Below are positions 1 through 64,000 of a stretch of 64,000 bases of DNA, in pieces. The notes below the pieces were generated by a model. The model searched no databases. It saw only the letters and a list, made by a program, of their open reading frames with translations, and had not been told where the DNA came from. Source of the stretch: Myxococcota bacterium. Its GTDB lineage: Bacteria > Myxococcota_A > SURF-8. Position 1 is the stretch's first letter. Each line of letters opens with the position of its first letter. The position numbers and the translations under genes are program-made. The DNA lies in assembly GCA_963674735.2 (NCBI GenBank), contig CAXXQS010000001.1, forward strand, positions 672,001 to 736,000, read 5' to 3'.

Positions 1-1508
1 GCCTGTTTGAAGATGTGAATCAGAGTGGATGGCATGGTCGGGGCATCGGCATAAAGCTCGGATACGGCTTCGATAAAGTGAGTGAGCTCCCCATAACCGA
101 GAAAGCCCCAGAGGGTTTGGCGACCCGGCGCGCCGATCGCGCGGTAAGGACCAAGTATTGGATTGCCGGATAAGAAAACTTCCAATCCGGCCGGGGAAGG
201 GACTTCTTCCTCAATGGTGCTGCCTAGAGCAAAGTGAGTGCGTAATCCATCACCGACGAGATCTTTTGGATGCCAGTCAGCCCAAGAACCTTTATAAGAA
301 AGTCCGGCCAGGGCCACCCGCACGTCGGTTCCTTGTAGCCAGGCTTCGGGGATAAGACTGTCATCCATACGACCTGTCACGCCTCCGACGCTGTCGTAGC
401 GGGCCAGTGGAGGTAATGGAACCAGCCAGTCGTTACCTGTCAGGCCGAGAAGTGTAACGATTCCATGCTCGGAACTCTCGATTTGGAGATCGCAACCCGA
501 AGAACAATTGATGCTGTCCAGACGATGTGCTCTATCGGTACCCAGGGGCATGGGGATACCGTTGACTTGGATTTCGGCGGTGGTGATAAGCTCGGATGTT
601 TGATCGTCGATTGCCAGTACGCGCAAGTTTGCAGGAGATACGGTCGTGTAATTGGTAACGGGTACGGTATCGAAAACGCGGGAGCATTGCCGGAGTTCCG
701 CGCGTATCTGGGTCACCCCGGCGTTGCTTCCACCGGTTATCAAACCGCGGTTGCTGACGACTTGTGCGACGCTGAAATCATCGCTTGACCAGTACAGGGA
801 GTCGGGGGCCAGATAGGAGATGCGTTGGCCGTCTCGATCGGTGAGAACGGCTTGGAGTTGCTGGCTGATACCACTGCGGATAATCATCAACGGCTCGACG
901 ATGGAAAGCGTGTAGCCGTTGCAAGGATCGGGGGGATAATCGCATGTTTCGCCGATGCAAACCGCTTCGCCCGGGCAATCTTGGTCGTTTATGCAACGCG
1001 GTGCGATGCAGTGGCAGCCATCGCATTGGTAGGGGGCTGGACAATCGGTATTCCGCACGCAGCCGCACATGCGACACAAGTAAAGCGTTGGGTCGCAGGG
1101 ACAGTCATCCGGACATTCGCTGCTGTCTCGACAAGGAGCATCGCAGGCCAAGCCATCGATCGGTTCATTAGCATCCATGTCGCCGTCAATGTCACCGTCC
1201 ATCGGTTCGTTGTCGCCGTTATAAATGCACAAATTCCGTGTAAAATCACAATGATAACCAATCAAGCAGTCATCGTGGGAGGTGCAGGTGGGTTCCTCGG
1301 GGTCGAGGCATTGCCCCTCGACGCAGATTTTGTTGTTGTCGCAATCGGAATTGTCGGAGCATTGGGTTTTGTCGCCATCACCGGAATCGCCGGTTTCAAA
1401 CTTGAGAGTCGTGTTGCCGTCTGAGCATGCCGAGAAGATGAACAGCAAGGAAAGCAGGCTGAAAAGACGAACTCGTTTCAAAGTCGATCCGAGAACAAAA
1501 GACGACAT
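1..1508 (-). CDS. Cys-rich, Ig-like domain lipoprotein, paralog 1 (partial, runs off the window start)
   Basis: Not in the ORF track because there is no stop in the window. Manual translation from ATG 1508 (AAGGAGG RBS at 1514-1520) gives MSSFVLGSTLKRVRLFSLLSLLFIFSAC (lipobox), DGD motifs, CxxxxDC repeats, then WSSDDFSVAQVVSNRGLITGGSNAG (Ig-like) and CSSGCDLQI..GRQTLWGFLGY, which match the next two genes. Confidence 0.85.
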   Translation of the reverse strand, partial: MSSFVLGSTLKRVRLFSLLSLLFIFSACSDGNTTLKFETGDSGDGDKTQCSDNSDCDNNKICVEGQCLDPEEPTCTSHDDCLIGYHCDFTRNLCIYNGDNEPMDGDIDGDMDANEPIDGLACDAPCRDSSECPDDCPCDPTLYLCRMCGCVRNTDCPAPYQCDGCHCIAPRCINDQDCPGEAVCIGETCDYPPDPCNGYTLSIVEPLMIIRSGISQQLQAVLTDRDGQRISYLAPDSLYWSSDDFSVAQVVSNRGLITGGSNAGVTQIRAELRQCSRVFDTVPVTNYTTVSPANLRVLAIDDQTSELITTAEIQVNGIPMPLGTDRAHRLDSINCSSGCDLQIESSEHGIVTLLGLTGNDWLVPLPPLARYDSVGGVTGRMDDSLIPEAWLQGTDVRVALAGLSYKGSWADWHPKDLVGDGLRTHFALGSTIEEEVPSPAGLEVFLSGNPILGPYRAIGAPGRQTLWGFLGYGELTHFIEAVSELYADAPTMPSTLIHIFKQ

Positions 1509-1610
1509 GACGACCTCCTTCAGACCTGGAAATTCCGGCACGGAAACACGGCCCGATAACGCGGGGAGTGTTCTCAACAATCGAGATGTGGCGATTCGGT
1601 AAGATGTCTT

Positions 1611-1639
1611 ATTTTAATGAACGTCGCTTAAGCTGTCAA
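1611..1639 (-). promoter_or_regulatory. sigma70-type promoter for paralog 1
   Basis: Minus strand reads TTGACA-N17-TAAAAT, about 100 nt upstream of ATG 1508. Confidence 0.7.
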
Positions 1640-1707
1640 CAAATAACTACGCATACGATGCGTGAAAGGGACAGGTGAGTCAATCGCTGAAAATACGGAT
1701 TTTACAC

Positions 1708-1738
1708 AAAAAAACACCCCCCGCCGAAGCGGGGGGTG
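1708..1738 (-). terminator. Rho-independent terminator after paralog 2
   Basis: 10-bp stem CACCCCCCGC/GCGGGGGGTG, UUCG loop on the minus strand, followed by a 7-U tract. Confidence 0.9.
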
Positions 1739-1770
1739 CGAGGTGTCAGAAGCCTAAACCGATAGTCGGC

Positions 1771-4065
1771 TTAGTCGTCAACGGCATGCATGGAGAACGC
1801 GCTGGTGTAGTCGTTCATCATGGTGGTGTTGATACCGTTGAACTCGAACAGGTCGTCGTAGCTCACGCCGTCCAGTTTGATACCCTGGACCAAGGAGGCG
1901 GACGAAATGTTCACGCCGCGGTTGTCGGTGACTTCCGCCGGTTGATCGAAGTCGAAGCCGCCCTCGTCGTTCGGCCAATAGATGTGCCAGAACTTGACTT
2001 TGGTGGCGTCGTCCGTGTCGTTGCGGATCACGATGCGATGGAAGCTGACATCATCACTGAGCGCGGTGGCGGTGACGGCCAGGTTTTTGGTGGCTGCGGT
2101 GTAAGTATAGTCCGCGTCGCTCATGAAGTCGACGAAGGCCGGCATGGTGACGGATTCAGGCGAGGAGCTGCTCTTCGCCAGGACACCCGACAGGTCGATG
2201 GACATTTCTTCTTTAAGGCTGATGTCGCCAAGCAGACTGTCCAGGGACAGGGCGATACCGAGGAAGTAGTACTCGTAACCCGACAGACCGCTGTGCTGCG
2301 GCGCGAAGGGAACCATGATTTTGCCGTCGTTGTCTTCACCCACTTTGCAGTCGGCGGTGTCGGTACCGGTACGCTTGTCCAGACCCGCAGTGAGGCCCAG
2401 AGGCACGAAGCCGATGCCGCTCTGATTGGCACCCGCCAAGACGATGACGGAGTCGGCGCAGCTGTCGCCGTAATCAGGCAGATTGGCGAAGGTCAGCTCG
2501 GTGCGCTGAGTTTGCGACTGGTTCAGTTTCATGTCGCTGCCGATGTCGGTGAAGTTGGCATAGTCCGGAACCAGGTCGTCGGTGTTGCCGTCGCCGTTGA
2601 GGTCGTCGGCATCGGCGACTTTGGCGATGGCCTGCAGGTCGAAGCCCGGCACGATACCATGATAGAAGCTCTCGAACAGCGGCAGAATCGCGCCCAAGAT
2701 GGCGGCGACGTCGATTTCGTCACCCAGGTTCTGAGTCACGATCTGGATCAGGTCGGCCAGTTTGGCATAACCGCCGAGGCCCCACAGAGTGGCTTTGCCA
2801 GCGACGGCTTCAGCCGAGAAGCCTTCTTTGATCGGGTCGTCCATCAGGTAGCCTTCGAGGCCGCCCGGCAGGGGGATGTTGTCGTCGAGAACCGTACCGA
2901 TCTGCACGTGGGTTTCTTTCATCGTGCCGATCAGGGCTTCGAAGTTCAGGTCGGCCAGGTTGCCGGGGATCGAGAAGCTGGTGAAGCCGAGGCGTACGTC
3001 GTTGTTGCCGACGACCGCTTCGGGGATGGGGCTGGGATCCTGGGCGCCCAAGACGCCGGCGGCCACGGTGTTGTCGCCGTTCGCCGACAGCGGCACGATC
3101 ATGTCTTGCACGGTCAGGCCCATGGCCGACACGTAGGTGTAATCAGCATGGAAAACGTGCATGTCACAGCCACCCGAGCAATCGGTGCTGGCGAAGTTGG
3201 CTACACCGTCGACGGTGTCGACAGCGGTGCCGTCCAAGAACACTTTGGCGCCGGAGAGCAGCTCGCCGGTTTTGTCGTTGAACACCACGACGCGGGCATC
3301 ACCGGCGGTGACGGTCGGGAAGTTCTGGTAGGTGACGGTCGTGTTGACCGCGGTTTTGCAGGTCAGGGTGGCGGTGATGGTGGAGCTACCCGCGGTGTCG
3401 CCACCGGTCAGCACGCCATCGCTGGCGCCAACGGCCACGGCCGCCGGAAGGCTGGAGCCCCAGCTGAACAGAGAATCGCCCACCAACTCGAGCTTCGCGC
3501 CATTGGCGTTGAAGACGGTGGCGGACAGGGTGAGGGTTTCGCCCTGGCGAATCAAACCATTACCTTGGTTGATCTGGATGCTCGTGGCATTGTCGCAGCT
3601 CGGGGCTTGTTCGCAGCCACCGGCCAAGCAAACGAAACCGGTCGGGCAGTCGCCGTTTTCGGTGCAAACGATCGGGTAGCACAGGGCGTCGACCGGATCA
3701 CACTCGAAGTTGGCGCCGTAGGTGGCGCAATCGGCGGTGGTGTTGCATTCGGCTTCTTTGCAAAGGAACAGTTCGTCGTGGCAGGCAAAGCCGTCGCAGC
3801 AGTCTTCATTGGTCTTGCAGGGGGTGTCTTCTTCGCAGGGAACATCGCCATCGGAATCGTCGCCGTCGGAATCACCGTCGGGATCGTCGCCATCGGAATC
3901 GCCGTCGGGACCGTCGCCGTCGGGATCGTCGCCGTCGGGATCGTCGCCGTCGGGATTGTCACCGTCGGGATTGTCGCCGTCGGCAGAGCTGTCATCGCCG
4001 CCGCATCCGGCGAAGACGACCATCGCTAGCAGAACTAGCATAAAGAACAATACGCTTCTCTTCAT
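1771..4065 (-). CDS. Cys-rich, Ig-like domain lipoprotein, paralog 2 (764 aa)
   Basis: Signal peptide with lipobox FAGC, DGD repeats, CxxxxDC modules, Big_2-like segment (WGSSLPAAVAVGASDGVLTGG), carboxypeptidase-regulatory-like segment (GELLSGAKV), DLNGDGNTDD Ca-binding-type loop; RBS AAGGAGGAG. Confidence 0.9.
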   Translation of the reverse strand: MKRSVLFFMLVLLAMVVFAGCGGDDSSADGDNPDGDNPDGDDPDGDDPDGDGPDGDSDGDDPDGDSDGDDSDGDVPCEEDTPCKTNEDCCDGFACHDELFLCKEAECNTTADCATYGANFECDPVDALCYPIVCTENGDCPTGFVCLAGGCEQAPSCDNATSIQINQGNGLIRQGETLTLSATVFNANGAKLELVGDSLFSWGSSLPAAVAVGASDGVLTGGDTAGSSTITATLTCKTAVNTTVTYQNFPTVTAGDARVVVFNDKTGELLSGAKVFLDGTAVDTVDGVANFASTDCSGGCDMHVFHADYTYVSAMGLTVQDMIVPLSANGDNTVAAGVLGAQDPSPIPEAVVGNNDVRLGFTSFSIPGNLADLNFEALIGTMKETHVQIGTVLDDNIPLPGGLEGYLMDDPIKEGFSAEAVAGKATLWGLGGYAKLADLIQIVTQNLGDEIDVAAILGAILPLFESFYHGIVPGFDLQAIAKVADADDLNGDGNTDDLVPDYANFTDIGSDMKLNQSQTQRTELTFANLPDYGDSCADSVIVLAGANQSGIGFVPLGLTAGLDKRTGTDTADCKVGEDNDGKIMVPFAPQHSGLSGYEYYFLGIALSLDSLLGDISLKEEMSIDLSGVLAKSSSSPESVTMPAFVDFMSDADYTYTAATKNLAVTATALSDDVSFHRIVIRNDTDDATKVKFWHIYWPNDEGGFDFDQPAEVTDNRGVNISSASLVQGIKLDGVSYDDLFEFNGINTTMMNDYTSAFSMHAVDD
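3844..3981 (-). repeat. Coding tandem repeat of mainly 15-nt units encoding DGD-x-P/S
   Basis: DGDNP DGDNP DGDDP DGDDP DGDGP DGDS DGDDP DGDS DGDDS DGDV; plus-strand unit resembles TCGCCGTCGGGATCG. Confidence 0.95.
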
Positions 4066-4193
4066 GGGAACTCCTCCTTAATTGATGTTGGTCCTCATCT
4101 TTGTTTGGTTATGGATCTTCCTTCCGAACCCAAACCCAACCTCTTTTCGGTTTCTGCGTCCCTATTTCCTATAATTCGCCTCTTAACTAAGGA

Positions 4194-4210
4194 ATTTGCA
4201 TACTGCAAAT
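4194..4210. promoter_or_regulatory. Perfect 7-3-7 inverted repeat (candidate operator) upstream of paralog 2
   Basis: ATTTGCA-TAC-TGCAAAT overlaps the -10 of a possible minus-strand TTGACT-N17-TATGCA promoter. Confidence 0.4.
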
Positions 4211-4313
4211 GGGCCGCAAAGTCAAGTCAATTAGTCCTTTCAAAGAACGCGAAGTGCTTAAATTACAAATAATTAGTCAAAATTAAGAGTTCCTAATAAA
4301 AATACTGAAGCGA

Positions 4314-6665
4314 CTATTGAGCCGACCTGATCGCATAAGTTGAAAAACGTGTGAAATACCGGTCTATTGTAGCGAGACTAACCTGATTGAAGCCCGCAAA
4401 GTGATCCAGCGATTGATTCGGCTGCATATCCAGCGCCGTGACGCTCAAATGTCCATCCAAAACGTCTTCCAAAGGAGGCTGGGGCAGGTTGATTACCACT
4501 GTATCCCTCTCCGTATCCGGAGTTTCGATGTAAATTTCCCATTGTCGGCCGTTTGCAATTACCCGCAGACGGTGAATGGGAGCGCCTTCCACCGGAATGA
4601 ATTCCAATCGCCGTTCGTCGGTGGTCATGGCGGCATATGTGGGCAAGGCGAGAAAGTCGCCGAACTCGAGTTCTTCCGACTGCCCGTCGTAATCGGCCAC
4701 GATAGCCGAGTAGGATAGCGCGCAATTCTCGGTGGGGAAGAGATCGGCGAATTCCAAGGCGTAGGCGATGGCGGTATACTCGTTTGTCAAACCTCCATAA
4801 TAGGGGGTGAATGGCGTCCACAAATCGCCGCCCATCCCCACTGAAGGTTTATCGAGATGACCGTTTTGAGAGATTTGCTTCATTGCCAACCCAACCGGAA
4901 TGAAAGCTTGTTCCGATGAGAGCAACCGCGATCCGAGGATCGTGAAAACGCCTCCCACCGGTTTGAGATTCATCAGGGGCAATCGCCCGAGGCGCGCCTT
5001 GACTCGCTGATTCATCGGATGAGAAAGCTTCAATTCATCTCCGATACTGAGAAATCCCGCATAATCGGGGACGAAATCGTCAGTCGTGTTGTCTCCGTTG
5101 ATGTCGATCTGATTGGAAGGCTGAGTGTCGCCATTGCCATTATCGGTTAGCATCGGCAGGCTTTCGACCTGAATTCCGGATAATATACCGTGAAAATATT
5201 GGGCCGAGTTGGTGAGTGCCGTAACCACAAAGGCTCCCATGTTCGTCCAGCCATCGTAGATGCTATCGACCACCAAGCTCATATAATCGGTTGCATTGAG
5301 GAATCCACCCAGTCCCCATGCGGCCGGGCTGGACGACGAGCCGGTGGCGTAAATAAGTGTGTTCTCGTCGCCTGCGATGGGATGTAAGCGGATGTTGGCG
5401 GGGAGACTGAGCTGATCGTGGAAAGGTCCGCGCACCGCCGCCGGTTGTAGAAGCGTCGGGCTGAATAAACCGCCGGGAAGCAGGTCGAGCAGGCTGGCGG
5501 TGTAGGCCAGCCCCAAAAGCGACACGAAACCGCTTCGTTGCAGGATTTCGGGGGTTTGTGAAAGATCCGGTGTGCCTTTGATTCCAGCTTTTTGATGAGG
5601 ACCGTCAAAGGGTAGCAACGGCAGCAGCAGGTCTGATTCGGTTAGGTTGATCAGGCTGAGGTAGTGGTAATCCGGATGAAAAACATGAACGCGGTAAGGA
5701 GGCTCCACGTTTTCGAATAAAGCCACTCCGGCGTTGATGTCCTCTGCCGTCAATCGGCTCACGCCATTGACTTCCACCGTTGCACCGCCTACCAGACTGC
5801 CTGAATGTTGTTCAACCAGGATAACCCGCAAACCTTCGTCGATCTGGGCGAAGTTCTGAACCGAAAGCGACACCGACAGTTCGATCCCGGAACAGGCGTC
5901 ATTTTCGAACGCCAGCCGGGCCAGTACGGTGGTGGTACCTGAGATGGGTCCTCCGAGCAGAATGACATTTCCACCGTTTTCCGTAATAATGCTGACCACG
6001 TCGGAGTTCAGCGACCGCCATTCGACCGAAGCCTGGATGGCGGCCAGTTCGGGAAGCGCGGTCCCGGCCGCATCGATGGCGCGGGCCACAACCTGCATAT
6101 GTTGTCCGGTTCGGGTGATCAGCGTACCCGATTCCACGATCAAGTCGGAAAGAGCGGCACATGCCGGGTAGGGCATACAAAAGCCGGTCGTGCAGTAGTG
6201 ACCATCCGGGCATATCTCGTTCCCTGCGCAGGGAATGGGCAGGCACAGACCGCTATCCGAGCAGGTGGAAGCGATCCCGTATTGACCGACGCAGTCCGCC
6301 TGCATCGCGCATTCTTCTGTGCGGCAAACAAAATTGTAAGGATCGCAAGCTGTTGTGGAAGGGCACTCGGCATTTGCTGTGCAGGCGATCGTTTCCTGGA
6401 TGTCGTTGGGAGGCTCGGGGTCGCCATCCATATCGCCATCGGAAGCCGTTGCGGTATCGCCATCCGAAATTGGCGAATCGTTGTTTTCTTGAATGGCGTT
6501 TTCCGAATCGCAGCCCATCAGCCCCGGAAAGACGACGAAAAGAATAAGGATGAAGATAAAATAAAAACCGGATGCAACACGCGAAATGAGCCGGGTGTGC
6601 TCGGATGTGGTTGGCCGGTAAACATGCATGGGTGTAGTACGAATCCTTTCGCCGATTGAGCGCAT
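4314..6665 (-). CDS. Cys-rich, Ig-like domain lipoprotein, paralog 3 (up to 783 aa; start uncertain)
   Basis: Hydrophobic stretch plus LMGC lipobox, DGD motifs, Cys modules. Shares HVFHPDY, AWGLGG, YFHGI, DINGDNTTDDFVPDYA and FIPVGL blocks with paralog 2. Confidence 0.88.
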   Translation of the reverse strand: MRSIGERIRTTPMHVYRPTTSEHTRLISRVASGFYFIFILILFVVFPGLMGCDSENAIQENNDSPISDGDTATASDGDMDGDPEPPNDIQETIACTANAECPSTTACDPYNFVCRTEECAMQADCVGQYGIASTCSDSGLCLPIPCAGNEICPDGHYCTTGFCMPYPACAALSDLIVESGTLITRTGQHMQVVARAIDAAGTALPELAAIQASVEWRSLNSDVVSIITENGGNVILLGGPISGTTTVLARLAFENDACSGIELSVSLSVQNFAQIDEGLRVILVEQHSGSLVGGATVEVNGVSRLTAEDINAGVALFENVEPPYRVHVFHPDYHYLSLINLTESDLLLPLLPFDGPHQKAGIKGTPDLSQTPEILQRSGFVSLLGLAYTASLLDLLPGGLFSPTLLQPAAVRGPFHDQLSLPANIRLHPIAGDENTLIYATGSSSSPAAWGLGGFLNATDYMSLVVDSIYDGWTNMGAFVVTALTNSAQYFHGILSGIQVESLPMLTDNGNGDTQPSNQIDINGDNTTDDFVPDYAGFLSIGDELKLSHPMNQRVKARLGRLPLMNLKPVGGVFTILGSRLLSSEQAFIPVGLAMKQISQNGHLDKPSVGMGGDLWTPFTPYYGGLTNEYTAIAYALEFADLFPTENCALSYSAIVADYDGQSEELEFGDFLALPTYAAMTTDERRLEFIPVEGAPIHRLRVIANGRQWEIYIETPDTERDTVVINLPQPPLEDVLDGHLSVTALDMQPNQSLDHFAGFNQVSLATIDRYFTRFSTYAIRSAQ

Positions 6666-6960
6666 GGATTAAAGGCGTCTCAAAGAAACAAGCAAGAATT
6701 GTACCCTATGCGACAAAGACGAAAAAGACAAGTAATATTAGGCACTACTGGAGACTGCCGGAATGGGCGCAGCGGCGAGAGGGGGGGAGGTCGCGACATC
6801 AATGTCCTACCTGTCAAGTGAAACGTCACGGTGAGAAAATGGTGTATCCGTCATGTATGCTCTTTTTGGTTGTGTAATACTGGTGCTTCGTTTACAATTC
6901 TGGTGTAGGCTAGCGGAAAGATTGGATTCTTAGCCGGTTTCATTCGCGCAGGAGGAAGCA

Positions 6961-7440
6961 ATGGCGGTTCGATGTGGCTGTCAGGTTGTACCGAAGGCGC
7001 AGTGGCATAAACAGCGATTTTCATTTGAGGGCCGCTCATTCTATCGTACTAAAATCATGCAACTCTTTCATAATCCGATCGGATTTCGAAAAGGGATTGA
7101 AAAACTCAGACAAGAAATCGGAATCAAAGAATACCGTTTTGCCGAGAGCAATATGGTTCTACTGAAGGACGGGCTGTTCTCCGGAAAACTGATGATCGAA
7201 ATCATCAAGCCACGTTTTTTCGACCCGAGTATCTACACGTTCGATAAAACAACCTTGCACTCGTTCGTCACTGAGGAACCCTTCGATACTTTGCAGGAAG
7301 AGACCGCTCGTTTCCGAAAAAGGCTGGACGCCCAGGTCAACTCAATCGACAACATCTATTTTTGGCAGACCACCTGTCCGGAATGCGCCAACATTCAAGG
7401 ATATCAGACCGTCATTTTCTTCGAAGAGAGCGAAAGCTGA
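6961..7440 (+). CDS. Small conserved hypothetical protein with N-terminal CxC and C-terminal TTCPEC motif
   Basis: GGAGGA RBS. The C-terminus IYFWQTTCPECA..GYQTVIF resembles the family of small proteins annotated as 'hydrolase' (Bact_hydrolase-like). Confidence 0.65.
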   Translation: MAVRCGCQVVPKAQWHKQRFSFEGRSFYRTKIMQLFHNPIGFRKGIEKLRQEIGIKEYRFAESNMVLLKDGLFSGKLMIEIIKPRFFDPSIYTFDKTTLHSFVTEEPFDTLQEETARFRKRLDAQVNSIDNIYFWQTTCPECANIQGYQTVIFFEESES

Positions 7441-7599
7441 AACGAATCGCGCAAAGGGCGCATTGAACGCATTTCCCCCTGGACAAAACACCCCTGAATT
7501 CGGTAGCCTAACGAGGTTGAACGCCGGAGTTATGTGAGGAAACCGGCGCGTGCGGGCCCTAACAAATCGGATGGCGGATCGTTCAGGAGTGAGAAGGAC

Positions 7600-10500
7600 A
7601 TGTGGAAGAACCGGTGCGAAACGATATGGACGGTGGTCGGGCTCTTGACGGCGGTGCTGCTGATCGTCGGGTGCGGGGAGGCCGGAAGTGAGCTGGACGG
7701 CGATGGGGATTGTAGCGAACTTGCCTGCGGTTCCCATGGGCATTGTGTCGAAGGCGCCGGAGGCGCGGCTTGTGTGTGCGATGAAGGTTACGAGGGAACC
7801 CTCTGCGATCGTTGTGCCGAAGGGTTTCATTGGGAAGGTGACTATTGCATGCCCGGCGGTGCGTGCGACGACGACCCCTGCATCCACGGTCTTTGCGTCG
7901 ATAACAGCGGACGTGCGGAGTGTGTGTGCGATGAGGGGTATGACGGCGATTGGTGCGAGACTTGTGCGCCGGGTTATGTCCCGGATGGCCTGCTCTGTGT
8001 GCCTGCCTCGGCCTGCGATCCCAATCCCTGTATCCACGGCGTCTGTCGCATCGGCGACGACGGGCCGGAGTGTCTGTGCGATACGGGATATGCCGGTGAA
8101 TTCTGTGATGAATGCGCCCCGAGTTATGTTGAGGATGATGGCGAGTGCGTTCCCGATACGGAAAATGCCTGTCTTCCCAATCCTTGTACCGAAAGTCACC
8201 GTAGTCGTTGCATAACCGATGGCGAGGGTTATCGGTGCGATTGCGATGACGGATATTATGACGACAACGGGGTCTGTGTCGAGGGCGCCGGTCCGTGTTT
8301 GCCCAATCCGTGTGAAGAACCCAATCGCGGGGTATGCGAACCGGCTGGCGAGGATAGCTTCGTGTGCCGCTGTGATGTCGGTTATCACGAGGAAAACGGC
8401 GAGTGTGTCGAATCCAGCGCCTGCGAGCCGAATCCCTGCAACATCGTCAACCGGACCATCTGCGTGGAAGCCCAGGACGGCCACGAGTGTTTGTGCGATC
8501 CCAACTATCACCTGGAGGTCGACCTGTGTGTGGCGGACGATGCCTGCCACCCCAATCCCTGCGAGGATCCGAATCGCACCTGGTGTGTCGAGACGCCCGG
8601 CACCTACGATTGCCAATGCGACCCCGGTTATCACGATGATGCCGGTAGTTGCGCGGAGGATACCGTTTGCAACCCGGTTACGACCTGTACGGGACGCGGT
8701 GCCTGCACCGGAAATGGATTGGAATGTGCTTGTGGTGAAGGGTATGCCGGCGATCACTGTGAAATCTGTGACGATGGTTATTACGAATCGAATAACCACA
8801 TCTGCATGTTGCGTACGCCCTGCCAACCCAATCCCTGCAACATCGTTCACACAACCGACTGCCGGGTGGTCGGGGATGATGGTTATGAATGCGGATGTGA
8901 TGACGGATATCAGGATGTCGATGACAACGATACCTGTTTACCGGATTGTTCGACGGCCGCGCTGGATTGCGGGGCTTTCGGCGGCTGCGAAATCGTCGCC
9001 GGAATGGCGAGTTGCGTCTGCGAGCAGGGTTTCGGTGGCACGGCTTGCGATATTCGCGGCTGCACGACGGAAATCGTTTATCGCGACACAAGCGGGACCA
9101 TCCAAAATCTATACATTCGAGGCGAGTTCAACGGCTGGGGCGAGCAGGACAAGATGACGAAAGACGGCGATACCTTCCACATCGTGCTCGATCTGTCGCC
9201 GGGAGATTATGCCTATAAATTCTGGGACAAAGATCACGATACCTGGTTCCGTGACGAGCAGAACCCGTACACCATGTGGGTCGGCGATAGCCGGAACTCG
9301 CGCTTGCGCGTGTTCGATTGCGATGAACCGATGCTCGTTTTATCGGATGAACCGGTTGTGGGGGCAGACTCCATTTCCTTCGATGTGCAATTTATTCGTG
9401 GCAATGGACGAGATGCGCTCGATTCCTCTTCCGTGACCGTCACTCGCAGCGGGGCTTCCTACAGTGCGACTTACGACGAAGCGACTCGCCGTTTTTCCGT
9501 GCGCGATACCAGCCTCGATCCGGGCAAGTATGGTTATTTGTTCAAGGCGGCCGATACGGCGGGACATCCGGCCCGGCCCTTGTTCGCTCCTTTGTGGGTT
9601 GAAAATACGGACTTCGACTGGCGTGACGGTATTATTTATTTCACCATGACCGATCGTTTCAAAAACGGCGATGCCGGAAACGATCAGACCGCCGGGGTGG
9701 AGTGGGCCGCCGAATGGCAGGGAGGCGATTTCGCGGGGATTATCGACAAATTGGAAGACGGCTACTTCGAGAGCCTGGGCGTCAACGTTTTGTGGATTTC
9801 CTCTATCAGCGAAAATACGCCGGGTACGGGTGCGGGAATGAGTGACGGCCACATGTATTCGGGTTATCACAGCTACTGGCCGATCAGCAGCGGTTGGACC
9901 GACGACAACCCGCTTGCGGGTGTCGAACCGGTCGATCCGCATTTTGGCGATTTGGACGAATTTCGTGAGTTGGTCGAGGCGGCGCACGCACGCGGGATTC
10001 GCGTCCTGGTCGATTTTGTGGCCAACCACGTGCATGCCAGTCACCCGTTTTATGTCGATCATCAAAACGACGGTTGGTTCCATATGCCGCCGCGTATGTG
10101 TGGCGACAGCACGGGAGGGCAGTCCAATTGGGATGTGATTCCCATCGAATGCTGGTTCACCGACTATTTGCCGGATTTGGAGTACAAAAGCCTGGATGTC
10201 ACCAAGGCCATGACGGATCATGCGGTGTGGCTGGTACAGGAAACCAACATCGACGGTTTTCGCATGGATGCCGTGAAACATATGATCCATGATATCGGTT
10301 GGACGCTACGTGCGCGTATCGACGAAGAAGTGGATACGACCGGCGACACACGTTTTTACATGGTGGGTGAAACATTTACCGGCGAGGGACAGGAAGACTT
10401 GATTCTTGCCTACATTGGCGAGGACGAGTTGGACGGCCAATTCGATTTCCCGCTGTATTGGAATGTCATGGCGGCTTTCCTGCACGAGTCGCGTGATTTA

Positions 10501-11130
10501 AGCGCCTTATCGGGTATGTTGGCCAGCAACGAAGCTTACTATCCCGATAGCGCCATTTTGAGCAATTTCATGGGTAATCACGACGTGGCACGGGCGATTT
10601 CGCAGGCCGATGGTAACATTGGCGATGCGTGGAGTAATCCGCCGGATTTGCCCAACAGTGACCAGCCGTTTGATCGCATGAAACTGGCCTGGAGCTTCTT
10701 GTTCACCATTCCCGGTTTACCGCTGATTTACTACGGTGATGAAATCGGCATGCCCGGTTCGGGCGATCCCGACAATCGCCGCATGATGATGTTCGAACCG
10801 TCGTTGAGCGCGCGACCGCAGGATATGCTGGATCACGTGCGCTTGCTGGGGCAGATTCGGCGCGATCATCCGGTTTTGGCGCGCGGCCTGCGCAGTACCC
10901 TCTATGTGACGTCCACCTTCTGGGCTTACGGATTGCAGTACGGCAGCCAAAAAGCGGTGGTCGTGCTCAATCGATCGAACGGCACGCAAAGCCAATCGGT
11001 CAACCTGTCGTCGCTCGGTATCACGTCGGGGACACTCACCGACCAGTTGAATGGAGGAACGGTCAGTGTGTCGGGTGGTTCGGCCACGATTTCGGTGGAA
11101 CCATACGATGCGCGGATTCTCGTTCCTTGA
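7600..11130 (+). CDS. Lipoprotein alpha-amylase family (GH13) with about 10 EGF-like repeats and a CBM48-like domain
   Basis: ATG 7600 after GAAGGA; lipobox LIVGC; EGF-like array; YIRGEFNGW..YAYKF (CBM48/E-set); GH13 motifs DFVANH, DGFRMDAVKH, VGETF, FMGNHD, PLIYYGDEIG. Confidence 0.92.
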   Translation: MWKNRCETIWTVVGLLTAVLLIVGCGEAGSELDGDGDCSELACGSHGHCVEGAGGAACVCDEGYEGTLCDRCAEGFHWEGDYCMPGGACDDDPCIHGLCVDNSGRAECVCDEGYDGDWCETCAPGYVPDGLLCVPASACDPNPCIHGVCRIGDDGPECLCDTGYAGEFCDECAPSYVEDDGECVPDTENACLPNPCTESHRSRCITDGEGYRCDCDDGYYDDNGVCVEGAGPCLPNPCEEPNRGVCEPAGEDSFVCRCDVGYHEENGECVESSACEPNPCNIVNRTICVEAQDGHECLCDPNYHLEVDLCVADDACHPNPCEDPNRTWCVETPGTYDCQCDPGYHDDAGSCAEDTVCNPVTTCTGRGACTGNGLECACGEGYAGDHCEICDDGYYESNNHICMLRTPCQPNPCNIVHTTDCRVVGDDGYECGCDDGYQDVDDNDTCLPDCSTAALDCGAFGGCEIVAGMASCVCEQGFGGTACDIRGCTTEIVYRDTSGTIQNLYIRGEFNGWGEQDKMTKDGDTFHIVLDLSPGDYAYKFWDKDHDTWFRDEQNPYTMWVGDSRNSRLRVFDCDEPMLVLSDEPVVGADSISFDVQFIRGNGRDALDSSSVTVTRSGASYSATYDEATRRFSVRDTSLDPGKYGYLFKAADTAGHPARPLFAPLWVENTDFDWRDGIIYFTMTDRFKNGDAGNDQTAGVEWAAEWQGGDFAGIIDKLEDGYFESLGVNVLWISSISENTPGTGAGMSDGHMYSGYHSYWPISSGWTDDNPLAGVEPVDPHFGDLDEFRELVEAAHARGIRVLVDFVANHVHASHPFYVDHQNDGWFHMPPRMCGDSTGGQSNWDVIPIECWFTDYLPDLEYKSLDVTKAMTDHAVWLVQETNIDGFRMDAVKHMIHDIGWTLRARIDEEVDTTGDTRFYMVGETFTGEGQEDLILAYIGEDELDGQFDFPLYWNVMAAFLHESRDLSALSGMLASNEAYYPDSAILSNFMGNHDVARAISQADGNIGDAWSNPPDLPNSDQPFDRMKLAWSFLFTIPGLPLIYYGDEIGMPGSGDPDNRRMMMFEPSLSARPQDMLDHVRLLGQIRRDHPVLARGLRSTLYVTSTFWAYGLQYGSQKAVVVLNRSNGTQSQSVNLSSLGITSGTLTDQLNGGTVSVSGGSATISVEPYDARILVP
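7711..9048 (+). repeat. Array of about 10 EGF-like Cys modules (6-Cys and 8-Cys types)
   Basis: Repeated C-x-PNP-C...C-x-C-x-x-GY...C units counted in the translation. Confidence 0.9.
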
Positions 11131-11144
11131 GTGGAGGTTGACTG

Positions 11145-13799
11145 ATGCGGTGGATTGCAGTGATCGGATGGATTGCGTGGACGGTGACGCTGTTTTCCTG
11201 CGATGAAAGCGGGCAGGATGGCGACTCTCCCTGTTTCGGCATCGACTGTTCGTCTCATGGCGTGTGCGTGGAAGATGGGGATGCTTTTATTTGTGAATGC
11301 CACGGCGGTTACACCGGGGAGCTTTGCGAGCTCTGCGAAATCGGTTTGGTGATGGTTGAGGGACAATGCGTTCCTGCTGGCGAGAGTCCATGCATTCCCA
11401 ACCCCTGTGAACATGGAACCTGTTCGGTCCAGGACGACGGGATTTCGATTGCCTGCGAATGCATGCAAGGCTTTGCAGGGGATCTATGCGATCGCTGTGC
11501 CGACGACTACCTCGACGATGGCTCGGGTGACTGCATCGCGGTCGACGGCGATAATCCTGCCGATGGAGACGTTCCAGACGGCGACAGCTCGGATGGCGAT
11601 ATGTCCGATGGTGATTTTTTAGACGGCGATACTGATGGCGATACCGAGGGTGATTTCGATGTCGAGGATGTGGATGTCTGCATTCCCAATCCCTGCACCG
11701 ATCTGCACAAAACCGTTTGTGTGCCCAACGATGATACCTTTTCTTGTTCCTGCGAACCGGGCTATTCGGAAACGGCAGGCCTATGCGTTCCCGACTGCGA
11801 TGTCGAGGCTGGATTGTGCAGCGCCGCCCACGACTCGGCCCCCAAACTTGTTAGTGCTAACGGATATTCCGCCGTCGCCTGGGACAAGACCTCACGCAAA
11901 ATCGACACGTTTCTCGAACATATGTACCGCAATTGGGATGAGGATGTGTGGACGCGCGACTTGCTCTTCGATAGTTATTTCGGGCTGCGCTACGACGGGA
12001 CGGGCAAATGGCTCGACACGGTCGAGCCGTTGCATGTCGGGTATTTGCGCGAAAGCGGTGTCATTCACCTTGTACGCGACCTGAGCGGACTACGGGTCGA
12101 GACCTTCGTTTACGCGCCTTTCGAGATCGATGCAGCGGCGATGGTGATGTTGATCAAAGTAACCAACACCCGCAGCCAAGCAGCGGATGTGTCGCTGTAT
12201 TCGTTGCACAATGCCCATCTCGGTTACACCAGCGCGGAAGATCCGGTCAATCCCGATGCCGAGGATGAAAGCATCATTCGCGATGCCAGCGGCGCATGGG
12301 TGGAAAAGGGCGTTGGCGGAACGCTTGTCTATCGCTCGTTCGAACTACCCAGCCATGCCGGATGCTCACCCCAGAATCCCTATCAGGCTTTGCTCGATGG
12401 GCATGATCTAGCCGACAATACCGGCGATGTCGCGGTTGGAGACGATCGTGTGGCAGGCTTCCAAAAAGATGTCCACCTGGAACCGGGCTCCATCGGCTGG
12501 TTCGGTGTCGCGATGGCCTATCATCCGGGTGATGACGCGGTGTCCCTTTTAGCGAAACTTGAAACCGTATATGGCGATAAAACATCCGAAACGGTACTGG
12601 CCGAAGCCGTCGATGCCTGGGAGACTTGGCGTGTCGCGCCTCCCGCCGGGCTGTCACCGGCCGAACTTGCCGTCTACCGGCAATCGGAAGCGGTATTGCG
12701 GATGGGGCAGGTACGCGAGAACTCCGATTTGTCGTATGGTCAGATTTTGGCATCCATGCCGCCGGGCAATTGGAATATCTGCTGGATGCGCGATATGGCC
12801 TACGCCATTGTGGCATTGGCACGAAGTGGGCATGCCGTCGAGGCGCGCGCGGCGCTGGAATTCGTCTTGAATGCGGACAGTGGCTACTATGAAAGTTATA
12901 GCGGTGTGCCCTATCAGGTGACTATCACGCGCTATTTCGGGCGTGGAAAAGAAGAGACCGACTCCAACGAAAACGGGCCCAACATCGAATACGACGGATT
13001 CGGATTGTTTTTATGGGCCCTGGCCGAAACGATGGCTGCCGAAGGCGATACAAGCCTGCTTGACGACAACTGGGTTGTCGTACGGGACAAAATCGCCGGG
13101 GCGTTGGTCGATCTTGTCGATGACTCCAACATGATCGGCCCGGACAGCTCCATCTGGGAGGTCCACTGGAACGGCCAGCAAAAGCACTACAGCTATACAA
13201 CTCTCACGGCTGCCAATGGATTGTGTGCCATTTCTCCTGCGGTGCGTTCGTTAGGCCATGGTGTGGAAGCCGATTTCTACGAAACAGCCGCAGCCGGATT
13301 GCGTAATGCTCTGAAGGCCGGTTGTGTCGACAACGCCAATGTCTTGGCCAGTTCTATCGAAGAGTTGACCAATGGTTGGGGGCATTACGATGTCGCGACA
13401 GTGGAAGCCTTCAATTGGCCGATTCTCGATCCATCGGGGGGAGTGGCCGACGCGACTTTTGCCATGTATGACAGCCACCTCCAAGTGGCCAGCGGCCACG
13501 GCTATTTTCGTAACGACGACGGCGGTTGGTATGATTCGCAGGAATGGGTTTTCGTCGATCTGCGAGCGGCGCGGGCGTTGCGTCGTGCCGGGGAAACCGC
13601 TAAAGCCGATGCTCTGCTCGATTGGATCACCGCACAGGCCTTGGCCAACCAGGGGCTTATCAGCGAATTGCACCATCCCACCAGCGGAGACTACGAAGGC
13701 GAATATCCCATGGTCGGCTTCGGAGCCGGAGCCTATCTTCTGGCGATCTTCGAACGACTCGATCCATCGGCCGTATCTGCCGCTTGCGGGGATTGGTAG
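11145..13799 (+). CDS. Lipoprotein glucoamylase/glucodextranase family (GH15) with 3 EGF-like modules and a DGD linker
   Basis: GGAGG RBS; lipobox LFSC; GH15 motifs WNICWMRD, DSSIWEVHW (acid Glu), GLISEL (base Glu). Confidence 0.88.
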   Translation: MRWIAVIGWIAWTVTLFSCDESGQDGDSPCFGIDCSSHGVCVEDGDAFICECHGGYTGELCELCEIGLVMVEGQCVPAGESPCIPNPCEHGTCSVQDDGISIACECMQGFAGDLCDRCADDYLDDGSGDCIAVDGDNPADGDVPDGDSSDGDMSDGDFLDGDTDGDTEGDFDVEDVDVCIPNPCTDLHKTVCVPNDDTFSCSCEPGYSETAGLCVPDCDVEAGLCSAAHDSAPKLVSANGYSAVAWDKTSRKIDTFLEHMYRNWDEDVWTRDLLFDSYFGLRYDGTGKWLDTVEPLHVGYLRESGVIHLVRDLSGLRVETFVYAPFEIDAAAMVMLIKVTNTRSQAADVSLYSLHNAHLGYTSAEDPVNPDAEDESIIRDASGAWVEKGVGGTLVYRSFELPSHAGCSPQNPYQALLDGHDLADNTGDVAVGDDRVAGFQKDVHLEPGSIGWFGVAMAYHPGDDAVSLLAKLETVYGDKTSETVLAEAVDAWETWRVAPPAGLSPAELAVYRQSEAVLRMGQVRENSDLSYGQILASMPPGNWNICWMRDMAYAIVALARSGHAVEARAALEFVLNADSGYYESYSGVPYQVTITRYFGRGKEETDSNENGPNIEYDGFGLFLWALAETMAAEGDTSLLDDNWVVVRDKIAGALVDLVDDSNMIGPDSSIWEVHWNGQQKHYSYTTLTAANGLCAISPAVRSLGHGVEADFYETAAAGLRNALKAGCVDNANVLASSIEELTNGWGHYDVATVEAFNWPILDPSGGVADATFAMYDSHLQVASGHGYFRNDDGGWYDSQEWVFVDLRAARALRRAGETAKADALLDWITAQALANQGLISELHHPTSGDYEGEYPMVGFGAGAYLLAIFERLDPSAVSAACGDW
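11544..11660 (+). repeat. Coding DGD-xx repeat linker
   Basis: DGDNPA DGDVP DGDSS DGDMS DGDFL DGDT DGDT EGDFD. Confidence 0.9.
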
Positions 13800-13808
13800 G
13801 CCGACGAG

Positions 13809-15986
13809 ATGGCAGATTGTCGCGTAAAATATGTGTGCATATCTGTTGTTGCACTATGTGTGATAGGGCTGGTTGCCTGCGACAACGACAAAGGAAATTT
13901 AAGTGATTATCGGCGCGATTGCCGTTTGACAGTAGTTTATGAACCGACCCCCGGTGAATCCCCTCCCTTCGATCTCATTGGTGATTTCAATGACTGGCAG
14001 CCCGGTCAAACACGCCTTCGCGACGCCGATGGCGATGGCTTGTACGTCGCGCGTCTCGATCTGCCGCCAGGACCGGTGTTTTATCGTCTGCGTATCAATG
14101 GTGAAGACCGTCTGGATACCGGCAATCCCCTCACCGCATATGATGAAAACGGCGTCGAGCAGTCTTTCGCGCGCATTGCGGATTGTTCGACGCCTGCGTT
14201 GCGTGTCGGCGACGTCGGTGTTGTCGATAGCCGAATCGAGGCCACGGCGGCTTTTCTGCGGGTGGAACTGGATTCGCCGTTGGCCGTTGATTCTGTGCAG
14301 GCACTGGCTCGCGGTGGGGCGGTTCTGGACGTCACGGCGGAGGCTGATCCGGGGACTTTGGTTATACAGGGGGCACTGCCTCTCGGAAAGTCGTGGATCG
14401 ATATCCGCGCGGAAGATAGGGATGGTCGCCCGGCCGAGGTTTCATTTCCGGTCTGGAACGAAGCAACGCCTTTTACCTGGCGCGATGCGGTGATCTATCA
14501 GGTGGTGGTGGATCGCTTTCGGCGCGGTGGTGGGTCGCTCGATGCGTCGGCTTCCATTGCACAATATCAGGGCGGCGATCTCGATGGTGTGCGCGAGGCG
14601 GTGGAAGAAGGCTACTTCGAATCGTTGGGTGCAAACGTGCTATGGCTGTCGCCGCTTTATGACAATCCGGATGGGAGTTATCTGGGGCTCGATAATCGCT
14701 GGTACGAAGCCTATCATGGCTATTGGCCCATTGCTCCACGAACGGTGGAAGCGCGTTTCGGCGGACCCGAGGCGCTGGATCGGCTGGTGGCGGCGTGTCA
14801 CGAGCGAGGCATCCGAGTTCTGATGGATTTGGTTCCCAATCATGTGCATGTCGATCATCCCTATTTCATCGACCATGCCGCCGACGGCTGGTTCAACGCT
14901 CCCGATGGGTCGTGTGTTTGCGGGCGGGGAACATGTAGCTGGGCGGACGATATCGAGCGGTGTTGGTTTACGGAATATCTGCCCGATCTGGATTTTAAAA
15001 ACTTAGAGGTGATCGAGCAATCGTGTTCCGATGCCGTGGCTTGGTTGACACGCTTCGATTTGGACGGTTTTCGCATCGATGCCGTTCCCATGATGCCGCG
15101 TCTCGCCACTCGCCATTTGCGTGACGCTCTGCACGTGGCAGGCGAACTTGGCAACGAACGAGTCTTTTTATTAGGTGAAACTTACACCGGAGCAACGGGA
15201 CATGGAAAAATCCGCTGGTATCTCGGTCCGCAAGGATTGGACGGCCAATTCGATTTTCCACTTATGTGGGTGCTCCGTGAAACCATTGCCCATGGAAATG
15301 GTAATATGATGGATCTCGAAAACATCATTGCCGAAAGCGAAGCAGCTTGGGCCGGAGCGGATGCGCACATGGGGTTGATCGTCGGCAATCATGACGTCAC
15401 GCGTTTTATTTCCGAGGCGGCGGGTGATGATACTTCGGATGCCTGGGGATCGCCGCCGCCGACGCCTTCGAGTTCAGGGGTCTTTGCCAAATTGAGGTTG
15501 GCCTACACGGTAATCATGACTTTGGCCGGGGCTCCGATCATCTACTATGGCGATGAGGTCGGATTGGCCGGGGCCGGAGATCCCGATTGCCGTCGGCCAT
15601 TTCCCAATAAAAACGAGCTTTCAGACCTTGCGCAAGCGTTGCGGCGAGACGTGGGGCGTTTGGCACGTGCGCGTTCTTTTTCGTGGGCTTTACGCGGCGG
15701 AGCCCGGCAGGCGCTCAAAATCGAAGACGATACCTACGTCTATATGCGTCTTGCTCCGGGAACCGATCTGGCGGTTGTGGCTCTCAATCGAGGAGCCAAA
15801 GCGACGCAAATCACGTTTGATATCCCGCCGCAAGCACAGTCGATCATCTCTGACGCACTTGTGGATTTGTTCGGAACGGAGGTCGCTTGGTCGGGGACGA
15901 CAGTCTCCTTGACACTTCCTCCTCGTTCCGCAGCGCTCTTACTTCCTCCCGGAGTGATGGCCAAATTGGAGAATGACGAACCATGA
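13809..15986 (+). CDS. Lipoprotein alpha-amylase family (GH13) with a CBM48-like domain and no EGF stalk
   Basis: Lipobox LVAC; LIGDFNDW; DLVPNH, DGFRIDAVPMM, LGETY, VGNHD, PIIYYGDEVG. Confidence 0.9.
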   Translation: MADCRVKYVCISVVALCVIGLVACDNDKGNLSDYRRDCRLTVVYEPTPGESPPFDLIGDFNDWQPGQTRLRDADGDGLYVARLDLPPGPVFYRLRINGEDRLDTGNPLTAYDENGVEQSFARIADCSTPALRVGDVGVVDSRIEATAAFLRVELDSPLAVDSVQALARGGAVLDVTAEADPGTLVIQGALPLGKSWIDIRAEDRDGRPAEVSFPVWNEATPFTWRDAVIYQVVVDRFRRGGGSLDASASIAQYQGGDLDGVREAVEEGYFESLGANVLWLSPLYDNPDGSYLGLDNRWYEAYHGYWPIAPRTVEARFGGPEALDRLVAACHERGIRVLMDLVPNHVHVDHPYFIDHAADGWFNAPDGSCVCGRGTCSWADDIERCWFTEYLPDLDFKNLEVIEQSCSDAVAWLTRFDLDGFRIDAVPMMPRLATRHLRDALHVAGELGNERVFLLGETYTGATGHGKIRWYLGPQGLDGQFDFPLMWVLRETIAHGNGNMMDLENIIAESEAAWAGADAHMGLIVGNHDVTRFISEAAGDDTSDAWGSPPPTPSSSGVFAKLRLAYTVIMTLAGAPIIYYGDEVGLAGAGDPDCRRPFPNKNELSDLAQALRRDVGRLARARSFSWALRGGARQALKIEDDTYVYMRLAPGTDLAVVALNRGAKATQITFDIPPQAQSIISDALVDLFGTEVAWSGTTVSLTLPPRSAALLLPPGVMAKLENDEP

Positions 15987-16363
15987 AACGACAGTTCTAT
16001 TTGATTGTCTTGATGCTGATGTTGGGAGCGATCCTCCTGTTGTCGGTTGCCTGCGGTGATGGTGGGGACGACCCGGACGGCGATAGCTCGGATTGGGAGG
16101 ACGGTGATGTGGACCGGGTGGATGTATGGGATCCCGGAGACTCTCCCGATGGTGACGATTGTGGATATTCAGGTGGATATGGGAGCGATTGCCAACCCGA
16201 GGGCGAAGGGGTCGACTGTACCCGAAACCCTTGTGTGTATGGAGTTTGTCGTACGGTTAACGGCAAAGGGGTTTGCGATTGTTCGACCGGCTATACCGGC
16301 AGATTTTGCGATGCCTGTGCCGAGAGTTACGTGGCGCGCAATCTTGAGTGCGTCCCGGAATGA
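15983..16363 (+). CDS. Small lipoprotein made of a DGD linker and one EGF-like module
   Basis: ATGA overlap with the upstream stop; lipobox SVAC; CTRNPCVYGVC..CDCSTGYTGRFCDAC..C. Confidence 0.85.
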   Translation: MKRQFYLIVLMLMLGAILLLSVACGDGGDDPDGDSSDWEDGDVDRVDVWDPGDSPDGDDCGYSGGYGSDCQPEGEGVDCTRNPCVYGVCRTVNGKGVCDCSTGYTGRFCDACAESYVARNLECVPE

Positions 16364-16399
16364 TGGGGGGGGTGATCGGACCTGTTAACGGTTTCCGAA

Positions 16400-17293
16400 T
16401 CATTTCCGGAAATGCAGTGAATGCTCAAGTTCTTCAGCCTGCTGCCGATTTATCAAACCGCGACTTTGCATGTTTTCAAACTGACTTTGCAGGTTGGGCT
16501 CACTGACGCTTGATTTCCATTCCTGAGCTGTTTCCAACACAACGCTTTTGTCAAGATAACCAGAAATCCACAGATGAATTGCCATTTGAAACGGACTCTG
16601 ACATGCGGTCAAAACAGGTCCGAAAATCTTGTAGTCTGCGGGATTCGTTCCCATACTGAGATAAATATAGATCTGTTTTACGCAGTTCCCAGGGTAGCCA
16701 ACCGCTTTTGCTGCAGAGAGGACATCGGCAATCGTTTCAGGTGGGCAGCCTTCCTGATGCAGAGTATTTTCGAGATTGAAATCGTCCAGTTCGCCGGACA
16801 ACCGGCGTGCATACAGTGAATAGGCCAGCGCGTCCTGTTCGGTATCGTCGCCGATCAATATTTCAGTACACCGTTTAGGCAGGTGTTGGCGTTGATGAAA
16901 CAGAGCTGCCAGCTTGTAGGGCAGCTGCATCTTCAACCAGCGGGGTTTCCGGCGGCGGACGATCAGGTCTTGCCAGTCCTTGAAGGTGATACCGTCATAT
17001 TGCACGCCGTCCAAAAGCATTTTTCGGGATAATGCTTTAAACAGGAAAAGAGGGCTGGCCGTAATAAAATAGAGTGGTGTCAATCCCGGTTCGAAAATGC
17101 GCAATCCCTTTAAAAGAGGCGTCATTCCGATCATTGCGTGCTTATCCTCACCCCATTCCAGGGGAATACGCAGGAGCCCTTTCATTGAGTGGAAGTCGGT
17201 GTCGAGATAGGTTTTATCCACATCGCACGTAACGACTAAGCCAGCATATTCGTCATCCAACAAACGGTGGTTGATGCGTTTGAGGGGAAACAT
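16400..17293 (-). CDS. HAD-superfamily phosphatase, App1/LNS2 (phosphatidate phosphatase)-like
   Basis: DVDKT (DxDxT), ITASP and IGDDTEQD motifs; TGATG coupling to the upstream gene. Confidence 0.75.
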   Translation of the reverse strand: MFPLKRINHRLLDDEYAGLVVTCDVDKTYLDTDFHSMKGLLRIPLEWGEDKHAMIGMTPLLKGLRIFEPGLTPLYFITASPLFLFKALSRKMLLDGVQYDGITFKDWQDLIVRRRKPRWLKMQLPYKLAALFHQRQHLPKRCTEILIGDDTEQDALAYSLYARRLSGELDDFNLENTLHQEGCPPETIADVLSAAKAVGYPGNCVKQIYIYLSMGTNPADYKIFGPVLTACQSPFQMAIHLWISGYLDKSVVLETAQEWKSSVSEPNLQSQFENMQSRGLINRQQAEELEHSLHFRK

Positions 17294-18279
17294 CAGATCG
17301 ACTTTTCCTTGCCTCCCGGCGGTGCAAGAGTGGGAATAGGCAGGGATTCGTTTGATATGTCGAACACTGGATCTTGCTCCAGTCCGGTTGCCGTGGACAA
17401 AATCTCACTGACCGCTTTCTCTGCAGGATATCGTTTGTGAATGATATTTTGAAGAGCGAAAAGAATCGGGGTTGGAACTCCCGTTTTTCGTGCCACTCTG
17501 GTGCTGGCGTCCAGAGTGCATAAGGCTTCCTTATATCGATCCCCGTCATCTGGGAATTGCCCGACAGCGATCTGGTTGCCTGCTTCAATCAGCGGATGTG
17601 TCTTGTCTGTGAGTGCGGCAGTCACTTCTCCAAGACCGGATAAGCCGGAAAAAGTCGCAGCTTTCGCTCCGGTGACGACCCCGAGGCGGGTCATTTCCGT
17701 CAAGCTGCGGGTTATAATCAGGGCCAGCGTCCCCGAACCAAAACCCAACCTGTCGGCGATGCCCAGCGCTAAGATGAAGACTTGCCCGAGCGCTGCTCCA
17801 AGTTCGATTCCTTCCATGTCGGCATTCTTGAAGATCATGACGTTGGGTGCGGAAAAGAGTTTCTTGGATACCCGTGCAACTTCAGGAAAATGGGAAGCGA
17901 CGACCACGCCGGAAGGTGACGTATCATCAAGAGCCGGTCCGGTTACAATGCCGATTTTCTTTAGGCAGGTGTGTTTGCGAATGATCGTCGAGCTGGTCTG
18001 AAATGAATTCCGGTCTACTTGGAGACCGCGGGCAGTATGCAAAAGTATCTGATCGCCTGTCACAAATGGTGATATGGAAAGCGCCGTAGCTGCCAGTTGC
18101 TGGAAGGGAGTCGCTAATAGAATGACCGCTGAGCCTTCTAATGTCGTTTGAGCGTTAGAAGGTGGATTTTCGATTTCATGCCAATAGGAGACTTTCGCTC
18201 CACCTTTTTCGGCAATGGATGCCAGCGCTAGTCCGAAGGGCGTTTGGCCGATGACCGCGATATGGTTTGGCATGGTCAT
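17293..18279 (-). CDS. NAD(P)H-dependent glycerol-3-phosphate dehydrogenase (GpsA) homologue, probably catalytically inactive
   Basis: Aligns with GpsA (GIELGAAL, ALIITRSLTEMTRLG, TFSGLSGLG), but the GxGxxG, KN and SRN motifs are substituted. Confidence 0.8.
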   Translation of the reverse strand: MTMPNHIAVIGQTPFGLALASIAEKGGAKVSYWHEIENPPSNAQTTLEGSAVILLATPFQQLAATALSISPFVTGDQILLHTARGLQVDRNSFQTSSTIIRKHTCLKKIGIVTGPALDDTSPSGVVVASHFPEVARVSKKLFSAPNVMIFKNADMEGIELGAALGQVFILALGIADRLGFGSGTLALIITRSLTEMTRLGVVTGAKAATFSGLSGLGEVTAALTDKTHPLIEAGNQIAVGQFPDDGDRYKEALCTLDASTRVARKTGVPTPILFALQNIIHKRYPAEKAVSEILSTATGLEQDPVFDISNESLPIPTLAPPGGKEKSI

Positions 18280-18312
18280 TGTGGTTTCCTTTTCAACTCG
18301 ATCCAGTCAAAA

Positions 18313-19923
18313 TTACGACTCCAGCTCATAGCCCCAAAGGCGATTCCGATAGTAATATAGAAGATTCATATCGCCGACGAACAGACGGTCACCTCGTCGT
18401 TCAAGTACCGGTTTGAAATGATAGCTTCCAAATAGGCGCAAGGCCCGATCAACGACGTCTTGAGCGGACCGGTTAAGCGGGGTTTCCGCGAGCTTGATTT
18501 CCCCCAGCTTTTCCAGATTTCTGAGCTGGCTTAGAGTCTGGTCGGTAGATCGGTAGACTGTGGGCATTGGCAGGGATGCTTCAGCCGCCGTTTGCCGAAG
18601 GAATCGGTAGAAGTCTGGATCCGGTTTGATATCAAGCAGTTTTTGGAAAACCGTCCACGCCAGTACGTGGGTGGATGAGATGACGGAATCGGTGGCGAGC
18701 GACTGGGTAAGCTTACTGGCCAGATCACGTGTATACTGAGCATCACGCATCGGTTCTGAGATGATTTGACCGTCTTGCATTACGTAGCGTTTAAGATCGA
18801 TGGGGCGCCCTGTTCCGTCGATCGAGTTTCCGTGCTCGTCGACCACATTTCCAAAGGGATCAAGCGGTTGTCCGAAATTGAAATAGATACTGGCATCCAT
18901 TCGTACCAGATTTCGCATAAAGGACCAGATGCGGTCGAGCTTGCTGAATTCATCATCTTCAATGATGAATCGGGATTTTCCAGCCTCTTTCAAGTGATCC
19001 TCAATCAATGTTTCCGCTTCAAGAACGAGTTGATAGTTGATCGTGCAGGGGACGATATACACGTTGGGCTTCTGTGACGCGTTGGCAAAGTTGTTGATCA
19101 ATGCGGAAAGTCCGCAGCCGAGCAACCCCAGTTTCAGTTTTTTTTCAATGGCGCCGGAACGGCTGCGTGTGCCGCCGGGAAAAAACAGGTTGTCGTAACC
19201 CAGTTCCATACTGGTGGTGGCGTATTCCTTGAGAATTTCCTTATAAAGCCGGTGCTTTTTACGTCGGTCGACTTTGTATGCGCCCAGGCGCTGCATGAAA
19301 AAACCCAGGAATTTGTTGTAGAACAGATTTAAACCGGCACCGTAGCAAACCGGAGGCAGATTGGCCATGTAGATGGCGTAGCCGGCGATAATAGAATCGA
19401 GGTTTGAGGAATGAGTGGGAACGAAGATGAGGATTCCTTTTTTGCGAAGTCGGTGAAGCTGCTGGATATCACCTCCCAGATGAATGTTGTCGGCCACGTC
19501 GGGTAAATGCGGAAAATGGTTGACTAGCTTCAGCGGTGACAATCCATTTAGCAGGATGCCGAGTGCGCGCGGAAGAATTCGAGTGGAAATGTCGTAAGTC
19601 GGTTGATCGAAGTGGCCAACTATTTCTGAAACATGGTGTCGAATGATTTCCTCTGCGATTTGCTTTTTTTCGCTTTCGCTGGCGCTTTTCATTCGGTTTT
19701 GGAGGTTGTTTAGGTGGCGTCGGTCTTCTTTCGCGTTGACCGCTTGTTGATCGGTATCAAGACGGCGTGTCTCGTAATAAAAAACTTCGTGGACAAGGTT
19801 GTCAAGGTAGGCATTGCGGCTGGAATCTGCACGGGCCAGGGTTCGTTCATATACCCGTCTCGTAACCTCAACGGTAATGCGCTCTATGTCTTTGGATTGC
19901 ATCCCCTCGACCTCCCTCGGCAC
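18313..19923 (-). CDS. Glycerol-3-phosphate/DHAP acyltransferase, PlsB-like
   Basis: HSSNLD (HxxxxD), GAGLNL, LGAYKVDR, FFPGGTRSRSG, KLGLL and IVPCTINY acyltransferase blocks. Confidence 0.85.
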   Translation of the reverse strand: MPREVEGMQSKDIERITVEVTRRVYERTLARADSSRNAYLDNLVHEVFYYETRRLDTDQQAVNAKEDRRHLNNLQNRMKSASESEKKQIAEEIIRHHVSEIVGHFDQPTYDISTRILPRALGILLNGLSPLKLVNHFPHLPDVADNIHLGGDIQQLHRLRKKGILIFVPTHSSNLDSIIAGYAIYMANLPPVCYGAGLNLFYNKFLGFFMQRLGAYKVDRRKKHRLYKEILKEYATTSMELGYDNLFFPGGTRSRSGAIEKKLKLGLLGCGLSALINNFANASQKPNVYIVPCTINYQLVLEAETLIEDHLKEAGKSRFIIEDDEFSKLDRIWSFMRNLVRMDASIYFNFGQPLDPFGNVVDEHGNSIDGTGRPIDLKRYVMQDGQIISEPMRDAQYTRDLASKLTQSLATDSVISSTHVLAWTVFQKLLDIKPDPDFYRFLRQTAAEASLPMPTVYRSTDQTLSQLRNLEKLGEIKLAETPLNRSAQDVVDRALRLFGSYHFKPVLERRGDRLFVGDMNLLYYYRNRLWGYELES

Positions 19924-20198
19924 TCGTCTCGCTGGTTGTTCGATCGATCCGGTACAAAGAAGATCCGTTTCTGCTTCCGTCCCCGCCCGTGACTGGGTTA
20001 CCTCATTGTTTTGGCTGCTTGAAACAGTTTAACCAATGCTCGAAGCAAGTGCAAACCGAAATCATTGCTGTATTCGAACGTCGAGATCGAGTGCGTGTCG
20101 GGGGTATGTGTCGGTTGCCGGATTGCGGGCATGAAAAAACCCATCGCCTTCCGGCCGATACCGGGAGACGATGGGTGTATGGGCGGAGTTCCGTGAAT

Positions 20199-22730
20199 TT
20201 ACTTCTCGGCTTTTTCCACTTCCACGGGTTTCGATAGGGTGATAACGGCTTTCGCTTTTTCCTGGATTTCTTTCCAATCATAAAGCATCGGGGCGTATTT
20301 CACATTCAACCACATGGGGTGCTGATCTCCGTAATGCGGCGAGGCGGGCCAACCCGATGTGCCGGTATCGGAAATCCAATAGCCGTGATCGATATCGCCA
20401 AAGTCGACAATCATGCGATAGGCCGGACCGGCCAGAGCACGGAACGGCGTTTTGGGGTGCCCCAGATCGAAGTGCGACTTCCATACGGAATCGAGGCCAC
20501 CACCCACCGGGAACGGCGGCAGATTGATAAAATTGGCCAGCGCTTTTTTCGAGCCGAAGAAGTGGGTCATGTGAATTTCGTGCAGTTTTCCCCATTGCCA
20601 ATCGGAGGGACTGTCTCCCTGCTTTTCCGCCAATTGCGCCACTGCACGTTTGAAGGCGGGCACCAAGACGTCCGCGCGCAGCTCAACGTTGTCGCTACCG
20701 CGGTTGTCCCATACCACATGGTCGCTCCGGTCGAACCAGAGATCGGCCACGTTGGTTGAGTAGCGTTGCGACATGATGAAGGCGAAGCCATGCGGATCTA
20801 CTTCATCCATCAGCGCGTGCATGATCGCTTCACGGTACGTAACAAAGAAAACGGCCGTGCTTGCGGAATCAACGGATGCGACGTAGTTCCAGTCGTTCAT
20901 CAGTTTCAGAGCCTGCTGCTCCATCTCGGTGAGATTGGTGGCTTTGTTCAGGTCTTCCAGAATGTGCGGCAGCACACGCTGGGCACGCTTCAGCAACACA
21001 TCGCCTTGAATCTCGGCCATGCTGGTCCAGTCATGCTTGGGTTTGGCTTCAAGCAGTTCGGTAATGCGGTCTACACGATAGGACGGCGCACTGTCGATGT
21101 TGAAGAACATGTCGTTATGTTCGGGATTGATCATCAGATTGTTGCCGTGGGCGAAGAATCCGGATTTTTTAATCGCTTGAGGATTTTTGTCGGGCATCAG
21201 AAAACCTGCCCATTCGTATTTGTCCAACCAGCCGGGAACCGGGAAAGTGCCCAGGTGGCTGGTGCGTACCGGGACGGCTCCGGTTGCGAAGATGGCAATG
21301 CTGCCGTGTACGTCCGCCGCTAAAATCGTATTGGAAAGGGCCGTCATCTTATGTAACGCGCCCATCAGTTCTTCGACTGTTTCGGACATGTTGGCATTGC
21401 GGAAGGCGGCCAGACTTTCGGGGACACCGATGGGATTCCAGCGATAGGTGACCGCCGGGGCCCATTCGGGGAACTTGGTGGGGTACATGTCGTTGAGAAC
21501 CGGACCGTGGATGCTGCGGCGAATTGTGAAGCTCTTTTCCGTAAACTTTTTGCCATCGCGTACACGGATGACATGTTTTTCGAGTTTGTAGTCTTCGGGT
21601 CCCAGGGCCGTGATATAACCGTTGGGATTGTCGGGATCGGGTTTTTCGATATACAGATCGATCACGTCGGCCACGGAAGAGGTGACACCCCAAGCCACGT
21701 TCCGATTGTGGCCGGAGAAGATGTAGGGTAAGCCAGCTACGGTGGCGCCGATGACGTCGATACCCGGTGCTTTAATATGTTGTTGATAGAAGAACGACGG
21801 CAGGAAATGGGACATGTGCGGGTCGCTGGCTACCAGTGGGAGCCCTGAGGCGGAACGGTCGCCACTGACCGCCCACGCGTTGGACGCACCCGACAACCGT
21901 ACGATGGCGTGTCCGAAATTGGTCCAAGCCGCCATCACCTTGTCGGCATCGACGGGGGCGTAGGGCCGGGGTTTGATGATCTCGGCCAGTTCGGGTGCAA
22001 TGGCGGGAAGCAGTTCGCGCGTGACGTCTTTGTCGGGAATACTCATGCCGCCGTGCCAGTATTCGCTATTGTAAATCTGTTCGCCACGTTCGAGCCCCAC
22101 ACTCAAGGCCAATAAGAGCCGTGAGGTTTCCTGGTGCCAGTTGTGGGTGATTCCCCAAGCGACGATGCGGCCAAGGGCGTAACTGTCTTCGATGGTCCAA
22201 GGTTTCGGTTCAACACCCAACAGGCGATACTCCAGAGGCATATGCAATTTCAGAGAGTGATTGACTCCGTCGACAAAAGCCTGCATGCGTTGGCGTTCTT
22301 CGGGACTCAACCCCTTCACGTCTTCTTTGACGGCGCTATCGAAGCCCCAACCGCGCATGGAGAGATCGACGTCGATGGTGGTGCCTGCCAGGACGCCCAC
22401 TTCTTGCTCTCCGAGAAGTTCGGCGACTTGCCCGCGAGCGAAGCGACGGAACATATCCATCCCGAAGAACCGGTCGCGACCCTGTACATAGCCGACTGCG
22501 CGCAGTAGATCCAACTCGTTGCTTGCCTCGATATGTGCTACGCCGATTTCATCGAAGTAGATGGTCGCGACACCCGACAATCCCGGCAAATCGAGATTTT
22601 CAGTTTTATACTCGGGGAAATCCGGGTTCATTTTATAACCGATGAACTCGGTGGCTGCACAGCCTGCAAGCGCCAGGATTGCAATGAGCATCAGTACGCA
22701 TTCAACTAGTCGTTTCCTCGTATTGGTCAT
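20199..22730 (-). CDS. Penicillin acylase family (peptidase S45) lipoprotein
   Basis: Lipobox LAGC; GVAHIEA, GYVQGRDR, GASNAWAVSG (Ser nucleophile), ASDPH, GHNRNVAWG, GTSGWPASPHYGDQ. Confidence 0.93.
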   Translation of the reverse strand: MTNTRKRLVECVLMLIAILALAGCAATEFIGYKMNPDFPEYKTENLDLPGLSGVATIYFDEIGVAHIEASNELDLLRAVGYVQGRDRFFGMDMFRRFARGQVAELLGEQEVGVLAGTTIDVDLSMRGWGFDSAVKEDVKGLSPEERQRMQAFVDGVNHSLKLHMPLEYRLLGVEPKPWTIEDSYALGRIVAWGITHNWHQETSRLLLALSVGLERGEQIYNSEYWHGGMSIPDKDVTRELLPAIAPELAEIIKPRPYAPVDADKVMAAWTNFGHAIVRLSGASNAWAVSGDRSASGLPLVASDPHMSHFLPSFFYQQHIKAPGIDVIGATVAGLPYIFSGHNRNVAWGVTSSVADVIDLYIEKPDPDNPNGYITALGPEDYKLEKHVIRVRDGKKFTEKSFTIRRSIHGPVLNDMYPTKFPEWAPAVTYRWNPIGVPESLAAFRNANMSETVEELMGALHKMTALSNTILAADVHGSIAIFATGAVPVRTSHLGTFPVPGWLDKYEWAGFLMPDKNPQAIKKSGFFAHGNNLMINPEHNDMFFNIDSAPSYRVDRITELLEAKPKHDWTSMAEIQGDVLLKRAQRVLPHILEDLNKATNLTEMEQQALKLMNDWNYVASVDSASTAVFFVTYREAIMHALMDEVDPHGFAFIMSQRYSTNVADLWFDRSDHVVWDNRGSDNVELRADVLVPAFKRAVAQLAEKQGDSPSDWQWGKLHEIHMTHFFGSKKALANFINLPPFPVGGGLDSVWKSHFDLGHPKTPFRALAGPAYRMIVDFGDIDHGYWISDTGTSGWPASPHYGDQHPMWLNVKYAPMLYDWKEIQEKAKAVITLSKPVEVEKAEK

Positions 22731-22820
22731 CGTCTCAAACTCCTTTCAACGGGAATTCATCACACAGTGTATCTGTCACAAAATCCTGTTTGCATGATCA
22801 GAAAAATCAAGGTCAACACC

Positions 22821-24050
22821 TTACCAGAACTTCATCGGAATTTGAATGCCTCCCTGTATAACATCGGCGGCCCGCGTGTTTTTGCCTGGGATCAAACTCA
22901 AGGTGCGGTAGCCGGCATACAACTGGAACGGAGCGCCCAAACGCAAGAAACTGAACGTGATTTTAGCGCCAAGCATGTTCTTATAACCGGGGCGCCAATC
23001 GTCTTCCTGCTCCCAATCCCAGAGATCCGATTCGGAAGTGTAGTCGGTCTGTTGGAGGTGAATAAACGTATAGCGTAGCGACAACGAGATCAGGGGTGGT
23101 AGCGATTTCGCTTTTTCCGTATCGCCTTTGACCAGCCAAGTACCCCAAGCCGGACCTTTATAAGCGACGACGTCCGCTTCGAAAGAGAAGCCAGTGAAAT
23201 CGCCGGGATCGATCGTATAGGTGTCGCCGATGTAAAGGGCGTAGTTGAGCAGTAGAGGGTTGATCTCACCACGCGCTGATGTGTAGGTATGTTCGAAGAA
23301 AATCTCATAGAAAAAATCCAGGCCGAGAGTCAAGTAGCCATCCAATTCTTCTTCGAAGGTTTTATCGATACCCAAGTGGAAGTTAAGTTCTCCTTGAGCG
23401 TGGAGATCCCACATGGACGTTCCGGCCGAAACCACTTCTTCGGGGTCTTTGCTCTTGCCGGTCGGGATCATTCCCATGATGGATAGGGCGCTATGCAGGC
23501 CGATATCCTGGAAGAAACCAATGCGCCGAGTCCATTGGTAACGCATTCCCAGAGCGATGTCGGAAAGGACACCCTTGTTGCCGCTCCAGTTGCCCGGCTT
23601 GGGTTGTCCCATGCTTTCGGCGAATTCCCAGAAATCATCTTCGGAGTAAGCGCGTCCAAGGGTTGGTTGGTATTGGCCGACTTCCCAGCTGAAGTTCGGT
23701 TGGACGGATGATTTCAAGACGATCGGGATGCCGAAGCCGACGCTCAGATCGTCCAGGATTCCATATTGAAGCATCGGAATGAGAACCTGAAACTGAGCTT
23801 CCGCATCCACTTTAAGAACCCCCTGCAGACCGCCGCCGGGTTCATAACGTTCGATTTCCTCGATGATGGGAGCGTTTTTCCCCTCGTTGTCCCAGCGGCT
23901 GTCGACGAGTGAATAATTGTAGCTGACGTCGAGAAGGAAGGTGCCCTGGGGCAGGGTTTGTGCAAAGCGGGCGTGAGCGGGCGAGGCCAGCACGCTTAAC
24001 ATGAAAAGGAAAAACACCGTAAGGCCGATTTGTAGATTGAGGTTATTCAT
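22821..24050 (-). CDS. Outer-membrane beta-barrel protein (putative small-molecule channel)
   Basis: Signal peptide ending AHA; amphipathic beta strands (LQYGILDDLSVGFGIPIV, LSDIALGMRYQW, IPTG); aromatic C-terminus KFW. Confidence 0.65.
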   Translation of the reverse strand: MNNLNLQIGLTVFFLFMLSVLASPAHARFAQTLPQGTFLLDVSYNYSLVDSRWDNEGKNAPIIEEIERYEPGGGLQGVLKVDAEAQFQVLIPMLQYGILDDLSVGFGIPIVLKSSVQPNFSWEVGQYQPTLGRAYSEDDFWEFAESMGQPKPGNWSGNKGVLSDIALGMRYQWTRRIGFFQDIGLHSALSIMGMIPTGKSKDPEEVVSAGTSMWDLHAQGELNFHLGIDKTFEEELDGYLTLGLDFFYEIFFEHTYTSARGEINPLLLNYALYIGDTYTIDPGDFTGFSFEADVVAYKGPAWGTWLVKGDTEKAKSLPPLISLSLRYTFIHLQQTDYTSESDLWDWEQEDDWRPGYKNMLGAKITFSFLRLGAPFQLYAGYRTLSLIPGKNTRAADVIQGGIQIPMKFW

Positions 24051-26008
24051 TATTCCACCCCCTTCTCAAGAGCAACCTTGAGATCGACTTCCAAAAACGG
24101 CATAGCCGTAGCCGGAACGGACCCCATGGCAAAGTGAACTTTGCCTTTCGCGGGCTCGAAGATGGTGGAAATCATGGAATCATGTTCATCGACAAGTTGG
24201 GGAGTCCGGAGGATCTGTGCCGTCTTCCAAACATCCAACTTTCCATAGTTGTTACCAATTAGTTCCCCAAGCAAGTGGTAGGCCCGCAAGCTACGGTAGT
24301 AGAAACTAGTCCACACCCGCTGAGGTTTAAGCATAAAGCCGATGATGTTGGTTCCGTCGGGAACGTCATTTGTATTTACGGCGTAATGACTGGCCATGCG
24401 TATGTCGTCTGGGCCGAAACTACTTGGCTGATTCGGTTCTTCGGGGTCGTAGACAAAGACGCCACCATCGTCCGTGTTGAATTCGTTCGAATCCATTTCA
24501 ACGGCGCGGATGTCTCCCGCCGCATCGGCGAGCAAGACATTCCAGCCAAAAGCGGGCTTGTGCGTGCGCAGGTAATCGACGCCATCCGATGTCTCATTTC
24601 CTGTTTTCAGGATCTCGCGGCCCATGATTCCGATCGGAACGCCACTGGCCAGCAGGTGAGCCATGAAGAGGTCGTGGCTCACTTCCCCCGCCATGGAATT
24701 GTCGAGAGAATCGGAGTTGTTGAAAGAGAAGGTGACACCTTCCGTGTTCATTCCGGAGAATCCCCAAACGATACCGGTGTAGCCGAACGTTGCGTGCGGG
24801 ATACCGTTTTGCGGTTTATGTATGAACATCACTGTGTGTTTGTGGGTGGTGTCGGAGTCGAGTAACGCGTAATGGTGGGCGGCAATCGGGTCTCCGTCCA
24901 CGGTTGCCGAGCCGCGCATGGCAAAACTGATCGAGGGAGGCTGAGTGCGACCGTCTTCCTCTGCACGGTTGGGAGTATCCGCTAGGGATTTTCCGTAGCC
25001 GACGGTCGAGAAAGTAAACCATTCGTCACGCATGAAACGGGCGTGTAGAGGCGGAACATGCCCCAATGAGAGGTCGCCAACCTGCAGCAAGATGGAAATA
25101 TCGGCGGCTGGCGGGAATCCGCCATCCGGAGTGAATAGAATTTCGACTGTACCCTCGTCGTTGATTACGGTGGTGATAATAGCAGCGTTTGGTGATTCGT
25201 ATACGGTGTCGTTTACCTGAATTCGAATAGAATCCGGGTCAACGCCTTGAATATCAAGCGGATTTTTGTTGACGCCGATTTTCTGATCGGCCACGACGAA
25301 GCGGATGCTGGAGTCGGTGGGTACTTCACGCATAATAGCAACGGGAGATGGTTCGTAAGGTTTGAGCAACGCTTCATCGGCTTCGTCGGCGTCGCCGTTT
25401 TCGTTGTTGTCAATTTCATCATGCTCAAGATCGGTGACAAACTCGATTTCCTGGATGTAAGGCGACTGAATTTGGCGGATGAAGAAGGTGATGGCCCGGA
25501 AGGTCAGCATGGTATCGAAGAGGGTGTTCAGGATTAAGATCTCTTCGTAGGGCATGCCGGAACCATCTGCGATTCCGTGCATCTCATCGATGTATTCTTG
25601 TGGAATATCTTTCTCGAGATTTTCCCCACTTTCTTTCATGAGAAGATATGAAAACCCACATTTTTCACGGCAGCGGTCGGTGCAACCGGCTAAACATTCT
25701 TTTTCCCAAGCTTCGTAGTAGCTATCAAGGTCTTCATTTTCATCCACTTTATATTCAAGTAGGACATCGGAGACATCCTCCTGTTCTCGATTGAGGTAAG
25801 GCAAGAGGGAATTGGGTAAAAGGCTTGCGTAAAGGGAGCGAATGCGGTTTGAAAATCGCTCGCCATGTTTAAAACCTCGCTCGTAGGGGGTTCCCTCCAA
25901 CACCATGATTTCGAAATGCGAGGGCTGCTTGGCTTCATCGCAAGCGATACAGATTGTGATAAGCGCCAGCACAAACAACATCGGGGTTATGATTACTGCT
26001 CTACTCAT
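24050..26008 (-). CDS. C45-family (acyl-CoA:6-APA acyltransferase/acid ceramidase-like) Ntn-hydrolase lipoprotein, atypical
   Basis: GAGGAG RBS at 26013-26018; lipobox CIAC; GTPYERGFKHG, EMHGIADGSG, SFAMRGSATVDG, SGMNTEG. Confidence 0.75.
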   Translation of the reverse strand: MSRAVIITPMLFVLALITICIACDEAKQPSHFEIMVLEGTPYERGFKHGERFSNRIRSLYASLLPNSLLPYLNREQEDVSDVLLEYKVDENEDLDSYYEAWEKECLAGCTDRCREKCGFSYLLMKESGENLEKDIPQEYIDEMHGIADGSGMPYEEILILNTLFDTMLTFRAITFFIRQIQSPYIQEIEFVTDLEHDEIDNNENGDADEADEALLKPYEPSPVAIMREVPTDSSIRFVVADQKIGVNKNPLDIQGVDPDSIRIQVNDTVYESPNAAIITTVINDEGTVEILFTPDGGFPPAADISILLQVGDLSLGHVPPLHARFMRDEWFTFSTVGYGKSLADTPNRAEEDGRTQPPSISFAMRGSATVDGDPIAAHHYALLDSDTTHKHTVMFIHKPQNGIPHATFGYTGIVWGFSGMNTEGVTFSFNNSDSLDNSMAGEVSHDLFMAHLLASGVPIGIMGREILKTGNETSDGVDYLRTHKPAFGWNVLLADAAGDIRAVEMDSNEFNTDDGGVFVYDPEEPNQPSSFGPDDIRMASHYAVNTNDVPDGTNIIGFMLKPQRVWTSFYYRSLRAYHLLGELIGNNYGKLDVWKTAQILRTPQLVDEHDSMISTIFEPAKGKVHFAMGSVPATAMPFLEVDLKVALEKGVE

Positions 26009-27002
26009 CATACTCCTCAGCTCCGGTGTATTTGGAAAATCCACAACCGACCGACCGGAAATGACTTCGGTTCGGCGTGAGTGCCACATTAAAAAACATC
26101 GGGATATCGGGGCGTTGCGAAAGATACAGATGTACGCGAATTCACCCTTCGAGAATTCATATTTTGCGCCATCGTATTTGTTTGTTGTACAAGCTTGGCC
26201 CTTTATCCGCTTTCACGTCACTGATCACATTCCACATTCAAGAGCACGAAGCGATTTTCGATTTCGGGAGACGACCCGATCCCAAGAGGTGCGGGTTACA
26301 TGCTTGCCCGGTTGACGAAACCTCTGAAATTATGGGTGAAATGCAGCATGTGGGAGATCAAAAGAAGAGGTGCATCCCATGTGAAAAGGTTCTCGATTCA
26401 AGCTCGGGATTCCCAAAACGTCAAAAGGTTAACACGATGCAAGATCAAGTCAACGAATTTTGCCGATAATTATCCGATTTTTGACGAATCCCTGCTTAAT
26501 GTGCAATTATACCAAATAAGATGTGCTTCACTTATTTATAAACACCTATATTACAAGCTGTTTTCAGATATGGAAAATATGTTGTATTATCTTGAAGTTT
26601 CAGAAAAGTTTACAATATAGACAAATGAAATCTGGTTATATCTGATAAAACGAGAAATTATTGGTAATTTGAATGGGTATTGGTTACAACTACAATTCAG
26701 AATAAAGGTGCCATCTTCGTGAATGGCTTACCTTTCGATCTTTCAGGCAGCAAATTCAAGATGTTCCCCATCTCTTTTTTTACATGCGTGAAATAAAGAG
26801 ATCATTCGTTTTCAGCGCTGGCCATGGTTTATGCGCTGCGTTGAAAGTCGGTCAGAATCATCCCAAGTTAAAGTGACTAAGATATGAAACCAACGGGATG
26901 AACGAGGGTTGGCCGACAACTGAGTGAGGCTTCATTCATGGCGGGACGGTCAGCCCGGTTTGGACGATCGATCGCCGTCGCGAACATAAGGAGTGGTCGC
27001 AA

Positions 27003-28295
27003 ATGGAAATACCGATCAAGCTTGACGAGAAAAAGCCGGATCTGAAGCAGAAAGCGCTGGAGGTGCTACCGGAAGGAGCGAATCTGGACTTGTGCTTCAC
27101 ATGTGGAACCTGTACCAGTGGTTGCCCGGCCTCAGGGCTGGCCGATATGGACCCCCGCAAGTTTTTGCGTATGGTTCTACTGGGTATGGATGAGGAGATC
27201 AAAGAGAGCAACTGGATTTGGATGTGCACGATGTGCCAACGTTGCATCTCGGCCTGTCCCATGAAAATCGATATACCGCGTTTGGTGTACTACGCTCGTA
27301 CGCTGGTACCACGTGAGGAACGACCGACGGGTATCAAGAAATCGTGTGATTTGCATATCAAATCACAAGGCGGCGCGATGGGAATCCCCAAGGAGGATTT
27401 CGAGTTCGTGGTCGAGGACATGCTTGAAGAAACCCATGAAACACAACCGGACTTTTCCGATATGCCGGCTCCGATCGACAAGGTCGGTGCCAAGTTTTGC
27501 CTGAACCAGAACTCGCGTGAGCCGGTCACCGAGCCGGAGGAAATGGTTCCGCTGTGGAAAATCCTGCACACTGTCGGTGCGGACTGGACTTACCCTTCGC
27601 ACATGTGGGGTGGTGAGAACTACTGTATGTTCCTGGCCGATGATGAAAACTGGGAACACATCATCCGTGAACAAGTGAACCACATCGATAATGTTCTAGG
27701 CTGCGAGTATTACGTCAATACGGAGTGCGGCCATTCTTTCTATGCCATATGGGAAGGTCTCCGTAAATACAAGATTCCGCATAAATTCAAGTTCAAGCAT
27801 GTCGTCGAGCTTTATGCGGAATGGATTCGTGAGGGGAAATTACCCGTCACCCCAGACTGGAACAAAGATCTCGGCATAAAATTTACCTGTCAAGATCCTT
27901 GCCAAGCTGTCCGCAAAACCTTGGGTGACTATTTCGCCCAGGAACTGCGATTCGTGGTTAAGGCGTGTGTCGGCGAAGAAAACTTTATCGACATGGTGCC
28001 CAACAGTATCAACAACTTCTGTTGCGGTGGAGGAGGGGGGACGCTTCAAGCTCCCTTTACCGATGAGCGCCGTGCCTTTGGCAAAACAAAGTTCGATCAG
28101 ATCATCGCGACCGGCGCTAGCTATGTGATTACGCCTTGCCATAACTGCCATGCTCAGGTTCACGATATCGGTGAACATTTCGGCGGCGAATATCACACCA
28201 TCCATTTGTGGACCTTGATCGCGATGTCCATGGGATGGCTTCATGAAAGCGAGCGGACGTATTTGGGCCCCGACCTGATGAAGATCGGTCTGTAG
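27003..28295 (+). CDS. HdrD/DsrK-like Fe-S protein (2x[4Fe-4S] plus CCG domain)
   Basis: CFTCGTCTSGCP and CTMCQRCISACP; DPC..CCGGGGG..PCHNC; AAGGAG RBS. Confidence 0.88.
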   Translation: MEIPIKLDEKKPDLKQKALEVLPEGANLDLCFTCGTCTSGCPASGLADMDPRKFLRMVLLGMDEEIKESNWIWMCTMCQRCISACPMKIDIPRLVYYARTLVPREERPTGIKKSCDLHIKSQGGAMGIPKEDFEFVVEDMLEETHETQPDFSDMPAPIDKVGAKFCLNQNSREPVTEPEEMVPLWKILHTVGADWTYPSHMWGGENYCMFLADDENWEHIIREQVNHIDNVLGCEYYVNTECGHSFYAIWEGLRKYKIPHKFKFKHVVELYAEWIREGKLPVTPDWNKDLGIKFTCQDPCQAVRKTLGDYFAQELRFVVKACVGEENFIDMVPNSINNFCCGGGGGTLQAPFTDERRAFGKTKFDQIIATGASYVITPCHNCHAQVHDIGEHFGGEYHTIHLWTLIAMSMGWLHESERTYLGPDLMKIGL

Positions 28296-28307
28296 AGGAG
28301 GACAAAC

Positions 28308-31300
28308 ATGACGAATCCAGTAACCGGTTCTGTTCTCGTCGCGGGCGGTGGTATCGCCGGTATCCAGGCTTCACTGGATCTCGCGAATTCGGGATATCAC
28401 GTGTACCTTGTCGAAACAAAAAGCTCCATCGGCGGCGTGATGGCGCAGCTTGACAAAACGTTCCCCACCAACGACTGCTCCATGTGTATCATGTCGCCGA
28501 AGTTGGTCGAGGTGGGCCGCCATAAAAACATTGAAATTCTCACCCTGGCTGACATCCAGGACGTGCAGGGCGAGAAGGGCAACTTCACGGTCAAAATCCG
28601 GCAGCGCCCGCGTTATGTGGATCCCGACAAGTGTATTGCTTGTGGTGTCTGCACCCAGACCTGCCCGTCCAAGGTGGATGACTCTTACAATGCCGGTTTG
28701 GGCAAGCGCAAGGCCATCCACGTTTTGTATCCGCAGGCCGTGCCACTTAAGTATGTCATCGATGCCGAGCATTGCTTCAAACTGACCAAGGATAAATGTG
28801 GAATCTGTGCGAAGAAATGTCCCAAGGGTGCCATTAACTATGATGATACCGAAAAGCAACTTACGCTTAATGTCGGGGCGTTGATTCTTGCGCCCGGCTT
28901 CGATACTTTCGATGCCTCCAAACTGGTTGCTTACGGATACGGAAAAACACCGAATGTCGTGACCTCTATCGAGTTCGAACGTCTGCTGTCGGCCTCGGGT
29001 CCCACTCAGGGGCATGTCCAGCGAAATGATGGAAAAGAGCCGAAGAAAATTGCGTGGTTGCAGTGTGTCGGATCACGTGATATCAACCGTGCCGAAAACG
29101 GGCATTGTTCATCCGTTTGTTGTATGTACGCCATCAAGGAAGCCATCATTACCAAAGAACATGGTGCGGATGTCGATTGCTCCATTTTCTATATGGATAT
29201 GCGTACGCACGGTAAGGACTTCGAAGCGTGCTACAACGACGCCAAAGATAAACACGGCATCAACTTTATCCGTACACGTGTGCATTCCATTATTCCCGAC
29301 ATGAAAACCGGCGACTTGGAGTTGTCTTATATCGACGATGATGGCAAGTTGCTGAAATCCATGTTCGACATGGTCGTGTTGTCTGTTGGTATGCAAACGC
29401 CGCCGGAATTGGTCCAGCTTGCCGGAAGCATGAATGTGGCGTTGACACCCGGTAATTTCTGCCAAACCGGATCGTTTTCGCCGGTGTCCACTTCGCGTGA
29501 CGGTATCTATGTGTGCGGTGCCTTCCAGGGCCCCAAAGACATTCCGCAGTCGGTGGTCGAAGCGAGTTCGGCCGCCATGTGTGCCGGAGCGGATCTGGCC
29601 GCAGCGCGCAATACCTTGATTAAACAAGATAAGCCGATTTCCGAACGCAACGTGACGGGCGAACGTCCGCGCGTCGGTGTGTTTGTTTGTCATTGTGGGC
29701 ATAACATCGGGGGCGTCGTCGACGTGCCGGGCGTGCGCGATTACGCTCGGGATCTTCCATATGTCGAGTATGTGGCCGACAACCTGTATTCCTGCAGTCA
29801 GGACACCCAGGATGTGATGGCGAAAATGATCGAGGAGCATCAGCTCAATCGCATCGTCGTGGCGGCCTGCAGCCCCAAAACGCATGAACCTTTGTTCCAG
29901 GAAACCTTGACGGCGGCGGGCATCAACAAATACTTGTTCGAATTCTGCAACATTCGCAACCATGTTTCCTGGGTGCATAAGGACGACCCGCAAGCGGCGA
30001 CCGAAAAATCCAAAGAGTTGGTGCGGATGGCCGTTGCCAAGGTGGCGTGTTTGGCTCCCTTGCAAGAGGCCGAACTTGAAATCAATCAGGCTGCCATGGT
30101 GATCGGCGGCGGCCTTGCCGGGATGACCGCAGCGAAAGGGCTGGCGAGCCAGGGTTATCAGGTGCATCTGGTCGAACGCGAAACGCAACTCGGCGGTCAG
30201 GCGCGAAATCTGTACCACACGTGGCGCGGAGAAGACGTTCAGGCCGAGTTGGCCGAAATGGTAAAAACGATTGAGTCGAGCCCGGAAATCACGGTTCATA
30301 CCGGAACGGCGCTCACCCATGTCGATGGATTCGTCGGCAACTTCGTTTCTTCGTTGGAAAAAGACGGACAAACCCAGCGCATCAAGCATGGTGTGGCGAT
30401 TATCGCGACCGGTGCGAAAGGGTATACTCCCAACGAATACCTTTACGGCAAAGACCCACGGGTGCTGACGCATCATGAGTTGGACGCGCGTTTCATTGCT
30501 GACGACGCTTCGTTGGCCAAGATGAAAACGGCTGTATTCATTCAATGTGTAGGTTCACGTGAGCCGGGACACCCCTACTGCTCGCGTGTCTGTTGTACAC
30601 ATACCGTCGAAAGTGCGATTCGATTGAAAGAGCGCAATGCCGACATGAAGGTGTTCGTGCTTTACCGCGATATTCGCACTTACGGTGAGCGCGAGCTTCT
30701 GTATACCAAAGCTCGCGAGCTGGGCGTGATTTTCATCCGCTACGGACTTGACGGCAAACCGCAGGTTGTCGCCGGTGACAAAGGACTGGAAATTACGGTT
30801 AAAGACCACATCTTGAACCGTCCCGTCACCATTACGGCTGACCTGCTGACTTTGGCAACAGCCATCGAGTCCTATCGTGACGAGAAACTGGCTCAGATGT
30901 TCAAGGTCCCAATAAACGAGGATGGATTCTTCCTCGAAGCGCATGTCAAGCTTGGGCCGTCTGATTTCGCCACCGATGGTGTGTTCCTTGCCGGTATGGC
31001 TCATTATCCCAAGCCGGTGGATGAGGCGGTCGCGCAGGGTCAAGCCGCCGTGTCGCGTGCCACGACGCTTCTTGCCCGTGAGCGTGTACGCATCAGCGGA
31101 AACGTGGCTTATGTCGATCCGCGGGACTGCTCCAGTTGTGGAACCTGCGTTGATGTTTGTCCTTACAATGCTCCGAATTTCATCACCGATGGACCGTTTG
31201 CCGGTCGCTCGGAGATTAATCCGATGCTGTGCAAAGGATGTGGCTTGTGTGTGGCGTCCTGCCGCTCCGGTGCGATCAATCTGCGTGGGTTCGAGCAGAA

Positions 31301-31334
31301 CCAGTTGATGGTCCAGATCATGGAGGCGATTTAA
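28308..31334 (+). CDS. hdrA: Heterodisulfide reductase subunit A (large form with two FAD domains)
   Basis: GGGIAG, LDKTFPTNDCSMC, QCVGSR, CSSVCCMY, GVFVCHCG, AACSP, GGGLAG, CSRVCC and C-terminal ferredoxin motifs. Confidence 0.95.
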   Translation: MTNPVTGSVLVAGGGIAGIQASLDLANSGYHVYLVETKSSIGGVMAQLDKTFPTNDCSMCIMSPKLVEVGRHKNIEILTLADIQDVQGEKGNFTVKIRQRPRYVDPDKCIACGVCTQTCPSKVDDSYNAGLGKRKAIHVLYPQAVPLKYVIDAEHCFKLTKDKCGICAKKCPKGAINYDDTEKQLTLNVGALILAPGFDTFDASKLVAYGYGKTPNVVTSIEFERLLSASGPTQGHVQRNDGKEPKKIAWLQCVGSRDINRAENGHCSSVCCMYAIKEAIITKEHGADVDCSIFYMDMRTHGKDFEACYNDAKDKHGINFIRTRVHSIIPDMKTGDLELSYIDDDGKLLKSMFDMVVLSVGMQTPPELVQLAGSMNVALTPGNFCQTGSFSPVSTSRDGIYVCGAFQGPKDIPQSVVEASSAAMCAGADLAAARNTLIKQDKPISERNVTGERPRVGVFVCHCGHNIGGVVDVPGVRDYARDLPYVEYVADNLYSCSQDTQDVMAKMIEEHQLNRIVVAACSPKTHEPLFQETLTAAGINKYLFEFCNIRNHVSWVHKDDPQAATEKSKELVRMAVAKVACLAPLQEAELEINQAAMVIGGGLAGMTAAKGLASQGYQVHLVERETQLGGQARNLYHTWRGEDVQAELAEMVKTIESSPEITVHTGTALTHVDGFVGNFVSSLEKDGQTQRIKHGVAIIATGAKGYTPNEYLYGKDPRVLTHHELDARFIADDASLAKMKTAVFIQCVGSREPGHPYCSRVCCTHTVESAIRLKERNADMKVFVLYRDIRTYGERELLYTKARELGVIFIRYGLDGKPQVVAGDKGLEITVKDHILNRPVTITADLLTLATAIESYRDEKLAQMFKVPINEDGFFLEAHVKLGPSDFATDGVFLAGMAHYPKPVDEAVAQGQAAVSRATTLLARERVRISGNVAYVDPRDCSSCGTCVDVCPYNAPNFITDGPFAGRSEINPMLCKGCGLCVASCRSGAINLRGFEQNQLMVQIMEAI

Positions 31335-31367
31335 TCCAAGCGGCATCGTCGCTGGGTGAGGAGATGA

Positions 31368-31814
31368 ATGATGCAAATTCCTAGAGAAGACTGGCAGCCC
31401 AAGATCGTGGCCTTTCTCTGCAATTGGTGCACGTATGGTGCGGCCGACCTGGCAGGCGTGAATCGCTTGCAATATCCGCCGAACTTCAAAGTTATCCGGG
31501 TGCCTTGCTCGGGACGGATCAGTCCCAAGCTGATTATGGCCGCGTTCCGTAATGGAGCGGACGGTGTGTGGGTGTCGGGTTGTCATCCGGGTGATTGTCA
31601 CTATATAGAAGGCAACCTGTACGCACGTCGTAAGTTTGCCATGTTCCGCAACCTCTTCAATTACATCGGTATCGATGAACGCCGTCTGCATTTCTCCTGG
31701 ATTTCGTCCGCCGAAGGCACGAAATTCGCCGCAGTGGCCAACGAAGTGGTCGAGGCCGTCCGGGAAGCCGGACCGGCCCATCAGCTGATCAAAGAAAAGG
31801 CACAGGTGGTGTGA
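31368..31814 (+). CDS. flxD: MvhD/FlxD-like [2Fe-2S] protein
   Basis: AFLCNWC, IRVPCSGR, GADGV, GCHPGDCHY, WISSAEG. Confidence 0.9.
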   Translation: MMQIPREDWQPKIVAFLCNWCTYGAADLAGVNRLQYPPNFKVIRVPCSGRISPKLIMAAFRNGADGVWVSGCHPGDCHYIEGNLYARRKFAMFRNLFNYIGIDERRLHFSWISSAEGTKFAAVANEVVEAVREAGPAHQLIKEKAQVV

Positions 31815-32764
31815 TGAAAGAATACACGGCTATAATTCGTGAAACGGCCAAACGCCTGCTTTCGGAGAAAACGGTCGACGCATTTGTCGGCTATCGGAAG
31901 GGGAGTGTGCCGATGGTCAACCAGCCGGTCGTCATTACCGATCCGGCTCAGGCCGATGAACTTGTTTGGGATCGCAATTGCGCTCTTAATCTCACCAATT
32001 ACCTAACCGGTCGTAAGGACAAGGTCGGCGTGTTGGCGACAGGTTGCAATTCGCGCAATATCGTGATGCATATCAAGGAAAACCAGATCCAACGTGAACA
32101 GCTGGTGGTGGTGGGTGTTCCGTGCACGGGTATGATCGATCCTAAGAAAGTTCGCGCCGCCGTTGATGGCAAAGAAATTCTCAGCGTCGAGGAAGAGGGC
32201 GATCAAGTCGTGGTCACGGGTGATGGCTTTGAGAAGAGCCTGGCTGTGGCGGATGTGATGCAGAACAACTGTATGACCTGCGCTCGGCGTAATCCGGTTA
32301 TCCATGATGAAATGGTTGCGCAAGAAGTTCCTGAACTGGATGCCGCCGAAGCCTATGCGGATGTCGCTTCGATCGAGAAGCTGGAAGACGAAGAACGCTG
32401 GGACTCTTTCCAGGGTGCTTTCGAGACATGCATCCGCTGCTATGCTTGCCGCAATGCCTGTCCGTTGTGCTACTGTCCCACGTGTTTTGTCGATGAGGCC
32501 AAGCCGCAGTGGATCGGCAAGAGCATCGATCCCAATGATACGCTGGCTTTTCACTTCCTGCGGGCGTTCCATATGGCCGGACGCTGCACGGATTGCGGGG
32601 CATGCGAGCGTGCCTGCCCGGTGGATATTCCCGTACGCTATCTCACCAAGAAGCTCAACAAGGATACAAAGGGAATATTCGGCTACGAAGCAGGGATGAG
32701 TGAAGATGGCAAGCCGCTGCTTGATGATTATAAAATAACGGACTTGAATGACTTTGTCCGCTAG
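31811..32764 (+). CDS. flxC: FlxC-like 4Fe-4S protein
   Basis: CIRCYACRNACPLCYCPTC and HMAGRCTDCGACERACP; position matches the hdr-flxDCBA order. Confidence 0.82.
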   Translation: MMKEYTAIIRETAKRLLSEKTVDAFVGYRKGSVPMVNQPVVITDPAQADELVWDRNCALNLTNYLTGRKDKVGVLATGCNSRNIVMHIKENQIQREQLVVVGVPCTGMIDPKKVRAAVDGKEILSVEEEGDQVVVTGDGFEKSLAVADVMQNNCMTCARRNPVIHDEMVAQEVPELDAAEAYADVASIEKLEDEERWDSFQGAFETCIRCYACRNACPLCYCPTCFVDEAKPQWIGKSIDPNDTLAFHFLRAFHMAGRCTDCGACERACPVDIPVRYLTKKLNKDTKGIFGYEAGMSEDGKPLLDDYKITDLNDFVR

Positions 32765-32782
32765 GCAAAGCGAGGGTGTTTC

Positions 32783-33841
32783 ATGATTGAGAAAACCTAT
32801 ACGAAAGATCAATGGCAAAGCGCCGTGATGAAGCTTGCGTTGTCGGAAAAAGTCATCGCACCGGTCAAGAAAGGTGCGCATACGACCTTCGACGTTTTGG
32901 AAAGCAACGTTCAGCCCGACTTCGAAACGCTGAAGACGCGTTTGTCTCCCAAAGGGGTGCTTTTCCCGCAATCGGAACGCATGTTCAACTACTCGCTCGA
33001 TCCGGCTGATGAAGAGCGAGGCATACTCAAAGACGACAAGGCCGCCTTTGAACCGCAGAGTGTTGTGGGATTACGGCCATGCGATGCGTTCTCCTTTGAG
33101 CTGGTTAAGCTCAACTTCGATACGCCGGAGTATCGCGATCCCTGGTGGACCGGGCGATATGATATGACGACGTTCGTTGGAGCTGCTTGCAATCAGCCAG
33201 GTCAAACCTGTTTCTGCACATCGGTGGGAGCCGCTCCTCACGGTGAAGCCGGTCTCGATGTTTTAACGACCGATTTGGGCGATACTCTTTACGTCCGGGC
33301 GTTGACAGAAAAAGGCGAAAAGTGGCTTGCCAAGCTAGAAGGTGGGGACGCCGCCAACGGTGAACACAAAGCCAAATCGGCTGAGTTGGCGAAAGTTTCC
33401 GCAAGCAAGGTTCCGTCGAAAGTCGAAACCGGCAACTTGAAAAAACTCTCCGAAAAAGAACTTTTCGAGGCACCGTTTTGGAAAACGATTGCCGAGGGTT
33501 GCATCAATTGTGGAGCCTGTACGTTCTCCTGTCCGACCTGCTGGTGTTTCGACATTCAGGATGAAACGTCGCCAAAAGAAAAGCAGGGCGATCGCATGCG
33601 CAACTGGGATTCTTGCATGTTCCCGCTATTCACGCGACACAGCTCCGGACATAATCCGCGCGGAGAGAAGTACCAGCGGGTGCGCCAGCGTTTCATGCAT
33701 AAGCTGAAATACTATCTGGAGCGTCAAGGAGAGCATGTCCTGTGTGTTGGATGTGGGCGTTGTGTTGAACTCTGCCCCGCCAATATCGATATCCGGACGA
33801 TCTGTGAAACCATGAACGCCTATGTCGGGAAAGGAGAATAA
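32783..33841 (+). CDS. flxB: FlxB-like (AsrA-like) 4Fe-4S protein
   Basis: SPKGVLFPQSE, GLRPCD, CFC, CINCGACTFSCPTCWCF, WDSC, CVGCGRCVELCP. Confidence 0.85.
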   Translation: MIEKTYTKDQWQSAVMKLALSEKVIAPVKKGAHTTFDVLESNVQPDFETLKTRLSPKGVLFPQSERMFNYSLDPADEERGILKDDKAAFEPQSVVGLRPCDAFSFELVKLNFDTPEYRDPWWTGRYDMTTFVGAACNQPGQTCFCTSVGAAPHGEAGLDVLTTDLGDTLYVRALTEKGEKWLAKLEGGDAANGEHKAKSAELAKVSASKVPSKVETGNLKKLSEKELFEAPFWKTIAEGCINCGACTFSCPTCWCFDIQDETSPKEKQGDRMRNWDSCMFPLFTRHSSGHNPRGEKYQRVRQRFMHKLKYYLERQGEHVLCVGCGRCVELCPANIDIRTICETMNAYVGKGE

Positions 33842-33843
33842 TC

Positions 33844-34710
33844 ATGGCTTGCGCTTGTCAGAATGCTTATAAGCCGATCCCGATGCGGATTGAAGATATT
33901 TTTATTGAAACCGAAGACCGGAGCTTACGCACGTTCAAGCTGACTTTCGTCAACTCGGACGATGAAAAGGCTTTCAGTTTCCATGCCGGTCAGTTCGCCG
34001 AGATTTCGGTTCCCGGTATGGGTGAAATTCCTATCGGGATTGCTTCTTCGCCTACCGAGAAGGGCTTTTTGTCTTTTACCATCCAGAAAATGGGGACGGT
34101 TACCAGTTATTTACACTCCATGAAAGTGGGTGACGTGATCGGGATCCGCGGTCCTTTGGGTAATTGGTATCCCTGGGAGCGTATGGAAGGCAAGAACGTC
34201 GTGATCGTGGGTGGTGGTTGTGCTTTTTCAACCCTGCGTTCATCCATCGTGTATATGCTGGATCCGGCCAATCGTGCGAAATACAAAGACATCCTGGTCG
34301 TTTATGGTGCCCGTAGCCTGGGTCATCTGCTCTACCGTGATGAGATCTTGGCCTGGAATGAGAGCGATCAGCTCGATATGAATATCACGGTTGACGGCAT
34401 CCAGGAAGACGAAGAAGCTCCGAACTGGCGCTGCAGCATCGGCTTTGTCCCGACGGCTGTGAAGGAAAAAGTCACCGATGCCACCAACGCCATCGCCTTG
34501 GTGTGTGGTCCGCCAGCGATGATTCGTTTTACGAAGCCGGTGCTTAAGGATGCCGGTTTTACGGACGAGCAGATTATTCTCTCGCTGGAAAATCGCATGA
34601 AATGCGGTATCGGAATGTGTGGGCGTTGCAATGTGGGCGATAAGTTTGTCTGCAAAGACGGCCCTGTCTTCACCTTAGCCGAATTGAACCAGTTGCCGGA
34701 AGATTATTGA
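33844..34710 (+). CDS. flxA: FlxA-like FAD/NAD-binding oxidoreductase with [2Fe-2S]
   Basis: GQF, GEIPIGIASSP, RGPLGN, GGG, YGAR, CGPP, LENRMKCGIGMCGRC..VCKDGPVF. Confidence 0.88.
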   Translation: MACACQNAYKPIPMRIEDIFIETEDRSLRTFKLTFVNSDDEKAFSFHAGQFAEISVPGMGEIPIGIASSPTEKGFLSFTIQKMGTVTSYLHSMKVGDVIGIRGPLGNWYPWERMEGKNVVIVGGGCAFSTLRSSIVYMLDPANRAKYKDILVVYGARSLGHLLYRDEILAWNESDQLDMNITVDGIQEDEEAPNWRCSIGFVPTAVKEKVTDATNAIALVCGPPAMIRFTKPVLKDAGFTDEQIILSLENRMKCGIGMCGRCNVGDKFVCKDGPVFTLAELNQLPEDY

Positions 34711-34774
34711 TCCAAAAGCGGTGTAGAAGACGGTTTGTAAAGCGATCGGATAAGATTCTTAGCAAACGCAGACG

Positions 34775-34809
34775 AGACGCCCTTCACCATGTGGGGGGTG
34801 TCTTTTTTT
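34775..34809 (+). terminator. Rho-independent terminator after the hdr-flx operon
   Basis: AGACGCCCTTCAC-CAT-GTGGGGGGTGTCT stem (with G-U pairs) followed by a T tract. Confidence 0.8.
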
Positions 34810-34924
34810 GTATTATTTGGAAAATCTGAAGGAGTCTATTGCCGTATTGCCTGCAAAAGACTCGACAATAATGGCATAGAATCGTATAGTCTTGGAGCCT
34901 TGGTCTTACAATGGGACTCCAAGC

Positions 34925-36394
34925 ATGACCGTCGAAATGATTCAAAAATGTGGGTTGGAGCTTCTAAACTTATGCTCGCAAGCGGTGATGGTGGTCGATG
35001 TGAACGGCCTGATCGTTTTCATCAATTCCGCTGCCGTCTCTTGGCTTCACAAGTCATCTGCTGAACTGTTTGAAACGTCTATATTAAGTATTCTTCCCAG
35101 TTTGAGCGAGTTGTTCCCAGCCGAACAATCGGAACGATCAGGTCGATACACGTCATCTGATACCAATCTGGAAGAGGTTGACTTCCAGTATCGAATGACC
35201 CCGCTTGCCGTATCCGAAACAGTGGACGGTGGGTTATTCCTTCTAAACTTCGAAATGCAGACGGATCCATCCGCTGACGATCTGTTGCGTGCCTCGCGGC
35301 GTCAACTGGAAGACATTATCGCCTTTCTTCCCGATCCCACCATGGCGATCGATACGGACGGGCGTGTTATTGCATGGAACCGGGCCATCGAGGCTCTCAC
35401 CGGCGCATCGGCTGAACAGATGTTGGGAAAGGGAAACTACGAATATTCAATCCCTATATATGGATTTCGTCGCCCCATTTTGATCGATATTTTGTTGCAT
35501 CCGGGTATTGTTGTGGATGCTACTTACAATTTTCTGACCCTAGGCCCGGACATGTTGACCGCCGAAACCACGACGAACCGTTTAGGAGCAGGAACCCGAT
35601 ATTTGTGGGCGAAAGCTTGTATTCTCTATGATGATGCGGGAAACAAGGTCGGGGCCATTGAATCGATTCGTGATATAACGGAAATGCGGGAACGAGAGGA
35701 ACAACTCCTTAAGTACCAACGACAGCTACGTGAACTCAGTTCCGAACTTTCGCTGGCGGAAGAACGGGAACGCCGAACGTTAGCGCAGAACCTGCACGAT
35801 CACGTGGGGCAGAAGCTGGCCATTTCGAAAATGCATCTCGGTATGGCCAAAGATCAAGCGAAAGAGGAAACTTTAAAGAATACGCTTCGGGAAGTGTATG
35901 GCACGATCGATCAAATCATCGACGATATTCAGAGCCTGACTTTCGAACTGAGTTCCCCCCTTCTTTTTGGAGAAGGCCTTGAAGCTGCGTTGAAGGATCT
36001 GGGGGAGCAGTTGCTGTCTCGTTACAAACTCCGGTCTTCGTTTATGTCGCTTGGGGTTCCGGCCGGTTTGTCGGAAAGTCTGATCATTACCGTATACAAA
36101 GTTGTTCGGGAGTTGCTATATAATATCATCAAGCATGCCGAGGCTGCTGCTGTCGAGATTTTGGTCTCTTCGGATGATGAGGTCGTTTCGGTGGTAGTCT
36201 CCGATGATGGGAAAGGATTTCGGCCTGAAATTCTCACCGGCCACTTGGAGGGCAAGGGGCGTTTTGGCCTTTTCAGCGTCAAAGAGCGGGTCGATTTCCT
36301 TGGTGGCAATATGGATATCGAATCCGAACCCGGACAAGGGACGCGTATCAGTATCCATGTTCCGCATCTGATCAGAATAGAGGGAGCAACATGA
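34925..36394 (+). CDS. Cytoplasmic PAS-PAS sensor histidine kinase (HisKA_3/NarX-UhpB type)
   Basis: PAS motifs (WNRAIEALTG, IRDITE), EERERRTLAQNLHDHVGQ H-box, ELLYNIIKHA, DDGKGF, FGL, PGQGT; no TM helix evident. Confidence 0.92.
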   Translation: MTVEMIQKCGLELLNLCSQAVMVVDVNGLIVFINSAAVSWLHKSSAELFETSILSILPSLSELFPAEQSERSGRYTSSDTNLEEVDFQYRMTPLAVSETVDGGLFLLNFEMQTDPSADDLLRASRRQLEDIIAFLPDPTMAIDTDGRVIAWNRAIEALTGASAEQMLGKGNYEYSIPIYGFRRPILIDILLHPGIVVDATYNFLTLGPDMLTAETTTNRLGAGTRYLWAKACILYDDAGNKVGAIESIRDITEMREREEQLLKYQRQLRELSSELSLAEERERRTLAQNLHDHVGQKLAISKMHLGMAKDQAKEETLKNTLREVYGTIDQIIDDIQSLTFELSSPLLFGEGLEAALKDLGEQLLSRYKLRSSFMSLGVPAGLSESLIITVYKVVRELLYNIIKHAEAAAVEILVSSDDEVVSVVVSDDGKGFRPEILTGHLEGKGRFGLFSVKERVDFLGGNMDIESEPGQGTRISIHVPHLIRIEGAT

Positions 36395-37038
36395 CCATTA
36401 AACTGTTGATCGCGGATGATCATCTAGTGGTGAGAGAAGGTATGCGCGCCATGTTGAAATCCGTCCCGGATATGGACGTTGTCGGCGAGGCCGAGGACGG
36501 TCGTCAAGCTGTGGATTTGTGTCGCGTGTTGAAACCGGATTTGGTGATCATGGATATCTCGATGCCGGTACTTGGCGGCGTGGAGGCCACGCGCGAAATC
36601 AAGGCCGAGAATCCGAGAGTTCGAGTGCTGGCTTTATCCATGCATACTCAAAAACATTTCATCCAAAATGTACTGGAAGCCGGAGCTTCGGGATATTTAC
36701 TGAAAACGTGTATTTCCGAAGAAATCAGGGATGCGATCCGAAAGATCATTGCCGGCGAAACTTATATTTGCAGTAAAATATCCAATGTCGTGGTCGATGC
36801 GTACGTCGAGCAATTCCAGAGTCGTGAATCAGGTTATGCTCGCTTGTCGCCCCGGGAGAGACAGGTTGTGCAATTGCTGGCCGAAGGCAAGCGCACCAAG
36901 GATATCGCTCAGGATCTGCACATCAGTCCGCGCACGGTGGAGGTTTATCGGGCGCAGATTATGAAAAAACTGAATTTCGAGTCGATGGCCGACCTAGTCA
37001 AGTTTGCGATCCGCGAAGGAATGACGTCCCTAGACTAA
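36391..37038 (+). CDS. NarL/LuxR-family response regulator
   Basis: ADDH, MDISMP, GASGYLLK, LSPRERQV..GKRTKDIA..ISPRTVE HTH. Confidence 0.95.
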   Translation: MTIKLLIADDHLVVREGMRAMLKSVPDMDVVGEAEDGRQAVDLCRVLKPDLVIMDISMPVLGGVEATREIKAENPRVRVLALSMHTQKHFIQNVLEAGASGYLLKTCISEEIRDAIRKIIAGETYICSKISNVVVDAYVEQFQSRESGYARLSPRERQVVQLLAEGKRTKDIAQDLHISPRTVEVYRAQIMKKLNFESMADLVKFAIREGMTSLD

Positions 37039-37342
37039 GTCCCCGAATATTAAGGCGAAATTAGTAAAAGACAAATATTCTTCACCCCGTCACCCGCCTC
37101 TTGTTTGATCGCCTACGCAGTATTACGTAACCCTAAAAATAAGTAATTACGGAGTCAACTTTATTGGCGATCGGCCGTATTATGGCTTATGGGAAGATCG
37201 GCCATTAGGCAACCCGGTAATTCGGCCGATTATTATTGTAAAACTTTATAAAATGACATTGCACCTTAAATTAAAAAATTTCAGTTGATGTGGTTCGTAT
37301 TAAAAAAAAACAATTTGTACCAAAGGCATAGTGAAAGGGTGA

Positions 37343-37876
37343 ATGATGGCAAATGAAAAACAAGAGCTCACAGGGGCGTCGCTGGCTGGGAAGTATATGA
37401 CTTTCAAGCTGGCGGCGGAGGAGTACGGGCTTGAGATTCTGAAAGTCCGTGAAATTATAGGATTAATGGACATAACCCGTGTTCCGCGGACGCCGGAATT
37501 CATGCGGGGAGTGATCAATCTGCGGGGGAAGGTCATTCCGGTTGTGGATTTGCGGCTGAAGTTTGGGATGGAGGAAGCCGAGGCCACCGACCAGACGGTT
37601 ATCATCGTGGTGCAGCTGATCGCGGGGGATACCGAGCTGACGATGGGCATTGTGGTGGATGAGGTGTTGGAAGTGTTGGATATCGAACCGTCCCAGATCG
37701 AGCCTCCGCCGAGTTTCGGGGGGACTCAGGTGGATACGGATTTCATTTTGGGGGTGGGCAAGTCAGATAAGCGCGTTATTTTTCTGCTGGATATCAACAA
37801 AGTTTTAACGGCGGCAGAGATTCTTAGCTTGGAAAGTACCCATCAAGGACAAGAAACCGGACAGCAAGCTGGATAG
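37343..37876 (+). CDS. cheW: Chemotaxis coupling protein CheW
   Basis: KYMTFKL, VREII, GVINLRGKVIPVVDLR, GIVVDEV. Confidence 0.95.
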   Translation: MMANEKQELTGASLAGKYMTFKLAAEEYGLEILKVREIIGLMDITRVPRTPEFMRGVINLRGKVIPVVDLRLKFGMEEAEATDQTVIIVVQLIAGDTELTMGIVVDEVLEVLDIEPSQIEPPPSFGGTQVDTDFILGVGKSDKRVIFLLDINKVLTAAEILSLESTHQGQETGQQAG

Positions 37877-37930
37877 CAATAAAATTCCTTCGATGTCAAA
37901 TATCGAAATAAGGGAACGCAAGGAGGCCAC

Positions 37931-40360
37931 ATGTTTAAGAATCTGAAGATCGGGACCAAAATGATCAGTGCGTTTGTCGGAATCGCTTTGATCGGTGTCG
38001 TGATCGGTGTTTTCGGGCTCAACGGAGCGAGTACGATCACTGATAGTATGAAGGAAATCAGTGATGTGCGACTTCCATCCGTGAAGAACCTGCTGGTTGT
38101 CAGCCAATCCCAGAAAAAAGTATTAACCGGTGAACGCGGCTTGCTCATTCAGCGCATGTTTCAGGATCCCAAAGTGCGCAACGCTCAATACGCCTACATC
38201 GAAAAGGCTTACCAGGAAGCGGAAGAAGGATGGAAAGCCTATGAATCTCTGCCGAAAGATCCGGAAGAGGCGCAATTGTGGAATGCCTTCACGCCTGCTT
38301 GGAAAGAATGGACCCGACAGCAGGGAGAGGTAGTCGATATCTCGAAAGACAAGGGTCGATTGGTAGATAGTGGAATCACGGCGGGTGATGAACGGCTGGG
38401 TGCGTTGGATGATAAATTGATGGCCGCTTCGCTGGAGGCGCGCCAAGGTTTTCTGAAGGCTGAAAAAGCGCTGAATACCCTTGTTGCCAAGATTGAAGAG
38501 TTGGCCCAAAACGCGAGTGCGCGCGGAGATGACGCAGCTGGCAGCGCCCGAAGCCTGATCTTGGCCGTAATGGTGTTGGGCGGTGTTTTGGCTGTACTGA
38601 TCGGTTTCTTGTTCTCACGGAGCTTGACCATCCCCATTCGTCGTATGGCCGAAGTGGCCGGAAACCTTGCGGAAGGTGACATCGATCAGGACGTGCAGGT
38701 GACCAGTCACGACGAAATCGGTCAACTTGGAGAGGCTTTCCAACGCATGATCGAGGCGCAGAAAGAGATGGCGCATGCCGCGCAAGCTGTAGGACGAGGG
38801 GATCTCAGTGTTTCGATTCGCGTAAAATCGGGTCGTGACGTCCTGGCAAGTGCGTTGAAAGAGATGGTGGAATCGATCCAGTCGTTGAAGTCCGAGTTGC
38901 AGAAGACGATCGATCAGCAGAAGGCGGGCGAGCTCGACGCGCGCAGCAATGCCGGTCAGTTCCAGGGTGCGTATGCGGATCTGGCGCAGGGTATGAACGA
39001 TGCGTTGGACGCGATTGCCAATCCGGTGATGGAATCGATCGAGATTCTGGGCGAATATGCCGACGGCGATCTGAGCAAGGAAATGCGCAAGTTGCCGGGC
39101 AAGCAGATCGTCTTGACCAACGGACTGAACCTGATTCGCAAGAACCTGTTGAGTCTGGTTGAGGAACTCAAGGCCCTGATTAACGCGGCGGTGGCGGGTC
39201 AATTGTCCAAACGCGGAGACGCGGGGCAGTTCAAGGGTGCTTACAAGGAAATCCTGCAAGGCACCAACGACCTGTTGCAGGCGGTGGTGGAGCCGCTCAA
39301 CGAAGCGAACGAAGTGTTGGAAGTGCTGTCCAACAACGACCTGCGGGCGCGCGTGAAGGGCAGCTACCAGGGCGATCTGGACAAGCTCAAGAGCGCCATC
39401 AATCGGACGGCGGAAGTTCTGCACGACGCGCTGTGCCAGGTGGCTGAGGGCACCGAGCAGGTGTCGAGCGCGGGCCATCAGATCGCATCGTCGAGTCAGT
39501 CGGTGGCCTCGGGTGCGTCCGAGCAGGCCAGTTCGCTGGAAGAAACCTCCAGTTCGTTGGAGGAAATGGCTTCCATGACCAAGCAGAATGCCGATAACGC
39601 GCTGCAGGCCAACAGTATGGTGCAGACGACCCATAAGGCGGCCGAAGAGGGTGGCGTGTCGATGAAGCAGATGATCGAGGCGATGGGCCAGATCAAGAGT
39701 GCGGCGGAAGGGACGGCGGCGATTATCCGCGACATCAACGAGATCGCGTTCCAGACGAATCTTCTGGCGCTCAATGCGGCGGTGGAAGCGGCGCGCGCCG
39801 GTGAGGCGGGCCGCGGGTTCGCGGTGGTAGCCGAGGAAGTACGTAACTTGGCGCTGCGCTCGAAAGAAGCGGCGGCGAAGACCGAGGCGCTGATCAACCA
39901 GAGCGTGAATCTGGCGGGGAGCGGCGAGGGGATTTCGCACGAAGTGGATGCCAAACTGGCCGAGATCGTGGCGTCGGTGGGCAAGGTGACGGAGATCGTG
40001 GGCGAAATCGCGACGGCCAGCCAGGAACAGAGCCGCGGCATCGAGCAGGTGAATTCGGCGGTGGCGCAGATGGACCAGGTGACGCAGCAGAACGCCGCGA
40101 ACTCCGAAGAATCCTCCAGCGCCGCGCAGGAACTCTCCAGCCAGGCCGCCGAACTCCAGAACCTGGTCGGACAGTTTGCCTTGGATCGTCGTCAAAGTGT
40201 TTCCACCAAGGTATACAAGAAAGAAAAATCGAAGCCGGCATTACCTGCTGGAAGTAATGGAAGCGGGGTTGGGGCGTTCGATATGCAGAAGAGTGGAATT
40301 CGGCTTTCGCCTGAGGACGTTATTCCTCTCGAAAACGATCCTGATTTCTCCGAGTTCTAA
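37931..40360 (+). CDS. Methyl-accepting chemotaxis protein (4-helix-bundle sensor, multiple HAMP domains, C-terminal pentapeptide)
   Basis: Two TM helices, [44 protein letters not shown], terminal DFSEF; AAGGAGG RBS. Confidence 0.96.
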
Positions 40361-40388
40361 AATATCCTTCGCACTTACATGATCGAAG

Positions 40389-40420
40389 AAAAAACCGGCG
40401 GGCTTTTAGGCCCGCCGGTT
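40389..40420. terminator. Terminator hairpin between convergent genes
   Basis: AACCGGCGGGC-TTTTAG-GCCCGCCGGTT with a flanking A tract (U tract on the minus strand). Confidence 0.8.
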
Positions 40421-40444
40421 GAGTTTGATGACCATACTCGGAAA

Positions 40445-40843
40445 TTAGTGACCGCCGCAGCCCCCGCCGTGATGATCTCCACCGCCGCCGCAGACTTGGG
40501 CGGGACCGAATTTAGGTGCTTGGCCGCTCAGGATGCGTTCAACCGCTTTTTCAACGGTTTGGGCGTCTTCGTTATAGTAAACATCGATGCCGACTTGCTG
40601 AAAACCGGATAGGGGGCGCATACCCATTCCTCCGGCAGCTAAAATTTGTACATTGGCGTTTTTCAACAACATAACCGGAGCCATGCAGCCGCCCTGTGCG
40701 TGGCCTTCGTTGGTAAGTGTTTCAATGTTGGTGATGGTTTGCTCATCGGTATCGATGAGGGTGAAGACATCGCAATGACCAAAGTGCGATGATACCGTGG
40801 CTTGCAAGCCGCCGGGTGCCATGCTGGGAACCGCTATCCGCAT
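40445..40843 (-). CDS. NifB/NifX-family (dinitrogenase FeMo-cofactor domain) protein
   Basis: MRIAVPS, VSSHFGHC, GGMGMRP, GIDVY; Gly/His/Cys tail. Confidence 0.88.
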   Translation of the reverse strand: MRIAVPSMAPGGLQATVSSHFGHCDVFTLIDTDEQTITNIETLTNEGHAQGGCMAPVMLLKNANVQILAAGGMGMRPLSGFQQVGIDVYYNEDAQTVEKAVERILSGQAPKFGPAQVCGGGGDHHGGGCGGH

Positions 40844-40972
40844 GAGTAAATTCTCCTGTGTAATTAACCTCGAATGACCCGTCGACTACGTTCAGACCGA
40901 TCGGGGAACTGTTACAGAGGGAAGATAACAACGCTTTAAGGTTAAATCAACCCTATCAAGCATAAAAGTAGG

Positions 40973-40997
40973 AAAAAAGCCGCCCCGAGGGCGGCTT
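40973..40997 (-). terminator. Rho-independent terminator after the EEP gene
   Basis: AAGCCGCCC-CGA-GGGCGGCTT preceded by an A tract. Confidence 0.8.
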
Positions 40998-41028
40998 AAT
41001 TTAGAAAGAGGAGAGACAGATCGAGAGC

Positions 41029-42177
41029 TTAGGGGATAGCCGTCACACTCACCCCGTAATGGTCCGACAAGCGTGATGTTACGGTTTCTCCTTCAACGTC
41101 GAAACTGATTTCGTTATCCAATATCCGCGCGGTTTCGAAGGTGGTGCCGTCTGCTGATTGGCCGAACAGAACGTGATCGATGATGATATCGTCACGACTG
41201 CCGGTGAGTGGATTCTCGACACACCAGGAGCACGGGCTGTCCGTCGCTTCTACATACGGCGCATTCAGGTTGGCATCCTCGAATTTGCTGAAGTTTTCGG
41301 GGTGTTCGGAATCCAATGTCTCTGTTTCGGGGCCGCAATTCATGTCTCCCATCAACACATAGAAAGACTCGGCGGAAGCATCGGCGATATGATCCAACAT
41401 CGTATCGATCTGCATGCCTTGTTCTTCGCTCCAGGAACCGAAGTCGCCGCCATAATTGACGTCGCTCAAGTCGGCGGTGAGGTGGGTGCAGTATACGTCA
41501 ATCAGGTCGAAACCGTCGGCTTCGATCGAGGCCGATAACAGCACCCGCCGGTTCAGGTAGGAATCGAAAACAAAATGGCTTGTTTGGGTAAGGGGAAGTT
41601 TGGAAAGAAGCAGCAAGCCGTTGTGCCCATCATAGGCCAAGCTGCCACCGCCACCGGCTGCGCAAGCCGTGAATATTTCCTCGACTTCTTTGCCAAGGTT
41701 GGCTGCGATACAACCCGTGCACTCCGGAGAGAGAGAGCCGAATTCCGTCGCGCATTTGTCGAGGGCGCAAGTGGCGATATTCGCAGGATCGACTTCTCCG
41801 CAGTTTGTTTCAACGCAGGTTTTGAGCGGTGTGCTTTCTTCTTCCGTGCAGGCCGCATCCGCATTGTCATCAACGGTGTCATCTTCCGTGATTTTATAAA
41901 ATGAGTAGGGGAATGCTTCTTGAGTGGCGCTAAGCAGAGCGTCGATGTCAGCTTGATCCCACACTTCCTGCAAACACACGACATCGGCATCGAGATCAGC
42001 CAGAGCAGCACCGATCAGCGGCTGGCGTTCGGGAGCATAGTCGACGTATCCCAGCGCCAAGCCTGCATTGTAGGTAGCGAAACGGATGGGTGCCATATCA
42101 TCGTCCGAGGACGAACAAGCGGCGATTAGACCGGCTAGCATGACGGTTGCGACGATCAAAGTGATTGGTTTCATCAT
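41029..42177 (-). CDS. Endonuclease/exonuclease/phosphatase (EEP) family lipoprotein with a Cys-rich insert
   Basis: Lipobox IAAC; ATYN, VCLQEV, CTHL, MGDMN, IDHV, SDHYGV. Confidence 0.9.
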   Translation of the reverse strand: MMKPITLIVATVMLAGLIAACSSSDDDMAPIRFATYNAGLALGYVDYAPERQPLIGAALADLDADVVCLQEVWDQADIDALLSATQEAFPYSFYKITEDDTVDDNADAACTEEESTPLKTCVETNCGEVDPANIATCALDKCATEFGSLSPECTGCIAANLGKEVEEIFTACAAGGGGSLAYDGHNGLLLLSKLPLTQTSHFVFDSYLNRRVLLSASIEADGFDLIDVYCTHLTADLSDVNYGGDFGSWSEEQGMQIDTMLDHIADASAESFYVLMGDMNCGPETETLDSEHPENFSKFEDANLNAPYVEATDSPCSWCVENPLTGSRDDIIIDHVLFGQSADGTTFETARILDNEISFDVEGETVTSRLSDHYGVSVTAIP

Positions 42178-42318
42178 GAATCCCCTTTTTAGTTCATGTT
42201 TGATATCACGGAAAAATTTCTTAGAGCGTTAACTTCCAGCTAATAATAGCCGGTTTAAACGGATTGCCAAGTAAAAATAGCAGGCTTTAGCGAGAGGTGT
42301 ATGTTGAGGATAGGCACG

Positions 42319-42342
42319 AAAAAGCCGCCCCGAAGGGCGGCT
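42319..42342 (-). terminator. Rho-independent terminator after the hypothetical lipoprotein
   Basis: AGCCGCCC-CGAA-GGGCGGCT preceded by an A tract. Confidence 0.8.
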
Positions 42343-42369
42343 CTCAACCAGCAAGCCATCAATTGATGA

Positions 42370-43095
42370 CTATTTGTCTTCTTTCGAGAAGGTCGCGTAG
42401 CGGCAACGCGCTTCGATCACTTCTTCGGTGCGATAAGCGGCCCAAGCGTCGTTCCACTCGATGATCAACACGCCCTTGGCCTGAGCGTCGGGACCCGCGT
42501 CGATTTTGAGGCCGGGCATCATTTCCTGCAGCGTTTCGACGTGCGGGGTGAGTTCGGCGATGTCTTTGCCGTCCATCTTCCAGCTATTGCGCCAGTTGAG
42601 GCGATAGATACGACGGACGTACCACCAAGGCTCGAAGTCATCGTTGCGGTCGCCATCGCGTTCGCAAACGGCGGGGTTGTGACCGAAGTTGGTGGCCGGG
42701 CGTTTCACGCCACATTCTTCCAACAGCTCGACTCTCATGCGGGCGTAGTCGTCCTGACCTTCGTCAAGGTCGACACCGGTCGTCTCGTCGATCACCTTCG
42801 CCATACCATCGGTGACGGAACGGCCGATCAGGCGGTTGACAGGCTTTTGGCCTTTGTAGGGGCGGCAAGCCAGATTATCGGCCTGGGGACGGAACCAAAT
42901 CCACTGTTCGTGGACGCCCGAACAATCTTCGGTGAGGAATTTGCCCAGAACGGCATTGGCAGCATCTTTGTCTGCCGGGGGGATTTTAAAGACATGGATG
43001 TCTTTGAAAACCGGTTCGCACGGATCTTTTCCACAACCCGTCACCAACAAGCTCGCCATGACAATGGCCACGACCAGAAGAATCAGTTTCTGCAT
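42370..43095 (-). CDS. Hypothetical lipoprotein (241 aa)
   Basis: AAAGGAGGAG RBS, lipobox VTGC, strong codon bias; no family recognised. Confidence 0.8.
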   Translation of the reverse strand: MQKLILLVVAIVMASLLVTGCGKDPCEPVFKDIHVFKIPPADKDAANAVLGKFLTEDCSGVHEQWIWFRPQADNLACRPYKGQKPVNRLIGRSVTDGMAKVIDETTGVDLDEGQDDYARMRVELLEECGVKRPATNFGHNPAVCERDGDRNDDFEPWWYVRRIYRLNWRNSWKMDGKDIAELTPHVETLQEMMPGLKIDAGPDAQAKGVLIIEWNDAWAAYRTEEVIEARCRYATFSKEDK

Positions 43096-43363
43096 GTGCT
43101 CCTCCTTTCGGAATGCTATATCTGAAAACAGTTATCGTAAAACGGTTAATCGGTTATGCTTTGCAAACTTCTTGAAGAATCGAAGCTTCAATGCTGCTAT
43201 TCCCGCCAATGTCGATGTTATGTCGATGCATTCCGGATGCGCGCCGGGAATGCGTTTCCCATTCAGCCCCTCAATTTTCATGCTAAAACCCACGGATCAT
43301 GCCGCAGGATAGGCTTTGCTTTTTGAAAATGCAAGTAAAAAACAGATTTCCTGTCTTCTCGGC

Positions 43364-44974
43364 TCACGAGCGTGGTGGACGTGCTCGATCGCCTTGAGGT
43401 GGCTTTTTCTCGATAACCTCATATTGTTCAATATGGAAATAATTGATCGGACGCAACGCGATTTTCTTGTTGGACAGGTGCTCCAGCCGAGAGATGCTGA
43501 TTGCCTCCTCATCGATCAGCATGTCGTAGATCTCGGGGTGACAGTTGACCGTAACGATGTTGCCGTGGATGTTGGGAAGTTCGCGTTTGATTTCCCTGAA
43601 TATCTCATAGCAGATTGTCGTCTTGGATTTGAGGTATCCCTTTCCGTCACAATAAAAGCAGGGTTCGCAGAGGGTGCGGCCCAAGCTTTCGCGAATTCGT
43701 TTACGGGTCATCTCGACGAGTCCGAATTCGGAAATCTTCAACACGTTCGTCTTGGCTTTGTCCTCTTTCAGGGCATCCTCAAGCGTGTGATACACTTTCT
43801 CGCGGTCCGCCTCTCTTTCCATATCGATGAAATCGATGATGATAATACCACCCAGATTTCGAAGGCGGAGCTGGTAAACGATTTCTTTGACCGCTTCGAG
43901 GTTGGTTTTGACGATCGTATCTTCCAGATTGCGGCGACCGACATATCGTCCCGTGTTGACATCAATCGCCGTGAGCGCTTCCGCTTGGTCTATGATGATG
44001 TAACCACCGGATTTTAACCACACTTTCCGTCCTAGAGCCCGGTTGATGTCGATTTCAATGCCGTAGTGATCGAAGATGGGTTCTTTGCCGTTGTAGAGTT
44101 CGACGTGGGTGTGGAATTTCGGCATGTTCGTTTTGATAAAACGCCGGATTTCTTCGAATTCCCGTTTGTCGTCAATTACCAGGCTTTCCACGTCGCTGGT
44201 GACGAGATCGCGGGCGGCGCGCAGAATGACGTTCAGATCATGGTGAACGCAGATCGGGGCCGTGTTCTTCTGAGCACGCGTTTGCAGCCGTTTCCACAGA
44301 TTCATCAGCAGCATCATGTCGGCTTTGAGCTTTTTCTCGTTCACGCCGTCAGCGACGGTGCGCACGATAAATCCCGAACCCGGTTGGCGCAGCTTTTCGA
44401 CCAGATCTTTAAGCCGTCCCCGCTCCCCTTCATCCGTGATGCGCCGTGATACCCCCACGTGGTCGATAAAGGGCATGTAAACAAGGTAGCGACCCGGTAA
44501 TGAGACATGGGTGGTGACGCGGCAGCCTTTGGTGCCGATGGGGTCTTTGGCCACCTGCACCATGATTTCCTGGCCTTCCGTCAGCAACTCCTCGATCGGC
44601 TGGCTGCGTCGGTTGGAGGACGAAGAGGAAGAAGAGGGTGGGGGAGGCGGCGGCGGCTCCTTGTTTTCGTCGGGGAAGTTATCATCTTCCTCGTTCTCTT
44701 TTCGCTCCTCGTCATTTTCTTCGACGTAACGGGTAACATCTTCACCGGGGACAAAGATATCGGCCACGTATAGGAACGCGGCTTTTTCCAAACCGACATC
44801 CACAAACGCCGCCTGCATACCCGGCAGGACGCGGATGACACGGCCATTGTAGATGTTGCCAACTATACCCCGGTCATACTTCCTTTCGATGTACAATTCG
44901 ACCGTTGTGCCATTTTCCATCAGCGCCACCCGATGCTCGTGCTGAGTGGCGTTGATGATAAGCTTTTGGGCCAT
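43364..44974 (-). CDS. rng: Ribonuclease G (Rne/Rng family)
   Basis: VGNIYNGRV..VLPGMQAAFVDVG, QVAKDPIGTKG, IDVNTG, LRNLGGIIIIDFIDM, GLVEMTRKR, CFYCDGKG. Confidence 0.93.
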   Translation of the reverse strand: MAQKLIINATQHEHRVALMENGTTVELYIERKYDRGIVGNIYNGRVIRVLPGMQAAFVDVGLEKAAFLYVADIFVPGEDVTRYVEENDEERKENEEDDNFPDENKEPPPPPPPSSSSSSSNRRSQPIEELLTEGQEIMVQVAKDPIGTKGCRVTTHVSLPGRYLVYMPFIDHVGVSRRITDEGERGRLKDLVEKLRQPGSGFIVRTVADGVNEKKLKADMMLLMNLWKRLQTRAQKNTAPICVHHDLNVILRAARDLVTSDVESLVIDDKREFEEIRRFIKTNMPKFHTHVELYNGKEPIFDHYGIEIDINRALGRKVWLKSGGYIIIDQAEALTAIDVNTGRYVGRRNLEDTIVKTNLEAVKEIVYQLRLRNLGGIIIIDFIDMEREADREKVYHTLEDALKEDKAKTNVLKISEFGLVEMTRKRIRESLGRTLCEPCFYCDGKGYLKSKTTICYEIFREIKRELPNIHGNIVTVNCHPEIYDMLIDEEAISISRLEHLSNKKIALRPINYFHIEQYEVIEKKPPQGDRARPPRS

Positions 44975-47573
44975 TAGAGCGCTCCTTGTTCTTCAATTTT
45001 CCTGGTTTCTTAAATTCATTCAGCGGGGCGAAGCGCACCCGCGATTTTTCGATGGTTATTTTGGGTTGGAGAGTCGCCTCGATGGCGAACATTTCGCGTA
45101 GAATCTCGGAGGGCTTGAGGGCGTTGGCTTGATCGGTTTTCAGTGTGACCGAGACCAGTCGATCTCCTTCAAGCTGGATGTCTTCGACGAGATCCTTCAT
45201 CTCCAAAGTCTTGTCGCCCTTTTTGGTTTTTCTGACTACGGGCCACGTTTCCGTGGTCGCGAAGCGTTCAAGGGCTTTGTTTACGGTGTCGGTATCTTGC
45301 ACCGTTGATAGATCAAAACGATACGTAATCGAAGCGATACTGGCTGAAATCGATCGAGCCTGCGATCCGACCGATCGGGCGTCGAGGATTCGGAAACCGT
45401 GAGGAAGACTGCGGTTCAAGCTTTGCTTGAGTGAATCCAAAGGTGTGGCATCGAGAATTTCAGCATCGAAAAACTCGCAGGCCGAGGCGACGCCCATCGG
45501 CAACGCCTGCCCGAAGCCGATTTTCGGTTTCGGATGGAAGCCTTCCGAGTATTTCAGTCGAATTCCGGCACGACGAAATGCGCGTGCGATCTGGCTCATG
45601 GTATCGAGATGACCCAGAAAAACGGCGTAATCCCGCTTTTCATAGTGAAAACGAACCGTGCGCAGAGGGGGACGGAACGAAGAGCGCCCCGCGTGTTTGG
45701 GAAGGGACGGCACGATTTCAACATGTTTCTTGTGCTTATCCGTTTGCTCGGCCCCTGCCAGTACGCGGCGTCCGATGTTGTTATGGTCACAGACCCCGCA
45801 ATCGTGACAGAGCCCATAAGCGCAGTCAGGCTGTACGGATTCGGCCAGCGCGTCGGTGTATTCTTTTTCCAAATAGTCCGGGCTGACGCAGTAGTCCAAA
45901 TGGGACCAGGGGAGGGTCGCAGACAACTCGAAGCTGCGAGCGGCTTCTTCATCGAGGTCGAAGCCGAACTCGGCAAAAGCCTGTTGCCAGCGCTCCAAGT
46001 CGAAATGTTCGCTCCATGCATCGAAGCGGGCCCCTTTTCTAAAGGCATCGAGAATGACTTCGCCCAAGTGGCGGCCGCCCCGGCTGAAAGCATTTTCAAG
46101 CAGGCTGGTTTCGGGATCGTGGTGCTTGAAAGGAATTTTCAGATCGCGAAGCTCGCCTCGTAAAAAATCGAGCTTACGTTTAATCTCTGTAAACGTGATG
46201 GCCGAAACCCACTGGAAGGGAGTGTGGCTTTTAGGTACGAAGGGGCTCACCGCCACGGTGACGGAAGCCGAACGGGTGTGGCGTCGTCCGATCTGGCGGG
46301 CTTTGGCGGCGAGTGTGGGGATGGCGGCCACGTCTTCATCGGTTTCAGTCGGCAGGCCGATCATGAAGTAGAGTTTGACGTTGCGCCAGCCATTGCTGAA
46401 AATCGTTTCCAGTGTGGCCAGCAGATCTTCTTCGCGATTCCCTTTATTGATCACTCTTCGCAGGCGCTCCGTCGCCGCTTCGGGGGCGAGGGTAAAGCTT
46501 GTTTTGCGTTCCCGCTTCAGGCGATCCACCAATTCGGGGGTAAGCCCTTCGACGCGCAAAGACGGCAGTTGAATCGAGACGTGGTCGTCCTGGTGGCGGT
46601 CGAACAGTGCTGTGACGGTTTCGGATAACGGCGCGTAATCGCTCGCCGATAAAGATAAAAGGCCCAGGACGTCGTGCCCGGTGGCGCAAAGGCCTTGTTC
46701 CGCCAGTCGCATCACCGTTTCCGGTCTGCGTTGACGTGTGGGGCGATAAAGAAAGCCCGCCTGGCAGAAACGGCAGCCGCGTGTACAACCCCGTTGGATT
46801 TCCACCGCCACGCGGTCGTGAACCGGTTCGACGGTCGGGGTGAGCGGACGCGTGACGAACGGAGTTTGGTCGAGATTGTTTTCCAGGCGTCGCACGACGC
46901 GTTCAGGCCGATCGGGCAGTGGCCGGACGGAGGAGATACGCCCCTTATCATCCCGCATTGGGTCGAAATAGGAGGGGATGTAGAGCCCGTCGATCACGGA
47001 TAAACGTTCGAACAAGGCAGGGCGGGAAAGCCCCTCTTTTTTGGCGTTAATCAGGACGTTGCTGATCTCGACAACGGCCTTTTCACCGTCACCAAGAAGG
47101 AAAGCATCGAAGAAGTCCGATAGGGGCTCGGGATTACTGGCCGCCGGTCCTCCACCGATGATGAGGGGATGTTTTTCAGTGCGTTCGCTCGACAACAGAG
47201 GAATGTTGCCGAGTTCCAACATGGCGAGGATGTTGGTTCCCATCAATTCATGTTGCAGCGTAAAGCCGATCCAATCGAAATCGGCTAGCGCAGTTTTACT
47301 CTCCAGACTGAACAGCGGCCAATTGGCTGCGCGCAACTCGGCTTCCATGTCCGGCCAGGGTGAATAAACTCTTTCTGCCCATATGTGGTCAATATCGTTC
47401 AGGATTTCATATAGAATCTTCAGGCCTAAGTGGCTGAAGGCCACTTCGTACACATCCGGGAACGCCAGCGCGACACGCAGTTGAATGTCGTCGGGATTTT
47501 TGTGTTGTGCCTGGGCTTCGCAGCCCAGATAACGGCCCGGTTTTTTCACACGGTGTAGGATTTCTTTCAGCAT
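44874..47573 (-). CDS. TIGR03960-type radical SAM protein fused to a TIGR03936/DUF2344-type domain
   Basis: KPGRY, FPDVYE, RGCTRGCRFCQAG, LAPEAATERLR, KLYFMIGLPTE; C-terminal FLGHLD..YSEGFHPKP. Confidence 0.92.
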   Translation of the reverse strand: MLKEILHRVKKPGRYLGCEAQAQHKNPDDIQLRVALAFPDVYEVAFSHLGLKILYEILNDIDHIWAERVYSPWPDMEAELRAANWPLFSLESKTALADFDWIGFTLQHELMGTNILAMLELGNIPLLSSERTEKHPLIIGGGPAASNPEPLSDFFDAFLLGDGEKAVVEISNVLINAKKEGLSRPALFERLSVIDGLYIPSYFDPMRDDKGRISSVRPLPDRPERVVRRLENNLDQTPFVTRPLTPTVEPVHDRVAVEIQRGCTRGCRFCQAGFLYRPTRQRRPETVMRLAEQGLCATGHDVLGLLSLSASDYAPLSETVTALFDRHQDDHVSIQLPSLRVEGLTPELVDRLKRERKTSFTLAPEAATERLRRVINKGNREEDLLATLETIFSNGWRNVKLYFMIGLPTETDEDVAAIPTLAAKARQIGRRHTRSASVTVAVSPFVPKSHTPFQWVSAITFTEIKRKLDFLRGELRDLKIPFKHHDPETSLLENAFSRGGRHLGEVILDAFRKGARFDAWSEHFDLERWQQAFAEFGFDLDEEAARSFELSATLPWSHLDYCVSPDYLEKEYTDALAESVQPDCAYGLCHDCGVCDHNNIGRRVLAGAEQTDKHKKHVEIVPSLPKHAGRSSFRPPLRTVRFHYEKRDYAVFLGHLDTMSQIARAFRRAGIRLKYSEGFHPKPKIGFGQALPMGVASACEFFDAEILDATPLDSLKQSLNRSLPHGFRILDARSVGSQARSISASIASITYRFDLSTVQDTDTVNKALERFATTETWPVVRKTKKGDKTLEMKDLVEDIQLEGDRLVSVTLKTDQANALKPSEILREMFAIEATLQPKITIEKSRVRFAPLNEFKKPGKLKNKERSNGPKAYHQRHSARASGGADGKWHNGRIVHRKEV

Positions 47574-47717
47574 CGGGCGTTAGCTCCAAGATCGCGGCGA
47601 TCGGTTGCATCAAATCACGACGAAAGAAACACTTCCCTTTTCGGCGTAAGCCGCCCCGAGAAGTCCCCTTTCGGAAGCCATTGATATCACATTTATTCGC
47701 TGTTCTCAAGGACTTTG

Positions 47718-49805
<2,088 letters not shown>

Positions 49806-49840
49806 CTAGGTTGCACGGGATGGTTTAAAATCTTATGATA

Positions 49841-52075
49841 TCAATCAAATAATCCTTCATCTTTCAAGCTTTGCACGAAGTCTTCTCCCGGCTGTGATCC
49901 GGCTTTATAAAAAACGGGCGGGTATCCGAGTCCGGCATCGGCAATCGTCACGTTTCCGCTCTGCTCGGTGTCCCCGTACTCCTCGCCGCTCCAGATATGC
50001 ACCCATCGGCCTTTTGGCAGGAATACATCGGCTTGGGTCGTTTCCGGGTCCATCACGGGAGCAACTAGGATTTCGGATCCGAAAAGCCATTGGTCCCCCA
50101 CTTCGTAGACGGCCGGATCGTCCGGGTAGTGAAGCATGAGATGGCGAATGAGGGGATAGCCTTTTGTCGCGGCTTCGTCCATGAGCGTTTTGCGGTAGGA
50201 ATCGAGAGCCTTGTAGACCTTGGCGAAGCGCGTGAAGTGGGCGTAGGTTTCCTCGTCGTGATAGAATTGCACATTATCCTCGGGCCGCACCCCTTCGTGC
50301 GAACGGAACATCGCGGTGAAGGCCGTGACTTCCATCCAACGCATCAGCAACTCTTTGGACCGGGTGTATTGGAGCCCGCTCATGTTGACGGTTGTAAAGC
50401 CTCCAACTTCGGTATAATTGAGGCTGTAACCGGATAAACCGGATGAAATCAGGCCTGTTACAGCCGATTTGAGCCCGTCGTATTCATCCCAGGTGACCAA
50501 CTGGTCGCCAGTCCAGAAAAGCGTACTGTATTCAGGACTGTGGGTGTACCCCGAACGCATGAAGAAGACGGCTTCGCCCAGAAGTCCTTCCTCTTCAAGG
50601 ACTTCCCGGTTGACCTTCGCCCATTCTACCGGATAGTTATTGTGCTCGACCACGCCACTTGAGCCGGAAGCGAGAACCGCATCGAAGGGTAGTGCCTCGG
50701 CATAATCCGCCATCCAGCCGGACGCGCCGCTGCCGATCAACTCGTCCTTAATGACCTGTTTGTACCACTCCCGTGCTTCAGGATTGGTGAAATCGATCAA
50801 ACCGGCACTGAAGTCCGTGTTGACGACTTCGTAAATCGACCCCACTTCGTTTTTAATGAAATAGCCGTTGTCGCGCGCTTCGGCATACAGGTTGCGGTCG
50901 TAGGCATCGGCGAGTTCCGGAATCTCATCGATGTTGACGAGTTGTGGGCTGAGATACGTCAAGACCCGGACGTTATCGTTGGCCAGGGTTTCGACCATGT
51001 CGCTCCATTGCGGGTATTGATTGTGATTGACACTCCAATTCCACCAGAGCTGGGTTCCGGCGAAGGTCTGCCGATTTCCCACCCAATCCTGCAACCAGAA
51101 TGCCGCCACCGGGCAATTGTTGGCTTGAAGCTGAGTCAGCTTGTCGTAAACCTGGGCTTCGCCGCCCTGGAGGCCGATCACCGCACCCTGGCCCACCCAA
51201 TCGGGCAAAGGCGGCATGCGGCCTGCGTAATCGGTATAAGCTTCGATGAGGTCGAGCGGCTGTTGGCCGTGCAGAATTGCGCCGCTCATGGCCGTCGCCA
51301 TGAGTTTGATCTCGACCAGATCGGGATCTTCCAGGTTAAAAAACGAAACTTCGCTGTTTTTAAGGAAAAACCCTCGCTTATGGCTCGTGATGAAATAGGG
51401 AGCGGCGGCATAAGTTGTGTACCAATCTCCTGCGGATCCGGGAGAAACGGCGTTGATCAGGTCTGTCAGCGGTTGAAGTCCACGGCCGATTCCTTGCTCC
51501 TGGGTGAGGACGGGGACTGTCAAACCCTTGAGATCTAAAATGGAAAATTGTTCGCCGAAGCCGAAGAAACGTTCATCTGCGGAACTGATAAATCGCAGGA
51601 TGACTTTGTCGATGGCTGGATCGGCGTTGGTGAGGTCTAGATCGAAATCGAGGCGATTGGGTGAAATGGACGTGAATGTCAGGGTATAGCCGCTTTGGCA
51701 ACCCGCTCCGGTGAGTTGGCCGGATACGGTTAACGACTGCTCGTCTTTCTGGCTGATAGCGTCGAGACTGAGCTGATCGCAAGTGTTATTGATGACTTCG
51801 TCGAATGTATAGGTTGCGCGTTCTTCGGTGATCTCGGTCTCGCTGGCCAGGGCGGCTACGAAATTGCCATTCGCGGGAGATTGCCAGAGTATCGTGTCGG
51901 GAGCCGACTGATGGCGGATCGTAAATTGGACCGGTTCGGTTGAAAGGTCGGCATGGACCTGAAAAGAACCGAGTTTAAAGTCGGTGATATCATTTGTGGG
52001 CGAATCGGAATCCGAACAAGCGGAGAGTGAAAACATGATTACCATGCCGAGCAAAACGAGCTTCAAGTGTTTCAT
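49841..52075 (-). CDS. GH31 alpha-glucosidase lipoprotein, YihQ-like
   Basis: Lipobox LSAC; FGFGEQFS, EQGIGR, GWMADYAE (nucleophile), WTGDQ (acid/base), RSHEG. Confidence 0.9.
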   Translation of the reverse strand: MKHLKLVLLGMVIMFSLSACSDSDSPTNDITDFKLGSFQVHADLSTEPVQFTIRHQSAPDTILWQSPANGNFVAALASETEITEERATYTFDEVINNTCDQLSLDAISQKDEQSLTVSGQLTGAGCQSGYTLTFTSISPNRLDFDLDLTNADPAIDKVILRFISSADERFFGFGEQFSILDLKGLTVPVLTQEQGIGRGLQPLTDLINAVSPGSAGDWYTTYAAAPYFITSHKRGFFLKNSEVSFFNLEDPDLVEIKLMATAMSGAILHGQQPLDLIEAYTDYAGRMPPLPDWVGQGAVIGLQGGEAQVYDKLTQLQANNCPVAAFWLQDWVGNRQTFAGTQLWWNWSVNHNQYPQWSDMVETLANDNVRVLTYLSPQLVNIDEIPELADAYDRNLYAEARDNGYFIKNEVGSIYEVVNTDFSAGLIDFTNPEAREWYKQVIKDELIGSGASGWMADYAEALPFDAVLASGSSGVVEHNNYPVEWAKVNREVLEEEGLLGEAVFFMRSGYTHSPEYSTLFWTGDQLVTWDEYDGLKSAVTGLISSGLSGYSLNYTEVGGFTTVNMSGLQYTRSKELLMRWMEVTAFTAMFRSHEGVRPEDNVQFYHDEETYAHFTRFAKVYKALDSYRKTLMDEAATKGYPLIRHLMLHYPDDPAVYEVGDQWLFGSEILVAPVMDPETTQADVFLPKGRWVHIWSGEEYGDTEQSGNVTIADAGLGYPPVFYKAGSQPGEDFVQSLKDEGLFD

Positions 52076-52121
52076 GGATCTTTCTCCCGGTTCTTTGATA
52101 GGCGATTCCCATTCGGCCCCA

Positions 52122-52149
52122 AGTTTACCGAACCCTGATCGCTTGTCAA
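52122..52149 (-). promoter_or_regulatory. sigma70-type promoter for the GH31 gene
   Basis: Minus strand reads TTGACA-N16-TAAACT. Confidence 0.55.
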
Positions 52150-52397
52150 TTTTAGAGTGATCGTGTCGTGCCGCAAAATTGGTATGGATGAAGTAAGGTG
52201 TTGAATTTTGGCTACCTCTAAAAATCCATATTCTGCTGCGAACGATTCTTTTCTAGCCGGATCGCTTCCCCCAATCCTCGACGTATCTTACTGATATGCC
52301 TACGGTTGTGAAAAACACCCGGTCTCGAAAATCCTTTGTTTTCGTAACGAATAGCTATTTTTGAGGTAGCCTTATTTCGATAAGCTCTGCGTCTGGA

Positions 52398-52427
52398 TTG
52401 ACACTCGGGTCCACTTGTCGGTATACT
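52398..52427 (+). promoter_or_regulatory. sigma70-type promoter for rph-rdgB
   Basis: TTGACA-N18-TATACT, about 45 nt upstream of ATG 52472. Confidence 0.6.
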
Positions 52428-52471
52428 CCGTCCTTCTTTCGGATGAAGGAACAGAAAAGGAGCGAGCGTTT

Positions 52472-53209
52472 ATGCGAGATGATGGACGAGCTGCAAATCA
52501 GGCGCGACTTGGTAAAATTGAAACCGGCTTTCAAAAATATCCCGATGGTTCGGTTCTTATTACCTGTGGGGAAACGCGGGTTATCTGTGCCGCGCATGCC
52601 GAACCGGGTACCCCGTCTTTTCTGAACGGCACGGGCCAGGGTTGGGTGACGGCCGAATACGCCATGATGCCGGGAGCCGGACAGGGGCGCACTCGCCGTG
52701 AACGACAAACCGGGGGACGCTCGTCCGAAATCCAGCGCCTGATCGGCCGTTCATTGCGATCGGTGTGCGATCTGACACGTTTGGGCGAGCAAACCATTAC
52801 CGTGGATTGTGATGTGCTTCAGGCGGATGGGGGAACACGCACGGCGTCGATTACCGGCGCGTTCGTCGCTCTGGTCCTGGCGCTCGATCGGGTCCGCAGT
52901 ATGGGACTGATTGCCGAACTTCCGTTGACCGACTCGCTGGCCGCCATCAGCGCCGGTGTCGTGGATGGTGAGGTGTTATTGGACTTGAAATACAGCGAAG
53001 ATTACCGGGCCGAAGTCGACATGAACGTGGTGATGACCGGCTCGGGCAAGCTGGTCGAGGTTCAGGGTACGGCCGAAGGTGCCCCGTTTTCCCGTGAGAC
53101 GATGAATGTCATTATGGATTATTGCGCTGCAGGTTGCGCTGATCTGGCCGCCTTGCAGCGCTCAGCTTTAGGACCGTTGTTCGATGAAATTGCTGCTAGC
53201 CACACATAA
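52472..53209 (+). CDS. rph: Ribonuclease PH
   Basis: MRDDGR, GWVTAEYAM, EIQRLIGRSLR, DCDVLQADGGTRTASITG, EVQGTAEG; AAGGAG RBS. Confidence 0.97.
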   Translation: MRDDGRAANQARLGKIETGFQKYPDGSVLITCGETRVICAAHAEPGTPSFLNGTGQGWVTAEYAMMPGAGQGRTRRERQTGGRSSEIQRLIGRSLRSVCDLTRLGEQTITVDCDVLQADGGTRTASITGAFVALVLALDRVRSMGLIAELPLTDSLAAISAGVVDGEVLLDLKYSEDYRAEVDMNVVMTGSGKLVEVQGTAEGAPFSRETMNVIMDYCAAGCADLAALQRSALGPLFDEIAASHT

Positions 53210-53783
53210 CAAGGGAAAAGTCAAAGATCTCCAATCCTTACTTTCCGATAGCCCCTTCGAAGTGCTGTCGTTGGATGATTGGGGGGAGATTCCGGATGTG
53301 GAAGAAGATGGCGATACTTTTCTGGCCAATGCCGAAAAGAAGGCCAGAGAATATCACCGCTTGACCGGCTTACCCACCTTGGCTGACGATTCGGGACTGG
53401 TGGTGGATGCTTTGAATGGCGATCCGGGGGTGCGTTCGGCACGATATGCCGGAGAGCCGAGCGACTCGGCTAAGAACCGGGAAAAGCTGCTTGAGGAACT
53501 CGCGAAATCGGACTCGTCACTGGGACGGCGAGCCCGTTTCGAGTGTGTGCTGGTTTACGTGGATGACCGGGGCCACCGGATTGTCACGGAAGGAACCTGT
53601 GAGGGCGAAATAGCCTGGGAACCGAAAGGTTACAATGGGTTCGGATATGACCCGGTGTTCGTCCACGCTTCTCATGGCGGGCGCACCATGGGTGAGGTCA
53701 GTCGCGAGGAAAAAAATGTGGTTAGCCACCGCGGGGTGGCGTTACGTCGTATGCGTACGGAACTGATTAAGCTGATCGGGTAG
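53184..53783 (+). CDS. rdgB: dITP/XTP pyrophosphatase (HAM1 family)
   Basis: ATHNKGK, ADDSGL, PGVRSARYA, GFGYDPVF, SHRG. Confidence 0.96.
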   Translation: MKLLLATHNKGKVKDLQSLLSDSPFEVLSLDDWGEIPDVEEDGDTFLANAEKKAREYHRLTGLPTLADDSGLVVDALNGDPGVRSARYAGEPSDSAKNREKLLEELAKSDSSLGRRARFECVLVYVDDRGHRIVTEGTCEGEIAWEPKGYNGFGYDPVFVHASHGGRTMGEVSREEKNVVSHRGVALRRMRTELIKLIG

Positions 53784-53858
53784 AAAAATCGTGACGGCGA
53801 CTTTTCGGGCCGTGATTGGGCTCACTGTAAAATAGTCAGTGCTGAAGAGGGTAGGAAG

Positions 53859-54755
53859 ATGGAGCGGATTAAATCGCCGATGGAGACCATGTCGATTCCC
53901 AGTGGGGATGGAACACGTTTGAATGTGGTGATTGTCGGGAACGGACCCCATCGGTGGCTGCTGCCGCCCGGACTCGGAACCCCGATTCTGTCTTGGAAAT
54001 ATCTGTTTGAATACTTCCACAAGAAAATGACCATCGTTACCTGGGATCCGCGAGGGTGCTATGATTCAGAAATACCCAGTGATATAGGCCGATTACGTGT
54101 TGAGGACCACGTCGACGACGCCATGGCGGTCGTGCGTGCGATGGGGTGGGAGAAGGAAACGTTCGTTACCGGTGGCTGGAGCATGGGGATTGAAATCGGT
54201 CTGGAGATCTATCGCCGTATGCCCGAAAACATTCAGGCGCTCACGCTCATCAACGGCGCTTTCGAGCACGTTTTGCGAACCGCCTTCGGGTTTGTGCCCA
54301 AAGCCGACGTGCTTTTACGTGGGACGCTCCACGGCATGGCCACCGCTTCTCCGGTGTTTGCCCCGCTCTCAAGTTATCTGCTTGGTCAGGACTGGGCTAT
54401 CAAGTTTTTGAAATCACTTGGAATTGTGACCGCCAATGAGGACTTCTTCGGCGAAGTGGTGCAGGAATTCCGGCGTCTCGACTTCGGTCCTTATTTCCGG
54501 ATGATTCTCAAGCTCGACGAACACTCCGCTCGTCCGATTTTGAGGACGGTCAAAGTGCCGACGCTGGTGACGGCGGGTACCATGGACAAAATGACTCCTA
54601 TGTCGGTGTCACGGGCTATGCATGAGCGTATCCCCGATAGCGATTTCTTTGTAATTCCAAACGGAACCCATTATACCACCTTGGAATATCCGGAAATTGT
54701 CAATCTCAAGCTGGATCAGTTCTTCCGAAACCGGGTTTTTTCTGAAACCTGGTAA
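53859..54755 (+). CDS. Alpha/beta hydrolase
   Basis: WDPRG, GWSMG nucleophile elbow, GTMDKMTP, GTH. Confidence 0.9.
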   Translation: MERIKSPMETMSIPSGDGTRLNVVIVGNGPHRWLLPPGLGTPILSWKYLFEYFHKKMTIVTWDPRGCYDSEIPSDIGRLRVEDHVDDAMAVVRAMGWEKETFVTGGWSMGIEIGLEIYRRMPENIQALTLINGAFEHVLRTAFGFVPKADVLLRGTLHGMATASPVFAPLSSYLLGQDWAIKFLKSLGIVTANEDFFGEVVQEFRRLDFGPYFRMILKLDEHSARPILRTVKVPTLVTAGTMDKMTPMSVSRAMHERIPDSDFFVIPNGTHYTTLEYPEIVNLKLDQFFRNRVFSETW

Positions 54756-55266
54756 GTTTAATCAATGAAATTGACCGTTTAGAACATATGCGATAAGAGA
54801 GGCGTGTCCTAGTCCTGTCGATGCATCGCTGTTTGGCATGGGTTTGCCCAAATAATGTGCAAAAAGAGTGAATGAAAGGACGCGGGAAGCCATCTAATCA
54901 TATGTAAGCCTGGTAACACTGTCAGGTGAACGATGAACCGGTCACGTGTTCTTTCTCAAGCAGTTAGGGGTCTTTGAGCTTCCCTTCCTTCTCTCCCCAT
55001 GGATAGAGAGCATAGCAAGATGCAAGACCCCGATCGGTCCGACCCGAAGATGCCCGGACGATTGCCTGGCAGTCGGGTTTGCACCGACTTCCTCCCCATC
55101 CTTCGAAAAAATACCGGTTTTCAGGGTGGAGGGTCGGATCGTTTTCTTTTTACTTACACTCAACTCACATCTGTAATCGTGCCGTTTCCGCTAGGCGGCC
55201 GGGATCATCAAAATGCTTATCGGGATTATCAGCGGGTTGTGTTCGGGATGCTAACGGCATATTCCA

Positions 55267-55662
55267 TCAGAAAAATTTGTTCCAAACCATATCTTCGTAG
55301 TGAACGGCGTGGGGACCATAGACTTCGGCTCCTTCGGCATTGACCACGAAAGTGGCCTGTTCGCCCGCCACTTTCGAGAAAAAGACGGCATAATCTTTTC
55401 CCTGATCTACAATGACTCGAATCATGGCAATATTCGGATTCGCCTTCGATGTCAGATTGCCGCGGCATACGGGACAGAGGAATTCCCATATCTGTCCTTT
55501 TTCGAGAGTAATATTTTCCGGAAGCGACAGGGAGTAATTTCCGGGGGTTTCGTTGAACAGAAAAAGTCCCCGGCCAAATTCGCAATCCGCCAGTAACACG
55601 ATATTTTCGGTGGCGGGATTTAGATGGGCTCCGCAAATCGGGCAGTGGTAAGACCAACGCAT
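55267..55662 (-). CDS. Hypothetical protein with two CxxC motifs (Zn-binding)
   Basis: AAGGAGG RBS before ATG 55662; YHCPICGAHL and FLCPVCRGNL. Confidence 0.78.
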   Translation of the reverse strand: MRWSYHCPICGAHLNPATENIVLLADCEFGRGLFLFNETPGNYSLSLPENITLEKGQIWEFLCPVCRGNLTSKANPNIAMIRVIVDQGKDYAVFFSKVAGEQATFVVNAEGAEVYGPHAVHYEDMVWNKFF

Positions 55663-56358
55663 GGCTTCCTCCTTGATTACGGGTGGTGTAGCCTTCGGGT
55701 GGTTGTCAAACCTTATCAACCGCCGGTATTCATATCGGTCGAAGCAGGCGGTCTTCAATGATTTCCCAGTACTGATTTTAGCAGACCTGCACGATGGCTT
55801 CAATGAGAAACGCCCCGTATCGAAAGTGATGGGTGCATTACAAAATATTGCGATTGATCGTCAAAACCGCTCGTGGTGAGTGATTTGCGGAGCAAATTGT
55901 ATCGAACCACGCGGTTTTCAGACCCGATCCCTCGATACAATGCCCGACGGGCGTCACCCGGGAGGAGCGGATTTGAGGGGGCTCGGAAATGGCAACATCC
56001 TGTGATGCACCCGAAGGGGATGGGGATTCGTACAACGTATATCGGGCTCGATCTACATTATTCACCCAACTGTTAGGTGTCCACTCTTTCCGGGGAAGAT
56101 CATTTCGGCAAGCTGTAGCAATGTGAGTCGATTCTGTGCTACTTTCTTATCAGCGGTCATGATTCGTTCCTTCCGATATATGGTTGTTTGGTCACTTCCA
56201 TTATCCCGAGAGGACGACCGCCGGCCAGTCCTGGAAGCTTTGCGGTTCCCTAAGGACTGGCCTCATACGATGTGTCGATTGTACGGGAAGATACTGACTT
56301 TTTCAGGGATACGACGAGCACGCCATTCCGCTGGTGCCGTCTGCTTTGAGAAATTTGC

Positions 56359-57459
56359 ATGAACGACAAAAATACCATTTCGGTTTGCGCTCCCCGGCGG
56401 TTTTCACGATCCGTTCGTGTGGGGCCGTGTGTGATCGGTGGAGATGCGCCCATCAGCATCCAATCCATGACTACTCATCGACCCCGTGATGTCGAGGCGA
56501 CTGTCAGTCAGATTGTAGCACTAGAGACGGCGGGTTGCGATCTGGTGCGGGTGGCCCTGCGTAACCGTGACGATGCCGAAGCTTTAGGCCGGGTGCGGGC
56601 ACGCATCCGCATTCCGCTGATTGCCGATATCCATTTCGACTATCGCTTGGCGCTTTTGGCCTTGGAACAAGGGGTGGACGGACTGCGCGTCAATCCTGGA
56701 AATCTGGGGGGCGATGATCGGGCTCGGACGGTGATTGAAGCGGCCAAAGAACGCGAGATACCCATTCGCATCGGAGTCAATGCCGGGTCGCTCGATAAAC
56801 GCATCCATGCGGAACACCATGGCATCACGCCTGCGGCCTTGGTCGCTTCGGCGATGAAGGAATTGGCGCTTTTCGAGGAAATGGGTTACGACCAGGTCAA
56901 GGTCAGCCTGAAGGCATCCGATCCGATCGTGACGATTGCCGCCAATCGGCTTTTCACGGCCCAAAGCGAGGTTCCTTTGCACCTTGGCGTGACGGAGGCC
57001 GGTCCTCCTGTTACCGGTACGGCGCGTTCGGCGGCGGCTTTGGCGGTGCTTCTGGCCGAGGGGATCGGCGACACGATCCGGGTTTCTCTTTCTGGCGACC
57101 CGGTCCAGGAGGTTCAAGTTGCGCGGACGTTGCTGGAATCTCTGGGCCTGCGGACTCCCGGTTGCCGCGTGGTGGCCTGTCCGACCTGCGGTCGTTGTCG
57201 TGCGTCGGATCTGCCGGGACTGGCGGCGCGAATCGAGCAGCGCTTGCAGGGGATGCACGAATCGTTGACCGTGGCGATAATGGGTTGTGAGGTCAATGGC
57301 CCCGGTGAAGCGGCGGCGGCCGATCTCGGGTTGGCCTGCGCCGGAACGCGCTGGCGGTTGTTTGCAAAAGGTGAAGCCTTGCATACGGTTACCGAAGAAG
57401 AGGCCGAAGATTCTTTAATGATGGAAATTCAGCGATGGCGCACGGCGCGCGAACGCTAG
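56359..57459 (+). CDS. ispG: 4-hydroxy-3-methylbut-2-en-1-yl diphosphate synthase
   Basis: IQSMT, ADIHF, RVNPGN, IRIGVNAGSL, HLGVTEAG, GIGDTIRVSL, CPTCGR, MGCEVNGPGE. Confidence 0.97.
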   Translation: MNDKNTISVCAPRRFSRSVRVGPCVIGGDAPISIQSMTTHRPRDVEATVSQIVALETAGCDLVRVALRNRDDAEALGRVRARIRIPLIADIHFDYRLALLALEQGVDGLRVNPGNLGGDDRARTVIEAAKEREIPIRIGVNAGSLDKRIHAEHHGITPAALVASAMKELALFEEMGYDQVKVSLKASDPIVTIAANRLFTAQSEVPLHLGVTEAGPPVTGTARSAAALAVLLAEGIGDTIRVSLSGDPVQEVQVARTLLESLGLRTPGCRVVACPTCGRCRASDLPGLAARIEQRLQGMHESLTVAIMGCEVNGPGEAAAADLGLACAGTRWRLFAKGEALHTVTEEEAEDSLMMEIQRWRTARER

Positions 57460-57473
57460 CAAAGGTTCCGATA

Positions 57474-58700
57474 ATGAGTGACAATGCGACATCAACCCCT
57501 GCGCGTGTGATTTTGAAGGCGAAACGAGACCGTTCGGTGCGTCAGGGTCACCCCTGGGTCTTTTCCGGATCGGTGCAGCGTGTTGAAGGCGAAGCGGCTC
57601 CTGGTGAAATTGTCGTGGTGACCGATAGCAACGGGCAAGCGTTGGCCAGCGGCTTCTACAATCCCCAAAGTGCGATTCGGGTGCGTCTGCTTGCCCCCGG
57701 TCACCTGACGGAAGATCGCGCGCGGTTGCGGGTCAAACAGTGTTTGACGCGTGCCATCGAGTCGCGCCGTCGCCTGTTCGATCCGGCCGAAACCGACGCC
57801 TTCCGAATCGTCAACGGTGAAGGCGATGGGCTTTCAGGTTTGATCATCGACGCCTACGCCGGGCATCTGGTCATTCAGCCTCTGGCTTTTTGGGTGGGAG
57901 CGCGTCTAGACTGGTTGGTCGACACCCTGCGCGAAATCTGGGGGCCGGACCTCCTCCAAGGACTCTGGTTGCGTCCGCGTGCCGAAGCATCGAATCAGGA
58001 AGGCATGTCGCTTGAAGAGGGTCGCTTGGATGGCGGCGACCCCACGCAAAACCTCATTCGGATTCGCGAGGGCGGACTGCTTTACGATGTCGATGTGGCG
58101 GCGGGTCAGAAAACCGGTTTTTACCTCGACCAACGCGATAACCGTTTGGCATTGCGGAATTTCTGCAAGGATGCGCGGGTTCTCAACCTCTTTGCATACA
58201 CCGGTGGTTTTTCGCTCAATGCGCTCAAAGGCGGTGCGCGCGAGGTGGTGTCGGTGGATTCGAGTGCCCCGGCCATGGAATCGCTTGCCCGGCATATTGA
58301 ATTGAATGATTTCTCGTCGACGAGCGTCGCGAAAGTGGCCGACGTCAAACAGATTCTCCCTGAGATGGAACGCGCGGGAGAACGTTTCGATGTGGTGGTC
58401 TGCGATCCCCCCGCTCTGGCCAAGCGCCGCAACAGCGTCGACCGCGCCGCGCGGGCATATAAGGATTTCAATCGACGCGCGATGCTGATGATCGACGACG
58501 GGGTTTTGTTCACCTTTTCCTGTTCCCCCTTTATCGATGCGACGCTGTTCCGCAAGATGGTTTTCAGTGCGGCCGTTGACAGCGGGCACGAAGCCGCCGT
58601 CCTGCGCGTATTGGGGCCCGGTCTCGATCACCCCGTGGATTTGCGCCACCCGGAAGGCGATTATCTCAACGGGTTGATTCTGCGTATTCGCAAACACTGA
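57474..58700 (+). CDS. rlmI: RlmI-like 23S rRNA m5C1962 methyltransferase
   Basis: GHPWVF, GEGDGLSG, GQKTGFYLDQRDNR, LNLFAYTGGFS, DPP, FSCS. Confidence 0.88.
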   Translation: MSDNATSTPARVILKAKRDRSVRQGHPWVFSGSVQRVEGEAAPGEIVVVTDSNGQALASGFYNPQSAIRVRLLAPGHLTEDRARLRVKQCLTRAIESRRRLFDPAETDAFRIVNGEGDGLSGLIIDAYAGHLVIQPLAFWVGARLDWLVDTLREIWGPDLLQGLWLRPRAEASNQEGMSLEEGRLDGGDPTQNLIRIREGGLLYDVDVAAGQKTGFYLDQRDNRLALRNFCKDARVLNLFAYTGGFSLNALKGGAREVVSVDSSAPAMESLARHIELNDFSSTSVAKVADVKQILPEMERAGERFDVVVCDPPALAKRRNSVDRAARAYKDFNRRAMLMIDDGVLFTFSCSPFIDATLFRKMVFSAAVDSGHEAAVLRVLGPGLDHPVDLRHPEGDYLNGLILRIRKH

Positions 58701-58708
58701 GAAAGTGG

Positions 58709-60238
58709 ATGATCATGCGTCGCGAATCCATGCCGAACCGTTCTTTTTCGGTCTTGCTGTTCGTGGTGGCCCTGGTGTTGCGATTCATGACAGCTCCCCG
58801 GTTGGCCAATTGGTATTCGCCGACATTCAGCCTTTCAGATGGGGACGTCTTCGGTTGGCTTTCTCCGGCTTACATGGTTTTACAGGCCCTGGTTGAAAAG
58901 AACGGGCTGACCGACATCCCCTTGTTTTCCTGGATGTGTGTCTTGGGGGCGATAACGGGCGCGGCGTGTGTGCCTCTGCTGATGCGTTTGGCCGCTGAAC
59001 TTCGTTTCAGTCTTGCAACACAATGGACAGCTGGTGCTTTGCTGGCTGTGTGCCCGGTCTTATGGGAGTCCGGGTCCACGGATTCTCCTCATACCCCAGC
59101 TTTGATGGCGTGGTTGTTGGTGGGGATTTGCTGGAAAAACGGGCGAGAGGCCAAAGCGAGGTGGATCTTTTCCTTGCTTACCGCCAGCCTACTGATGGTG
59201 ACGTTTCGCCCGGATACCACCCACTGGCTGTTGATCTGGCCGATCATGTTTCCTCCGAAAAAATGGCGATCGAAGGCAACGATCCTTGAACTGGGGACTC
59301 TCTTCGCCGTCGGTATCCTCGCCTCCACGTGGGTTGCCGTTCATCACGGTACGGAGATGCGCTCCCCGGACATCAGCGTGTTTCGCTGGTTGTTATTTCC
59401 GCTCGATATCCTGGACGGTTTGTCCACGTTGCCGTTGCAGGGATTGGCCACGGTCCTCGCGGTATTGGGTGGTATTGCGCTTTGGCGAACCCGGCCGACG
59501 TTTCTATGGTTACTGCTTGGGGCGATTTGGGCGGCGGCGTTACCCTTGGCGTTTAAACGTCTGGCTCCGGATACCATCCTGACCATCCGATATTTTCTGG
59601 CTCCCATGGTTCTCGTTTTGCTGCTGGTTGCCGAGGGAATTGTTCGCTTGTTTGAAGGGCGTTCGCTTTTTTTAAAAGGCTTTCTGCTGATCTCGATTGT
59701 TTTTGTAGGTTTTCTTGAAGCTCTGGCAACCTTTTCTCCATACAATCAACCAAGCTTTCGGGCCGAGCAACAGTTTCTAGCCGAGGTCGCCGAGACTCTT
59801 CCCCAAGATGCGACTCTCTGTATGCTCGATCCCAAGCTCAACCATCGCTGGGAAGGACCGCATCAAGACTTGGATGTCGGTTTTCGACCGCCCCCCGGGC
59901 GGCTGCCCTACCATTTTCCCAACTTGAATGTGGTTTTATTGAATGAGCCGGACTTAAAATCACCCGGTTGCGACTACTATTTCGAGGGCGGATTGTGCCA
60001 TCTGATCGAGTCGCAAACGGAAGATACGGTCAAGATCCTGCCGCTTGTTGGTGTTCGTTACACTTCGAACAACCAAGAGGAAAGCCGCGACAACAGCCGG
60101 GTGTTGGCGATCTGTCGTGCTGTTCGCGAAAATCACCAACTGAAAGAAATCAAAAGCCGGTGGAGTGCCGCTAAGAGTTATGGCGCGCAGCTGGAAGCCG
60201 ATTGGATTCCGCTTTTTGTATTTGATGCTTTGCATTGA
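58709..60238 (+). CDS. Polytopic membrane protein, possible GT-C/PMT-like glycosyltransferase
   Basis: About 10 hydrophobic segments, FRPD and RYF motifs, soluble C-terminal domain; glycosylation gene context. Confidence 0.5.
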   Translation: MIMRRESMPNRSFSVLLFVVALVLRFMTAPRLANWYSPTFSLSDGDVFGWLSPAYMVLQALVEKNGLTDIPLFSWMCVLGAITGAACVPLLMRLAAELRFSLATQWTAGALLAVCPVLWESGSTDSPHTPALMAWLLVGICWKNGREAKARWIFSLLTASLLMVTFRPDTTHWLLIWPIMFPPKKWRSKATILELGTLFAVGILASTWVAVHHGTEMRSPDISVFRWLLFPLDILDGLSTLPLQGLATVLAVLGGIALWRTRPTFLWLLLGAIWAAALPLAFKRLAPDTILTIRYFLAPMVLVLLLVAEGIVRLFEGRSLFLKGFLLISIVFVGFLEALATFSPYNQPSFRAEQQFLAEVAETLPQDATLCMLDPKLNHRWEGPHQDLDVGFRPPPGRLPYHFPNLNVVLLNEPDLKSPGCDYYFEGGLCHLIESQTEDTVKILPLVGVRYTSNNQEESRDNSRVLAICRAVRENHQLKEIKSRWSAAKSYGAQLEADWIPLFVFDALH

Positions 60239-60278
60239 GACGAAATTCCGGACCATTAAATTTTATAGAAGCTCGGGC

Positions 60279-60307
60279 TTGCCATTAAAGCCGGTCCTGC
60301 GTACAAT
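60279..60307 (+). promoter_or_regulatory. sigma70-type promoter for the GNAT gene
   Basis: TTGCCA-N17-TACAAT. Confidence 0.55.
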
Positions 60308-60356
60308 CGATGAATTATTGCGTTTCGATTTAGATCGTTCGAAGTGGAGGACCTTG

Positions 60357-60929
60357 ATGGACCGGAAGGCTTTCCCGGTGTTTCTGGAGGGTGAACGTCT
60401 TTTTCTCGCGCCGTTGAGTCGTCAGGACGCGCCGCTGTATGCGGGCTGGCTGAATGATGAGGAAGTCGCGAATTTCCTGAATCTGCACCGTCCGATCACC
60501 CTGGATGAAGAAGTCGAAATCCTCGATAGTATGTTGCGGTCTCCGCTAAGTGTGGCCGTACATGCGGCGATCTGGGTTCGGAAGCCGCTGCACCTCATCG
60601 GCAATGTCGGCTTGATGAAGATTAAATCCATCGACCGGCATGCCATGATCGGTTTGTTTATCGGAGACGTGCAGGAGTGGGACAAAGGCTATGGACGTGA
60701 GGCCATGCGTATTATGGCCGATTATGCGTTCAATACGCTTAATCTGCGCAAAATCCATCTGAACGTCTTCGGTCATAACGCGCGCGCTATTCGCTGCTAT
60801 GAAACGGTCGGATTTCGTGAGGTCGGTCGTTACCGCGAACACCGCTTTATCAAAGGGGAGTGGCGCGATCAGATAATCATGGAACTGTTCCGCGACGACT
60901 TCAAGGCGTGTGAGTCTACGGCTTCTTGA
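60357..60929 (+). CDS. GNAT N-acetyltransferase (RimJ/RimL-like)
   Basis: GGAGG RBS; LEGERLFL, WDKGYGREA, LNLRKI, NARAIRCYETVGF. Confidence 0.9.
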   Translation: MDRKAFPVFLEGERLFLAPLSRQDAPLYAGWLNDEEVANFLNLHRPITLDEEVEILDSMLRSPLSVAVHAAIWVRKPLHLIGNVGLMKIKSIDRHAMIGLFIGDVQEWDKGYGREAMRIMADYAFNTLNLRKIHLNVFGHNARAIRCYETVGFREVGRYREHRFIKGEWRDQIIMELFRDDFKACESTAS

Positions 60930-62497
60930 AAACTCTCCTACTCGGTTTATTTCCCACGGGGTTGAAGGTGAACCTTCCCAATAAACCCGGCATCAACAAG
61001 CCGACTATCGTTTTCGGGGCGTCGACTCTGGCGCTGGTTATCGGTTTGGGTGTCGCGTTCAATACGGCCGGTGGCGGAGTATGGGCGTCTTTCCCGCTGG
61101 ATGACGCCTGGATTCACATGGTTTATGGGCGTGCCGTGGCCGAAACCGGTTGGCCGATCTACAGCGACCGAATCGAGGCGGGATTCACCAGCCCTCTTTG
61201 GATGACGATCCTGGCGTTCTGGCACCTGATCTGGCCTGTCGCTGGGCCGCCTGTGCTGCCCATCAAACTGACCGGCTGGTTTTTGACCGCCGCCTGTGCC
61301 TGGGTATTGATGGCCGCGCTTGGGCGGGCACGCTCGGGTGGAAAGCCTTTGCCGGTCTTGGTGGTGTTTGGCATCCCGCTTTGGTTTATACTCGATCGCC
61401 ACATGGCTTTCGCAATGGGATCCGGCATGGAGACGTCTTTGGCATCCTTGCTTTTACTTCTCACCGGTTATGCCATGACGTTGCGCCGACACACGTGGGT
61501 CGGCATTGTCTTTGCCGGAGCCGTTCTGGCGCGTCCCGAGGCTCTCGCTTTGCTACCCTTGCTGATTTTGCCTTTGTGGTTTGACCCCACAACAAAACGA
61601 CCGGTTGCCATCTGTAAATTGTTTGGGCCAACATTGTTTGCTGTTGCCGGGTGGGTGGTCTTCTGCTTCATGGCCAACGGACATCCCTTGCCCAATACGG
61701 CTTACAACAAGGTTTCGGATCTGGGGGGGGCTATCGCTATGCTTCCCACCGTTCTGATCGATATTGTCGGACCTTGGTCGCCCGTTGCGTGGGGGCTGGG
61801 GTTGCCGTTATTGTTGTTTGGTCTGGTGGGAATGGTAAGGCGCGATGCCTCGGATGACAAACCCGATCCAGGTGCTCTGTTTCTGGTGTTAGCTCCCTTC
61901 GTGTTGCTTCTGGCCGTATCGCTGACACGGGTGGTGCGTGATCCGCAAGCCTTCTACTGGACGCGCTATTTCGTGCCTGTGTTACCGCTGCTATTCTATC
62001 CCCTGGCGCTCGGTACGGGGATGATTGCGGGACGAGGCAAGGGGTATCGTTGGGCCGTTTTGGCTGGGGGAGGCGTGCTAATCATGTTGAACCTGATCGG
62101 CCTGCCCGAGAGTCGAGTTCGTTATGCCGATAACTGTCACGATATCGATGCCCTCAATGTGACGGTCGGTAAACTTATCAACAACCTGACTCAGCCCGAT
62201 GCGGTGTTGGGAACAAACGACGCGGGAGCGATCAGATATTTCGGAAAACGGCGAACCATCGATCTGGTTGGGCTCAACAACTGGGAGTATCTGTTTGACA
62301 AAACCCGCATGGAAGCCTTCAGACGTGAGCGCTTTACCCATTTCGCGCTATCCCGAGGGGTGTTTGACCCACTCAAAAAGCGGAATATGCGCCTACTGCA
62401 TCGAGCCGAAGTGCGCGACAACTCCTTATTCGATCTTTCTCCGTATTGGATGGATCTTTATGAGGTGATCGATCCCGACTTGATTCGGGGAGAATGA
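60926..62497 (+). CDS. GT-C fold membrane glycosyltransferase (DD motif)
   Basis: LDDAWIH, GFTSPLW, SGMET, ARPE, PLPNT, DAGAI..IDLVGL. Confidence 0.75.
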   Translation: MKTLLLGLFPTGLKVNLPNKPGINKPTIVFGASTLALVIGLGVAFNTAGGGVWASFPLDDAWIHMVYGRAVAETGWPIYSDRIEAGFTSPLWMTILAFWHLIWPVAGPPVLPIKLTGWFLTAACAWVLMAALGRARSGGKPLPVLVVFGIPLWFILDRHMAFAMGSGMETSLASLLLLLTGYAMTLRRHTWVGIVFAGAVLARPEALALLPLLILPLWFDPTTKRPVAICKLFGPTLFAVAGWVVFCFMANGHPLPNTAYNKVSDLGGAIAMLPTVLIDIVGPWSPVAWGLGLPLLLFGLVGMVRRDASDDKPDPGALFLVLAPFVLLLAVSLTRVVRDPQAFYWTRYFVPVLPLLFYPLALGTGMIAGRGKGYRWAVLAGGGVLIMLNLIGLPESRVRYADNCHDIDALNVTVGKLINNLTQPDAVLGTNDAGAIRYFGKRRTIDLVGLNNWEYLFDKTRMEAFRRERFTHFALSRGVFDPLKKRNMRLLHRAEVRDNSLFDLSPYWMDLYEVIDPDLIRGE

Positions 62498-62626
62498 CAC
62501 GCCCTTCGCTGTAGAAGTTCTTGCCTTTGAACGGCTTTTTGTGTACACAAGTACTTTCCGTCCGATGCGGTGCAGGCTTGGGACCGGACGGCTCAGGCCA
62601 TGAGATTAACACGAGGAAAATAGCGG

Positions 62627-63493
62627 ATGTCTATCGAAGTCAGTATTGTCATACCCGCGTACAACGAAGAGAAAGGTCTGCCGAAAATCCTTCCGGAACT
62701 CGACACCTTACGTCAATCCAACGCTTGGGAGATCATCGTTGTGGACGATGGCTCAACCGACGGCACGGCCGACATCGTGCGTCAATATGCCGATATTCGG
62801 CTGGTCAGCCAAGCGAACACCGGGTATGGCGGAGCGCTCAAGCGCGGTTTCCGGGAAGCAAAAGGCGAGTATATTCTCACCATGGACGCCGATGGACAAC
62901 ACAATCCGGCCGATATTCCCGCCATGGTCGAAGCTGCCAGAGGGCATGATTTCTTAACCGGTGTGCGCGATGAAGACAGTGATCGGCCTATGTCCAGACG
63001 TCCCGGGAAGTGGGCACTCACACGCGCCGCCGAATTACTTTCGGGTAAGACCATTCGGGATTTAAACTGTGGGTTCCGTGTTTTCAGACGTTCCGAACTA
63101 CTTAAATTCATTCATCTATTTCCCAATGGGTTTTCGCTTTCGACAACCTCGATGATTTCCTTTCTTAAAGGTGGTTACGAGGTTCACTATCTCCCCATTA
63201 CGGTTCGCAAACGTGAGGGGCGCAGTTCCAGCGTGCGGTATTTGCGGGATGGTTTCAAAACCCTGTTTTTGATTATGCGTATTACGATGCTTTTCGAGCC
63301 GATGCGGATTTTTCTTCCCGCCACTCTCTTTTTCCTCTTGGCCGGTGGATTGCTGGGGACCATTGAAGTGGTACTACAGAATCGTTTCCCGCATTTCGGT
63401 TTGTTTACCGTTTTGTTTGCATTATTTGTTTTTCTGCTCGGTTTAATGGCCGATATGATCTCCCTGCTTCGTCAGGGCAACCGCGAGAGGTAG
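62627..63493 (+). CDS. GT2 glycosyltransferase (polyprenyl-phosphate hexose synthase-like)
   Basis: IVIPAYNEE, VVDDGSTD, MDADGQH, DLNCGFR, two C-terminal TM helices. Confidence 0.92.
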   Translation: MSIEVSIVIPAYNEEKGLPKILPELDTLRQSNAWEIIVVDDGSTDGTADIVRQYADIRLVSQANTGYGGALKRGFREAKGEYILTMDADGQHNPADIPAMVEAARGHDFLTGVRDEDSDRPMSRRPGKWALTRAAELLSGKTIRDLNCGFRVFRRSELLKFIHLFPNGFSLSTTSMISFLKGGYEVHYLPITVRKREGRSSSVRYLRDGFKTLFLIMRITMLFEPMRIFLPATLFFLLAGGLLGTIEVVLQNRFPHFGLFTVLFALFVFLLGLMADMISLLRQGNRER

Positions 63494-63497
63494 CGCC

Positions 63498-64000
63498 GTG
63501 GCGCCCAAAGCCCCTCATTCGCGCGCTTGGCGCAAATGGACTCTTCGCTGTATCGGTCCGGTTTTGCTGGCCCTGATCCTGATTCGCGTGGATCTGCGCC
63601 AAGTCTTCGGTATTATTGCTTCCGCTGATTTTCCCCGCCTCGGACTGGTCGTGGCTTTGTGTTTTCCCCTGTTTTATTTACGTTCGTTGCGCTGGCGACA
63701 GTTGTTGCTGAGTGAAGGGATCGTAATCAAACCGTTACTGGCTTTCCGCGTTTATATGGCGGCCAATTTTTTTGGAGCGGTGACTCCGGGGCATCTAGGC
63801 GAATTTATTAAGGTTTGGTACGTCAAACGCTATACCAGCATGAGCAAGTCCCGTTCTATGGCCAGTGTGTTGACCGACCGACTGATGGATCTTTGGGTGA
63901 TCTTTATCTTGGGATTTGTCGGGATGTGGTGGCTCAATCTGCTTGACCGTTTATCGGCCATAACTTTGGTTGCAGCGGCATTGGTTGCCTTGGCTCCGCT
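63498..64000 (+). CDS. Lysylphosphatidylglycerol synthase TM-domain (flippase-like) protein, partial
   Basis: Manual translation from GTG 63498 gives LRSLRWRQLL, FFGAVTPGHLGEFIK, SVLTDRLMD; open to the window end. Confidence 0.85.
   Translation, partial: MAPKAPHSRAWRKWTLRCIGPVLLALILIRVDLRQVFGIIASADFPRLGLVVALCFPLFYLRSLRWRQLLLSEGIVIKPLLAFRVYMAANFFGAVTPGHLGEFIKVWYVKRYTSMSKSRSMASVLTDRLMDLWVIFILGFVGMWWLNLLDRLSAITLVAAALVALAP

Follow-up and report, generated by a model that had tools for sequence, protein, structure and literature searches.

An uncultured member of the Myxococcota carries, on a 64-kb stretch of DNA that we refer to as the window, four co-directional genes that we interpret, with a probability of about 0.6, as an operon through which alpha-1,4/1,6-glucans (starch, glycogen, maltodextrin) are used extracellularly; its products would be lipid-tethered at the cell surface with arrays of EGF-like modules as spacers. 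The four open reading frames (ORFs) lie on the + strand between positions 7600 and 16363, with gene A at 7534/7600–11130, gene B at 11145–13799, gene C at 13809–15986 and gene D at 15983–16363; they are spaced by 14 nt, by 9 nt and finally by a 4-nt overlap (−4). In each, a hydrophobic N terminus ends in a lipobox, read from the sequence and matched by pattern: IVGC in A, LFSC in B, LVAC in C and SVAC in D. A preliminary description had proposed four closely spaced lipoprotein genes for alpha-glucan degradation, bearing about 10, 3, 0 and 1 EGF modules and accompanied by no SusC/D, cohesin or dockerin. All of this holds: besides the spacing and lipoboxes, the catalytic Asp/Glu/Asp motifs are kept in both GH13 enzymes (A and C), the counts of 10/3/0/1 are returned both by a six-Cys regular expression and by a profile HMM trained on 41 modules (with none in gene C), and scans of 42 window ORFs find no SusC/D, cohesin or dockerin.

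Gene A (7600–11130, +) encodes a lipoprotein GH13 alpha-amylase of 1176 aa on a 10-module EGF stalk, matching its initial assignment as GH13 plus CBM48 with about ten modules. The start is most likely the ATG at 7600, judging from an AGGAG just upstream, and because the database copy of the protein (P0124) also has 1176 aa, it shares this start. The signal peptide and lipobox occupy 7600–7674 (+), the Cys being residue 25 of P0124. They are followed by the EGF array at 7711–9048 (+; Pfam EGF 8.8e-19, 67.9 bits), in which the modules run 8-8-8-6-6-6-6-8-6-6 by Cys number with linkers of 3–7 residues. Each is modeled as two beta-hairpins with a pLDDT of about 70–90, and TRF detects no DNA-level tandem repeat in the array. 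A CBM48-type glycogen/starch-binding module (AMPK1_CBM, PF16561) scores 32.9 bits, or 36.7 bits on a sub-region, against a cut-off of 26.8, its best-matching stretch lying at 9103–9225 (+). The GH13 catalytic domain (9643–10761, +; aa 704–1076 of P0001; Pfam Alpha-amylase 3.9e-43) has DFVANH, GFRMDAVKHM, GETFT and MGNHD as regions I–IV, of which regions II–IV and the D..NH core of region I are kept in all 28 aligned orthologues. The closest PDB sequences, 4e2o and 5a2a (7e-62), are the nearest solved GH13s and bona fide alpha-amylases; the fold of gene A matches 5a2a with a TM score of 0.82 normalised on the target (Foldseek).

The second lipoprotein GH13 alpha-amylase-family enzyme, encoded by gene C (13809–15986, +; 725 aa), is devoid of EGF modules (Pfam Alpha-amylase 9.1e-42; best PDB sequence 5a2b, 1.4e-38). 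GH13 regions I–IV are conserved across 28 GH13A and 18 GH13C orthologues, with a deviation in region II of gene C, which reads DAVPMM instead of DAVKH; Lys-His occurs there in none of the 18 orthologues. The earlier assignment as a stalk-less GH13 thus stands, but its CBM48 does not, as the CBM48-like N-domain is sub-threshold at 16.7 bits against a cut-off of 26.8.

Gene B (11145–13799, +) encodes a lipoprotein GH15-like enzyme of 884 aa with the order two EGF modules, DGD linker, one EGF module, beta-sandwich and (alpha/alpha)6 barrel. Modules 1 and 2 are of the 8-Cys form (11232–11534, +; aa 30–75 and 83–130; pLDDT about 72–94 in 10-residue blocks). The acidic DGD-repeat linker (11535–11678, +; aa 131–178) is modeled as disordered, with a pLDDT below 50 at aa 136–167, and contains a TRF repeat of period 45 at 11560–11643. 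Module 3, of the 6-Cys form, adjoins the catalytic part (11679–11786, +; aa 179–214; pLDDT 93–98), and none of its six Cys varies among 39 EGF-type orthologues. Pfam reports EGF at 6.9e-07 and Glyco_hydro_15 at 1.5e-06 (27.9 bits, cut-off 22). The modules and linker are therefore as first described, while the GH15 label has a weak sequence match and needs the fold. The AF2 model (pLDDT 91.7) shows the beta-sandwich followed by the (alpha/alpha)6 barrel at 12537–13760 (+), in whose helix map the putative catalytic residues Glu672 and Glu841 fall in the alpha5–alpha6 and alpha11–alpha12 loops, respectively; both are invariant in 119 sequences. Foldseek matches the model to dextran dextrinase (9ju0; top match, E 1e-26, 16% identity), glucodextranase (1ug9) and bacterial glucoamylase (1lf6), and 9ju0 is also the sole PDB sequence recovered by the family profile (2e-09). 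The WxRD and SIWE motifs, likewise invariant in the 119 sequences, align with the sugar-binding Arg/Asp and the acid catalyst of 9ju0, the latter with Glu672. All three solved GH15 members share the N-terminal beta-sandwich, the barrel, the WxRD and (S)IWE motifs and a conserved Glu in the same two loops, at only 13–16% identity to gene B. They differ in that an N-terminal EGF stalk or a C-terminal MYXO-CTERM-like tail is peculiar to the gene B clade, and in the residue after the putative base, an invariant Leu in the gene B family that is given as Gln in inverting enzymes and Ser in the dextrinase. Because profile and fold both point to a retaining transglucosidase (PMC12446779) as the nearest solved relative, the exo-acting role first given to the enzyme is not secure.

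Gene D (15983–16363, +), which we call P4, shares its first 4 nt with gene C and encodes a 126-aa lipoprotein with an acidic linker, a conserved WDPG...GYG...C motif and, as anticipated, one module, of the 8-Cys form, at aa 79–123. Its Pfam scores for EGF (17.7 bits) and EGF_laminin (19.2 bits) are both below cut-off, and a two-module orthologue in a related locus (L002) passes at 33.3 bits. Among 7,497 ORFs the WDPG...GYG motif is restricted to the P4 family, and none of its 22 database members has a functional name. Across the operon the EGF modules are of two kinds, a 6-Cys form and a laminin-EGF-like 8-Cys form with a CxxC...C tail; none matches the calcium-binding EGF_CA consensus above cut-off (17.8 bits against 27). 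Pattern matches in the whole window are confined to genes A, B and D, and the HMM finds no ORF with modules outside the amylolytic genes in flanks of up to 10 kb at 80 related loci; this confinement argues that the modules are not there by chance.

The operon is conserved. When synteny was surveyed, as the preliminary description had proposed, the A-B-C-D order was complete in 13 loci from Myxococcota metagenome-assembled genomes (MAGs) and partial in five more (L003, L008, L009, L017 and L026). The lipobox pattern is present in 24/28 GH13A, 37/39 GH15, 12/18 GH13C and 14/16 P4 orthologues; where it is missed, the start is in most cases truncated or over-extended. By HMM, GH13C has no modules in 21/21 cases and the small protein has 1–2 in 18/18, and counts range across loci from 5 to 11 in GH13A and from 2 to 9 in GH15, differing even between close relatives. 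In the 15 loci where both enzymes are stalked, the module count of GH13A exceeds that of GH15 in nine, equals it in one and is lower in five (HMM). The stalks of graded length first proposed are thus not a conserved gradient, and the inconsistent order argues against a fixed tiered design; the conserved feature is which genes carry modules. Similar arrays in related MAGs are fused to GH13, GH15, GH57, GH31, clostripain-like peptidases and others. In the GH15 family tree (FastTree), an EGF-lipoprotein clade of 49 rows is separated with a support of 100 from a clade of 70 rows, 56 of which end in a MYXO-CTERM-like tail and none of which has EGF modules. Since these tailed orthologues have no N-terminal EGF stalk, the GH15-like enzyme can work without a long stalk.

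Uptake genes lie near the operon in relatives. In 12 EGF-type loci, P4 is followed directly by a LamB porin gene (PF02264, 2e-28); of all 80 loci, 46 contain a LamB-like ORF somewhere in the fetched stretch. Genes resembling MalK are present at 13 loci, and solute-binding/permease genes at eight. The link to uptake rests on these relatives, because tblastn finds no LamB, MalK or solute-binding homologue in the 64-kb window, nor was one found in the L001 locus. We infer that the operon proteins are surface-exposed. The adjoining LamB lends indirect support to surface anchoring, as does the MYXO-CTERM-like tail of the EGF-less GH15 sister clade, a tag that has been shown to direct cell-surface display in Myxococcus xanthus.

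We propose that the proteins would be exported and lipidated, that their disulfide-rich EGF modules would then fold in the oxidising envelope, and that they would end up exposed on the external side of the outer membrane. There, the arrays would act as semi-rigid spacers that keep both stalked enzymes, the amylase with CBM48 and the GH15-like protein, at a distance from the membrane, probably past the LPS/exopolysaccharide layer, and give them access to insoluble or large glucans, and the stalk-less GH13 would act near the membrane on released dextrins. Products would enter via a LamB-type maltoporin and a MalK/solute-binding/permease importer, encoded next to the operon in relatives and, in this genome, presumably at another site. 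In the least certain step, the small EGF protein, found only with EGF-stalked enzymes, would most likely bind or organise the stalks.

This reading must be weighed against a periplasmic location, in which the enzymes would sit on the periplasmic side of either membrane and process porin-imported maltodextrins, with the EGF arrays positioning them within the periplasm. Escherichia coli MalS processes maltodextrins entering by porin in just this compartment, and the LamB porin beside the enzymes in relatives could feed such a pathway. Genes B and C also have Asp at +2, which according to PMC3222651 is what retains E. coli lipoproteins in the inner membrane; however, the +2 residue varies among orthologues, the surface lipoprotein PulA likewise has Asp there (by a reference title in PMC3222651), and Lys at +2, the retention signal that this source gives for M. 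xanthus, appears only once. Anchors on opposite membranes could further account for an inverse relation between GH13A and GH15 module counts, which sum to 12–13 in 13 of 15 loci (regex; rho −0.53, p 0.04, uncorrected for relatedness), but significance is lost when closely related loci are merged (p 0.12–0.15). At 2–3 nm per EGF module, an array of ten would roughly span the width of the periplasm, which also speaks against this location. Polymeric alpha-glucans cannot pass maltoporin, and the CBM48, the several endo-amylases and the GH57 of relatives point to polymeric substrates; together with the surface-sorting MYXO-CTERM-like tail of the sister clade, this makes a periplasmic system unlikely.

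The operon could instead be anabolic, the GH15-like enzyme being a retaining transglucosidase of the dextran dextrinase type that converts amylase-derived maltodextrins at the cell surface into alpha-1,6-glucan, as a matrix polymer or glucose hoard. The dominance of 9ju0 in the fold and profile searches favors such a role, as do the aromatic-Tyr pair Trp795-Tyr796 at the site of the hallmark Phe-Tyr dyad of the dextrinase and the extracellular and cell-surface forms reported for the native enzyme (PMC12446779). However, where the dextrinase has its other hallmark dyad, Gly-Glu at the nucleophile, the gene B family has Ser/Ala-Glu-Leu, identity to 9ju0 is low, and the model contains no N1 domain, which is said to help position the nucleophile and to be present in about half of the dextrinase cluster (PMC12446779). 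Linkage to maltoporin and ABC importer genes in relatives fits catabolism. We regard the anabolic role as the least probable of the alternatives. Somewhat less improbable, though still doubtful, is that the arrays are interaction modules that bind one another, with P4 as organiser, bundling the enzymes in a multi-enzyme surface complex or attaching them to matrix or prey surfaces. P4 is little more than a linker, a WDPG...GYGYG motif and one or two 8-Cys modules of the membrane-proximal type; 18 of the 26 EGF-type sources (25 loci and the window) have it, against none of the 55 others, and two loci (L016 and L022) that have the stalk-less GH13 and a GH15 almost without EGF are also without P4. 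The stalks of GH13A, GH15 and GH57 moreover share a module order of 6-Cys, then 8-Cys, then 6-Cys modules. Yet the same kind of array is found on many unrelated enzymes, which a generic spacer fits at least as well, and module number is labile.

On our best reading, the surface-tethered operon would function like Klebsiella PulA together with the maltose system (LamB, MalEFGK), with which it would share a GH13 starch-active lipoprotein on a diderm cell surface. PulA products are taken up via maltoporin and an ABC importer. PulA is, however, a single debranching enzyme without an EGF or Cys-rich stalk, whereas the operon has three enzymes and a small EGF protein, two of the enzymes on EGF arrays, and porin/importer genes adjacent only in relatives. 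In the Bacteroides Sus system, SusG is a GH13 amylase that is lipid-anchored at the surface, carries a starch-binding module and works beside an outer-membrane uptake channel, and Sus-type GH13 structures are among the Foldseek matches of gene A; SusG has no EGF stalk, unlike genes A and B, and the window contains neither a SusC-type TonB-dependent transporter nor SusD, while relatives carry a LamB-type porin. Gram-positive amylosomes and cellulosomes also place several polysaccharide-degrading enzymes at the cell surface but use cohesin–dockerin scaffolds, whereas each enzyme here has its own lipid anchor and EGF-based assembly is only putative. Within the same phylum, CglD of M. xanthus is described as a surface lipoprotein with EGF-like repeats and TraA as having Cys-rich repeats and a MYXO-CTERM; they share with the stalked proteins of the operon a functional head on a disulfide-rich repeat stalk and, presumably, the surface location, but one is an adhesin and the other a recognition receptor, and neither is an enzyme.

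In the literature searched, we found no report of glycoside hydrolases on Cys-rich or EGF stalks. The task of the enzymes is ordinary, and it is the tethering of bacterial enzymes by EGF stalks that appears to be undescribed. As module number is evolutionarily labile, the absolute height of these stalks would probably be tuned in each lineage rather than set as a fixed three-tier ladder.

The four genes of the operon were called as forward-strand ORFs at 7534/7600-11130 (gene A), 11145-13799 (gene B), 13809-15986 (gene C) and 15983-16363 (gene D). Gaps of 14 nt separate A from B and 9 nt B from C, and the last two genes share 4 nt, a tight packing that fits a single transcript in which translation of C and D is coupled. 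The most likely start of gene A is the ATG at 7600, which is preceded by AGGAG and at which P0124, the database copy of gene A (1176 aa), also begins. A consensus scan of 6600-16600 returned 6 promoter-like and 9 terminator-like sites, no excess over the 6.6 and 9.2 obtained from shuffled sequences. All four encoded proteins have a basic and hydrophobic N terminus ending at a lipobox cysteine (IVGC, LFSC, LVAC and SVAC), scored as a signal peptidase II-type site by pattern match alone, and the pattern is also matched in most of their orthologues.

The preliminary description had read these genes as an amylolytic set on EGF stalks, and this holds. A six-cysteine regular expression and an HMM built from 41 modules both count 10, 3, 0 and 1 modules in genes A, B, C and D, and across the whole 64-kb window the pattern is confined to genes A, B and D, so the observation is real and specific. 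Genes A and B show both features by which we call a module EGF-like, namely six cysteines within about 35-45 residues and a score over the family threshold, with PF00008 (EGF; cut-off 21.5 bits) matching at 67.9 bits (8.8e-19) and 29.9 bits (6.9e-07), respectively. The EGF (17.7 bits) and laminin-EGF matches of gene D are sub-threshold; its orthologue in the related locus L002 scores 33.3 bits. The modules are of two kinds, one with six cysteines and one with eight, in which a CxxC...C tail is added to the six, and by cysteine number they run 8-8-8-6-6-6-6-8-6-6 in gene A, 8-8-[linker]-6 in gene B and 8 in gene D. Each is predicted to form two β-hairpins in structure models of the stalks. The window modules open with C-x-P-N-P-C behind short proline-containing linkers; the calcium-binding EGF consensus (Asp/Asn-x-Asp/Asn-Glu/Gln before the first cysteine) is absent from them, and EGF_CA reaches 17.8 bits against a cut-off of 27. 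In the gene B model, the DGD-rich linker (aa 131-178) contains the one internal region of low confidence (pLDDT < 50 at aa 136-167).

Genes A and C both encode GH13 enzymes, matching the Pfam Alpha-amylase family at 3.9e-43 and 9.1e-42. Conserved regions I-IV read DFVANH, GFRMDAVKHM, GETFT and MGNHD in gene A and DLVPNH, GFRIDAVPMM, GETYT and VGNHD in gene C, and the catalytic Asp (II), Glu (III) and Asp (IV) are kept in 28/28 and 18/18 aligned orthologues, respectively. In region II of gene C, Pro-Met or a near variant (DAVPMMPR) replaces Lys-His, which is found in none of the 18 orthologues; this replacement marks the gene C group as a distinct GH13 subgroup. Among solved sequences, both enzymes are nearest to alpha-amylases from Geobacillus and Anoxybacillus (4e2o, 5a2a and 5a2b; 7e-62 for A and 1.4e-38 for C), and the gene A model (pLDDT 78.5) matches 5a2a with a TM score of 0.82 on the target. 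A CBM48 domain had been proposed for both proteins. In gene A the CBM48-type AMPK1_CBM model scores 32.9 bits, and 36.7 bits for the sub-region, above the cut-off of 26.8, whereas gene C reaches only 16.7 bits and this part of the proposal falls away.

The catalytic part of gene B is more divergent. PF00723 (Glyco_hydro_15) matches weakly, scoring 27.9 bits where the cut-off is 22; the NCBIfam glucoamylase and trehalase models fall far under their cut-offs (34.9 vs 820.7), and a single-sequence search of the PDB gave no match for the catalytic part of gene B, the EGF region alone matching Notch weakly (E about 2e-3). An AlphaFold2 model from an alignment of 119 family members (pLDDT 91.7, pTM 0.83) predicts a β-sandwich (about aa 234-460) and, after it, a barrel of twelve helices (aa 505-872). 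Foldseek places dextran dextrinase 9ju0 first (E 1e-26), then GH94 phosphorylases of like architecture and similar scores, then the GH15 glucodextranase 1ug9 (2.8e-21) and the bacterial glucoamylase 1lf6 (3.3e-21), with 13-16% identity between gene B and the solved fold matches. The earlier assignment to GH15 is thus upheld, by PF00723 over its cut-off and by the match of the model fold to 9ju0, 1ug9 and 1lf6. The gene B family profile found 9ju0 alone in the PDB (2e-09) and, when E values up to 10 were admitted, a marginal match to the isomaltose glucohydrolase 5z3c (E 0.24).

Two motifs that are invariant in the gene B family, WxRD and SSIWE, align to the sugar-binding Arg/Asp and the acid catalyst of 9ju0, the enzyme described in PMC12446779. 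GH15 is defined, according to that paper, by two glutamates, a general acid in the α5-α6 loop and a general base in the α11-α12 loop. Glu672, the invariant glutamate of SSIWE that aligns to the 9ju0 acid catalyst, lies in the α5-α6 loop of the gene B model, and Glu841, likewise invariant, lies in the α11-α12 loop and is the putative general base. [quoted passage not shown] In place of these dyads of the dextran-dextrinase cluster, the first site of the gene B family reads Trp-Tyr (GGWYD) and the second Ser/Ala-Glu-Leu, so gene B is more probably an inverting exo-hydrolase, a divergent GH15-fold α-glucosidase. The N1 domain is absent from the gene B model.

A scan of one genome per species gave 254 loci with an encoded relative, and the best 80 of these 254 were kept; judged by record title, they come from Myxococcota-type MAGs except L019, L041, L050 and L074. 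The closest of the 80, L001, shows 57% identity over the best tblastn segment and 64% over the catalytic part by blastp. The complete A-B-C-D order recurs in 13 of the 80 (L001, L002, L004, L005, L006, L014, L015, L018, L020, L023, L028, L040 and L054) and in part in L003, L008, L009, L017 and L026. By regular expression, the A/B/C/D module counts are 10/3/0/1 in the window, 11/2/0/1 in L001, 7/5/0/2 in L002, L004 and L005, 6/4/0/2 in L006, 6/7/0/2 in L014 and L054, 10/3/0/2 in L015, 10/9/0/2 in L018 and 6/6/0/2 in L020, L023, L028 and L040; L003 has 7 and 6 in A and B, and its contig ends there. HMM counts differ from these by at most 1. The graded order of stalk lengths that had been put forward is not conserved, since by HMM gene A has more modules than gene B in just 9 of 15 loci, as many in 1 and fewer in 5. 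Gene C has no modules in 21/21 cases, counting the window and setting aside L013, where the frame of gene C runs on into the next gene, and the small protein of gene D has 1-2 modules in 18/18. What is conserved is therefore which genes bear modules rather than a fixed ladder of lengths.

Module number is labile, with close relatives differing by, for example, 7 vs 4 or 7 vs 6. We considered a constant sum of A and B modules, which is 12-13 in 13 of 15 loci by regular expression (rho -0.53, uncorrected p 0.04), but make no such claim, as the p value rises to 0.12-0.15 when close relatives are collapsed; the inverse trend between A and B counts is possibly chance. Recent tandem duplication was rejected as the source of the module counts, TRF having found no DNA repeats in the arrays. 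Most window modules are nearest to their positional counterparts in other genomes (50-69% identity), and the arrays are old. In related MAGs, arrays resembling the gene A stalk occur in fusions with GH13, GH15, GH57, GH31 and clostripain-like peptidases, and further with PPC/T9SS-tail proteins, FGE-sulfatase, lectin and LRR domains, a range of unrelated partners that makes the stalk a general, widespread module of this Myxococcota group. Among these fusions, P0141-P0143, P0149, P0156 and others from Myxococcota MAGs combine arrays with clostripain-like cysteine peptidase, PPC/T9SS-tail, FGE-sulfatase or lectin, and a Persicimonas caeni protein (P0212) also has a similar array. Within flanks of up to 10 kb around the best 80 loci, EGF modules are restricted to the amylolytic genes.

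The catalytic part of gene B has at least 603 database relatives at E <= 0.001 among 8000 candidates scored. Among the 120 relatives listed, the query P0002 included, all but one of those with a source name come from Deltaproteobacteria, Myxococcales, Polyangia or Polyangiaceae MAGs, the exception being given simply as 'bacterium'. Of these 120, 44 carry between 1 and 9 EGF modules and lack a C-terminal anchor; EGF modules are missing from the other 76, most of which finish with a Cys motif, then a hydrophobic stretch and an Arg-rich tail, a combination named MYXO-CTERM by the sources. A FastTree phylogeny on the catalytic columns of 119 rows, leaving out the GH13-GH15 fusion P0112, divides the family into two clades with support 100. 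One clade, of 49 rows, holds the 44 EGF-type proteins and 5 rows that begin inside the catalytic domain, one of which the tail pattern wrongly labelled 'MYXO'; the other, of 70 rows, holds 56 with a MYXO-CTERM-like tail, 14 unlabelled and none with EGF. Gene B itself, which ends in ...ACGDW, lacks the tail. The same GH15-like enzyme is thus predicted to be anchored by either an N-terminal lipid and EGF stalk or a C-terminal MYXO-CTERM-like tail. A switch of the whole enzyme set to MYXO-CTERM in the sister clade was discarded, as the tail is present on none of 47 neighbouring GH13 ORFs, 32 of which begin with a lipobox-like sequence when the pattern is applied leniently.

Natural fusions of GH13 and GH15 occur at L011 7481-12136, L012 7478-12136 and L053 361-4899, and also in L048, L063, L067, L075 and L077. 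They take the form EGF-CBM48-GH13-GH15 (1551 aa; L011 and L012) or GH15-CBM48-GH13 (about 1510-1580 aa; several MYXO-type loci), and both forms support a functional link of GH13 with the GH15-like enzyme.

In the database, 22 proteins make up the family of the small EGF protein encoded by gene D, and not one of them has been given a functional name. The family members, usually 164-183 aa with two 8-Cys modules, have in common a lipobox, an acidic linker and the motif WDPG...C..GYGYG..C, which among 7,497 ORFs is found in this family only. Of the 26 EGF-type sources (the window and 25 loci), 18 encode the protein, against none of the 55 others. In L016 and L022, gene C is present, the GH15 enzyme is almost without EGF and the small protein is missing, so its presence tracks the stalks, not gene C.

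In relatives the operon is joined to uptake genes. A LamB maltoporin gene (PF02264, 2e-28) lies directly 3' of the small gene in 12 EGF-type loci. Behind it come a further GH13 and, in some cases, MalK-like and solute-binding/permease genes. A LamB-like ORF falls inside the fetched locus in 46 of the 80 loci. By tblastn, no LamB, MalK or solute-binding homologue was found in the 64-kb window. Seven related loci (L002, L003, L004, L005, L011, L012 and L018) carry an extra enzyme with 4-9 modules upstream, which is a GH57 in all four that were scanned (L002 3729-6506, L003 2991-6485, L011 4502-7462 and L018 2648-6130), with L004, L005 and L012 lying outside that scan. Some of these stalked GH57 proteins have a C-terminal starch-binding-like Ig domain (PF23166; sub-threshold in L018 at 25.6 bits). 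The window has no stalked GH57 gene. It does contain a GH31 (α-glucosidase-type) gene at 49841-52075 on the reverse strand, 34 kb from the operon, and in P0200, from a related MAG, a GH31 and an EGF array are joined in one protein.

Directly upstream of the operon lies a 159-aa 'Bacterial hydrolase' (PF20603, 3.8e-14; 6961-7440, forward strand), where L001 carries an HTH regulator; the operon flanks are therefore not conserved. On the other strand, also directly upstream, are three large paralogous lipoproteins (3-1580, 1771-4065 and 4314-6665), each combining a lipobox with an acidic linker of PDGD type and a non-EGF region rich in Cys. No Pfam family was matched by any of the three; one matches TIGR04201, a myxobacterial Cys-rich repeat, at a sub-threshold level (E 5e-4, 20.1 vs 25 bits), and an ESM Atlas look-up of an upstream paralogue gave 0.78 at best, under the level that counts as a lead. 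Further along, a penicillin-amidase-family gene (1.5e-184), an unassigned 409-aa ORF and an AAT-domain protein occupy 20199-26089 on the reverse strand and are Ntn-hydrolase-type genes. A heterodisulfide-reductase-like and Fe-S/FAD oxidoreductase cluster at 27003-34710 (forward strand), with a CCG domain, many 4Fe-4S domains, Pyr_redox_2 and a DHODB-type Fe-S domain, suggests an anaerobic-type electron-transfer module in this genome of about 54% GC.

Sequence and comparison establish the enzyme families, whose catalytic motifs are intact, together with the lipobox pattern, the conserved operon, the alternative anchors and, in relatives, the linked porin and importer genes; these can be placed in a model of how the proteins would act. 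The operon proteins would be lipidated and displayed at the cell surface, with the EGF arrays as disulfide-braced spacers. An EGF module is 2-3 nm in size, and from this figure the gene A stalk would reach some 20-30 nm. The CBM48-bearing amylase of gene A would attack the polymer, the GH15-like enzyme of gene B would trim chain ends, the stalk-less GH13 of gene C would act at the membrane, and dextrins would then enter through the maltoporin.

Cell-surface display is the step that we infer from indirect lines. [quoted passage not shown] Lys at +2, which PMC3222651 gives as the M. xanthus inner-membrane signal, was seen once among orthologues of the operon lipoproteins. However, genes B and C have Asp at +2, which counts against surface display, and the case is weakened further by the absence of transport genes from the window.

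Surface-anchored amylolytic lipoproteins are well known, PulA and SusG among them. The functionally nearest known system is that of Klebsiella, in which the surface lipoprotein PulA (GH13) works with LamB and MalEFGK; the next nearest is Bacteroides Sus. Neither SusC nor SusD was detected among the 42 window ORFs scanned, relatives having LamB instead, and architecturally the nearest likeness is to the myxobacterial stalked surface proteins CglD and TraA. The preliminary description had set the operon apart from Sus and from amylosomes, and here we concur: no TonB-dependent receptor, SusD, cohesin or dockerin was detected by Pfam among the 42 window ORFs scanned, and cohesin and dockerin modules are what define amylosomes and cellulosomes. 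No report of EGF-stalked glycoside hydrolases was found in a full-text literature that leaves out most subscription journals. What is new lies in the EGF tether and how labile it is, in the exchange of one anchor for another, in the divergent GH15 clade and in the small EGF protein; the substrate biology is ordinary.

A bolder reading of these data, to which we give roughly one chance in eight, is that EGF arrays serve an uncultured Myxococcota clade as general, length-adjustable tethers that set the stand-off of lipid-anchored amylases, GH15, GH57, GH31 and peptidases. The small WDPG...GYGYG lipoprotein would then be a dedicated organiser, bundling membrane-proximal 8-Cys modules of the stalks into a multi-enzyme 'amylosome' without cohesin or dockerin, a bacterial counterpart of eukaryotic EGF-stalked surface proteins. 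If the proteins are periplasmic or the stalk is dispensable, the finding as a whole would come down to an ordinary maltodextrin operon with decorative domains. The cross-genome comparison amounts to a natural experiment, in which one enzyme is found with two anchors and on a stalk of 1 to 9 modules. It draws attention to the divergent GH15 clade, which may hydrolyse or transglucosylate, and to the conserved small EGF protein. Truncation of the stalk would test how much stand-off distance weighs in the degradation of insoluble polymers, and how bacteria use disulfide-rich, eukaryote-like modules.
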